Assembly: GCA_030704615.1 (NCBI GenBank) | Contig: CM060734.1 | Span: 52,824,001-52,888,000, forward strand | DNA length: 64,000 bases | From: Takakia lepidozioides | Lineage: Eukaryota > Plantae > Bryophyta | Reading direction: 5' to 3' | Shown here: one piece after another, positions 1 to 64,000 of the stretch | How the letters are laid out: every line of letters begins with the position of its first letter | Position numbering within the stretch: the stretch's first letter is position 1 | Notes under the pieces: generated by a model | Databases searched by the model: none | What the model saw: only the letters and a program-made list of their open reading frames with translations | What the model was told of the DNA's origin: nothing | Translations under genes and position numbers: made by a program

Positions 1-71
1 TGGTCATAAGCATATCCCATGTTGTGTTTCTGTGTATACATCACAGTTTGCTGTCTCTCTGTTTTTGGCAG

Positions 72-173
72 ATGCATTATCGAGGTTTTGTCGACCCGGA
101 AGATCTTAACCACAAATCTGGCAAGAGGGAATTCAACAAAGTGTCTGGCTACGCAGATAGCAAGCTTGCTCAG
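72..173 (+). CDS. Internal exon of a short-chain dehydrogenase/reductase (retinol-DH/Tic32-like SDR)
   Basis: AG|ATGCAT...GCTCAG|GT exon (102 nt) encodes MHYRGFVDPEDLNHKSGKREFNKVSGYADSKLAQ with the SDR YxxSK active-site motif. I could not find the expected downstream exons before the convergent thioredoxin gene. Confidence 0.7.
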
Positions 174-2803
174 GTCAATCTCATCTTATTGAAGCTGGAG
201 GTTGAATGAGTTCCAGTCTTACCTGCTTTAGAGGAAGCTGCACTCTTGATCCATGCTTATGAGCATGTTGCTTCACCTTCAGTCCTCATTATCCTGTTAG
301 GTAGCTGCTTTGTGAAGCCCTCCCACTTGTCGGCATCTGACAAGAATGATGGTCACGGTTTACACTTTTACTTGCCTTTCTAGTACACATTTTAAGTCAG
401 GGGAATAGGTTTTTTCTTCTGTAGCTTATGGAACTAGTAAACCCTTGTGTGATAGCACCTACCCTTTTCATGATATGGAGGTGTTCAGGCTAGTTGATGC
501 TCCACATCCCTTTAGTGGAAGCCCAACACTTGGATTCGCAGGATGGCAGCCGGGAACTTGCCAATACATCTCAGCTTCCATTTTTAACATGCACCAAACT
601 ACCTACTTCAGAGCACCCAAGTCTGTTACAATCAGAAAGTGGTCTTATTTGATTGATTGCAATCGCATCCAGAAGACAATATGTCACATATTAAAATAAT
701 AACTATACTTGTTGTTACTCTTGATGACGGGCAATAATGCTGAAGATAAATTGCTCTAGTCGCCGTCGATTGCGTGTTGGAAATTGCTCCACTTGGCAGC
801 CATCCTGCTACAAGCTGGGATGTGGCAAGCTGCATTGCTTCATGTCGATAAACTAGGTTTTACAGTGCTACTAAATTGACCAGCCAACATAGCTGTCCTA
901 TTTGCCATGACCCTAGAAAATCCCATAATGCCTTCCCATAATGAGTACAAACTTGAGAAAAACATCTCACCATGAAAAATGAAAACATGGGAACAGGGCG
1001 AACTGATTGAATTGAGCCAGATCCTGAAAGAGTCCAACAATCCATCACAATTTCCTTAGAGGAGGAAGGAGACCAGGAGACAGATGTCTTGATTCCACAT
1101 TAAATTACAGAAACTCCAGTGTTATTGAACAACACTCGGACAATGAACATTTTTAAGACAAACGACACTTTGGAGGAGGTTTCCATGCAACACGTACATT
1201 GCAAGGTACCAATACTACACCTAACAAAATTAACCCCTAGCGAAATCAAGCAGGAAAGTCAAGAAGGGAGGCACATACTGTAAGATCATCATACTCGTCA
1301 CGCACATTGTGCTTCACAAATTGGATGCCCGTCATTTGGTCTACTGCACACTTTTCCCCACATCTCTGCAATGAAAGAATTATATCCTCATCTAGCACAC
1401 ATTGCAATTGAATTGAACACAGACCATCCATCATAATTAACAAACCTGAATACACTACACATTGTCAACCATCGTAATCAATAGATTGCTGAAGGTCAAA
1501 TTCAAGCTCAAGCTATGCAGAAAGTCCAATGGAGAGAGACCCGTTTACAAAGCTTGCTGTACTGCGGCAGGATGTATTTGCAGGCCCCACAGGATGGATT
1601 GTAGAAGTCCACAACCTGTCACATGTCCCCTTTCAAAACATCAGTGACGACTAAATGTGTCAAAATCTAGTTTGCAGTAAAATGACATCAGGTGCTGAAT
1701 CTCATCAATCCAGAGCATATTCCTAAGCCATCTGAACATAACACCATTTAATCCCCAATCCAAATTTTACTGTGCAATGAGAGTATGAAACTCCACTAAT
1801 TTTGGGGTACTAACATTTCTCAAAAGACAATTGTTGTGTATAAAGTATCTTCACTTATGGCCCAAAGCATTTCTTTTGACACACTCTCTGGCTTTATGTA
1901 ACTGACATGCCACTTGCTCCTGAAGACCAGCTGATTCCAATGTCAGGTTTCATCTACCCTACATCAACAGTCCAATCAGTGAACTAGTGTAGTGTTCTCT
2001 AGCCTGAGGTGTTTGAATACTGCAAGAATAGGTGTTTTATGGTGCAGCATAAACTGATTCCATCAAGCCATTTGGGTACATTGGTCCAACAAAACAAAGT
2101 AATGTTGCCAGGTTGGCCCATGGTGAGAAGACAGCTGTTATATAAAGAGAGCCACTGTGGGTTTGCCAAGTTATCTGGCAATGTTCAGAGGTGTACTTCA
2201 CAATCCTCATCGATGGCAATGGTTGGATGTGACTGATTAATAGAAAATCAGTCCAGAATTTTAATGAAACCATCTCCCTGAAACACACCCATCATACTCG
2301 ACAGAGCCACAAACAATACTTGATGCTCAGTGGGAAATAGCAGGCTTCAACAGCCTCACCCAGTTGCTATTTATGTACACCAAGAAAGATAGGACAAGCC
2401 TAAATGACGATAAAAAATAACAGCCTTGCACAGTTCTAGCATGTAAACCAATGCATGAGGAAATAGTATAGAAAACCTTGAGAAGTGCAGATTGAAGTGC
2501 TTCTCCTCTTACCCCACATGTTGTTGGCATGGAAAGGTGTAAGGGAAGAGATCATGCCCTTTAAAGAGCCACCAACTCCGGCCTTTTAATGAAATCAACT
2601 TGACATTTGGTAGCATCTTCTAGAAACCCTCCGAATTGAGAGAGGTTGGCATGAGGAAGGCCAAACAATCACTGAAGCTCTCAAAGCCAGATCCCCAATT
2701 TCCAGAGATCTGTATCTTGATGCCATCTCATCATTTGATCAAATGGAAAAAATGTGGGGATGGACATGGGGACAGACAAGTGGATAAAAGGCAAAACTAG
2801 ACT

Positions 2804-2861
2804 TGAGAGAATGTACTCGTAGCCTTGTGGCCATTGACCCTGTGCCCAGTTTGAGCGGAAC
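2804..2861 (-). mobile_element. 58-bp 5'-truncated 3' end of the adjacent LINE family
   Basis: Near copy of 2877-2946 (GTAGCCTTGTGGCCATTGACCCTG..CCCAGTTTGAGCGG), flanked by the direct repeat AAACTAGACT (2794-2803 and 2862-2871). Confidence 0.65.
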
Positions 2862-2876
2862 AAACTAGACTAGAGA

Positions 2877-4375
2877 TTGTACTCATAAGACGTTGTTTGC
2901 CGTAGCCTTGTGGCCATTGACCCTGCGCCCAGTTTGAGCGGGAACAAAAGGGACAGAACCTACCTCTGTCAGGGGCTGACGTTGGTAGTAAGACTTACCT
3001 TCATACATAGAATTAATCCGGGTTTTCCAGATATCCTCTAGAAATCCCTTCACACAAGCATCAATCTGCTGTGTGTGATTTGCCCAAAAACTAGGCCTCA
3101 GGAGGGCCTGGGCTTTTGGCTCAGCCTCGAGACTTTCAAAGTTGATAGATTTGAAGAGAGCGTTTGGTGAGAGAACCCCGGACAGTGTATCAGAAAATGA
3201 ATACTGTCTTCAGATTGCCCACACAACGGGCAATTGCACTCTCCCTTTCCTCTCCGCTTCTGTTTGCTGTTCAAAGGTAGGCTTCCTGCCCTGAGTTTAA
3301 ATTTCAGTCTAGTGCTGAGAGTGGGTAGACCCTTGAGGTCATCCAAGATGTCCTCCCCCATGTCACTGACTGGAAACAAGTTCAACTTCATTTTCATCAG
3401 ACAATCTCATGGCAACAGACATGGCTTTGGACACTACAGCCTCTAAGTCAGATTTATCCAGCAGGGTCAAGACTTGCGGATCCAGGTCCAAGTCCTTGAG
3501 AATCTCTTCTGCTCTCTTCTGCCAGGACTTAGCCTGTTTGACAGGGCGGTCCTGTTTCCAAGATATAGAGTCGATTAACTTAGGCTATCTGGTGTTGGAC
3601 ATATGTTGCAGCTGACCCCACCATCTGACCTTGAATTCATCTCGTCGGGAGCTTAAGGACGGAATGCCAAACTCACCCCGAACAGCCACATTGGCTGTTT
3701 TGGAGCATGCTGACATACACTCCTTAAGCACCCCCACTTGAATGGATTCTAGACTTAGCCTGGTTGCTGACCCCTCTGCAGTGGAAAAATTTAGTGAGCC
3801 CCAGAGCTTTGCCCTTGCCAGTTTGAACAACTTTCCGGATATGTGCATCCCAATTGCAATTGGAGGAAAACTCAACGCCCAGGTAAGTGTAGGAAGGGAG
3901 GACCGGGATCTCTTGGCTACCCCACTGCCACTTAAGATCACTTCCTCCCTCTCCTCTGTCGTTGAATGCTACCACTGCACATTTGCTGACATTAGCCTCT
4001 AGCCCCCAAAGATCAAAGTATCTCTTCGCGCAATCAATCAACTCCTGGAGATTGGTTGGAGTCTCCCCTATGCCTGCAAAGTCATCCGCAAACATAAGGG
4101 CTGGTATGGTGGTATCACCCACCCCTTAACCCAAATCCCTCACTTTCCACATCCTCGAGGAGTTGATTGATGAAAACATTGAAGAGCAGAGGGGAGACAG
4201 TACATCCTTGAGCTACACCTTGGTCTATGTCAAAAAAGTTGGACTTCTGTCCGTTAACAGTGACACAGCTTTTGGTGTGAGCATACAAGTTGTGGACAAC
4301 TCTCCACATCTTTCCCTTGATCCCACAAGACCAGAGGCGGAACCATAGGCCATCTCTCCACACTGTGTCATAAGC
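2877..4375 (-). mobile_element. 5'-truncated non-LTR retrotransposon (LINE, RTE/RTEX-like), degenerate
   Basis: RT motifs AYDTVWRDGL, GVAQGCTVSPLLFNVFI, LMFADD and YTYLGV, plus a C-terminal CPLC..HFLIHC zinc finger, spread over frameshifted ORFs. CTAGAGA flanks both ends (2870-2876, 4376-4382). Lies inside a thioredoxin intron. Confidence 0.9.
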
Positions 4376-4382
4376 CTAGAGA

Positions 4383-4566
4383 GAGAGCAAGAGAGAGAAT
4401 ATACTCATAAGACGTTTGATGTAGCCTTGTGGCCATCAATAATCTGTCCTGGGTTTGACAGAACAGACACTACCTTTGTGGGGCTCACTCCAGTAGTGAA
4501 ACTTACCGTGATATAAATAATTGGTTTGGCCATTCCAGATTTCCTCTAGATTTTCTTTCACACAAG
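4383..4566 (-). mobile_element. Diverged 3' end of a related LINE in a (GA)n tract
   Basis: TACTCATAAGACGTT..GTAGCCTTGTGGCCAT..ACTTACC..TTCCAGAT.TCCTCTAGA..TTCACACAAG aligns by eye with 2880-3058. GA repeats lie on both sides. Confidence 0.7.
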
Positions 4567-5596
4567 AGAGAGAGGCACAGGAAAATCTACAGGAGAGGTG
4601 ACAGAGATAGGAGAGCCAGGCAGGAAGAAAGAAAACACATACCAGCTCATTTGTGGATTCAGCCTCCTCTCAAACTCTGCAAGAGTCCTTACTTCACGCA
4701 CACAATCAATTGGGCATGTAACTTCAGCCTCTGCCTCCCGGGCCTCTGCCTCCTGAACCAACACGCACTTCACTGCCTATCATATGTTGTCACCACAAAT
4801 AACACACAAGAGCCTCCATTTTCAAAGGACTTGGCCTTGGACACTAGCTGCAAATCTGAAATGAAGGCCCATCCATCACATAGAAAGATATTGCAAACCT
4901 AATCAACTGAGATTGGCGAGAGGAATCAATTCACCTCGTTGGAAAACGGGAGAGTCATTGAACCCATTTTCTTTTGCCTTAGAATTACAAACAATTCAAT
5001 CTACGATGATGACACAACCAACCATGTTAAACACGAAATCTCTCTAGGAGCAGACATATTGAAGCCAAACCCATCAGCAAAGAGCCAAAGAAAGGCCCTG
5101 ATCTCCCTGCACTGATGAAAAGATACACAGTAAACTAGATTTACCATCACCCTTGAGGTGATGTCTCCAAGCTCAAACTCCACTAGGTTATCCCAAAATT
5201 CTGAGCAAACACCATCTTTTGCTGGGCAGGGTCTGACTTCTCAGTTATCTAAAAAGACATAGGTTTGAAGAACCCAGTTACTACTGTATTATCTAATGAA
5301 ATCAACGAGAAGTTGGACAGAGTTCAGTTGCTGACATGATCACCTGTGGAACTTCGGTTCAAGCTTCCCCAATCAATGACAGAGTCACCAACAGCTATAC
5401 ACAAATTCTAACATCCGAGCAGTGAAAAGTTCTGTCAAGGAATTGCATGAACGTGATAGGATTCTTCGACAGACGAGTTTGACATGTGAAAAAGTTGAAA
5501 CCAAAACAGACTTGCAAGATCTGATGAAAGAAGCACCTCCTGCTGCCACCACATCTCATCAAGGTGCCGACACCGGTCGATATGGATGCCTGCCCT

Positions 5597-8500
5597 CACC
5601 ACATTCCGGTGCTGTGCACAGCTTAGGACCTCAACCTCTGCACAAAACTCTTTTGTCTCCCTGTGTACTTGCCAGCTTATGCTGCTTCACTGCCACATCC
5701 TGGCCATCTGGAAGAACCCCTCTGAACTGAGCCATATCCACCCTCAGCCAGAAAGTTAGCCTCAGAAAAACCTCCAGTGGCAAGCTCTAGCTCAGCATAG
5801 CTGTATCTTCGAGGGGATTTTCCAAACACGGTTGCTTTGTGCTGACAAATTGAGCACAAGGGTGGGGCTCCTAGTGGAGTGTGCTGAGATAACATCATTG
5901 CCTTTCGCCGACTCGATGTACGGTCCAAATCACCTTGCTTGGGCCTTGCTGGCAGGGAGTCACCCCAGGATCCCGGTTCCCTTGTCTCCCCCACTGTACT
6001 TGTATCAACTATCTCCTGTAACCCTGTTAACCTCCTTAACCTGTCTTACCTCTGCACACAAGGACATAGGTAGAGAGTCTGATACTTGCAGTATAAGTTG
6101 AGGTGCAATGGGAGGATGGAGGATGCCATCTATGCCCACTTTGTGCAGAAGAATGTAAATTTAAAAACCCAGCATGCATGCATGGACAGTAACATAGTCC
6201 CCACATTGAAGCCACATTCAACAACTTCAGTCCTTGCATGCTACCAGCACACTGAAGTGTGATCCTTGCAACTCATGACAAACGAGTGGGTGGAGAGAGG
6301 TCCAGAGGACTTCTGGGACAGAAGAGAGCAAAAGCAAGACACTGATAATATAGCTGAATATTCCAAACACATCAGGAGTCAAAGCTCTGTACCTCTTTCT
6401 GGCTTGAAAAGCTCGGCTAGGGATCCTCGTTGCAAAGGCAGTCCACAAATCTCAGAATTCAATTGGAGCACAGGTTGGAGGTTCGGCCCCAAACTCAGTT
6501 CCCTTCTGCTGACGGAGGGCCAGCTTTCAAATGACTGCCGCGTACTAGCATTGACTGATTTTGCAGGTGAATCCCTTCGAGAACTTCTCACTGGTGATTC
6601 CCTCCTGGAGCTTGCTCTGGATCCTGTTCTGGAGACTGTTTTGGAAGGTGGCGACAGTTGACCTGAAAACCCCATGGTCCTGTTCCCTGTTTGCGCCATC
6701 ATTTCCAGCACAGATGCTCTCTATCAACGATGCTCTCTATCAAGTGTTAATGAACACAAGGATCTATGACCACAAGGGTACAGCAAACAACATCTTAAGA
6801 GTACATTTTATCAAGTGTTTCTGCACAGTTCTCAGGAAAGCCCACGGCGAAGTGCCATTTATGTATTACCTTTAATGATTCGACAAAGTAGCATATCTTT
6901 TTATTTGCTGTGGCCAATACAGCAGCACAAAATGATGAGAAAGTTCATGCACATATTTCAGGAAAGAATGTCTGCTGAGAGAGTAACACATGCATACCTG
7001 AAGGCTCAGGCCGATTTCCAATTGAGACTCAGCCCTTGCATCAAAGAAGGACTTGCCAATTTTGGAATTGCAATTGCTTGCATGGGATCTTGGATCAGGT
7101 CTCAGTCCCGGCACAGGACTACCATCATCACTGTCCGATCAAATTTTGCATGCGATCCTCCTTTCTCCATAAGTTCTTCTGCTGTAGCCTCCAAGATGCC
7201 TCCCCTTACAATCATTCCTGAGGATCCATGATCCAATTGTGGATCAGAGGGAGAATACAGGCTCAGAGAGGGGAGTTACCAGGCTCAGAGCTGGAGTTGG
7301 AGGAGGTCCCAGGCTCAGACGGTGTAAAAGGGGTCTCGATGTCATCAGGGCTGCTTGAAGGAGTGGTCTGGTTTGAGCCTGACGAAAACCCCCGTGTACT
7401 TCCTGTGCTTGAAGCCCCATGAGCAGCATGAAGATTAAATCCCTTGGGAGGTGCCAAGCTTAGTCCCTCCAGCAGTCTTGATGATGTCTCACTTTCAGCC
7501 AGTACCCCCAAGGGTCCCCTGCGCTTGAGATTCAAACGTAGTACCTTGGGCTCCAATGGCGACAATGTTACAGTGCAGCAGCCCCATACAGTACTTCCCC
7601 TCTTTCTTCAAATGCCTGTAGATAAGATACCATCTGCCCCTCAGATTAAGAGCTGTAACTTAGACACTAGTATCCAACACATGCACAAGAATATAAACCC
7701 ACTCCTGAACATGCTTCACCCCCTGAGGATGAAACTGTAAGCCTAGAGTAACTTATACCCCACCATAAATACACACTGACTGCAGATTCATTGATTACAA
7801 GATGACTGCTGACATAGATCCTAGTTCAGCTGTAGTGTTTGTTGTTGAGTGCAACAACAATGACTCTCTTTACAAGAAAGGAGAAAGCAGGGTATGATGG
7901 GCCCGGGGAAGAGACATCCTATAAGTATCAAGATATCTCTTACAATTTAAAGGTGGCCAAAAAGAAGTGCTGAGATCTGATCTAAGGTTAGAGGGGTTTT
8001 TTGGGCTGGGGGAAGAGAGAACCATTGACTATATTGACTCTTATGTATATAGATGCAAGTGTTCAGAACCTGCCTGTCAAGAATAACCCAGCTTCCACCA
8101 AGCTTCTTTGCCTCCACAGCTGTTGCTTCCCGTCCCTTTGCTTCAATTATCTTCACCCTGATGGTAATCTGCCACCCACTAACAAATCAGAATGCTCGCT
8201 AATTAATGCCTTTCAAATCATACCAACAATTCCAACTATGCTTGGAAGCGGCCTCTTGCAGAAGAGTCAGATTTGGACATGAACCTAACTGCTATTGTGT
8301 GACTATATCTCAACAATATTTTTAAGAACCCAACACTTAACTGTTGGATGCCTTTCCACAGAATAAAGCTCTATTTGAAGTAAACTTCAGCGAATTCCAC
8401 TCTCTTACACAGCACGCACACTTAAGACACAGAGGTAGTAACCACGACAGGCGCATGAACCTGTCAAATAATGGCAATCAAATAATGGCAATCGGAACCA

Positions 8501-9147
8501 AACACTTTCTTCTTGAAAAATAGAAGCATTTTAATGAAGACATACCTTCCTTGCAGTGCACAGTTTATGCAGTTGCTGCAACATGGAGGTGCAGGACTTG
8601 CGGATTTCCTCTTCCACCTTCCGCTTCGTAGGTCGAGATCCCCAGAAACCGCTTCGTCCTTGACGATAACGAGAAGTGCAATCCCCACGGAGCATCGGCA
8701 GCAGTGCAGGAATCCCCCATATCTTGCGAACTACCATACCAACAAGGGAAAGCCAATGTGAAATGTGCGACAGACCCAAAGAAAACAGACATAGACACAG
8801 AAGGTGATACCAACGGAAATGCTTCCAACATTCTATAATTAGGAACACTTTCCAGTCCTGCCAGAGAGACACGAAGTGCGAGAAAGCTGGTCAGCATTGT
8901 CCGATTACTGCCGGACCCTCCATACATCCCCTTCTTGAGGCTGGGAAGAGGCTACCAGCTTATGCCCATCCCTCGTTGGCATATTATGACTATGGGTTAG
9001 ATGCATACCAGAGCTACCAGACGGAAGAATCGCCAAGAGGGTCACGCTCTCCCCAGCCTGCACCATCACATTGGAGAGCGCCCACTTGAGCGCATGCTTT
9101 GTGATCACCTTTGTTGCATCAACTGCAACCACCACCTGTCCTGCCAA
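5597..9147 (-). pseudogene. USP-like N-terminal domain receptor-like cytoplasmic kinase (SELMODRAFT_444075-like family), frameshifted and truncated
   Basis: Exons encode VVVAVDATKVITKHALKWALSNV, EAKKLGGSWVILDR, HLKKEGKYCMGLLHCNIV/PKVLRLNL, PPLCSICQHKATVFGKSPRRYSYAELELATGGFSEANFLAEGGYGSV, GVLPDGQDVAVKQHKLASTQGD and EFCAEVEVLSCAQHRNVV. Frameshifts at about 7555, 5720 and 5652. Kinase homology stops at about 5597. Confidence 0.85.
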
Positions 9148-9960
9148 TTCTGATGCCCCCCTCTTCGAGACAGGTATGTACTGGATCCCAAAGCCCCACC
9201 CGCGCCCACAATTCTCAGCTCAATGTCGAACAACCCAGCGTCCAAGGACGACACAGACGTGGACTAACAAGCTACTTACAAGTTTCAGGTGTATCCAACA
9301 GTCCAAATCGGAAAAGGGCGCATGTGTCAAAAGAACGAAAGCCGACACAGATCTCCCACACTGCAGCAACACTCACACTCTGCTGGATAGCTTGATTGCA
9401 AGGGTTGAAGGGTTGAGTAAGTGGATACAGGATCTCGACCGGGAGAGGTTGGCATAGAAGGATACAATCTCTGAAAATCGATGCTTGATAGCTGAGTTAC
9501 AGGGCGGGCTGTCGCTGCAAATAAGATATAATGTATACGACGTGAATGTATGGGGAATACCATTCATTGCGTCGTTTCGGGAGAATTCCTCAAGTTGAGC
9601 ATTGATCGGGTGTTGGGTGTACCACCCAGGGCGAGTTCATCCAGAAGATTCACCAGTAATCAAGATTTGCCTCAAATTGATGAGACTTGCGTGGCCCTGA
9701 ACCTCAGTGGGGAGCGCCTTTACATCCATAGGGGAGAGAGAAGACTGGGGCCGAGGGCTGCGTAACCGAGAGCCACTTCGCCTTGCGGCTACTGCCCCTT
9801 TTTGGGGTGGGCACTATAACAAAAAAAAAGTGTCATGGGGACATGGGGATGTCCCCAAGTGACCGCTAAGAATAGAGGGGGGCGAGGTACTAGGGATATC
9901 ATGGGGACATAAGGTGCGTTTGAAGTGCCGGATTTCAGTTGGCGTTTGTTGGTGATAATA

Positions 9961-10686
9961 TGTCGCGGCCCTTTGCCTTGAGGGCAGGGGGTCGGGACGC
10001 ATGAGGGGCTGCCCCTGTGGTGGGGGCAGCGGCAGCGATAGGTATGGGGGCTGAAGCACCCTTGAGTGCCCAAAGCACTCAGGGAAGCGGAGGCGCTCAC
10101 TAGGTGGAGCCCCGCACACCGGGTTGCGGTGGGGGTGGCTCCACAAGGGGTGGTGGTAGCTTAGCGGGACTTAGAGGGGGTGGCATAGTACTCACCATGG
10201 GGGCGGAGACCTCGTGGTTGGAGTCGTGGGGAGTCTTGGGACTCATCACGGTCCATAGGGGCCGTGGTGAGTGGGCCAAGACTCACCGCGACTCATCACC
10301 GGGAGTCGAGGGTTTTCGTGGTGGTTCGCCATAAAATGGCATGGCTGGTTGTGAAACCCCCGCGGACAGCTACAGAAGTATATATAGGGAGTAGTAACCC
10401 CGAGAACGGTGCAAGCCTGTTGGTGACCAAAAACTAGTGAGTAAGCGAGCGAGCCGGAAAGCGACCAAAGAGTGGGGAGCTATTCCGGACCGCCAACTAC
10501 CAAAGGGAATTCCCGCTGATTCCAAATCGGTGGAGGGTTCTTTGGGAGAACAAAGGGGGACCATTATGCCCCGGTGAGCAGCCGAAGCTCCAAGTTGGCT
10601 CGGCGGCGAGGTTGGGAGTCAGGCGCGCGCATCAAAGCTAGCAACTATGACCTGAAGGGAAGCTTACCGAAGTGAGGTGCGCGACA
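9961..10686 (+). repeat. 5' LTR of the chromovirus
   Basis: TG...CA ends with a 7-bp inverted repeat; about 97% identical by eye to 16202-16927. Confidence 0.95.
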
Positions 10687-10688
10687 CT

Positions 10689-10700
10689 TGGTATCAGAGC
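10689..10700 (+). promoter_or_regulatory. Primer-binding site (initiator tRNA-Met)
   Basis: TGGTATCAGAGC, 2 nt after the 5' LTR. Confidence 0.95.
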
Positions 10701-10742
10701 TTAGAGTTCAGTACGTGATCGTCCCTGGGGATTGGCCTCATC

Positions 10743-13700
10743 ATGGGGTCGGGCAAGCCAAAGCGAAAGCGGAACGGCCCAAAAGATGATGATCCTGGTG
10801 AGCCCGATGGGGGCGACGTGTCACCAAGGCGGCTGTTTGAGGAAGCGATGCATGTCTCCGAAAACGAGGCCGCTCAAGAGCGGGAGGAATCTGAGGAGTC
10901 GGAGCCCGAGGAATCCCTGAGAGCTCCGACCGACCAACAGATGTCTCTCATGCCGGCAACCTTTTGGGAAGGGTTGTTGGCGCAATTTGGCGGGACGTTG
11001 AAAGACGTGTTGAAGGCGGCTAATGTCACCTCCAGTAAGACAAAATTTAAGGTGAAGCCTAAGGAACCTGGCACCTTCGAGGGCGTCCGAAATCGGAAGG
11101 CACTCAACACCTGGCTCCTGGAGCTAGAGCAGTACTTCCGGGCGGCCAAGTTGAGTGACGAGGACCGGGTGGAAGTGGCTCCCACCTATTTGAGGGGCTA
11201 TGCTCAACAATGGTGGCAGAAACGCCTTCACGACCGAGGTCCAAGCCCGGAAACCTTGAACTGGAGTGGGTTCAAGGAATTGATGAAGAGACAGTTTGTG
11301 CCCCTCAACGCGTCTTGGCTTGCCCGGGACAAGATGAGGAATTTGAAGCAAACAGATGACATTCGGGGGTATGTCCAGGCTTTCAATGTGCTGTTGCTCG
11401 AAGTCGCGAACATGGCAGAACCAGAAATGGTCTTCAACTTTGTGGCGGGACTGGCCCCATGGGCCAGGCGGAAGTTGGAGGAAAAGCCACCCAAGACTTT
11501 GAACGAGGCAATTGAGAGGGCTGAATGTTTCTCGGATGTCCCTAGGGGTGAGAGACAAGGCCCTACGGAGCTGAACCACAAGAAGACCCGGCGGGAAGGT
11601 GACTCCTTCCGACCGGAAAAGAAGTTTAATAGGCCACGCGGCGACAATGGCACGTGGAAATCGAAGGGAGGGTCTTTACACGTCAAGGCGGCACCCGGTG
11701 CTTCGAAAGGAAAAGCGGGTGGAGCGGCTTATGGCGGACAGAATGCGACCTTTGATGGAGTGTGTTTCAATTGCGGGGAGCCCGGGCACATGGCCAAGAA
11801 GTGCACGAAACCTCGACAATTGAACATGACTCGGGCAACCACGGAGCTGTCGGAAGATACCATCAGTCGCTTGGTGGAAGCGGTGGTTGCCAGGACTTGC
11901 AAGGTAGGCAACTATTCTGGTGAGTTGTATCAGGAAACTGGCGCCGTGCATAAAGGGAGTCAGTTATTGTTCGTGGATGGGATAATATCCGGAACTAACG
12001 TGTCATTGTTGGTGGACACAGGAGCGTCGCACTCCTTCATGACGCCGGCGGCGGCGCGAAAGTTGGGACTCCCGACAAGTGACGTGGGGGCCTCTATTGA
12101 GGTGCGTTCTGCCAAAGGAGAACCACAGTTGGCGACAAGGTTGGCGTTTGATGTTCCTCTTCAACTGGGGAGTTGGGAGGGACGTGAGAACTTCACCATC
12201 TGCGAGATCGATGGAGTGGATCTCATTTTGGGGATGACCTTTTTGAGCAAATCCGGAGCGGTCATAGATGGCCGCAAGAGAGTAGTCACGCTGCCATGTG
12301 GGAATGGTGGCGAGGTCTTACGAGTATCGGAAACGCCCAAATCTGTGGGAGGGCGAATAAACCTTCTGTCAGCAAGGGAGTGGGCCGTGGAGGAGGCACA
12401 CGAGCCCCAGTTTTTGCTTTACATTAGAGAAGTGAAGGGAGAAGGCGATGGGGAGCCGAGCCCAGATTGGATCAAGGAGATTTTGGAGAAATACCAGGAT
12501 GTGATGCCGGAGGATTTACCAAGCGGCTTGCCACCGCGAAGAGGAGTTGACCACAAGATTGAGGTGATACCGGGATCGGAACCACCTGCCAAGGCACCCT
12601 ACCGGTTGAGCCACAGAGAGTTGGTCGAGCTGAAGACTCAGCTCAAAGATCTAATGTCAAAGGGGTACATCCGGCCGAGTAAGTCACCTTACGGAGCCCC
12701 GGTGCTATTTGCAGATAAAAAGGATGGGACGCTGCGGATGTGTGTCGATTACAGGGCTCTGAATAAGGTGACTATCAAAAACCGGTACCATTTGCCAAGG
12801 ATCGACGACATCTTCGATCGGTTGGCAGGAGCGAAGTATTTCAGCCGGATCGACTTGCGCTCCGACTATCATCAAATTCGGGTCGCGGAAGGAGATGAGG
12901 AGAAGACCGCGAGCAGGACAAGGTATGGTTCATATGAGTTCTTGGTGATGCCTTTTGGGCTCACCAATGCACCAGCGACATTTAGCACGCTGATGAACAG
13001 CCTTTTTCAGGAGTGGTTGGATGACTTTGTGATCGTGTACATCGACGACATCTTGGTGTATTCGAAAACAAAGGAGGAGCACCTGGAGCACCTGAAAAGG
13101 GTGTTCCAAAAATTGCGAGAAGGGAAGTTGTATGCCAAAGCTTCAAAGTGCGAATTCGGGGTCACAAAAGTGGAGTTCCTGGGGCATGTGATTACACAGG
13201 ATGGGATCAAAATGGATGACAGAAAGGTGAGAGTGATCTTGGACTGGGAGCCTCCGACTTCGGTCCCGGGAGTGCGATCCTTCCTAGGACTCGCCTCCTA
13301 TTACCGGAAGTATGTGAGAAATTTCGCCAAGATCGCGGGGCCGTTGTCAGACCTTCTGTGTAAATCCAAAGTCTGGGTATGGAACACCTTGTGTGGCCAA
13401 GCTTTTGCTGAATTGAAGCAGCGGATGGCGGAAGCTCCAGTCTTGAAAATACCGGAGTTCGATCGGCCGTTCGAGATTCATACAGATGCGTCGGACTTTG
13501 CGATTGGGGGTGTACTGATGCAAGATGGACGTCCAGTGGCTTACGAAAGTAAGAAACTGAACGAAGTGGAGCGACGGTGGCCGACGCACGAGAAAGAGAT
13601 GAAGGCGGTGGTGCACTGTCTTGAGCTTTGGCGCCACTATGTTGGTTCCAACCCAGTGAAGGTGTTCACGGACAATGTTACGGTGAAGTATTTTGCCACG

Positions 13701-15296
13701 CAGCCCAAGTTGTCCCCAAAACAACTTAGGTGGCAAGATACTTTGGCGGTGTTTGACGTGGATATCCAATACAAACCGGGACGTGACAATGTGGTGGCCG
13801 ATGCTTTAAGTAGAAAGCAGCAGCTCCTGTTGGTGTACAGGGGCGAGACGGCGCTCCAAAGGAAGATCCGGAAGGCTTGCCAGAAGGATAAGCTGGCGAA
13901 GTCCGTGATGCAGGACTTGAGGAGGGGGGTTAAATCGCAATTCCACTTGCAAAATGGACTGCTCCGGTATAAGCAAAAGCGTCTCTACGTGTCGAAGGGA
14001 GGGATCAGAGATAGTCTCTTGAGAGAATGCCATGATAGCCCGCTTGCGGGCCACGGCGGAGCCAAGCGCACTGCGGCACTCTTGAAGAAAGAGTATTTCT
14101 GGCCCAAATTGAGGGAGGAGGCATAGGAGTATGTCAAGACATGCACCGCATGCCAACAAAACCGGAGCGAGTACAAAAAGCAAGCGGGGCTGTTACAACC
14201 CTTGCCGATTCCAGAGGGGACTTGGGAAAGCGTCTCGATGGATTTCATGACTGTTATGCCGCTGTCAAAAGGATTCGATGCAATCACGGTGGTGGTGGAT
14301 AGGTTCAGTAAAATGGGCCATTTCATCCCCACCAAGGAGACGGCAACGGCGCAAGAGACAGGGCGACTTTACTTCGCCCACGTCTTAAAGGAAGAAGATA
14401 GGGACGAGGCTGAAGATGAGCACCGCCTTCCGACCTACAACCGACGGCCAAACGGAAAGAGTGAATTCCGTAGTGAAACAGATCTTGCGGAATTACGTGT
14501 CGGCAGACCAATCAGACTGGGTGGAACACTTAGACGCGGTAGAGTTCTGTTATAATAACACAGAACACTCCGCAACGGGAGTTTCCCCTTTCGTATTGGT
14601 CTATGGAAAAGCACCTCTGGTGCCGACAAGTTGGGCCGCCGTCCTCCAAAATTTACTCGTAAACTTTGGATCGCGGTCCAAGACAATATCCTTCGGGACT
14701 CCATGATGGACATTGAGGAACCGGCAGTAGCGGCGGTACTGGAAGAACGCGATCGTTTGTTGAAGCTCGCAAAGTACAACATTGCCAAAGCTAGGAAACG
14801 GTATGAAAGGCAGGCGAATCGGAAGCGGAGAGAAGTGAAGTTTGAGGCAGGCACGGAGGTCTGGTTGAACATCAAGAATTTCCGACTACCTCCGGAAGTG
14901 AGTCCAAAGTTCGTACCTCCGTATGCGGGACCCTTTCGCATCCGGAAGGTTATGAATGAGGATGTGTATGAATTGGAGCTGCCGGCAAACAGCAAGGTGC
15001 ATCCAGTATTTCACGTCTCCCTTTTGAAGCCTTACTTCAAAGATGAAGCGCGTCCGAATCGGCATCAAGTGTTGCGTCCGCAACCTGTGCTGTTGGATCA
15101 TGAAAATGAACCTAAGTACGAGGTGGAGGTAGTACTTAAGTCGAGGAGGTTCAAGAACCGAGAAACGCAGTATCTCGTCAAATGGAAGGGCTATCATCAT
15201 GTGGAGGCATCTTGGGTGCGTGCCTCAGAAATGGGAAACGCATCCGAGGCGGTTGCAGTTTTCGAAGGGCGACCTCAAAAGCGGAAGAAGCGTTGA
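10743..15296 (+). CDS. Chromovirus gag-pol polyprotein, disrupted in integrase
   Basis: Gag with [14 protein letters not shown] knuckle, protease [39 protein letters not shown] motif, chromodomain [22 protein letters not shown]. In-frame TAG at 14124-14126 and a rearranged integrase core. Confidence 0.95.
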
Positions 15297-16201
15297 TGGG
15301 GACATCAACCTTGGAGCATGGGGGAGGAAATGCATGCTTAGCCCGGCTTAGCTAGCTCAGGAATCCGATTGCAAAAACTTGTATTGTACAAAAATTTGTT
15401 ATAAAGGAAATGGGTTCCAAATGTTGTGTGTCCTATTTTGTTTGGAATGGTGATGCATGGTGTGGTTGGCTAGTGTGTAGAATGCATGCTAGCTTACAAA
15501 AGTGGGAGAGGTAAATTGGGTTAATCGTGTGTTTGCGCAGTGCCGAAATCGGGTGACTCCCATCCAAGGGGCAAGGAAACATGCGCCTTCTTTGGGAGTT
15601 CACGTGCTAGTGCGCACCTGGCGCGTGCGCGTACTATAACTGCGCTACCGAGGTGGTTGCCTTGTAGTGCGGGCTAACGCGGAAGCTATGTGCTTCCGTT
15701 CACGTACTATAATCGTGTAGCCTCGGGACGAAGTCATAGTGCGGCTTCGACGTGTTCCCGTACCTCAGGCCAGCATTCCAAGACGGACCCAATTGTAGTG
15801 ATTGGGGCGCACGGTTGTTTCAAGGTTATCTTCCTAGTCAAAGGGGGTTCGAGGTGAACCCTTGCGCAAAGTGATGCCAAAAGCGGCATCAGGAGCGATC
15901 GCAAGCAATGTTGTTGCAGTAAGGCGATTCGATCCTCGGGGAGGATCGTTCCTTGACCTTGAAGAAGGCCAAGAAGAGTGCACTGGGAGGAGCTTGAGAG
16001 GCTCCACCCTTGGCCGGGACTTGGAGGAAGTCGGCCGAACTAGCTAGTGGAGAGTAGAGTCAAGTGTGGGGTTGGTTCTTTGCCATGGGACGCCTTGGTA
16101 CGGAAACAAACTCCTTGATGTGGGACGCCACAACTTGGATGTTCGTTTCTACAAAATGGACAAGTCGATGAGGACATCGACTCCCTGTTGGTAGGGGTGT
16201 G

Positions 16202-16927
16202 TGTCGCGGCCCTTTGCCTTGAGGGCATGGGGTCGGGACACATGAGGGGCTGCCCCTGTGGTGGGGGCAGCGGCAGCGATAGGTATGGGGGGCTGAAGCA
16301 CCCTTGAGTGCCCAAGGCACTCAGGGAAGCGGAGGCGCTCACTAGGTGGAGCCCCGCACACCGGGTTGCGGTGGGGTGGCTCCACAAGGGGTGGTGGTAG
16401 CTTAGCGGGACTTAGAGGGGGTGGCATAGTACTCACCATGGGGGCGGAGACCTCGTGGTTGGAGTCGTGGGGAGTCTTGGGACTCATCACGGTCCATAGG
16501 AGCCGTGGTGAGTGGGCCAAGACTCACCGCGACTCATCACCGGGAGTCGAGGGTTTTCGTGGTGGTTCGCCATAAAATGGCATGGCTGGTTGTGAAACCC
16601 CCGCGGACAGCTACAGAAGTATATATAGGGAGTAGTAACCCCGAGAACGGTGCAAGCCCGTTGGTGACCAAAAACTAGTGAGTAAGCGAGCGAGCCGGAA
16701 AGCGACCAAAGAGTGGGGAGCTGTTCCGGACCGCCAACTACCAAAGGGAATTCCCGCTGGTTCCAAATCGGTGGAGGGTTCTTTGGGAGAACAACGGGGG
16801 ACCGTTATGTCCCGGTGAGCAGCCGAAGCTCCAAGTTGGCCAAGCGGCCAGGTTGGGAGTCAGGCGTGCGCATCAAAGCTAGCAACTATGACCTGAAGGG
16901 GAGCTTACCGAAGTGAGGTGCGCGACA
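16202..16927 (+). repeat. 3' LTR of the chromovirus
   Basis: Direct repeat of 9961-10686, preceded by the G-rich PPT-like GGTAGGGGTGTG and followed by TSD TAATA. Confidence 0.95.
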
Positions 16928-18408
16928 TAATAGCTGTTAGTGAACAGAGTGCCCTGAGATGGATTTCTTTGAAACATTTGTGGATGGGAAGAATGTGAAT
17001 TTGAAAGTTATCGTGTATGTCCGTGATACTGGCGTTATGAATGTCACCTCGAGTGTCGACTGTGATATCAGTTAACGGGCCGGTTTTCCAGCCACGCCTT
17101 CGGAGTGCAAGGATAAGCGGGGCATATTTTTGACGTTTTTCTAAGATGAATCGTTTGGATAACGATCATGGCAAAATATGAATTCAATGAAATGTAGTGT
17201 GAGTTGTGGGGATGGTGAGGTGGGGGGTAAAGTGTTGATAGGTAGACCTTGGACGAGGAGTATGTCCGAGCAAAGTCGAGCGGGGCATAAGCATGGTGAA
17301 TCGGGTACATATGCATGGTAGTAGCCACGGTGGTACTGTGTGGTCGGGTGGCCGTCCCTGGTAGGTGTCTGCATTCATGAGCGAGAACCAACGGTTTCAG
17401 CACGTTTTAGAAAGAGCTTGTGGAGGTGCCAGACTGCTTGGTTATGACGCGTGATATGCAAGCCATGTACAACTGGGTGTGTAGATTGGCTGAGGAGATA
17501 TGGCCAAGTGTCACGAGCTTGGTGGGTGGTTGCACATAACGGGTCCATAGCTGATGAAGTGATCGATTATAGGAACGGAGAAGCTCATCTTCCCATTCCA
17601 GCGATACTGTCCAAGTTAAGGGAAGCTTTTTTAAATCGCTCGGATGGTACCCCACCTCTTTTGGGAAATTCCTCTCCCTGCTCTAATTGTTAGTGTGCAC
17701 TCACAAATGGATGGCATTCTGGCTTGATGTCGGGCAACGTAGTCAGGTGCAACGTGGACCGGCAGCAGGCCCAATGCCCGGAGGAGTTGCAGGAGTGCCT
17801 GGAACGAGAAGATGAACCCAAGTAGCCAGTTTCACGGGCTAGAAATTGTTCAGGTTAGAGGACGAGGAATCCCCATTGGTGATGTACACCTGGAGCCTTT
17901 GGCCCACCTATAGGAGTTGGAGGCCTCGTCCCTCGAATGGTGCAGCTTCCAAGACCTTTGGGTATCCAGCTTCATGTTGCGACGACCTCCAGCCCTCATG
18001 CACCAATTGTCCATCCTGAAATGGTCACTCCTGCAATTATTATGTCTGGAGCTTGGCCCCCGGGCCTTTTATTTCCACATCAAATGCAAGTTCGACCTGG
18101 AGTAGATATGCCTGAGGCTGTTTTTCTTCCACTGGGATATTACAAAGCCCAACAAGAAGTGGAAGCTTTGTATGGAGGAAATGTTATGCACCATGATAGG
18201 GCTAGCCATAGCCAAATGATGGATGGATAGCCCCATGCACCTGACTACGTTGCCCGGTATCAAGCCAAAATGCCATCCATACTTGTGAGTGCACACTAAC
18301 AATTAGAGCAGGGAGAGGACCTGCTGTCGATGCCAGTTCCATGGATTCACATGAATACTATGTGCACGGATTGTCATGTGTAGGCAACATGATTTCTCGG
18401 GACTATTC

Positions 18409-19127
18409 CAGTGTTGGGCGGTTCTCAGGTTTTCGTGAGCTCCTCCGGTGCAGGTTCTTGCCAATTGCCCCTTCTTTAGAACCTCCGGAGGCGGTTAAAT
18501 GGACAAAAGAAAAAATTAAATAACCTGCCGGAGGCGGTTCTTTGATGTTTTAAAAAAACCCGGTTAAGTTCAATTCCGGTTATTAAAGACCTTTGCATAG
18601 GCGGTTTTTTGAACCGGTTCTGGAAGTTCAATATACTTTATAACCAGTAGATAACCGGCGGTCCTTAAAACGGTTATATTGCGGTCATGTAAATGAACTA
18701 TTTATAAAATAAAAATTTACATATATTGAAATGATGAAAATATTTTAAAAAAACTGAAATAAATGCCAAGCAGGGATTGACCAGCCATGCAAGATGATTA
18801 GCCCTAGAAACTGGATCATCCAGATGATCAATAATGGACATCTTAATTACCAGATTGGTGTCACATTAATCTTAGCAAGGGTATATGCTGACACTATTTA
18901 TTGATAACCGGGTCCTTTCTTAAGGCCATGGCCGGATACCAATAAATAAAAAACCAAACTTGCTCGCCGGTTCTTGAAGCCCGCCGGTTATCTCAACCCC
19001 TAGCCTCCGCCGGATCTGTTTATATCCGGTTTTTTTAATTTTTGCACCTACTCCGGATATATATATATATAACCGGTCTAATAACAGGCGGTTATAACCG
19101 GTCAAAGTTCATAACCGCCCAACAGTG
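18409..19127. mobile_element. Non-autonomous hAT-type DNA transposon (MITE), 719 bp
   Basis: 8-bp TSD GACTATTC (18401-18408, 19128-19135). 15-bp TIRs CAGTGTTGGGCGGTT / AACCGCCCAACAGTG with 1 mismatch. Many subterminal AACCGG/GGCGGTT motifs and no coding capacity. Confidence 0.9.
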
Positions 19128-19411
19128 GACTATTCCTAAAAGTTCGGATCCACATTGTATAGAGTACATCCCTTTTCTTGTACATATTGCCAATATAATT
19201 ACAATTATGGTTGAGCCTTCTCAGTGATGCTATCTGCTGAAGCTAGCTAGTGGTTGGTTATTCTCCAGACCCCGGTAAAGGAACTTGGAATATTTCTTCA
19301 TAGTGGGTGAGGTTCACGACCACGGTGTTCGAAATGTCAGAAAAGTTATTTGCCTGTTTGATCCACAAATTGGATTGAACCTCTCACGTTTCTGACAGTT
19401 TTTGAAGTTAG

Positions 19412-20444
19412 TGTCGCGCGGCTTTTACTCACCCATCCCTTCGCTATCCGAGGCGGAAATTCCAAGATAGAAGAGTTGGAAATCTCTAAGTACTCAGCCC
19501 GCGCAGAACAATCAGTCATGACCTACAGCTAGTGTATCATGGGGGTGTTTCCTATGCGTTTCCCTTTTCGCATTCATCTTAGCTACCTTTGGCATTGATA
19601 ATTAAGTATCAGTTGCTTCATCAATCTATCGGTTTCCTTCACTCATCCATTCAATCCACAGCTTCTCTCAGATCTCTCTACACAGTGTGATTGTATCGTA
19701 TAAGTATCAGATTATGATTTATCAGGTATCAGGCCGAAGCCATTATGTCTCTAATCTGCTCTACAATATCACTACCGCTTTGCATATAACAAGCATCTAC
19801 TAATCCTCTTTCCTCCTTCATCGTGCTCTCCATCTCTTGCCTCCGATCTCCGCTCCTGCCTGACTCCGAAGTCCCCCTCCGAATAATGATCCTCCTTCAT
19901 TCCCCGTTTCTCCCTTTATCCTCCTATCCGCGGTTCTAACCGTTTCCCTCTCTAACCGTCGTATGTGAACTAACATGTTCCCTTCACAGGTGTTGTTCCC
20001 CACAGTCGTTCCCTGTCCTACTCTTCGTTCCCTATTATCGTGACAGCTGTGTCAAGCGGTGACTGGCTGTGTTTGGCTGTGTCGGGCTATGACTGGCTGT
20101 GTGGCTGTGCCGGGCTGTGACTGGCTGTGTGGGCTGTGTGGGCTGTGTCTGCTGTGACGACTGTGACGGGCTGTGTGGGCTGTGTGGGCTGTGTGGGCTG
20201 TGACTGCTGTGACGACTGTGACGACTGTGACGGGCTGTGTGGGCTGTGTGGGCTGTAACGACTGTGACGGGCTGTGTTGGCTGTGTGGCCTGTGACTGCT
20301 GTGTCGGCTGTGTGGGCTATGTAACCCCCCTCTACAGTGCGCTGCTGTCACCCCTAAGGCTCCTGTTGGTCTCAGTCTGTGCAAAAATTAAGGGTACCCT
20401 ACAGATCCCGTATAAGTTTCTAAGTCCCCTACAGTCCTCTAACA
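19412..20444 (-). repeat. 3' LTR of the non-chromovirus Gypsy
   Basis: TG...CA ends; only one difference from 31634-32666 noticed (20089 vs 32311). Confidence 0.95.
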
Positions 20445-20460
20445 TTACCCCTTCCCCCCT
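20445..20460 (-). promoter_or_regulatory. Polypurine tract
   Basis: AGGGGGGAAGGGGTAA on the minus strand, directly before the 3' LTR. Confidence 0.9.
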
Positions 20461-20482
20461 CAAAAAGCCGTGTCCTCACGGT

Positions 20483-23400
20483 TTACTGTTTCCGAGTAGC
20501 AAACCTTTGTGAGTGAGCACCTTGTTGACGTTGAGAGTTTCGTGGTGGGCTGTGTGTACGAGCCCGAGGTCTGTCTCTGGTTGATGGAGATGGTTGATCA
20601 CTACCTGGATAAGTGAGGCCTTCTGGAGGCTGATATCGAGGTAATCTTTCCGGCATAGGAGATCCCCTTTGTTTCTTCTCTTCCATCTGAATTGCATAGT
20701 CTTCTCCCATGTCAAAAGAATTGTGTGAAGAAACAGTTGTATCAGAATCCTCATCGCCTCTCAGGTGTTTTAATTTTTGAACTTTTTGTGGAATCATCTG
20801 GGGCATACAATGCTGTCCTACCATGTCTGGAATTTTGTATTTTACAACTTGGTGTAACCGCTGAACAGCAAAATTGGTGTAGGCACTGAGTTCCTTGTCT
20901 GTCCAGATGAGTGGGGTACCAATTACTGGTGCAGCGTGCAAGTACTTCCATGCCACATGTCCCTTATAGAAAATGTCATCAAGTCCGAATTTCTGTGGTT
21001 GCAGACTGCTTGAAACCATGAACGAATTTGAGAATCCTTCTGCATCATAACTTTTGGGTCATATAGGTACATATGAGGTGGCACCGAAGGTAATACCCAA
21101 TGATCTCCACTGGAGTAACTTTGAAAGCGTGTTTGCATCTTTTGTTGCTCAATGTGGTAACGTACCAGAAAACAAGCAGCGTAGTATAGCCCGCAGCCCA
21201 TGACAATACTTGCTATCTCCTTGGTCTTGGTATAAATGAGTCCATGTACAACCTGGAAAGCAACCAATTCCCTCAACATGGTACCTGCCTCGTGCCAGTA
21301 TTGTGCAAAGTGATGATCTTCAATATGTCGATTGTTTGGAAGAACTTTAGTCCTAGTTGCCACTGGCAGCCAAATACACATGATTTGGTAGTAATGTGCG
21401 AATGACTGCGGAGGACTAAATTCTTTCCAAGCCAAATCCAACATGATGGGAATTTGGTTGAAGGGCAAAGCATAGCCCTGCTGTACTCCCTTGCAGCTGG
21501 AGTTTTAGGTGGGTTAAAAGCGGCATTGCCCCATACCTCTGGCTGTGGTGGCTGTGGTGTGGTTGTAGTAACCACAGGTTCAGCTATTGGTACAGTGACC
21601 TGTTGTGGTGGTGGTGGTACTGGCTCCTGTATCATTGGCATCTCCTGCACCTCCTGTGAAGACTGAAAAGCCAGAGTTCTGGCTTGCAAATAAGAAGCCA
21701 TTAGCTGTTCCTGAGGGATATAGACTCTTTGGTCGATGTTTGAAGTGAGGTCTTCCACTTGAGTCTGGAGTCCGTCTACATCCTCTTGTAACTCTGCTAT
21801 CCTACTATAGACATTGTCTATAGTAGTTGTGGCAATGTTTTGCACCTGCAGTCTGAGCTCATTCATTTCGCTTTGGGTGAGCTTCCGTGGGCTTTTGCCC
21901 TCTACTGGCCCTTGTGCTAACCAGACCTGCATAAGGCTGTTATCCACCAAGCTGCTTGTGGTTCCCCTGAGAGTTTGCTCTTCTCTTAGCTTGTACAATT
22001 CCAACTGCTGTTGTAAAGCCTCCATGCGCTTCGCTTGTGGCTCAACCAATTGCGCATAGGCAGCAAGTAGATTATTGGCTTTCTTCGAAGCCTTGTTACT
22101 GACCGCGATTTCATTTCTATTGGCCACGATGGTTTGTTGCAACTCCACGATGTGTTTCTCTTGATCAGCTTCCCTCTGCTGTATTGCTTGAAAGTATCTT
22201 CATGGCGACAGATTGTATTCTTCATATCAACAATGAGCTTCATTTGCTCAACATTCTCTTCTTCTGCCTTCGTACATTTTTCCGCTTGACTGTTTATTTC
22301 TTTTGTTGATTGGTCAAGCATAGTTGTAAATGTAGCACATTGTATCGCCATCCTGTTATGCACTGTCTGCAACTCCGTATGTAGTGCATTCAGTTCTTGC
22401 AACTTGCTTTCATGCTGCACCTGCATTTGGTATAGCTGTTGCTTATGTGCTTCGTGCAACTGGTCTTGCGTGAGGTTTGCCTCAATCAATTGTTGCTTGG
22501 CCAACTGCAAAGCCATTTCTGTATGCCCAAGTCCTGCTTCATCTTGAGAGTGACCTCTTCATCGACCTTGTTTGCACACTCAGTGGCAAGTCGAGCCTCA
22601 AACTCCTTCCTGAGTTCCTCTTTCAAGGCTGTCAATTGGGTAATTGGAACATGGGATTTGACATAAGTCCCCAACAAATTAAGTGTCCTGCCTATGGAAC
22701 TCATCAGCATTGCCTGTTGAGGGTCATCATGGTGAGGTTGCTGCTGTTCCTCCCGATCTTCAACAGTATGATGTCTCACTAACCATTCAGGCCATTGTCC
22801 CACCGGATTTTCTTCCTGAACTACTTCATCTATGACTGGTGTTACAGTGTCATGACCTTCCGCCTGTGGTACCTCCAACACAGGTGTGTGCATTATATGC
22901 ACCTCAGGATTTCCCTTGGGCAACTGTTGCACCTCTGGGATTTCTGTCTCCTTGACCAGACCAGAATATTCATAGAGAAGGTCCCCTTTCTCTATTTCTG
23001 CCACTATCTGCTCTGTAGTTGGAATCTCTATCCCTTCACTTTCCAAATCAATTATTTCGGGTTGAGCTGCATGGATAACTTGTGACCTTGTGACAAGTCG
23101 TTCAAGTGGCTGTGTTGGCTGTGATGCAGAAGTAACTTCCTCCTCCCTCTCTGAAGGTCCTGCTTCCAGTAATAACATTCTTTTGTGCTGCTGTGCCCCT
23201 TCCTGGTCATGAGCTTGGGAAACATTATCATGCGGAATCCGTGAAGCCAGTGGATCCGCCACTACAGTCTTTCCCCTTCTCTGCCTCTTAGTCTCGGGTT
23301 GTGCTGCTAGTCCACCCTCACTGTGTGAAGAGCCTTGCTCTTCCATTGCAGTTGTTTCTGGCTCAAACACTCCCATTTCCTTCCTTTCTTGTGCATTAAG

Positions 23401-24313
23401 TATGCCAGAATTAAGGATTATTTGAGCAATGATTGGGCCAGACACTATGATAGGAGACTTTGCGGTAGTACCTTGTAATCTTTTCATCTCCTCTACTAGT
23501 GCGTTGTACATTATGTCCGCCCATTGTACCTCTTGTCCTTCAGGCCTTTGAGTATTTCCTCTGTGAAGGATCTGCTCAAATATTGTTGGTTCTGTTTCAG
23601 GGCAAACAGAACGTTCAATACCTGGCCTATCTCTTTTAACCCTGGGTACACAGCTTTGGTACAAGCATAACCCTGAGTTTTAAAGAAACTCCCTTCTTGG
23701 AATAAGTCCCTATTTGCAGTCTTGCCCTGTGTTCCCCCACATGCACCTGACCTGCTGGCAATTGAAACAATTGCTGGAGGTATAGGGGAGTAATCATTAA
23801 TTCAACTCCCTTCACCGTTGTTGTTCCTGTCCTTGGCTCAAAGTTCTGCAAAAATTGTAACATGTACTGTCTATGGTGTAGTGTCCAATCTAGACTTTGC
23901 AATCCTTCCAATCTCAGCTCCTCCAGTATCTTTATCGCCTGTGGGGTAGCCATCGTTTGTTTCTGCAGAATTGTGGTGCTCTTCACCCTGATTTCCTCCA
24001 TTCCTCTCACTCTCTTCATCTTAGACTCACAGAACTGCTTTGGCTGTAACAACTGCAGGAATGCCTGTAGTGCACAAAGCAGAAACGTATGGTTGCCGCA
24101 GAAAGCTATGGGTAATCTCTTGTAAGCCTGCGGGGCTTGCAAGCATTGTTCAAGAGAAAAGCTCTGCTCTGTCGTTTCGTGTCTATGCCATTGCGTAAGT
24201 AATATTGCGAGCGTATAGTCTGTTAGTTCCTCCATAGTTTCCAAGTTATAGCATTTATGGCCTGTCCTGTCGAGACGCCCGTTACTCAGAACGACGCCGC
24301 CTCTTGCGTTCAA
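20483..24313 (-). CDS. Large extra ORF downstream of pol (Athila env-like position); N-terminal plant-transposon-protein-like domain plus long coiled coil
   Basis: Six overlapping same-strand ORFs that appear to join by single-base frameshifts into roughly 1200 aa. FLQNFEPRTGTTTVKGVELMITPLYLQQLFQLP resembles the Athila ORF/Transposase_32-like motif. Q/E/L-rich heptad segments at about 21700-22650. Confidence 0.7.
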
Positions 24314-24639
24314 TTTCCTTCCATTTTCTTGATCATTTCTCTGGTTTTCTATTGGCTGTATTGCTGTGACTGGATTTTAACTTTTATCTTCTTTAGTGGA
24401 CTTTCCCTGTTGGATAGTCCACTAGGATCACACATGCGACATGAATTCAGCTTTTCTGTACTTGTCGTTCGTTCTGTTTTCTTTTCCGTATTCATTAATG
24501 GGCCCGCCTTTCATCCCATTTGACGGCCGTTCTTTTCCTCTTTCTTTTTGACACCTGTCCTTGCACTTCATTCTCTGCTGTGTGTCGCACCCTGACCTCC
24601 ACGTGTCTATTTTTAAAGTAATTTCCGTTTCCTCTTCCG

Positions 24640-27600
24640 TCATCCATTTTCCTGAAGTTTTATGTGTCCACTTGTCACTGATTCTATGGTTCGTGTAATT
24701 TTAGTAGGCTGCGTTGAGCTGTGACAGGCTGTGTCATACTGTGTTACCCTGTGATAGGCTGTGATGCACTGTGGTAAGCTGTGATAGGCTGTGACACGCT
24801 GTGGTATGTTGTTATAGGCTGTGTTGCGTCGTGATGGGCTGTGATAGGCTGTGTCACGTTGTGATGGCGTTGTGTTGGCTGTGTTACGTTTGTTTTGCCC
24901 ACCCTGGTCGTATATGCTGGGCCTAGCAACTAGTGTTCCATACTCCGTTCGTAACACTGGTGCAGCCCGTGACTGCTCTTGCGGTTCAACATGCAAATCA
25001 TGCTGCAGGGGTTTGTCATGGATACCACTGTACCCCTTCAACTTATTTGCATTCACTCTTCCCAGCATTTCTTTGTTAATGGTTTGTAACATGGCGGTGT
25101 TGTTATCATACATCTTTTGTATGACATAAGGTCCTTTCCACGGTGATTTGAGCTTAGAAGCTTGAATCTTTCCTTTCTTCTGCAACCATAGAACCAAATC
25201 CCCCGTCTTAAAAGTCTTTAACTTGCCTTCATCAAACTGTTCCTTTCGCTTCATCTGAATTCTGGTCATATTATCAGCTGCATCAGCACGTACTTCTTCC
25301 ACATGGTATAATTCATGTTTCCTGACCTTGATGGAGTCTTGCAATTCCATTCTTTTTCCCCACTCCGTTCTCATGGTAGGTAACAGGAATTCCACTGGAA
25401 GTAAGGCTTCCATACCATAAACTAATTGGAATGGTGTATACTTAGTCGTGACTTTATATGAAGTCCTGTATGACCACAAAGCTGTCAGCAGCTTTGTATC
25501 CCAATCCGTTCTGTTTGCATTGACTATCTTAGCCAAGATAGTACATAGTATTTTGTTGGTAGCCTCTGCCTGCCCATTACCCTGTGGGTAATATGTTGTA
25601 CTCTTTCTATGCACAATCATAAACTCTTTAGTCAACAACTCAATGGTCTCATTCATGAAGTGACTTCCTTGATCACTGATAAATTCTAAGGGACATCCAA
25701 ATCGTGTAAGTATGTTCTCGTACAGGAACCTTGCTGTGGACTTGGCTGTGTTGTCCCTCAAAGCTTTAGCTTCCACCCACTTTGTAGTATAATCAGTGGC
25801 TGTAATTATGTACCTGTTTCGTGTATTCTTGGATGGTGGATTAATTGGTCCAACAAAGTCTAGTCCCCATTTCTGAAATGGTTCCGTAGGCATTGTAGGA
25901 TGCAAGGCCATTCTTCCAGATCTCTGCAAAGGTCCTAGCCTCTGACATTCATCACACTTCTGACAATACTCATGTACATCTTTGAACAAAGTAGGCCACC
26001 AGTATCCTGCGAGTAGTATCTTTCTACTGGTAGTCTCTTCTCCAAAATGACCTCCAGCCACTCCTTTATGAACTTCCTCCAAGACTTTATTTACTTCATG
26101 GTGGTACAAGCATCGTTTTAGTACTCCATCAGGTCCTAACTTATACATTCTGCTTCCTACCATAGTATAAGGTAAACTCTGATAGCAATTCTCTTCCTCT
26201 GCTCCTTACCATAACTAGGTGGGCACTGACCATGAGCAAGGTAGTATCTGATTGGCCACTGCCAATCTAACCATTCATCTGCACTTCCTTGCACCTCCAT
26301 TACAAATAAACTCGCATCAGGTAACTGATCGTCCACTCCTGTGGCGGCCTCTCCTGTTGTTAGTCGTGACAAATGATCTGCCACAAGATGCAAACGGCCA
26401 GGCTTGTAAATAACCTCGAACTCAAACTCATGCAAGATTATTAACCACCTCGCTATCCTTCCACTTATCAAAGGTTTGTTCACCAGATATATCAGAGCCT
26501 GGTGATCCACATAAAACATAAACTTTCTTCCCAATAGGTAATGCCTGAATTTCTTGACTGCATAAATCATTGCCAATGCTTCTCTTTCCGTTGTACTATA
26601 GTTCCTCTCAGCACTGTTCATCAATCGGCTAGCATAGTACACAGGTGAATCTATATTTCCTGTAACATTCTGGGCTAACACCGCACCCAACGCTTCTCCT
26701 GATGCATCGCAGTGAACATGAAATACTACATGCCAGTGAGGGTTAATCAGCACAGGTGTAGTTGTTACTGACAGTGTAAGTTCCTCAAACGCCTGTTGAC
26801 ATTCAGCTGTCCAGGCAAACACTGCATCTTTCTTCAGAAGCTTGCTCAATGGTGCTGCTATTTGTGCATACCTTTTGACAAATCTTCTGTAATAACTGGT
26901 TTGCCCAACGAATCTCCTTAAACTCTTAACATTCACTGGTGGTGGAGAGACTTTAATGGACTCTGTCTTCTGGGATCCACAAGAAGTCCCTTCTTACACA
27001 CAATGTGTCCCAGAAGCACCCCTGAGTTCACACAGAAAGTACACTTCTCTGGATTCAAGCCCAGACCTCTCATCCTGCATCTGGCCAGGCATAACTCCAA
27101 TTTATGCAAGTGCTCCTTCTTAGAGCTGTACACACTGAAATCATCCAAAAACACCTGCATGAAATCATCCAGATACTCATGAAAAGATTCACTTATCACT
27201 CTCTGAAAGGTCGCTGGTGCATTACAAAGTCCAAAGGGCATGACTTTGTATGCATAAGCCCCCCAGTCTGTGATGAAAGCTGTTTTCCCTTGGTCTTCTT
27301 CTGCCACTTGCACTTGATTATAACCACTGAAGCCATCCATGAATGAGTACATCTCATGGCCAGCCACAGTGTCTAATACTGCTTCTGTGAATGGCAAAGG
27401 GAAAGGATCTTTCTTCGTACAAGCATTCAGCTTCTTATAGTTCACACATACTCTTAGCTTGCCATTCTTCTTTGGAACTATAACAATGGGTGACAACCAA
27501 GTTGTATACTCTATTGGGTATATAAACTTAGCCTCAGCCAACTTCTTTATCTCTTCTCCAACCTTCTGTGCGTAGTTGGGATTCATTCTATACCTCGCCT

Positions 27601-30600
27601 GTTTGATTGGTACTGACCCTGGTTCCAGTTCAATCTTATGCTGACAGACTTCAGGTGGTATCCCTTTTAGATCCTCATAGCTCCAAGCAAATACATCTCT
27701 ATATTTGATGAACAAGCTTTTAGCTTCTTCGAAGAATTCCGGCTCCAATCAGCTCCTACTTTCACCATTCTCGGTTCCTCCTGAGTTCCCACATTTACTT
27801 CTCTCACCTGCTCATCAGCTGTGATTGTCCAACCAGTCACCACTTCATCATTTAAGCTCACAGTGGCTGGTTCTTCTAGGATTTCTATCTCTCCCTCCTT
27901 TTCTTCATAGAAATGTGGTGGGTAACAGTTGGTTTCCTCTTCAATTGGTGTTGCCGACACTACACCACAGCAGATACCTCTTAAACAACTTAGGCTTTCC
28001 AGCCGCATCTCCGCAACCTGCTCCCATTCTGGGTGTGCAGCAAATAGGGTAGCTTCCTGCTCCTCATCCAGTCCTCCTCTCCAGTCATACTCTCTGACTC
28101 CTCGAGGTTTTCTTGTAGCAGGTAATCTACTAGATTTCTTTGTGGTAATTTGTATCTCGTGCATCCCATTATGCACAGTTAGTAACTGAGAATTCCAGTC
28201 ATGGAATACCCTGGCCTGTTTCAGCCATGGACGTCCCAATAATAAGGAGTAAGCCTCCATGACTTCATCCATTTTTAATACAGTTACTGTGATCATAAAG
28301 ATCATTTTCTGTATCTGTATCTTAACTCCTCTTATTAATCCCAATGGCTGTACACTTCTTTGATCTGCCATTGTTACTGTAAATGGGGCTGGTTTCATGT
28401 TACTTAGACCAAGCTTCTTCCTTAATTGGTCTGTCATGATATTTACTCCAGAACCACCATCTATCAGTACATCAGTTAGTTCTGTGCTTCCAATTCTCAA
28501 TTGGATTACTGGCATAGAATCATCAAAGTCCATGACTGGTTCTCGCCCTTCCGGCTTCACATTATAACTGGTCACCTTGCTGTTCAGGTCTGTGTTTCCT
28601 GTTTCTTGGGCAATTCGATTGATTGCCTGATACAGCCTGTGCCTACAATAAGGTGCCACAGCTAATAGCTGTCCAATGGTAATTTCTGCTTTGGTCTGAC
28701 ATATTACTGCAGCCAAAGTCTCTTCATTACTTTGCATGTCTGCATCTTTTTTTTTCCTTTCTTCCTCACTCCCTTCTTTTTCTCCATCCGAATCAGAGGA
28801 ATCTGCCACAGGAATATCAGTACTCTTTTGCATTTCCCTTATAGTATCTGCCACTTCCTTGTGCAGTTCCCTCTCATCTTTCCAAGTCTCTTCATCTTCA
28901 GGCATATCATTGCCACTTCCATTCTCATCTTCTTCCTCTTCTACTGGAGGTATTAGTTTGGCTTTACTTCTTGTTACTATCATTGTACTTACTTCTGGTA
29001 CAACACATGGCCTAACCATGTGAGCTGCCACCACTGGGCCCTCATTCACAGGAGCTCTCATCTCATTCTGGTGTCTTATCCAGAATGAACAGGCTGCCTT
29101 GCGATGTCCTGGCTGATTACAATAGTAACATAGCTCTTCACCATTGGGTCCTCGCCCTTGGTCTGTTCTTGGATTATTTCTATAATCCTGATTCCCGGGT
29201 TGGTAATTCCCCCTTGGGTTACCCTGATAGTTGCCTCTGGAATTCCTTGGTAATTCCCTCTTGAATTACCTCTCCCTTCCATGCCATTGTTATAACCACC
29301 AGACCTACCATAGTGGTCCTGATCATTATTTCTTCTTGGCTGGGGCTGCACCTGATGCACCCTTACTTGCCTAGGTTCTCTTGCAGCTGTCCTTCTGTTG
29401 TAGTAACAATTCTCAGTAGAATGGTTATCCATTTTACAGATAGTACAGTGTTTCTCCTTCATGTGGCATTCTGTGGTGGTATGGCCTTCATTCTGGCATT
29501 TTGCACACCATACACCCTTCCTCCAATGTGTTGCAGCCTCTGTGGCATACTTCTTCAAGATTTCTTCCAATTTTTTTTCATAGTTATCCCTCTTCAACTT
29601 CTCCTTCTCTTACTCTTTCTTTTTAGTTCTTGCTCTTCTTCTTCATCTGACTCATCCTCAGAGTCCTCATCTTCTTTTTTCTCTCTCCTGAGCATTCCCA
29701 ATTGCTCAATTCTGTTCGCAGTTTCAAATGCCTCTTCCACTGTATTATGGGGTAACATATCCACTTTCTTTTGCAACTCTGGTCTTAATCCACTCACAAA
29801 CCAAGTCTTCTGTAAACCGGGCGCTGGTACTGCAGCCAGCTTTTTCATCATCAATTCCATCTTCTCCATATACTCTTCAACAGTTTCATGCTTCTTCTGC
29901 TTCAGCTGTTGTAAACTTCCATATACTTCATCCTCAGTTTTACTTGTCCTGAACCTATTTCGAAATGCTGTATTCAAGCCATTCCAGGTTAGGAAATGAT
30001 TATCAGGGAATCTTGCATACCATTCACTTGCTTTTTTGATAAGTGAACAAGGAAACAGTCTCATCTTGGCATCATCGCCATTCTCATTGTTCACTATACA
30101 CATGTGCTCAAATTGGCTAATGTGTACATCGGGATCCCCTTTTCCTGAATATATTGGAAAGGGTGGTTTTGCCCGTGTTGGTTGTAACGCCATCTGTGGC
30201 CCTACCTTCTGCCCACTGGCAGGTGCTGGCACCCTTGCTGGTGCTGGTCCTTCTGGACCTGTTGTTTTTGTGGTGGATCTTCCACCAAGTGGTGGCCCTT
30301 GAGCACTCCTTGCTTCTGGTCCCACGATATTCACAGTATTCCCAGCTTCAGTTGCACTACTTCCCACACTCCCTGTCCCCCCAGAGCCAGATCCAGGCAG
30401 CCCGCCTGATCCCCCTGAGCCGACACCTTCGTTGGCCTGTGATCCAAGTGCTCCACTTGATCCAGGTCCAACGGGTTGGGATGTCCTGGTTGTAGTCTCA
30501 ACCTCAGCTGTTGGGTCTACTTCTTCATATTCTTCCTCTTCCAATTTCTTCTCTCTGTTTTCATCCTCCAAGTTCTGCCCTTGGGTTTCTTCTTCACTCA

Positions 30601-31024
30601 TGTAACTCAACTGTAATGGTGTTGGAGAGTCTGAACTCTCCGTTGGCTCTGCCACATCCTCTTCTCCTTCTTCATCTTCTGCTTCAGAAACTGGAGTTCC
30701 TGCTTTTGGTGTTCCATGCCAACTCTTATCAAAGATTTCTGTCAAGTCTTTTATCCAAGGATGTACTTCAGATCTTTCACCTCGTGATTGATCTTCTTCC
30801 TGTACCAATTCCCTTAATCTTTCTTGCAAAGAAACAGAAGGAGTGGCATCCAACTCTAGTTCTTCCAGTATAGGTGATGCACTTTTTGATCTTGATGGTG
30901 TGAGAGGTCCAGATGATTCCCCTATGTCTATTCCTCTCTCCCAAAGATATGGATAATTAGCTTTCAGATAGCTTTCTCTTTTTGATGAATATCTTTGTCG
31001 TCTAGCTTCTCTTTCATCACTCAT
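24640..31024 (-). CDS. gag-pol of the non-chromovirus Gypsy, split by single-base frameshifts
   Basis: Gag (YSGKGDPDVHI, QKKHETVEEY), CCHC knuckles, protease LIDGGSG, RT FMDGFSGYNQ and FLDD, RH HCDAS, INT HKGVAGGH..CDEC, WGLDF, SDQG, NGQAE and WKGPY. Confidence 0.95.
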
Positions 31025-31045
31025 GTCCCATGTCTTTCATTTCTT

Positions 31046-31741
31046 TTAATGTGGCAATAACCAAAACTCTCTTCTGTAATATCTCTCGTATATGCCTGGG
31101 TTTCTTTCAAGCTTCAATGCACCCTTGGCTATACTTGAAGTCTCCGTTACCATATAACCATATGGCAAACAAGTCTGAAAAGCTGTTCTTGGTGTGAGTT
31201 TGATCCACAAAATATCCTTTGGAATCCAATTCTTTACCAGTACAAGCTCTTCATGCATATGAGTATAAACATTCACCTTTCTTTCTTCCCAGCCTTCAAA
31301 CTCTACTCGTTTAATGGATAGCAACGCTATCACATAAACTAATGTTGGTAACCAACGTGCTCTTCCTCTACAGGCTACCTGATAAATCTTTATCACTCCT
31401 TTCTCCAGACCCCATTCTGGATCAGCATCATGCACTCGTTTAAGAATATTTTCTTTACATCCGTCTGGCAATTCCAAGAACCTTTGAAAGAATTGTTTGG
31501 ACAATCTTTCTTCCTTCGTTCCACAGGGAATTTGATTCACTTCAAGTTCTTTAATGGTCCAACCACCATGATCCCACCAGATGCCTGTCACATCTGGTTG
31601 TTCATGTTCCAGGTCCCCAGTATGGTCGCCAAATGTCGCGCGGCTTTTACTCACCCATCCCTTCGCTATCCGAGGCGGAAATTCCAAGATAGAAGAGTTG
31701 GAAATCTCTAAGTACTCAGCCCGCGCAGAACAATCAGTCAT
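31046..31741 (-). CDS. Extra ORF upstream of gag (231 aa, unknown function), starting inside the 5' LTR
   Basis: Uninterrupted ATG-initiated ORF crossing the LTR/PBS boundary and ending about 20 nt before the gag ATG. Confidence 0.55.
   Translation of the reverse strand: MTDCSARAEYLEISNSSILEFPPRIAKGWVSKSRATFGDHTGDLEHEQPDVTGIWWDHGGWTIKELEVNQIPCGTKEERLSKQFFQRFLELPDGCKENILKRVHDADPEWGLEKGVIKIYQVACRGRARWLPTLVYVIALLSIKRVEFEGWEERKVNVYTHMHEELVLVKNWIPKDILWIKLTPRTAFQTCLPYGYMVTETSSIAKGALKLERNPGIYERYYRREFWLLPH
31614..31631 (-). promoter_or_regulatory. Primer-binding site, tRNA-Arg-like
   Basis: TGGCGACCATACTGGGGA, 2 nt inside the 5' LTR boundary; resembles the Arg-type PBS of Tat/Ogre-like elements. 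Confidence 0.75.
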
Positions 31742-32666
31742 GACCTACAGCTAGTGTATCATGGGGGTGTTTCCTATGCGTTTCCCTTTTCGCATTCATC
31801 TTAGCTACCTTTGGCATTGATAATTAAGTATCAGTTGCTTCATCAATCTATCGGTTTCCTTCACTCATCCATTCAATCCACAGCTTCTCTCAGATCTCTC
31901 TACACAGTGTGATTGTATCGTATAAGTATCAGATTATGATTTATCAGGTATCAGGCCGAAGCCATTATGTCTCTAATCTGCTCTACAATATCACTACCGC
32001 TTTGCATATAACAAGCATCTACTAATCCTCTTTCCTCCTTCATCGTGCTCTCCATCTCTTGCCTCCGATCTCCGCTCCTGCCTGACTCCGAAGTCCCCCT
32101 CCGAATAATGATCCTCCTTCATTCCCCGTTTCTCCCTTTATCCTCCTATCCGCGGTTCTAACCGTTTCCCTCTCTAACCGTCGTATGTGAACTAACATGT
32201 TCCCTTCACAGGTGTTGTTCCCCACAGTCGTTCCCTGTCCTACTCTTCGTTCCCTATTATCGTGACAGCTGTGTCAAGCGGTGACTGGCTGTGTTTGGCT
32301 GTGTCGGGCTGTGACTGGCTGTGTGGCTGTGCCGGGCTGTGACTGGCTGTGTGGGCTGTGTGGGCTGTGTCTGCTGTGACGACTGTGACGGGCTGTGTGG
32401 GCTGTGTGGGCTGTGTGGGCTGTGACTGCTGTGACGACTGTGACGACTGTGACGGGCTGTGTGGGCTGTGTGGGCTGTAACGACTGTGACGGGCTGTGTT
32501 GGCTGTGTGGCCTGTGACTGCTGTGTCGGCTGTGTGGGCTATGTAACCCCCCTCTACAGTGCGCTGCTGTCACCCCTAAGGCTCCTGTTGGTCTCAGTCT
32601 GTGCAAAAATTAAGGGTACCCTACAGATCCCGTATAAGTTTCTAAGTCCCCTACAGTCCTCTAACA
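31634..32666 (-). repeat. 5' LTR of the non-chromovirus Gypsy
   Basis: Direct repeat of 19412-20444; contains a degenerate GGCTGTGTG/GACTGT array (about 32267-32542). Confidence 0.95.
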
Positions 32667-35600
32667 GTTAGACACCTAGCCTTGGGTGTCATTGTTGTCA
32701 CATCCTTTGTTGAATTTATTTGTCCGAACAATCTGAGTGTTCCCCCTTGGTTGTCAAGTCTACAAAGACAAATGTACTTATCAGAGGCGAATTGCTCTAG
32801 AAAAAATGGAGGGACAGAGAGAATGCGTCCATAGAAGGTCAAATGGGCCTCTAGGCCTTGGTCAGTAAGGAAAAAGAGTGAGGGCAGCTCTGATCATAAT
32901 TATGTCTCTGTCTGTTGGCTTGGAGCAGTGCTCCAGCTGTGGCCTAATAAGAAAAGTACGCAGGCTCCAATAGTGGCCTACTGGAGTGCTAGTAGCATGT
33001 GGCATTGTTGCACTGAAGTATGTCAGCTTATATGCTGCTCAGGTATTTCAGTCCTCACTGTAAGTGTATCTAGAGTGTAGTGGCAATACAACATGTCAGC
33101 TTTGGAATGAGATAATCCTGAAGACTCCATAGAAGCACCTAAAGGATGGATGGGGCCTGTAAGGCTCGATATTTGACTGCATTCCATAATTACTTGGAGA
33201 GTATACTGAGTTGAAATGGTTACACGTATTTGTAGTTTGACGTACAATGTGTTGATGTGAAAGATGATTCCAGGCATTGCCTCGTACTTTGCAGAACTTT
33301 CTGTAAGCAAGAAACACATTTAGGGCTCAAGGATATGACGGTGGTCTGTATTGCCTCTATGCAACTCAGCATAAGACCAGCCACAATTGATACCTCTCAT
33401 GATCACATGCCATATGGCTCATGTCATCTGTAGAGTGACCAGGCAGATATGGTGCTACTTTAGTCACATGAGACACATGGACATGGGAAATCAATCTCAA
33501 AAGGCTCTGTACTTGTATAGGTGTTGTAGATGTTTGAAGACCTTCAATGCTACCTAAAGGTTGTCATGTCATTTTTATCTGTTGACCTAAGCAAATCTGT
33601 CTACCTCCTTTGTCTTTAATTATTCTCATTCTAATCCATGTGGTGTTTCCATGGAGCAGGCTTTAACGGTGGGAAGCAACTTTCTCCCAGTACCAGAATT
33701 GGTTGTGCTGCTGGGTGAGTGTGCAAAGGCAGCCCTGGAAGAAAGAGGACAATGCTTTCAATGCTTTCTTTCTCTTCAACCTCATATTTGTTAAACATTT
33801 TGATTTCTGTTGTGCAATGGGGGCATTGGTTGCATGCATCAGTCCTTTTGCAGATTGCTGTACAGTTTTGTGATTTTGCTTCATGATTAAACTTCCCTGA
33901 TTTTAATTCACATTTTTGTCTTCATTTTTGAGTGGTACAGACTGTTGCTCAATTGTTTGACTTTCCTTGTTTTTTGTTGATCCATGAGAGATGTGAAGAA
34001 TCAGAATGACTGTCTCTGAACTTTTCAAGAGTTACATAGAAAAGGATTTGATGAAAGTCACCGAAAGCAAGAAAATTGTGGAAAAACCTTGAAAAAAACT
34101 GCCCAAACAAACTGGTGCACCTTTCCCAGGTACTTTGGGAGGTTCTTACAGAAAATATAATTCATTGTGAAGTGGGGACGAGGGAAGACTTGACGGAAGT
34201 TGCATCATCTTCCACAGCGCCAACTCAACTCAACTTAGTGATGAGCATACGTGGGGAGGAGACACAGCCCACTGGATAGCCCTACGGGAGCTGGGCAAAT
34301 TGGCGATGCTTGCCAATACAATGGGTTGTGGGTGTAGGTGGTGTGCATTTACTGCTTTTAGAGGAGACAGTTACGTACAGTGATCTGGTCAGGTGCTTAA
34401 AGCTTACTACAATCCACTTCCTGTTTGATCATGTTAGACTTGCTACTTGCCTTGTCCGTTTTATTTGAAGCCTTAGTGTTTGTCCAAGGAGATATGTTGA
34501 GTCTGTGGGATGGAAAAAAAGTTTCAAATGAAGTTTCCACAAAAGACTTCCAACATTGAGAAACTAGACTCTCTTGGTGCAATCACTAGGATTTTAACCG
34601 AAGTTTCCACAACAAACAAACACTGGACTCTATGGCAGATTTAGTAGGCACCTACCAAATGCTGGTCACAGATGGAGTGCCTCATGCAGGTAAGCTGCTT
34701 AGCACTTGGGAGACATTATCTTCTGTGAAAAGCAAAGTCATAATTGCATACATTAGATACTATTTTGAGCTCACAACCCAATAGCCTGGGCTATCGGGTG
34801 GGATAACATTGGGGCTCACATGAGAGTCTGACAATTATATCTCAGTTGCACCAGTCCATCAAAGTGCACTTTTAAACTATCTAAGATCACAGGGCTTGAT
34901 GTTGCATTGCAGCACACGAAAAGCAGCCCGATGACATCATTTCTACAATGCGAGCTTAAAGTGTTGAGGGACCACATCTCCAATCAACAAGAGGATGGAC
35001 TCATTCTTACGAGTCAAGATGGCCCACATGTATCATGCAAACCTGGGCAAGATAAGTTTCTGGTTGACACTAGTGGTGACCTATGGGCAACCTTCCAAGA
35101 GATTTTTGGCTTGCAGCTCCAAGGAGCTGATGAGAAAGAGGAGAAAGACTCTGGGGATGTTGAGGAGAGCTGTGAACATGACAGGACTTCACCAAGGAGA
35201 GTGTTGGATGGGGCAAATACAAGTGGTTTGGCAACTGCCTACATGGAGGAAACAAGAATTGAAGATGTTTCTATGCCATCATTGCAGGGAGCAAGGGGCA
35301 TGGCCAGTAGTAATAAAGCTGCACAGCTAGATGAGACTGCAGGCAAGCTGGGGCATGGATCGTCCTCCCTGCCAGTCATTACGATCATGTCATGCAGGTG
35401 ATGATGTATCAATGGAGGAAGTAGCCAATAAGTGTGATGAGGAAGTAGTGAGTTTGGTAGGCCTGCAGGAACGGTTGTCGTGAATGGTCCTATTACAAGT
35501 GGCTCACCGACTGCAAAAATGGAGGAAATAAGAAATGAGGATGTTGCAGCCCAGCCATGTAACAAAGCTCCAATGTCATCCATGCAAGGAGCAACAAGAC

Positions 35601-36372
35601 TGTGTTCACTTTTTGTTTCTTCACAGTCAGTAGTTCTTGTATTTGAATCACTCACAAAGACCATTGGTGCAGCATGCCTATCAAACTCGTAGTCTTCCTC
35701 ACTGTCCTCACTGCCTTCCTCCTCCACTGGGGCACACCCATGCTTGCCTGCAGTCTCATCAGCCACTGTTCTGTTAATGCTGGCCATTGAGGGTACGGGT
35801 AAACCAATTTGTGCAGATAGGGATTCACAGAAGGCCAGCCATACAGAGATGGTGAAGGACTTAAAAGGAGTGGACTTCAAAGAAGGATGCCCATTTGGGC
35901 TTCTTATTTTGCTGTTACTTGTAAGTGCTGCTCTTTTGTTTGACATGCTTGCTTATAACTATCAAAAAACAGGTAAATTAAAAGAAAAGGTTGATAAATT
36001 TTGATGTCTGCATCCCAACCTCTTCCTCTGAGTAAACCTTAGAGCGTTTTCTTATTAATTTGAGTTGTCCCTGTGAAGTTTTAAGATCTTGCATTTTGTC
36101 ACACTTGTTTAGTTTGTCCAGTAGTCATTGCAGGGGTTGCCCATGCTCCAGCAGATTCTGTCCTACATACTTGTGGTCACCCAGACGGCAACAACATGTG
36201 AGAAACTATTCGGGTACCAATTTATTTTGTTTCGTGCTTCTGTCTTTTTGGCTTCACAAACCCACCTCAAGGAACGGCTGGTACCTGGATCTCTCCCAGA
36301 GTTGTGTGACATAATAAACCCTTTTCCTTGTGTACCTTGGGCTCTTTGGTCGAGCAGACATTGTAAGTTCCT

Positions 36373-38644
36373 TGTCGTGCGCATACATATCGCTACACAA
36401 CTACATCGCTGTCCAAACCACACCACACATATATGCACAATAAAGTAGTCTGCCACAATCGCCCCCCTAGCTAGTGGATAGGTCCCTCTAACTCCAGATA
36501 GCTACAAGATGTAATAGCCACAGCCGTACTAAGTCCTCTATCACTGTCCATATTGTACTCAACTCTATCGACCAAGAGGCCGGGTACAAGAGTAGCCCCA
36601 TCGTTAGTCGCAGTCTTGCAATCTATGAACTTGAGCCAAGATCTCGTGTGTTCAAGGTCTCCTAGTAGCTTGGCCTTGCATTTCTTGTTAGCCTCCCATG
36701 GTTGTATCCACTCCCACTATCCAATGCATTGTGGACATAACCAATCCCCATCCGGAACCATCTCAAGAGGTGGAGTCAAGCATCCCATATGCCAACCTCT
36801 AGAGCATCGATCACACACCAGCATGGTGGCTGCCCCTTTAGCCGACCCACACAACATGCACCTCAAACTTGCAGATACCACTGCCAGGTTTGGGTCAATC
36901 CTGCCATTGACATTCGGAAGGTGACATGGCGCACAATTACGCACATGGTCCTTCCAAGTTATGCCATCCCGACCCTCCAAGACCAAGTCACCTGAGGGCA
37001 AGACCTCTCGAACCCTCAAAATAACACGTCTTGCAGTCGCATCCAAGGTCGTAGGAGCAGTCTGCTGCAAATAGACATAGTCACCAGGGTTGAATCTTCG
37101 AACCCCAGGACGATAGCCCCCACCACGTATGGTAGCATACCTCAACGTATCACGATGTTGTGCAATGGCAAGGTTCTCGAAAGCCATGTGCATGATTTTC
37201 TTGAACAACTCTGCACGCTGCTCACATGCACGTGCCCACACGTCCGGATCATCAAGGTTAAGAACTGTAGCAGCTTCTCTGCGAATGGATGTAGGCAAAT
37301 CCGGCTCTCGGCCAAAAAGAAGAAAGTATGGTGAGAAAGAGGCAAGTGATGCTTGCTTGCTGAACCTGTAGCCCATGGCTAACCAGGGTAACTGAAGGTC
37401 CCAATCTCCTAGGTGTCCCTTCTGCAAGCCATACTTGCGCAAACCCCTCTTTACTGTCTGAACAACTCTCTCTGCCAAGCCATCGGCCTCAGGATGATCC
37501 TGAGAAGTGGTGCGGTGGTCCATCAAGGCCTTGTCACACAAAGCCTGAAACTCCCCCAAGAACTCTCTCCCTTGGTCCTTGAGTACCTCAGCTGGAGCAC
37601 CGAATCGGCTAAGCACACAATCCAAGAATGCATACGCAGCTCCCTCACTAGCCTTATCAGGCAATGGAACCAACTCGATCCACTTGGAGAAGTGTTCCAC
37701 CATCACCAACACGTACTTGTTGTGGCGCATGGTCAGTGGCAACGGCCCTGCGAAGTCAAGACTCCACCTGTAGCCCAATCCCATGATCGGAAGAGGGTGC
37801 AATTGTGGAGTAGGGGCGTTGAATGAAGCACGCACCCTGTCACACACCATGCACCTAGCCACAAATTGTTGCACCTCTGTGTGCATACCACGCCACCAAT
37901 ACTGCCCCTGCAGTAGACTATAAGTGCGTCGCACCCCAAAATGCCCCAACTCCTCATGGGCATGCCGCACTAACCGTGCCCGCTGTGTTGGGTGAGGCAC
38001 AATCCTCACTCGACCATCCTCCCACATTCGGAGCAGGTGTGTCCCCTCCCACTTGAACCTCTTGGCTTGTTGTAGGATCGAATCCCTCTCCTTGGCAGTC
38101 ACAGTGGCTGCCGTGTCTCCAGTGCGAAGATAGTCCAACACAGCTGAATCCTCATGTATATCTTTGGCACCACCTTGCTCATTGCTGGCCTCAGGGTCAT
38201 CAGACACTTGATCTACAGTCATCCTTGTTGCAGGTCCAACCTGGCCTTCCGCTGCCAAGATACACAGAAATGCAGATGCATGCCATCCGGGCACCATCTC
38301 CTCGTCCGTCTCACCATGCCACCGAGCTCCAGTGTCATCCTGCTGGCTCGTGCATGGATTGCGACTCAACCCATCTGCATTGCGATTGACCAAACCTGGT
38401 CGATGCACCACCTGAAAGTCATACTCTTGAAGGATGAGTGCCCACCGTGCAAGCTTCCCCGTAAGCTTGTCTGACTCCATCAACCACTTGAGTGGTTGGT
38501 GATCCGTGACAAGGGTGAAGAGATTGCCATATAGATAGCACCTGAAGTGTGCCACGGCCCACACTGCAGCTAAGCATTCTCCCTCATATGAGCTATACTT
38601 AGACTCTGCAACGTTGTTCGAGCAGCTAGCATAAGCCACTACGA
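36373..38644 (-). mobile_element. 5'-truncated second copy of the DNMT/PHD Gypsy element (RH-INT-PHD, 3' UTR, PPT, 85-bp terminal repeat)
   Basis: Inverted homolog of 46610-48747. PPT AGCTAGGGGGGCGAT abuts the repeat TGTGGCAGAC...GCGCACGACA (36457-36373). Confidence 0.93.
36717..38644 (-). CDS. RNase H (C-terminal part), integrase and PHD finger in one uninterrupted frame
   Basis: YEGECLAAVWAV, TDHQPL, NADGLSR; HEELGH..CMVC; WSLDF, DQG, DGLAE; C-terminal CMLC..MLVCDRCSRGWHMGCLTPPL..VPDGDWLCPQC (C4HC3). Confidence 0.93.
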
Positions 38645-39977
38645 GATAGGAATACCAAGGAACTTGGCGTATTCTGCTGCCTGGCGGTGTTCTGCAGTGC
38701 AGCCATTCGTCCATTCATTGAATGCTGGAGGATGAGCAAACATGTGAAGTAGCTTTGTAATTTATGCACCTGCCAGAGGAGCGAGCAAGGCCATCAAGAA
38801 TTGAAGGGATGACTTGCGCTGACTAGAAGCTAGGGTTTGCAAGAGAGCAAACTGCTGCTGCGAAAGATGGACAGAGCAGAACTGTGAATATGCTCGTTGG
38901 CGGATGGTTTGCTGAGGGGAGCGCCATAACATAATGACTCTGGCTTCTAGAGAAGCGCCGGAAGAAGCAGCATACGTGGTCTTGGGAAATGATCAATGCA
39001 CTGGTCTGATCCAGAAATTTCCCTTCTTGCCTTATCGACATCAGTTCTGCCCAATAATCAAGCGAGTGTAGTTGTGGCACTTTGAGCGTCAATTGAAAGG
39101 CTTGTAAGCTGGAATCTGATGCGGCTTGAAGAATCTGACCGTGGAGGAATCAGATAAAAGGGAGCAGGGAAGGATGACAATTTAGGCATTAATGTGGTGT
39201 CATCTGAAACTGCCGGTCCCTTGAAGACAGAAGGGGCCCAGCTCACTACACGACCTGCTCGGTCTATGTGAACAATCCAGAACTTGAGGGCAGCCTGTGC
39301 CAACTCCATGTAAAGGCTTACACAATCAGTGATAGCAGATCTGTTGCTGCCACCTTGAAAAATTAGCACGCATGAAGGGCTGTAAGTGTTCTTGATCAAA
39401 GCTAGTTAGCTCTGGTGCTTTCCGGGGTTGCATTGTAAGTGCTCCTGCTTTTGTTGGGAATATTGGTGCAAAGGATTAAGGCTCGGCATAGCTACGGATC
39501 TCGACTGGAGGAGAGCAGGTCACTGGGAACCAAGAGCTGTGGGGGTGCATTTGTAAACACAACTGAAATCCTGGGAATTATAGGTCACGGTGCAAGGGAG
39601 TCTGTGGTGAGAACTACATGAACACGTTTGGAACCTGTTAAGATAACGTGGGAACAGCTTTCAATGGCAAGAACGTTTTGGTGTTTAAAATAAAAAATAA
39701 AAAAAAAAAAAAAACCAAAAAATCCCTTTTGATCTAATTTGAATGATTTAGAGCCTAATTGGTCATATTTTTGTCATATGAGCTCCGTTTGACACAGTTT
39801 TTGAGGGGATAGCTGCAGAAAGGGGAAATCTGCATGTCTACCTATCTACCTATTTTGGACTCTGCTAAAAATCTATGGAATTTTTAGAGTGTGAGTGTGT
39901 CATGAAAGATCCACAATTCTGTTTCTAGAACCTGTTCTGGTCTATATGAGAGACAAATCTGTGGATGTCCTCCTTGT

Positions 39978-40727
39978 ATGGCTGGGGGAAATGAAGACGT
40001 AATTGAAGGGCAGGTCTCTTCTCTTAGCCTATGCACACAAGGGGACAAAATTTATGTTTCCCAAGGGGCTCAGACTGATTTGAGTGGAGAACAGTTGGAC
40101 GAGTTGATTGCATACTGGGAGTCAGGCATTAGCAGTAGACAACAAACTGCTGTAGTTGGCGTTAAGGGCCTTAATATCACTTTGGACAGTCAGAACTCTG
40201 TTGGAGCCAGCAGTTCTGCAGCTGTAAGTGAAATACCAAAGTGGGTGAAAGCTAGGCTTGGAACACAGCCAAAGTCAGCCCTGGGGACCAAGGTGTTCAG
40301 CCACAAGGCCGTGGTGTACTGGAGCAGAGGAGCAGAAGCTACACAAGTTTGTGCAATTAGACATGGTTGTAGCCGGACACGCTCTACACGAGGCAACCAC
40401 GAGCGGGGGTTCATTAGCAATGAAAAGTTTGTGCTGCTTGAAGGAGATGCAGTCATTCGCAATGAGGACACCTGCAACCGTCTCAAAGCTTTCGAGTTGA
40501 GAGACTGTTAGACCCTACCTTTATTTTCTTTAGTGTTCAGTGAGCGGGAGATAGGGGAGTATTGTTTTGTCTCTACTTGGCAGAAAGAGGAGGAGGGTTG
40601 GTTAGAACGAGCTACTGTAGCTTGGGACAAGGTTAGTGGCAGGTTTCTGGACATAGATACACCTCCTACACCTTACCATCATGCAGAGCGAGGCACTTTG
40701 AGAGAAGTCTGGCAGTTGATAGCATAG
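39978..40727 (+). CDS. ORF of unknown function upstream of the DNMT-element gag, interrupted by one TAG
   Basis: ORFs 39978-40511 and 40533-40727 share a frame, separated only by TAG at 40509-40511 (about 250 codons). Confidence 0.4.
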
Positions 40728-41248
40728 ATCAGGATTAGATCTTGCTTGGTCGGGCCTCTATTCTTCCCCTCCCTCTTGTTACTATTTCCATTACTTTGTA
40801 CTTGTAGTTGCCAAAGCCTCTCTTGGTGGAGGCCAGTCAGTCCGGGGTTTTGGGCTGGGATATTTTGCAGGATCAGTATTGCAGATGGATTTTGGTGTGG
40901 GGGTGTTGATGTTTTGATTTCTTGTGTTTGGATCCCCCCCAACACCTGCATGCTTGACTGTGCGCCATGTTGGTTTTGTGTGGGCGTTTGCTTTCATAGG
41001 GATTAGGCCGGATTTGATCACCGGTCAATCCTAGAGTATGCTCTCGGTGGTGAGGCTGGAGTGATGACCAGCAAGACCACCAGTGTTTCTTCTATGGTGA
41101 GACTGGGTTGATGACCAGCCAACCATAGGAGTTCTTGCGGTGGATGCAGGTGCAGGTGCCCTGAGCCACTGGGATATGACCCTTTAAACTGCAACAGGTG
41201 CCCACCCGTGTCACTATTAGAATTAGTACTAGAGCCTTATAGTGTCAC

Positions 41249-42605
41249 GTGGGGGAGGTGCACATTGTGAGTGTCATCACGGAGTTACCCAAGGGTTTTG
41301 AGGGGAGTACGGCTATAGGCAGTAACAGTGAGAGTGGGTTCACAAGACGAGGTATTCGGTTCAGACCACCTTCATCTCCACCCTCAACTAGTGCAGAGTC
41401 AGACACAGACTCGGAGGCTTCATCAACAGGTGTGCAGTTTCATTCGCCATTGTTGTGGGACGACATGGAGGAGATGTATGGAGCTACCAAGGGGCCTCGT
41501 AGGTACTCTGGAGCTGTGGGCACAATCGAGCTGGATGACTTTATCCAGGAGTTCGACAGTTGGTGTGATTTGCAGCAGATGCGCAATCCACAGCTCTTCA
41601 CCCCATTCATGGCGTGGAAGGGATTGTTCCAGCATTTGGAAGGCCCGCCTATGGACGATTACCACGTGTTCAGGCGAGGACATGAAGCAGAAATTGAAGA
41701 GTGGAGGATGTATTGGTCACATGACTACGTCTCTATTACTCGAGGAACAACGCGACCAGTAGCGGCATCAGCACCAATACCTCCCACGGCTAGCACTAGT
41801 AGTGGAACAAGTAGTGCCGGTACTTCTGCAGAAGGTCCTACTACTCATACTCCCACGACTACAACACATGTGCCTAGATTCAGCCCGATGGTGGAGTTCT
41901 TCCAGGAGTTGCGGAGGAACTACCAAGGTGTACGGACAGAGAAGCTGCGAAGTTTGCAAGACTTCCAGCGCAAACCGAGTGAGAGCCTGCGAGAGGCGTA
42001 CATTCGTATGAGGTGCTTGATAAGTGTGACCCAAGGGGTTACTGAAGCTCTAGTATGGAATTTTGGACAAGGAGCTCAGGAGAAGGGTGCGGGATGCAAC
42101 CCTGTTACAAGCAGCCCAACCCACATTAGCAGATGTGTTTCTGCTGGCTGAGCGGATTGAGCTCAACATGGTGGAGGAGCAAGTTGTTACCATTGGATTT
42201 GGCAAAGACATGCCTGCATGAGGTGCAGCTGCCAGCCCACGGGCACAAGGGATTGCCCAACAACGTGGTCAGGGGGGCAAGGTTTCCCAACCCAAATTTC
42301 ATGGAGCTTACAGGGGACCTAAAGTGCAGAGGCCAATAGCATCTTTTGCAAGCCAACATCAACTAGGGGTGATATGTTGGACATGTGGAGGACCCCATGT
42401 CAAGAGAGATTGCCCAGAGAGTGGCAAAAGGCCGACACAAGCACAACTTGCACAGTTGCAGTGTGGGCATTGTGGCAAGTATGGGCATGGAGATGCCCAG
42501 TGTTATGACTTGCATCCTGAGTTGCGCCCAGGCCAGTTCCAAGGGAACAATGGTGGCTGGGGGCGAGGTGGACCAGCCCAGAGAGGAGGAGGTGGCCGGA
42601 CATAA
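41249..42605 (+). pseudogene. gag of the DNMT/PHD Gypsy
   Basis: LQDFQRKPSESLREAYIRM gag motif; zinc knuckles CWTCGGPHVKRDC and CGHCGKYGHGDAQC; RGG-rich tail; frameshifted. Confidence 0.8.
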
Positions 42606-43369
42606 GGTGCAGGGCAAGGGCAAGCTCAACATGGCCAAGGACGCGGAGGTCAGCATGTTGACCAAGGCATGGCCAACCGGCTTCAGCAGCTAGAGCAGAG
42701 GCTCGCTGCCATGGCTACAACTCAGGTGGTACCAGTTCCCAGGCGGGATGGTCCACCTCTTGCTCCTGAGGGAGGAGATATGGGAGGCATGGGATTCATG
42801 TGCGGAGCAGCACTACCACTAGAGCAGGTGGAGTCTGCTGCAGCCGTGACTCGAGGAGCAGCACGAGTTCCTGAGCCACGAGGTGCAGAGGTGGAATTGG
42901 ATCCACAACGTGAGGAAGCAAAGCCGTCAGGCGAGGCTTCCTCAGTCATTCACATTGGCGGAGACAGTGTCGACGCCATCCATGGCACCTAGTTCTCGGC
43001 CGACTGTTACCGAGGCGGAGGTTACTATGCCATTGGGGAGAGCTACACGTGCATCACTGACACCTGCTACCAAGGCTAGTGTAGCTGGTGTGTTATTGGG
43101 GGCAACCACCTCTGTGTGTCAAGCCCCATTGTTCTCGGCAACCATGATTGCGACGCTGGGGGTAAGACCAGCTACAGTGTTCAGACTAGCAGCAACACTC
43201 TGTGAGAGTGGGGAGGTCACTTCATCTTCTGCAGAGTTACTGGAAGGTGTAGTGGCAGAGGGATCCTCGGATTTGAGGGTCAAGACTGCCACGGCTGCGC
43301 CATGGCAAGCTGCAGCTACCAGGTTGATGGAGCTGCCAGCTAGGCCAGCCTTTGAGCGCGCCATGGTGA

Positions 43370-43803
43370 CACCTGGAGTTGTCTTGCTAGACAACCAGGA
43401 TGGCATTTTCTCTTTGAGTGGACCAGCAGGCAAGAAGTACCGGCCACTGCGGGTCTTGTTGGACTCGGGAGCTCAGCCACTGATGTTGGGCAGAGCTGCT
43501 ATTGCAGGTTTGGGCCTCATGGAGGCGGATATGGAGCCTTGTCCTTTCCATATACAGACATCTCTGGGAGGATCAGAGCAGGCTCGGGGCATGACACGGC
43601 GTGAGTTGGCCATTAGACTGCAGCCGGATCATCCTATAGATGGCTCAGTGATGCGAGCCAAGGCCATTATAACAGACGCGGTCTCTTACAATGTCCTCAT
43701 TGGTGGGGCAGTGTTATATCCCATGGGCTTCACCTTGGACTTTTGGGAGGAGTCAGCATCCTACAGGCCTGGATGGCAGTCAGGGGATGGTCGTCGTGCA
43801 TAG
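43370..43803 (+). pseudogene. Retroviral-type aspartic protease
   Basis: RVLLDSGAQPL catalytic motif and downstream YNVLIGG; in frame with the methyltransferase ORF across TAG 43801-43803. Confidence 0.85.
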
Positions 43804-44172
43804 CTCCCTGTGACATTCATTGGAAGTATTGCGGCTGCCCAGCGGGGCAAGATGCCAACACTAGCTGCCTTTACAGCTACAGTTAGTTGGCCTGGAGAGT
43901 TGCTGGAAGGCAATGCCCATGCAGAGGATGTGCCACCTTCAGCAGAGCAGGATGACATGCATGGTATGGCGGAGTTGTCTGCCATGGTTGCTCACACTCC
44001 ATTGTGGGGTACGAACGAGGATTTGCAGCAGGCTGCTGATGGACGGGTGCAACAAGCCTGGGTAGAGGCCTTCGTACTGTCAGGAGAAGAGGAGAGTGCG
44101 GTGATTGCACCAGGACCACCTCAGTTGTCGCCATTGGATACCACACCTCTTGTGTGGCAGTGCCCGGATGAA

Positions 44173-45100
44173 GGCATATGCCTTCTGGACTTGTTTGGCG
44201 GGATCAGCACTGGATTGGCTGAAGTGTTGCAAGCAGGTGTACGAGTTCGACGTTACCTGTATGTGGAGAGGGATAAGACTGCACGACACGTCTCACTACG
44301 CCATGTTGCTCAGTTGGTACAGCAGTACCCTGATTTGTTGCTAGTGTCTGCAGTTCGTGGATACCAACAAGCCTTGCCAGCAGACATTTCGTTGCTGGGG
44401 GCGCAGGATTTGGAGCAGGCTGGTTCCATTGATCTGGTAGTGGCAGGTTGGCCCTGCCAAGGGCATTCATCAGTTGGGCATGACAATGGATTGCGAGACT
44501 CGAGGACGGGTCTGTTTTGGGAGATGGTGCGGGTTTTGCGTCACTTGCAGCTTCATCAAGCTGTATCTCCAGCATACATCTTGGAGAATGTGCCACTGAT
44601 GGGTGATTCTTGGGCTAGGGTGATGGCCAGTGTGCATCAAGTCCGGTCGTGGCTTGGGTCAGCAGTGGGGTCACGGGCTCATCGTCCATGGCTATGGTGG
44701 ACTAACTTGATGCCACCCGCATTGCTCAAGCGTGCATTTGATGGGGTGCAGCGGCCAACACACCTCACAGTGGATAGCATTTTGGACACAGGGAGGCAGT
44801 CTCAACGTGTGAGACACGATGACCGTTCGCCTTTGGTAGTGTCAACAGGGTGGGTCAACCACGAGCAGCATTACCTACACTGCTCAGCTTCCCAGGATCC
44901 CATGCTTTTCGGGATGGTGGACCTGGCCTCTTGTGGGATAGCCAGTTGCAACAATTAGTGGAGCCCAATGCTGACGAGCGCGAGCGGGCGATGGGTTTTA
45001 CCACTGGTACCACGGCGGTGCCATCTCTTTCTGAGGCATCACGTCGTCAGGTGTTGGGGCAAGCAATGGATCTCAATTGCTTGACCTGGATTATCAGCTT
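44173..45100 (+). pseudogene. Cytosine-5 DNA methyltransferase domain (DNMT3/DRM-like) embedded in pol
   Basis: Motif I LDLFGGI, II YVERD, III ADI, IV AGWPCQG, V GLF, VI ILENV, VIII AHRP(W)LWWTNL, then after a frameshift at about 44840, IX ERERAMGF and X RRQVLGQAMD. Confidence 0.93.
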
Positions 45101-45529
45101 GGCTATGGCTGAGCAGCGTAGAGTACGGAGTACACTTCCCTTCATGGTCTCCCTGCCTACCGAGACGGTACAGGCAGCAAGTGGGGCGAGCAGGTGAGGA
45201 CCACGAGGTGCAGGCCGCATCCATGGCACACGTGGGAGGTGCTCGAGGTTCAGAATGAGTTGGCAGCCAAGGCGGCGGTGATGGATCAGGTTGGGGATTT
45301 TTCTCAGGTTGAGGAGGTCCTCAAGGATGGGATGATGGGGCAGGGTGAGACATTGTCACTGATAGAGGAGGCAGTGGTCACTGCTCAAGAGGTTGCAACA
45401 TAGCAACCACGGGACGCGTCTTCTACCTCTAAGCCTGCTGGACTCAAGGTTGCAGTCACGGAGGACAACTGGGAGCCTGATGTTGGACCTATACTTACCG
45501 GAGGAGAGAGACGACGTATACGACGGTTC

Positions 45530-48402
45530 TTGAGGGCTTACAGGAACTGCTTTGCCTTTAGTTTGAAGGACTTAGGAGCACTGAAGGGTCAAGAGATTCG
45601 CATTGAATTGGCTACTGACACGCCAATCTTTCGGAGACCCTATAGATACAGTGACATAGAGAGGTCCTTGATTCAGATGAGAACTCAGGACCTTTGGGAG
45701 GCTGGTTTGGTGGAGCTATCTAGGGGAGAGTATGCTTCAGCCATAATGATGCCAGCCAAAAAGGATGTCTATGGCAATTGGACGGAGAGACGTATGTGCA
45801 GTGATTACCGGCCTGTAAATCGTCAGACCAAGTCCAATAGGTATGCTATGCCGACACCAAAGGAGATCTTTGATGCCATTGGGCATGCCAAGGTCTTTAG
45901 CACTTTGGATTTACGATCCGGATATCACCAGTTGCCGATCAAGGGGGCGGATAAGTAGAAGACGACATTCTGGGGATCAATGAGCACATGAAAGATTGCC
46001 TATACCAGTGGCGGTTCTTACCATTTGGGCTTAAAAACGCTCCTGCAGAGTTTCAAAGAGTCGTGGACATGATTCTAGCAGGGGTGGAGTTTGCTCGGTG
46101 CTACATAGATGACATCATCATCTTTAGTGCTACGGTGGAGGAGCATGAGAGACACCTTCAGGTGGTATTTGAGCGCTTGAGGGCGCACGGATTGAAGTTA
46201 CATCCGGGGAAGTGCAAGTTTTTCCACAACCAGATTGAGTATCTGGGTCACATGATATATCTTGGAGGATTGGGGGTACAGCAGACTAAGGTAGAGGCCA
46301 TTGCACAGATTCCACGCCCCACGGATGTGAGCCGAGTTCGAGCTTTCATGGGGTTGACAAACTATTATAGACGGTTTGTCAAGGGATTTAGTGCCATTGC
46401 AAAGGCTCTAACCAAGCTGACCAAGGTGGACCAGGAGTGGCAGTGGGAAGATGAGCAAGAACGAGCTTTCCAAGAGCTCAAGGCGAGGTTGACCTCGGCG
46501 CCCATCTTGAGACGACCTATCAGGGGGCGTCCTTTTCAGCTGCATACAGATTGGAGCATGCTGGGGCTTGGAGCGGTGCTCACACAGGTGGATGATGAGG
46601 GAAGAGAGTTCGTAGTGGCTTATGCTAGCCACTTGAACAATGCTGTAGAGTCTAAGTATAGCTCATATGAGGGAGAATGCTTAGCTGCAGTGTGGGCTGT
46701 GGCACACTTCATATGCTATCTATACGACAATCTCTTCACCCTTGTCACGGATCACCAACCACTCAAGTGGTTGATGGAGTCAGACAAGCTTACGGGGAAG
46801 CTTGCACGGTGGGCACTCATCCTCCAAGAATATGACTTTCAGGTTGTGCATCGACCGGGTTTGGTCAATCGCAATGCAGATGGGTTGAGTCGCAATCCAT
46901 GCACGAGCCAACAGAATGACACTAGAGCTCGGTGGCATGGTGAGACGGACGAGGAGATGGTGCCCGGATGGCATGCATCTGTATTTCTGTGTATCTTGGC
47001 AACGGAAGGCCAGGTTGGACCTGCAACAGGGATGACTGTAGATCAAGTGTTTGATGACCCTGAGGCCAGCAATGAGCAAGGTGGCGCCAAAGATATACAT
47101 GAGGATTCAGTTGTGTTGGACTACCTCCACACTGGAGACACTGCAGCCACTGTGATTGCCAAGAAGAGGGATCGGATCCTACAACGAGCCAAGAGGTTCA
47201 AGTTGGAGGGGACACATCTGCTCCGAGTGTGGGAGGATGGTTGAGTGAGGATTGTGACTCACCCAACACAGCGGGCACGGTTAGTGCGGCATGCCCATGA
47301 GGAGTTGGGGCATTTTGGGGTGCGACGCACTTATAGTCTACTGCAGGGACAGTATTGGTGGCGTGGTATGCACACAGAGGTGCAACAATTTGTGGCTAGG
47401 TGCATGGTGTGTGACAGGGTGCGTGCTTCATTCAACGCCCCTACTCCACAATTGCACCCTCTTCCGATCATGGGATTGGGCTACAAGTGGAGTCTTGACT
47501 TCGCAGGGCCGTTGCCACTGACCATGCGTCACAACAAGTACGTGTTGGTGATGGTGGAGCACTTCTCCAAGTGGATCGAGTTGGTTCCGTTGCCTGATAA
47601 GGCTAGTGAGGGAGCTGCGTATGCATTCTTGGATTGTGTACTTAGCCGCTTCGGTGCTCCAGCTGAGGTACTCACGGACCAAGGGAGAGAGTTCTTGGGG
47701 GAGTTTCAGGCTTTGTGTGACAAGGCCTTGATAGACCACCGCACCACTTCTCGGGATCATCCTGAGGCCGATGGCTTGGCAAAGAGAGTTGTTCAGACAG
47801 TAAAGAGGGGTTTGCGCAAGTATGGCTTGCAGAAGGGACACCTAGGAGATTGGGACCTTCAGTTACCCTGGTTAGCCATAGGCTACAGGTTTAGCAAGCA
47901 AACATCACTTGCCTCCTTCTCACCATACTTTCTTCTCTTTGGCCGAGAGCCGGATTTGCCTACATCCATTCGTACAGAAGCTGCTACCATACGTGGAAGA
48001 GGCTATCGTCCTGGGGTTCGGAGATTCAACCCTGGTGACTATGTCTATCTGCAGCAGACTGCTCCCACGACCTTGGATGTGACTGCAGGACGTGTTATTT
48101 TGAGGGTTCGAGAGGTCTTGCCCTCAGGCGTCTTGATCTTGGAGGGTCGGGATGACATAACTTGGAAGGACCATGTGCGTAATTGTGCGCCATGTCACCT
48201 TCCGAATGTCGATGGCAGGATTGACCAAAACCTGGCAGTGGTATCTGCAAGTTTGAGGTGCATGTTGTGTGGGTCTGCTAAAGGGGCAGCCACCATGCTG
48301 ATGTGTGATCGATGCTCTAGAGGTTGGCATATGTGATGCTTGACTCCACCTCTCGAGATGGTTCCTGATGGAGATTGGTTATGTCTGCATTGCATTGGAT
48401 AG
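45530..48402 (+). pseudogene. RT, RNase H, integrase and PHD finger of the DNMT Gypsy
   Basis: RRMCSDYR, LDLRSGYHQ, PFGLKNAP, YIDD, HTDWS, TDHQPL, HHCC, DDE core and PHD at 48259-48402. Stops at 45956, 47242 and 48334, plus a frameshift near 45980. Confidence 0.95.
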
Positions 48403-48749
48403 TGGGAGTGGATACAACCATGGAAGGCTAACAAGAAATGCAAGGCCAAGCTACTAGGAGACCTTGAACACACGAGATCTTGGCTCAAGTTCACAGATTG
48501 CAAGACGGCGACTAACGATGGGACTACTCTTGTACCCGGCCTCTTGGTCTATAGAGTTTGAGTACAATAGGGACAGTGATAGAGGACTTAGTACGGCTGT
48601 GGCTATTACATCTTGTAGCTATCTGGAGTTAGATGGACCTATCCACCAGCTAGGGGGGCGATTGTGGCAGACTACTTTATTGTGCATATATGTGTGGTAT
48701 AGTTTGGACAGCGATGTAGTTGTGTAGCGATATGTATGCGCACGATAGC

Positions 48750-49100
48750 TGTCAAGTTAAATAAACACAGTGTGAAACTAACTAGAATAAAGCTAGTTAT
48801 TTGTATTTAACACTTGGATTTAGTTCAAGTGTTAAGTCAGGTGTCAAGTTTAGTTTGACACCTGAACCGTCTTATCTTCACGAGAGCGTCAGTCGTGTGG
48901 CTGATCTTTCTCGAGTTGAGCCTGCACGACCGAGCTCCTTCACCGTTCAGAATCTGAGTGTGCTTATAAAGGGATGATAGGTAGTTGTGGGGTGGAGTCC
49001 CCATAGCTTGGGGTGCCCCTGGCTCGACTATTATGTTAAAGAGTGATGGTGTTGGTTTTCATGTTTCTTGTGTCAACAGTGTGTTCTTAGTTTCTTATCA
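48750..49100. repeat. 351-bp solo-LTR-like segment with TG...CA ends and two hairpins
   Basis: Starts TGTCAAG and ends CTTATCA. Hairpins TTAACACTTG-N9-CAAGTGTTAA and TCAGGTGTCAA-N7-TTGACACCTGA. TATAAA present; no TSD found. Confidence 0.4.
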
Positions 49101-49101
49101 T

Positions 49102-49186
49102 TGTGGCAGACTACTTTATTGTGCATATATGTGTGGTGTAGTTTGGACAGCGATGTAGTTGTGTAGCGATATGTATGCGCAGGACA
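49102..49186 (+). repeat. Third copy of the 85-bp terminal repeat
   Basis: TGTGGCAGACTAC...GCGCAGGACA, with the same start and end points as 48663-48747 and 36457-36373. Confidence 0.9.
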
Positions 49187-52100
49187 CATGCCTGTCCTCT
49201 AAATGCCTAAGGGAAAGAAAAGAAACATGACAAGACTTCGCAACATGAGTAGAAAAAGAAAGTCTATCTGCCTAATAACCCCATGGTCTACAGCCAGGAT
49301 AAGAAATGAAGGCCCAACACACAAGTATCATGGACTACTCTTAACGCCTAGATTCCAACCACCAAACAATCATATCCACATTGAGCATCTTTTGAACAGC
49401 TTTCCACCCCCAATCCAAAGGTCTATGCCAATGGTTCATTCCTGCAACACCCAAGCTCTATTCAAGCTGTAACAGGGTCTGCTTGAGGGGGGGTCTCAGG
49501 TGTATCTGGGGCTGCACTTGGGGGGGTCGCTGCAGGCACAGTGGATTTTGCACCATTTGTTGTCGTAGGAGTGACTGAGGGTGCTGGAGTTGCTGGCGGA
49601 GGAGGGGGGGGGGGTTGCTGCAGCATGTGGGCCGGAGGATTATGCTTTAGCTTCAGAAGGACCTGCCGCATGCGGCCTAAATCAGTAGGCTTCCCAGGCT
49701 TGGGACCCTTGTTGGCCACCACGCCAATTTTCTTGTCCTTATCTTTGCCACGGCCCTTCACCTCTAGTGATGCCGGCAGTTCATTGGGAATCAGCTCTGT
49801 CACTGGACGACGTAGTGACACCACAAGTCATTTTCAATATGAGTGGTTAACATCAGTGATTATTTTGTGTTCTCTTTGTAGTGTGTATATGTAAGAGCCA
49901 TTTCACCTGAGGATGGCATTAATGTCCCCCAAAACCAAATCGCTCCAAGTTCAGTGTGCCAAATCCAAACCTCTTGGATCCAAATGTATGTACAGCTTGT
50001 TGCACTTGTAAGAGAGAGAGAGAGAGAGAGAGAAAAAAAAACAAATGAGCTTCCGACCTGGATGCAGCTGATGGACCACTTCAATGCTTCCATGCTTGAC
50101 ACTACTTTCACATTTCCCTTTCCTCTCTTCGTCATCTTCCTCCGTAAGCCACCAACGTAGTGCCCATACCATTGCATTTCTGCACAACTGTGGGGACCAC
50201 AACCAATGTAATGAAGCAGCTTGTTGGAGTGGGGAGTCGATTTAAGAAGGGAAGTAAGGATGAAGTCCGAAAGATATGGTCTGTGCAGGTGGCAAGATCA
50301 CAAAACTTTTCTTCACGTTCCTGAGATCACATGTGGAACTGGGACAGTCCCACAAGGAACACAGTTAAAGAAAAGGCCTCACTTTGTGTGAAATCCACAA
50401 ATTCTTCCATGTTCTCCTAATGCCCCATTTCGTCCCTTGCCATCTATTCCTTCCAGAATTTCAGCCTTGAAGTCCAAAGTCCAAACAGACTTATTTCTTC
50501 ATCTTTCGTAATATATCGTTCAGGACTGTTCCGCTCCTCCTCCATCCAAAGAGAGGCGATCAGCTCTGGAATTTCTGACGGTTCTCCCCGTCCGTAAATG
50601 GTTGGTTTGTGGGAGAATCTAGTTTGTTAGGAATGTTTAGCGTTGTGGCCGGGATACGTTGATATTTGCAGTGGCGTCGTACAATGCAGAAGTCTATCGA
50701 GTACTGTTGAGCTAACTCTATCTTTTGTGCGTTATAAAGTTCAAAAACCTGGTGAGGGTACTTGGGGTAGTGTCAAGTTCCAAACGTATTCAACATCCTT
50801 TCACAACGAGCTAGACCACTTTCTCGCCTGTTCTCCAAGTTGAGAAATTCCGATGTGGAAGAGAGGCTGGAATGCCGAGATCTAGACTTCACCTTACTTA
50901 ACACTTCAAAAATCATGCCAACTGCTAAGGTGCGCTATAGTAGCTGGATGTACAACTCCTGGTCGGACTCTCAATACACGTACTTCATTCAAAGCTTGTG
51001 GACGACTTATGTAGCATGAAGATCTCTATTTCATGTGAATGTGATCTCATCTCTTGCCCGTTCATCCCACTAATAAGTACTTTCACATGCGAGGCATCCT
51101 GCATTATGATTTTTTTATTGTCTCTTTGTTATGTAAGAGGATCCGAGACTTGGTCCGCTTATTCCAAAACTGAACTCTCTAACGTCGAGTGTGGTTCTGA
51201 CATTCGAGCTCGTCTCGCATCATCCATGGTGAGACCTGACTCCTGACATCTTAAAAATTTTAAAATTTTGAAATGAACGATCACCCACGTTACATAATTC
51301 GGTTGGCACCTTATGAGGCATCGTTGATTGGTGGGATCGGCTGCAGCAAGTCAGGACTCAGGAGTGATAGGGGAGTAGTGTGTGGTCACTCCTGGTGTTA
51401 CACGATCGCAGAGGCAGGCTCCTACAGGCTGTAATAACACACACACCTAAGTGTCACCTGGGGAAGGAACGTGCCGCCAGGCTCATACTCGAGTTTCCCG
51501 CATACGGTTCCAGCAACCTGTACAACATGTAAACCCGCAGGAGTCATGTCTGACTCTAGAGCTTTTATAGCAGGTTTGTACAAGCTAGCTTCAATGCATG
51601 CTTTCATCTTCTGGTTCGAAATGGTACATACTTACCACTTAAAATATGGTGATAGAGCAGACTTTGATGAGGGAATGTCATTATAATAACAGACAGCCGC
51701 ACCTTTACCTGGTCAACTGGCTGCGTTTCAGTCAATTGACAGTCGCACGCAGCAGACATCCTGACACAAGATGGCTTGCGAGATTCATGACTCGAGAACT
51801 GGAGCATTTCAAAGTGGAAGAAGATGAGCTGTTCATGCCCATGGCTCTTGAATTGCCCAATACATAGTGGTATTTCCCTTATCAGTGGCCTGGCTTAACA
51901 ATGAGCATCAAGCTAGTTATGGCGATCACGAACGAACTTATGTTATATAAACTGCACTACTGGGCTCTTGAATGTCATGCTATAGTCTCGATCCTGTCCC
52001 TTCATCCCTTCTGCGGGCCGTGCTACCGCCCTTCTCGGTCAAATCAGCAATTAGGCCAGTCAAATCCAAAGTGATGGAGAGCTATCCACCCAGTCTCACC

Positions 52101-52579
52101 TGCCAGTTGCCTTCAGATCACTTTACGACACCTGTATGTGGTTGCCGAGTGTGGACTGTGGGCATCTCTGGCCTCTCTCTGGCCTTCAGAGTTGAATGAT
52201 GTGCAGTGTACCCATCCAGATATCCACTGCGGAGGGACGTTGCTAATGCTTGGAGACAACTTCAGAATGTGGTTTAGAGCCTCAAAAGTTGCAGATATCG
52301 CTCACTTTGCACAATTCAGTACAAACAGAAAAATAATATCTCAGACCGATTGTCCTTCCTGATTCTCAGACAATTTGTGCACAAACGAAGTTGATCAGCA
52401 CACCGGCGAGACTCCTAAAGGTTCACATGACATTCTACTGCATTATTCGATCTGTCCAATATCCACATGAGCCATTCTGACATCTCTGGCCTCCTCTCTA
52501 CTCTCTACCTCTCACACTTGCTGCATGAGCCTAGGCACTGAGCAAATTCTACAGTCTGCACACACACTGCACAAGGTGC

Positions 52580-55500
52580 TCAGTGGCACCAACGAAAGAC
52601 GAGAGCGCCCGGTATTTTCCCGGTCCGCCGGATGATCTCCGCCCGGCCCGCTGTTTTGGCGGCCTGCTCTCCACGGCGGGCCTCGGCTGCCGCCCGCAGA
52701 TCCTCCGCCCGGCGCCGGGTCGCCGCCAGCTTGTTCATCAACCTCTCGTTGCCGTGTGACCTCATCCTTTCCACCTTCACCTGCCGGGATTCAAGCACTC
52801 GTCAATACTGTGCAGCAGGAATCGCACAGTGTAGCGGCAGTATACAACAGCTTTATAGTTCAGATTGGGGCCCACTGGGCTTTTCTTAACTGGCTTTTGT
52901 CCGAAGACTACAGTTTCTGGTGAGCCCTCTTATCCACATAGAGATATGGCACCCTACAAATCTGGGAGGCCATGGCTGAATTTACACCAGTGCTAAATTA
53001 GTCCAAGGCTTTTCTCCCAACAGCATTTTGAAGGATGCAGTCAAGCTGAGTTGCAACAACTCTGGTTCTTGGGTTGTACCTCTATTCTCCGCATCTCAGC
53101 CTCGGCTTTGGCCTTTTCGTGATTCTCCCAAGCCTGGATCTTTGTTTCCTCACGATTGAATCTGTAGCCCATCACCCTCATATTTCAGTAAACGATGTAC
53201 AGTGGACAGGTCTAGCAGACTAAGCTTTGTGGGTGCGAGATGTTCCTGGCAGTCCAGTTCCAGGGAGTACTAAACTTGTGGTGTGCCATGAAATGTCCTC
53301 CAGACCAAGTAGCATCTACTGTGATCAGGTGAAATGCTTGCAGGCAGACACCTAATAAGTGCCTTCAACTGTCCTACATTTGGCAAAGCACTAGACTACA
53401 TGATGCATCTCCCCCTGGTTAGTTTATCTGGTTTGTTGGCTGTTCAATCCAGACTACTCAATCTATTAGGAGGTGGAATTGGAAGGGGAAATACAGCAGA
53501 CAGCTCCCCTTCATAACTGCTGAATAACAAAGCAGAAGGAGAGTCTGAGAAGTGACTGAGTAACTGACCTGGCGACATATTTTGCATGCTCTGCCTCCTC
53601 CCAGGCTGCAGCCCTTGTGGCGAGCACATTTTTCCTTACTTCCTCCAACTCAAGACTGGCCTTCAGGGATTTGGCTGCATCTGCTTCTTCTTCCTCTTTG
53701 GTTGCCCATGCTGCTATGTTCGCCTTCCCTAGTTGTGTGCCCAATGCTAGAATCTCCTGTCGTGTTTTTGCTTGCAATTCTTTCCCAGAGAGAACCTTTG
53801 ATGGCTCAGTCTCTTCCATACCACAGTTAGAGTCAGATGTTGGAGTTGAGTTGTGGAGAGTCCTCCCAGGAGTAGAGGGTCGGGACCCAGTTGGGCTTCG
53901 AAGGTTGGGTGTGGTTGCCCTTAGAGGGGTAGCAGTTCTGGAAGGCTCCACACTAGCTATAGGTGTCATTTCTGTTCCCATGTCTCGCATGGAGATGGAC
54001 CTTACATTGAGGGCCGATGCAACAAACGCCGATGCCTCATTGGGCGAAGTGGATTGGCTGGGCTTGGGCAGCTCGCTCACCTTGGTAGGTGAATCCTCAT
54101 CTGAACACAAGTAGTGGTTAGCAATATGCACTGAAGCCAAGTGACCAAGTATACTTTCTTGGTGTGACCAACAAGAATTGAATTGAATGGAGAAGAATTG
54201 AAAAATTGAATGGATTTGTTCAATGCCTATGCATAGTTAGTTACCATATAAATTCCCTCCAAAACTTAACAATCTGCAACCATTTCCTCTTGGAATTTGC
54301 ACTACAGGAAGCCAAGTGAGTGGGGACTCCCAGGGTCCAACAAAAACCTAGAGGCAACAAACATTAGCAGATACATAACAAACTTCTGAATTTCCAGTGA
54401 TGCATGGAAGATGGGAGAGAGACAATGCACAGGGATGGAGGGGGAACATACCCAAGGGATTCGACATACCTTTGGTAGGTGATTCAGAAGTGGGCTTTGC
54501 TGTCCGGAGTGTCGGCTTTGATAAAGTGTCATCAGTAGCTTCTGGCGACGTGCTGCCTTCCTTTGTGTCGTCATGGTCGCGACCGTACTGATCATTAAGA
54601 GGGTAACGGTCCAGAGATGTATTGGACCGTGCTTTCCCAGCAGGCATGAATGCAAAACGGGAAGCAGCCCCTTCACCCTGACTGGCAATGTACTTCGTTG
54701 TGTCTACCTTCTTTGTGCGCTCTCCTGGTTGTCTTTGATTGGTTGTCTTGGGTGAATGATCCTCTCCCTCACCGCTGTTCTCACCAGAAGATGGGGCATC
54801 AACCCCACAATTAACAGATGTTGATTTTGTTGAGTGGGATATCCCATTTTGGATCCCAGACGGACGCCCACCCTGGGTAGAGAAAGACACCTTCTTTGAC
54901 ACAGTTACTCCAGCCTGGGTTGCGACAATGTGTGCTTGAAGAGGTCCGCTTCTCGATTTGCTCTTAATAGGAACCTCACTCGCCGACAACCATTTTTCTG
55001 CATCATCCCACTTAGAAGGGGTGGGCTTTAAAAGAGGCCCCACCACAGTTCGGTGGCCACCAGCCCTATTGAAGTCAAAACTTGCAGAACTTTCTTTCTC
55101 AAAGCTGCTCTCGTAGTCAAAAGGTTCACTGTCACTGCTCCTTGCTGCATGGCTTGAATTAAAACTAAAAATACTGGCACTCCCGTTCGGGACACTGGCA
55201 ACTTGGGCTGCTGGCCGTGCTGTGCCAGAAGCTAATCCACCATATTTTTTCTTGGTTTCTTCTCCTTTCTCCATCATTGAGCTCTGCACAGCTTTGAATG
55301 GGGCAGTTTGAGCCTCTTTTGATTGGGCATCCCTCAGATTCAGCGATTTCTTGGTCACAAAAGCAACTTCACCATCATTGTCTGCTAGATGCAGAGCATG
55401 GCCCACCTCATGCACTGTGGCCCAGCCATTCTCTATGGAGCTGCTCAAGTCTTTTTCAGAACGTTGGCTAAGTGCACCTGCATTCAAGGAAACAGAGAAT

Positions 55501-57084
55501 TTTAAGGACAGAAACACCCTTCGAAGCCTTCCTATATGAGCAAATCTTAGCACTGGGGCTTGGTCTAGAAGATATGGCAAGAGCCTGTGTTTTCCAGAGG
55601 CTTCTTTTACCGGGTGCCAGATCCAGGCCTCCGATTTGTCAACAGAGAAAAGCCTACACGACACACAGACTCCAGGTGGTGAGATGGGCCTCATGGTTTC
55701 TCTGTTCTTGCAATAGAATTGTCCTTTGCTGTGTCAGTTTTCATCCAGGTTGCCACTAACATTCTTTCAGTTGATACATCTCAATAACTGAAACTGTAAA
55801 GAGGAGCGTTCCTTGGGTCAGGAGGGTAGATACCAACTGAGAAACGAACTGGAATAACAAGGGAAGCTGGGGCTCCAATCGTAAGCCTTATCATGTAGGA
55901 CAGTTTCCACAAGCTAGCCAAAGGGAAGTCCTTCATCACACTACAGCCGAACAACCTCAAACAGAATGCACTCAAAAGCACATGAAGGTGATTGTCAGCA
56001 ATCTTCCACTGGTATTTACCTTTCAATCCCTGTCTGCCTGGGGTACTGATGACAGATTTCTTGACTCCATGAGCACATCCCCCCTATGTACATGATTATG
56101 GCAGTCAGTCCAACAACGTCTCTACGTGAGTGAAGGCTCTCTTGCACAACCTAGCAGCAGGACGTTTTCTCACAAGTAGATTAAAGTATCCCAGAATGCA
56201 GACCCATTATCTATGTTCCCCCTTCCATGTAAGGGGTGTAGCATAACACAGCCGGAATACAAATACATATGTAGCCTCGTCTTCTGTGACACGCAATAAG
56301 TGAGAGAGTGCTGTGAAAGATTCCACCTTTGGCAGTTCATCCCTTGGGGAATCACCATAGAAGGCCTCGTCATCTCCATCAGAGCTACAATTGCCAGTGG
56401 AGATACTCTTCACGTCAGGGTAGTCCGTTCTGTCCATTTCACTCGATGCCTTTGACAATGTTGACAAAGTTGGACTGCTCGAGTTACTATGCAGTGCTGA
56501 ATTCCTTATCACGCATTTGGGGCTGTTTTCAGCTGCCGAAACACACAGAGGAATCAAAGAGTTAGCGACCGGTAGTGGATATCTCGTCACCTTGATCAAC
56601 TTTTGCGGAGGTTTAGTGTGTGCCTCGGACATATAGAAGAGGACAAGGCTTTCCTTTCCACAACAAGGGATGGAGACATAAGACAAATGAAGGTGTATTC
56701 TTATACTAAAGACGAAGGCTGAGTGAGACACAACTGTGCAACTGTAAATCGCAACATACCTGAACCACCTCCATTCTGAAGTCTTGCTTTGCTGACGAGA
56801 ATACTTTGCAATGCAGAGGTCGCCAGGCTGGTGTCTTTGCTCCGCAGGTGTTTTCCTCCCAACTGAGAAGGTTGCGCACCGTGGGCTGGCGACTTGAGCT
56901 GAGACTTATAGCCAGGGATAGCTCCTTGACCGCAATAGATGGGTTTGGCAGAACCCAGACTGATTGAGTCGGCTCGGTAGATCAAAGTACGGTGGGGGTT
57001 GCGCTTGGCATGCCCCTGCTGGGGAGGAGGTGAGAGACCCTCTTCTCTCTGAACGTTGCAACCAGCGTTCTGTCGAGTGATCAT
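52580..57084 (-). CDS. Remorin family protein (long N-terminus, group 6-like); 5' exon structure approximate
   Basis: Exons 52580-52780, 53080-53161, 53569-54100, 54470-about 55478, and probably about 56270-56532 and 56760-57084. Motifs PSKWDDAEKW, RDMGTEMTPIASVEPSRTATP, LGKANIAAWATKEEE and Remorin_C (AAAWEEAE..IQAWENHEKAKAEAEMRRIEVKVERMR..). Confidence 0.9.
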
Positions 57085-60000
57085 AGGGAGTCTTGATTAC
57101 CCAGTCGACGGGTATCTACAAGGCTTTGAGAAGAGGGTGAGCACCCTCCTTGGACGACCGACCGTTGTTTCTGTGCGAGCTCTCCACTACACTTGAGTGC
57201 TTCCTCAAGGATACGCAAACTGCTACGTAGCCTAAAGTTATTCGCATCCTCTAGCGACCTCCCTCATGAACACAGATTTTCCTTTGGACATTTTCAGCAC
57301 TGAATTGTCTATGTAGGAGTCAGCCATGTAGCTGCTGGAAGCCTGCCACCAGTTGAAGATTTTTCCCTCCACTCCTAAGGATCTCAAGACCAAACCGGTG
57401 AGGGAGAAGGAATATTCACTGGCCACCCAAGCTCAGCGACTCAAACTGCATGTCGGCATCTTTCGAGCCCGTTCATCCTTTGCTGTCTGAAAACTCTGGC
57501 CCTACGAATGAGTCACACCTCACAGAGAGAATGCAGAAGAGAAATGAGAAAGGTGCCAGCGAGTTGTTACTGTGAGCCCCCCTTATCGCGCTCTTGATAG
57601 TGAAGACAGTTAGTAAGGGCAGAGTTTTAAGGAAGAGAGAACTGGTACTTCCTTTTAGCTTCGTGGCATTGCAACGAGTTCGACTACCTGGCTATGACCG
57701 GTTCGCTGACACAATATCAGTAGCATGAAGTTTTCCAGGAGGAGAGACTTGGAGGAGTAGGCCAAAGCTCCCAAGTAATATCAGGACGATTCATGTTCAC
57801 CTTCATCAGCATTGTTGCTTGAAGGAGGTTCACAAAGTTTCTATAGATGTAAAATTTGATTCTCTCCAAGTTAGTAAGCTCCTTCTCTTTCACTCTCGCG
57901 GATAGTGAAAAGTGATGCGTGCCAGAGACAACTTACACAATGCTCTACCCACTGCTGCGTTACTCAGTAACTGAAGAAACTTTTAAGTGTTCAAAGTGTA
58001 TTGACTCCCAACTGTACGACCCCTCTATCTCTCAGCTTGTATGAACTAGGTTGAGATAGCTTCAAATTGAATGTATGGAGTCGCAACTGACCTGTAATCC
58101 CCGTGTCAGACAAAGAGGACCCAAATGCTTTAACCTTTGACGGTAGCCAAATAGACGACACCAGCTAAGCGGACGTACGAAACAAGGAAAATTGCAAGAG
58201 ACAGATCAGACAAGGTGGGAGAAAGAAAGAGAGCAAAGATGTCAATAGACAGATGGCCCACAGGTCGACCACAGAGGGGGACAGAACCAGGAGCACGGGA
58301 CCGGAGAGAGCTGTGGTGGAGAGTACATACGAAAAGAGATCAGAAGAATGCAACAAAACAAAAGCTCAGCTGAGCTCCAGCTCCGAGAAAGAAGACCCAG
58401 CTGGACTGTGGGCATGGAAAGATCAGTTGGGCAGGGAGAGGAGACAGATGGAGTGAGAGCAGACAAGGTGAGCGTCTAAACAAAGCCAGCTGAGCAACTG
58501 TGGTGTGCAGGAGAGAAAGAGAGAGAGAGTATGGGACACGGAGAAGACAGTGGGCCCACGCAGAGCAGCCATGGCCGTCACTGTCCCTTTTCAGATTCCG
58601 GCTGCCATCACTCATGCCACCCCTTGTATGCTCTCTAAGCTGTTGCCCTCTTGGATGACAAGGGGCTTGGCCATCCACTGCTCTGTCCAACTTCTTGTTA
58701 GAGTGATGGCCTCTGTCAATGAAATGAATGAATGACTAGGTGCATCCAATAGTTTCTGATTTTTTCCCCACAGGTTTTGAATGTTTGGTTGTAGACTGGC
58801 TGCAGTCAAATCTGACAAGGCTGGGGTGAGCCTTTTCAAACACACATGTATTTACATACTCAAAACAGTTTTTGTTAAAAGGAAGGGGGAAGAGGTGATT
58901 TGAGGGGGTGGGGGGGAAACAGTGTCATGTAACTAGTTCATGGTTATTTTTTCCACCCCTTGCAATGCAATTTGGGATGCCGCTCCCTTTCACTATACAA
59001 TTTAAGAAAAAACTAGTTCATAACTACTCGCAAAACTCTATGCAAAGCTTGTAGGGTTTTCTCGTTTTCTCCTCAAAAGTTGGCTCTCACAACCGAATAA
59101 TGCTCCGAAAAACCAACAAAGGCGACTCCCCACTCCCTATTTTCAAAGGGCGAGGACTACGCTTACCCAATGAGTTTAATTAAGGCAAGTGTGTGAGGGG
59201 CCTGCTGGCCGGAGCTCCGGAGGCTGTGGTAGACTGCTAGTCAAATGTCCTCCCGCATTGGGTAGGTGGGGAGCGCTCCACACCTCCCGGCTCCTCATGC
59301 TCCCCACCTTCAGGACCCTGTTCCCATTCCCACTCCCCGATCCATGCTCCCCATAGTGGGACAGGGGAGCAAGGAGGGGAGCTGGGACCGGGAACAAGGG
59401 AGCCAGACTAACAACAAGTAGGGAACAGGGGAGTGGAGTGGGGATTTTGGACTTAGAATTATTTTGGAGATGAATTTTTTTTGTCAAATTCAGTCATTCC
59501 ATAAACCTTGTCTGCCGCGGATTGAAATTCCCACCTTGTCATAGTAATGTTGCACCTAGCCATCACGCTACCAGCCACTTCTTGTCAAAATCTTAATCTC
59601 TTAATGCTTTAACCTACAATACATGCAGGCAAGCCGGGAGCAGCAAGGTGGGGATTTGACAATGCACCCCATATTGCTAGTAGGGCCATCCCCCTTGACC
59701 TTACCAGCAACGCTCCCCCTCCCATGCTTGCATTCAATTCGTTGGGTACGCGTAGTCTTCTCCTTGTGGGAGCTCCAAAAATACTCAATACTAATAATAA
59801 TTTGCGCTAGTCATGTCAAGGTACTCATGGTCGATGGATTCACCCAATCACTCACTAATGAACTCACAAGGTACCTAAGGTCGCACAATCTATCTATTTC
59901 TCACATCCCGGAAATTCATATGGGCGAGGGAGTCCACTTTCGAAACGGAAGGCAGTAGCCCTTTGGGAGTGAAGCTTGGCCAGGAGTCAACCGGTTCCCA

Positions 60001-60583
60001 CAGGATGCAAATGGGTTTGAAATTTTGAACTTTGAATGGATGATTACATGCAACAGAGCTGCAGTGCTCTAACCACTGTTGGGGCAGGGTGAAGGTTTGA
60101 GTGGGGTTCTTGTGAGAGAGAAGTACATTGATGGGGAGAGGCACACATATGCATTAGTGACTTTGTGTGTACCTGCAACACAAAAGCAGTGCATTTGGAG
60201 TTTGTCACCATCACTGCACCATCACCCTGTGGATCCGTGTTGCACCTTCAATGGTGGCTGCTTTCTGCAGGCCCCTTCCCAATCCACCCAGTGTCCTTTC
60301 TGTGGGTCACTCATAAGGGAGCCTGAAACCTATCTGCTGCATTAGCAGATAGGTTTAGTGTCTAATTAGCTTGCTAAGCAGGCCCCATGTTGCTTACTTA
60401 GCAGGAGTGTGTGTGATACACTGTAAAGCCACTCTGCTACAGTCATAGCAGTGACAGTGCTCAGAGAAAGATGCCTTTGAGCAGACTGCCAACTTTGGGT
60501 GGCTTTTTTGTCATTCACCGGACCATAACTTTGCATCTGTCATTTCAAAATCTTGTGGTTTTGCTTGTTAGATGCGTCCTATT

Positions 60584-60709
60584 GGACTCGTCGGGATAAT
60601 TCATATCATCGCGCTCAAGCGCGAATTCAAAATTGGGTGATTGTTAATAGGACTCGTCGGGATGATTCATATCATCGTCAAGAGCGAAATCAAAATTGGG
60701 TGATTGTTA
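60584..60709. repeat. Two-copy tandem repeat, approx. 62-66-bp unit
   Basis: GGACTCGTCGGGAT.ATTCATATCATCG..CAAAATTGGGTGATTGTTA occurs twice. Confidence 0.8.
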
Positions 60710-63631
60710 TGGTGGTAAGTGTAGCATTTGTGAGCTTGCTTATGTGAGGATGAGCCCCCTTGCACCAAGGTCAAGAATCCAACAACACACAAAGTACACA
60801 CAAAGTACTCTTGGGGTGTCCGGGATTTTGGTGGGTCTCATTCGAACGGGTGGGCTTTGAATTTTTTTCGCCCAACTGTCCGGAAGCGGATGAATATCTT
60901 AGATTGATTGAGAGGTTCTTAGTTCTTACTGGGATGTGCACATACACTATGAGTCTATGACCAATTCTCTATTTCAAGAGGAAACATGAAGTAAAATTAT
61001 GCAGTGAATTGCTGTACATAAGTATGTACTTAAGTACGTTGTAAGGCCTTAAATTAGGTCGAACCACAATGCACATGTGAGCATGTCAGGTTTTTCGGTC
61101 ACTGTGCTCATGATGCATGCATTTCATCCATCAACAGCTGCTGTCATGTATCATGGACTGAGGAACAGAGGCAGTTCTCTCATCCATATCTAGCAATGGA
61201 TTAATTCATATTTCATTCCTGCTATCACCCACAATGCGGTTCTTCATCCAGAGAGCAAATGAGTTTCTCTAATACTCTTCATACTATTTAACAAAGCCTA
61301 GAAAGCCATAGAGTTAGTAAGATTTAGTGACGACTCATCGATTTTAAGATTATATTTATTTGGAGAAGAATAAGTCCTTCTGGATGAATAATGAGGGATG
61401 CATGGATGCATGGAAGGGAAAAAAGGTGACAGAGGAGGCTACTGTTGAATTGCAAAGTCACAGAGGATGATGGCACCTACAGTTGGGCTAAGTTAGGTCA
61501 AATAAAGTCAAAGTTTAAAGTCAAGGCAGGGTTCTCAAGTCAAGATGGTGGGTGTAAAGATGATTTTGAAGATCCCAAGGAGCCACACAAATGCAAAGAG
61601 GATGAAGAGAATTTTTGGGTTTGCTTAATGCTAAGTACAAAGAGACAACACACTTTACAGTATTAATGGAGTGAAGCGCATTAGTGAGTGTGAGAGAGAG
61701 TCTTATTCCCGACCAACACTGCCACCCTCCTTACATACTAGTCAACTACCCACCAGATTTCATCCACAAATATTCTTACATCCATCCAGATCCTGGAGCC
61801 ACAAATTTGGTATTAATTATCGAATAATTTTCATGTTAAATTAAAGTGGGTTGGTGACCCCACGAGGAATATTTGGGTGCCTGGAAATTATTAATTAATT
61901 ACGACGGGGTGATCACCGAATTAGTTGATAGTAAAGTAACTAATTAACTTGACTGACTAGTAAGTAGTAAATAGTGGGATTACGGTTTGAGTAGTACATA
62001 ATTGTCGTCCATCAGGGTACTGACGGAATATAAAAAGGTGGCAGTAACGGCAATCATCATTATTTTCAAACCCTAACCGTGCTTGGGTTCGGTGGCCGGG
62101 GCAGGGCTGCTACTAACTCGAGATGGATAGATGATTCGCTGTATGTCTCTGAACGACGAATGCATGGATGATAAAATGGATGGAGATCAGTTATATTCAG
62201 ACTTTTAGGCTTCAACGTAAACTATTCATTCATTGTCATGTCATATTTCTTTTCTTTCCCTTAGGCATTTAGAGGACAGGCATGTGATGGTCAGATTATT
62301 TGTTCTTCTGTAGGCTCTATTGCTGACATGGTTTATTGAAATAGTAGAGGACGTGGGATGAGCTTCTATATATCGGGAACATAGGGATGACATCTCAATG
62401 ATGTCATCAACTTGAACATGATGAAGTTTAGATGTTGCTTCATAATGGAACATTTCTGGCTGTGTCATTGCTGCAATATATGGTTTGCTGAGGCCTTAGT
62501 TCCTTCTGTTTTCTTTTTCAGTCTTAATTTCACGCGGCTGCAAGAGTCAGACAGATTGCCAGGAACAGATATAGCTGAGGGGAAAGAGGTTCTTAGAAAG
62601 CCAGCGGAATGTCTTTGACTGATGCTTGTGCAGATGTCAAGTTACATCGGGACTGCTAAGTGCGTAGAAACGAGAATGCATGTATGACTAAGAGCTGGTT
62701 TTCAACAATCTTTTGTCTGACCTAGCAGTGGGCAAATCATATGAACATTGGGTTGTTCTTCTCTAGTGTGGCACCATTTTTTTTGCTGTGTCTGTGAAGA
62801 CTGTTGCCTGCAGGAGAAATTGTGGCCGTAACACCAACCAACTACCCTAATGCTCTCAACCTTAATTCTAACACAGATGATGAAAAGCCAGACCTAGATT
62901 ATAAGCAGAGGTGCAAATTTTTTCCTCACTGCTACTCTCATCTGTAAAATTGTTGCAGTAGATCCGAAAACAGGGGTCAGTGATACTGACATGGATGGGG
63001 ACTCTCAAGGTGATGGGCTTCCATTGTCAGCCGTGGGAGTCAAGCAAGTTGGTCTTGCTTGTCAAACATGCCATACATTCCTGTTGAAAAGTAGGATGGG
63101 CCCATCCTCTGCTGCACAGGTTACTGAACAATGTGTTGGAAAAGGGTGAAGATAAAGATTCAGTGGCCCTGCCTTACCACCAGAGTCAAGCTACTGACTC
63201 AAGGCCTTCTATGCAAAATAACTTTGTGGGCAAACTCACTATACAATCATGCTTCAGCCTCTGCACGTCTGAATACTATCCATTTTTAAGTAGAAGTTTA
63301 GTTAAACAAGTGATCCATACCAATGACCATTGTCAACAATTAGAAAGAAAACTCAGTCCATGACAATTCTTGATTTGATTCAAATGAAATGGCTGACATA
63401 CAAGACAAAAAAAACTTTCAGTATTTCAGCTTGCTACACTTCTGTGACTAAGCAATCTTGCAGCCTTGAAGGGTCTGATATGGAATCCATCCTAGTCCTT
63501 CTACTGGAAAATCATGGACAACCATGACCACTTGCCCATGCCATAGTTTCTAAATGAGGAGAATGGTACTATGGATATGTAGTAACGCAATAAACCTCAT
63601 TACCATAACCAGTACTTGCACATGTCACAGC

Positions 63632-64000
63632 TCATGGAGCAGGCACACCGGGAAATCCTAGAATACCACCACTAGGATATCCTGGAAAGCCGCCACTGGG
63701 ATATGGTGGAAAGCTGCCACTGGGATATGATGGAAAGCTGCCACTGGGATATGATGGAAAGCCGGCACTGGGAAATCATGGACCGCGGCCGCCAGGAAAC
63801 AAACCGGGGTAACCTCCGAAATGTCCAAAACTTCCAAACGGAGGAGGATGGTATAGGAATGGGTGTTTAGCGTCGAAGTACTTCAAATTACCATACCCAC
63901 TTGCCGATGCCACAGCTTCTGCAAGAGGCACACCGGGAAATCCTAGAACGCCACCACTGGGATATGATGGAAAGCCACCACTGGGATATCCTGAAAAGCC
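63632..64000 (-). CDS. 3' part of a Gly/Pro/Tyr-rich repetitive (cell-wall-type) protein, open at the window edge
   Basis: 24-nt tandem units encode GGFPSYPS-like repeats: GFSGYPSGGFPSYPSGGVLGFPGVP..GGRGP*FPSAGFPSYPSG..LGFPGVPAP*. Internal TGA at 63776-63778. Confidence 0.6.

Follow-up and report, generated by a model that had tools for sequence, protein, structure and literature searches.

The window, by which we mean the whole 64,000-nucleotide stretch of Takakia lepidozioides contig CM060734.1 that was analysed, holds the decayed remains of a Gypsy-type retrotransposon of bryophytes with a DNMT3-like cytosine methyltransferase of its own, and this particular copy is non-functional. As an earlier sequence-only reading of this DNA had noted, the methyltransferase is placed between protease and reverse transcriptase (RT). 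The family has a high copy number, with relatives in Marchantia, Calypogeia and Sphagnum and further ones in algae. Profile and related-locus searches recovered the Gypsy order of protease, RT, RNase H and integrase with a DNMT3 domain embedded in it, which is an already known kind of element (KnitGypsy-Dnmt3 of Klebsormidium). The element differs from the published account of that kind in the position of the domain at the end of ORF1 before a conserved stop, in a PHD finger that the account, in the text available, does not mention, and in its bryophyte hosts.

Reading along the forward strand, the copy opens with a Gag region (41465–42920, located by tblastn of P0004 and P0057) that possesses two CCHC-like knuckles (42375–42413 and 42462–42503), shares 63–65% identity with the starts of Marchantia ORF1, and is interrupted by stops and by two frameshifts, one near 42050 and one near 42920. 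An aspartic protease follows (43363–43800, with LLDSGA at 43456–43473), whose Pfam matches in the window are weak (E 0.039–0.059, the best being under the cut-off) and for which a match was found in 65 of 80 related loci. The stop directly after it (43801–43803) is premature and private to this copy, as relatives are open there and 296,805 of 298,461 depth units of sequencing run X1 disagree with the window. Behind the methyltransferase (44110–45128) come an ORF1 tail (45129–45400; HPW motif at 45218–45226, frameshift near 45185), then RT and RNase H (45473–46900; PF00078 and PF17917, YIDD at 46102–46113, frameshift near 45960–45990), a stop at 47242–47244, a DDE integrase with a zinc-binding domain (47245–47990; PF17921 and PF00665), and a C-terminal PHD finger (48259–48402; weak PF00628) with a stop inside it at 48334–48336. 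A second, 5'-truncated copy on the reverse strand (36373–38644) is 96% identical to the main one and retains part of the RNase H, the integrase, an intact PHD finger (PF00628, E 1.9e-10) and a single B repeat. Among the neighbours in the window, the remorin and the chromodomain Gypsy element, from which a land-plant setting had been read, were both confirmed.

Against PF00145 the methyltransferase scored 45.4 bits (cut-off 22, E 9.5e-12). Its motifs, in the usual I-to-X numbering, lie in unpermuted order between 44185 and 45071: motif I (LDLFGGIS, 44185–44208), IV (GWPCQ, 44446–44460), VI (ILENV, 44578–44592), VIII (RAHRPW, 44674–44691), IX (EPNADERERAMGF, 44961–44999) and X (LGQAMD, 45054–45071). 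The domain had been described as in frame with the protease across one stop, which is true of its N-terminal half, while a frameshift near 44841 puts motifs IX and X in a different frame. Motif VIII is also damaged: 7 residues are absent ahead of it and Trp replaces the second Arg of HRxR, whereas all six of the relatives listed are free of this damage. Among solved sequences the closest was DNMT3A (E 9.5e-8), followed by HhaI (1.2e-3) and DRM2 (0.01), and together with the motif order this upholds the view that the domain is not a captured DRM. A structure model of a natural homolog (pLDDT 95.6) was predicted to adopt a DNMT3-like fold (TM 0.70); its top Foldseek match was a DNMT3A–DNA complex (E 4.2e-20), and 32 of 32 among the matches listed were DNMT3 entries. 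Phylogenies comprised an unrooted FastTree enzyme tree (host DNMT3 and P0019 left out) and an RT tree by a quick method (P0118 is MT-RH; P0051 and P0054 left out as cluster mates).

The domain had also been assigned to pol, and of this claim the integral part stood: all 13 Gag matches of at least 960 aa carry it, none having lost it, and it is intronless. The whole ORF1 of P0057 shows PF00145 and zf-CCHC only, with no DUF3444. The assignment to pol itself needs amending, since the domain ends the Gag-protease frame, before a conserved in-frame stop at 45401–45403. Whole ORF1 proteins from Marchantia, Calypogeia and metagenome families end 65–132 residues past motif X (30 in P0016). Of the 60 loci with both domains, 57 have at the homologous site a stop that is followed by YA[AG]C[CT] and lies in frame with RT, and none has a sense codon there; as a control, CARYY followed a premature stop in 14 of 832 cases. 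The stop is kept in four divergent families whose linkers are alignable over 22–59 nt only, and because 68 of the 75 loci belong to one family, we count about four independent cases.

We predict this stop to be a readthrough site from its context, TAG CAA CCA at 45401–45409, which is of the TMV type (motif as given in the text of PMC2754532 and PMC3159437 available to us). Exact, in-frame UAG-CAR-YYA is shared by the window and L009, whereas the main family has TAG or TAA followed by CAA CCC, not YYA, and L069 has TAG TAG CCA; in TMV the signal is CAR YYA after UAG, and UAA too is read through (PMC2754532, in the part consulted). An extended 3' stem was additionally predicted by folding (45414–45517, with arms at about 45414–45430 and 45500–45517), 10 nt past the stop and with weak covariation, at a distance compatible with the 8–12 nt at which 3' stems are described to promote readthrough (PMC3159437, as excerpted). 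Of 58 sequences, 50 were predicted to form the long-range stem; by a statistic chosen after the fold had been inspected, 0 of 69 control windows matched the value of the window and 8 of 69 that of L069. Whole-window folding gave z-scores of -0.14, -2.04 and -0.70 with a covariation term of 0.01, and the 3' arm also encodes conserved residues. MuLV, SIRE1 and Tca2 likewise have an in-frame stop that parts the structural from the enzymatic frame (PMC2194720, partial text), but here it stands past protease and methyltransferase rather than past Gag, and the motif is paired with a predicted extended stem.

Taken together, the stop between methyltransferase and RT is likely leaky. We consider it unlikely that ORF2 instead has a separate RNA of its own or a spliced one, or is reached by reinitiation at an ATG close by, with the stop being an ordinary end of ORF1. 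Such a route would suit the ATG found at codon 3 after the stop in the main family and at codon 4 in L069, the linker that is out of frame in 14 of 60 loci, and the non-canonical bypass of Candida Tca2, whose in-frame gag-pol stop showed no readthrough in yeast (PMC2194720, in the text seen). Yet the window and L009 have no nearby ATG, their first downstream Met falling at codons 92 and 48, within the RT-like region; spacing is strictly in frame in 46 of 60 loci, the remainder being decayed copies; and the stop context matches a known readthrough motif.

The reading that we favour, and hold to be somewhat more probable than its competitors combined, is that the window preserves a dead copy of a Gag-protease-methyltransferase element whose pol is made through a leaky stop, and whose particles methylate their own new cDNA with a Gag-like load of enzyme. 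Under this reading ORF1 would encode Gag, protease and methyltransferase, and RT, RNase H, integrase and PHD finger would be made by readthrough, at a level that may range from a few to tens of percent. Because the enzyme sits on the capsid-protein frame and the likely leaky stop comes before the copying enzymes, particles would be loaded with methyltransferase at Gag-like numbers. The protease would free it inside the particle, and cDNA would be methylated de novo before or at integration (in CG and perhaps CHH, by analogy with DNMT3), such that new copies may carry a host-like mark. The PHD finger may steer the integrase to a chromatin state, and the integrase would cut at the CA-NN-TG junction, which the split repeats would restore.

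An alternative of low probability is that the enzyme works in trans, in the nucleus and not in the particle, where the abundant ORF1 product would methylate genomic copies or insertion sites and thereby temper family activity or set local chromatin. The ORF1 position predicts high output for this route as well, bryophyte hosts have DNMT3s of their own with de novo activity (PMC6453930, in the portion consulted), and self-restraint is among the options raised by de Mendoza et al. (PMC5890265, section 11). The two window copies moreover differ mostly by transitions (16 of 127 CG, 19 of 159 CHG and 31 of 721 CHH sites), a CG/CHG bias from which it follows that copies end up methylated, but host enzymes explain this mutation pattern. 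CG depletion gave no usable signal of self-methylation, with observed/expected ratios of about 0.4–0.54 in the element, 0.28–0.5 in flanks and 0.7–0.93 in a young chromovirus. Against action in trans, chlorophyte-type relatives place the domain between RNase H and integrase, tying it to the cDNA-integration complex.

We infer from sequence that the family's domain would be catalytically competent for DNA methylation. It is quite improbable that it persists as a module for nucleic-acid binding or RNA modification that does not methylate DNA. In favour of such a role, the KnitGypsy-Dnmt3 domain gave no methylation in yeast, a result that its authors call inconclusive (PMC5890265, section 10). 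Against it, 42 aligned homologs show little or no variation at the catalytic C, Q, E and HRxR, and the modelled fold matches DNMT3–DNA complexes. The domain is under purifying selection and not evolving neutrally, as dN lies far under dS between families: for the window against L002, dN/dS was 0.246/1.48 and 0.146/2.63 over the two enzyme halves and 0.187/1.93 and 0.145/2.22 over RT, giving between-family ratios of about 0.06–0.17 at saturated dS, while within-family ratios were 0.39–0.54 (RT 0.41–0.49). That the domain is a recent passenger in the window copy, captured from a host gene or nested by insertion, is already largely refuted and has next to no probability. The many breaks in the copy would suit this reading, but the domain, besides its presence in every long Gag match, occupies an identical position in liverwort, peat moss and algal relatives, is without the DUF3444 of host DNMT3s (PMC6453930, partial text), and shows no reduction in run X1 depth.

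The termini did not bear out the description as an LTR retrotransposon, as no LTR pair was found for this element within the window or in related loci, and split direct repeats take their place. A PPT-like purine run (48652–48658), found before B in most related loci, precedes repeat B1 (48661–48747), which is followed by a 2-nt GC spacer and a putative repeat A2 starting TGTC (48748–49099, with the layout read from relatives), and by B2 (49100–49186), 98% identical to B1 and forming the 3' terminus, which ends GACA. A search of the window down to word size 7 detected no A1 partner of 48750–49099. The window shows B1-A2-B2, and the complete A1..B1-A2-B2 is present in four loci (L025, L053, L062 and L068, two of which are one insertion). 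In relatives the ends are TG..CA and the internal junction, CA-NN-TG, is near-palindromic; of 12 loci, 9 have a 4-bp target duplication and none has one of 5 bp. Split direct repeats in the A1...B1-A2-B2 layout are those of Ngaro/PAT DIRS-order elements, with which the family shares the layout and an internal end-to-end junction, but those use a tyrosine recombinase, in place of which we found an rve DDE integrase, TG..CA ends and 4-bp duplications. With canonical LTR retrotransposons the relatives share TG..CA ends and a target duplication in the 4–6 bp range, and differ in the paired LTRs. We rejected Troyka, which is described with CG..CG ends, a 3-bp duplication and animal hosts only (PMC12440569, partial text).

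Kinship with the Klebsormidium elements, as had been proposed, is supported in kind: KnitGypsy-Dnmt3 is likewise Gypsy-type, with an intronless, unpermuted DNMT3-like domain, DIRS-like repeats and purifying selection, but its domain is described as lying in the Pol polyprotein ORF, whereas here it ends the Gag-protease frame before the conserved stop, in a land-plant host (PMC5890265, in the text available). That text makes no mention of a PHD finger, target duplications or the junction, all found here, nor of readthrough, here predicted. No Klebsormidium sequence was identified among our matches, which did include relatives from Closterium and Mesostigma. Algal relatives carry the domain fused to Pol (RT) with no stop, or between RNase H and integrase, and the stopless fusion is what one would expect if a fusion protein is the product that functions. 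SymbioDIRS-Dnmt3 and EpiLTRs are also retroelements with C5 methyltransferases (bioRxiv 10.64898/2026.05.21.726589, in part), but the former, whose domains carry out de novo methylation at CG (PMC5890265, section 10), are tyrosine-recombinase elements of dinoflagellates (PMC5890265, as excerpted), and the domains of the latter group with DNMT4 and are accompanied by DAM and chromodomains (same preprint). Host DNMT3 of non-flowering streptophytes shares the DNMT3-type catalytic domain, but unlike host DNMT3 and DRM the domain here has no DUF3444, introns or motif permutation and is embedded in a polyprotein (PMC6453930, sections seen). Viral contigs yielded just distant phage-type methyltransferases (17 loci, 26–45% identity).

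The question why retroelements carry an enzyme that silences them has stood since 2018, with known hosts that are awkward to work with. Relatives of the window element sit in Marchantia polymorpha, where they are annotated as ordinary genes, and because this plant offers methylation mutants and reporters the question becomes testable there, with the leaky stop providing a concrete prediction on enzyme dose. Since LTRs are absent, structure-based annotation would miss the family, and our literature search, in the texts it reached, met no account of bryophyte copies, the stop or the target duplications; later papers speak only of 'streptophytes', and their supplements may hold land-plant sequences. 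More tentatively, and as a possibility that we rate below even, these elements may represent an old, overlooked branch of LTR-less integrase retroelements of green plants, in which an active DNMT3 would have persisted all the way from algae to bryophytes while its position in the polyprotein shifted, and whose integrase would act on an internal, palindromic junction as its cutting site. In land plants, a virus-type leaky stop would then pack the enzyme at capsid level so that each new copy is pre-methylated, and de novo methylation in Marchantia and mosses could have in this family a further source that has gone unrecognised.

The plus strand of the window encodes Gag (from 41465), protease, a C5 methyltransferase, RT, RNase H, integrase and a PHD finger. 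The sequence-only reading had proposed a C5 cytosine methyltransferase with motifs in canonical I-to-X order, DNMT3-like rather than DRM, and each of these points held: the domain matches PF00145 (45.4 bits, cut-off 22; E 9.5e-12), its motifs run from LDLFGGIS (44185) to LGQAMD (45054), and the nearest solved structures by sequence are DNMT3A (E 9.5e-8) and DNMT3B, then HhaI (1.2e-3) and DRM2 (0.01). The predicted fold of a naturally open homolog from the related metagenome locus L009 (pLDDT 95.6) matched the DNMT3A-DNA structure at E 4.2e-20 (TM 0.70/0.83). The window copy itself is dead, given its frameshifts (near 42050, 42920, 44841, 45185 and 45960-45990), several stops and damaged motif VIII; comparison with run X1, the sequencing run used for coverage, revealed that the stop separating protease from enzyme is private to this copy.

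The domain is integral to the family, as had been suggested: it is carried by all 13 Gag matches of at least 960 aa (among 25 Gag matches), and no protein extending from Gag or protease into RT lacked it. A homology search recovered 36 proteins, with named sources Marchantia, Calypogeia and Sphagnum (identity up to 70%). Among the best 80 of 135 metagenome stretches, which were chosen via the enzyme domain itself, protease lies upstream in 65 and RT downstream in 60. Along the element 80,050 contigs of run X1 align; their summed depth is 0.64-1.04 million across the enzyme, similar to the 0.59-1.24 million across RT and RNase H. Neutral evolution of the enzyme was not seen, as between families dN lies far below dS, like RT and with dS saturated; within the main family, which holds most related loci, dN/dS of enzyme and RT is 0.4-0.5 for both, as expected under decay after insertion.

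Describing the enzyme as part of pol proved too simple, since whole ORF1 (Gag-PR-DNMT) proteins end shortly C-terminal of motif X and a stop precedes RT. Enzyme and RT share a frame in 46 of 60 loci, and in 57 of 60 a stop in the RT frame is followed by YA[AG]C[CT] (most commonly TAG CAA CCC, 35, or TAA CAA CCC, 13; the three exceptions have an insertion or offset), these loci being non-independent in that one family accounts for 68 of 75 and the window, L009 and L069 represent three further families. As a control, of the 832 premature stops that these loci contain, just 14 are followed by CARYY. An exact TMV motif, TAG CAA CCA, is present in the window and in L009, and CAR YYA is a known plant readthrough signal, effective after UAA as well (PMC2754532). 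A stem beginning ~10 nt 3' of the stop, resembling known readthrough stimulators (PMC3159437), is predicted in all four families, but its statistic is post hoc, with weak z-scores and nil covariation; an ATG lies soon after the stop in two of the four. On this sequence evidence, we regard readthrough at the conserved stop, a predicted site, as quite likely.

The label of LTR retrotransposon did not stand, as the element has no LTR pair and relatives possess split direct repeats instead, arranged as A1, coding region, purine run, B1, two bases, A2, B2 (the full set occurs in 4 loci, two of them one insertion). Ends in relatives are TG..CA, and of 12 loci holding both repeats, 9 have a 4-bp target duplication and none a 5-bp one, with one of the other three cut by a contig end. 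The undecayed B-A junction is a palindrome, GACA-GC-TGTC or GACA-AT-TGTC (spacers GC in 4, AT in 2 and TC in 1 of 7), which integrase could cut, leaving the usual overhang of two bases on the resulting ends. On the window's plus strand, B1 (48661-48747), spacer GC, A2 (from 48750) and B2 (to 49186) are present, and no A1 partner was found there. In many copies a single B, without A2-B2, forms the end; these include L023, L026, L041, L054 and L071, which retain the 4-bp duplication, and the 5'-truncated second window copy (36373-38644, minus strand). B1-B2 recombination or assembly collapse may account for such copies.

Between the two outward-facing window copies lies 38645-41460, where run X1 family coverage is high from at least 40300 and a 201-codon open frame (39906-40511) has no Pfam match. 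The element's 3' flank (49185-49236) recurs inverted 13 kb off (62235-62286), so the element inserted into another repeat. Elsewhere are a young chromodomain Gypsy element (9961-16672), with 98-99% identity between its LTRs, an open frame of 1135 aa and no CG depletion, and a minus-strand Gypsy element (19412-32552), which has an additional region beyond integrase and whose terminal repeats, nearly identical and 12,222 nt apart, contain 9-nt tandem arrays. The flanking remorin gene (53511-55733), previously read as a land-plant sign, agrees with that origin: its top named matches (Sphagnum 48%, Physcomitrium 39%, Ceratodon 36%, Diphasiastrum 36%) point to a bryophyte, probably a moss.

When cluster representatives were searched without a profile, 468 proteins matched at E 1e-10 or better, of which the best 150 were considered. 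Relatives show two architectures, PR-MT-RT and RT-RH-MT-INT-PHD (MT, the methyltransferase), the latter read in 26 of 219 proteins and forming a large sister group (e.g., P0079, P0033, P0055) with the same enzyme between RNase H and integrase, of which we found no description in the literature. In a quick RT-RH tree, the land-plant elements group together (8 rows, support 99), and RT-RH-MT-INT-PHD elements make up a second group (38 rows, support 99), a separation that is less firm in the enzyme tree. Of 10 clusters looked up, 5 have names, from Closterium and Mesostigma; of 10 looked up for the second architecture, one is named Scenedesmus. Some algal-type relatives (P0084, P0256, P0261 and P0262, the last from Closterium) hold PR-MT-RT in one frame with no stop, and Mesostigma has PR-MT proteins.

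Compared by published description, the window element is probably a relative of KnitGypsy-Dnmt3, the Klebsormidium nitens Gypsy-type element with a DNMT3-like domain, and would work like it (PMC5890265); the kind is also mentioned for 'streptophytes' (PMC12344493; bioRxiv 10.64898/2026.05.21.726589). To this, the present analysis adds the second architecture, the conserved stop together with its sequence context, and ends made of split repeats that come with a target duplication and a palindromic junction. Beyond gene layout, we infer as the most likely scheme that Gag-PR-DNMT would be produced in bulk, a minority of ribosomes would read through into RT-RH-IN-PHD, protease would release the enzyme inside the particle, and the enzyme would methylate new cDNA such that the insertion bears a host-like mark. 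In favour of this scheme are the activity of the domains of SymbioDIRS-Dnmt3 (dinoflagellate elements), conservation of catalytic residues among homologs and purifying selection; against it, the Klebsormidium domain showed no activity in yeast (PMC5890265) and the Tca2 precedent counsels caution (PMC2194720). Decay at CG and CHG sites in the two window copies is of the ordinary kind, and thus over longer times the family is not spared methylation.
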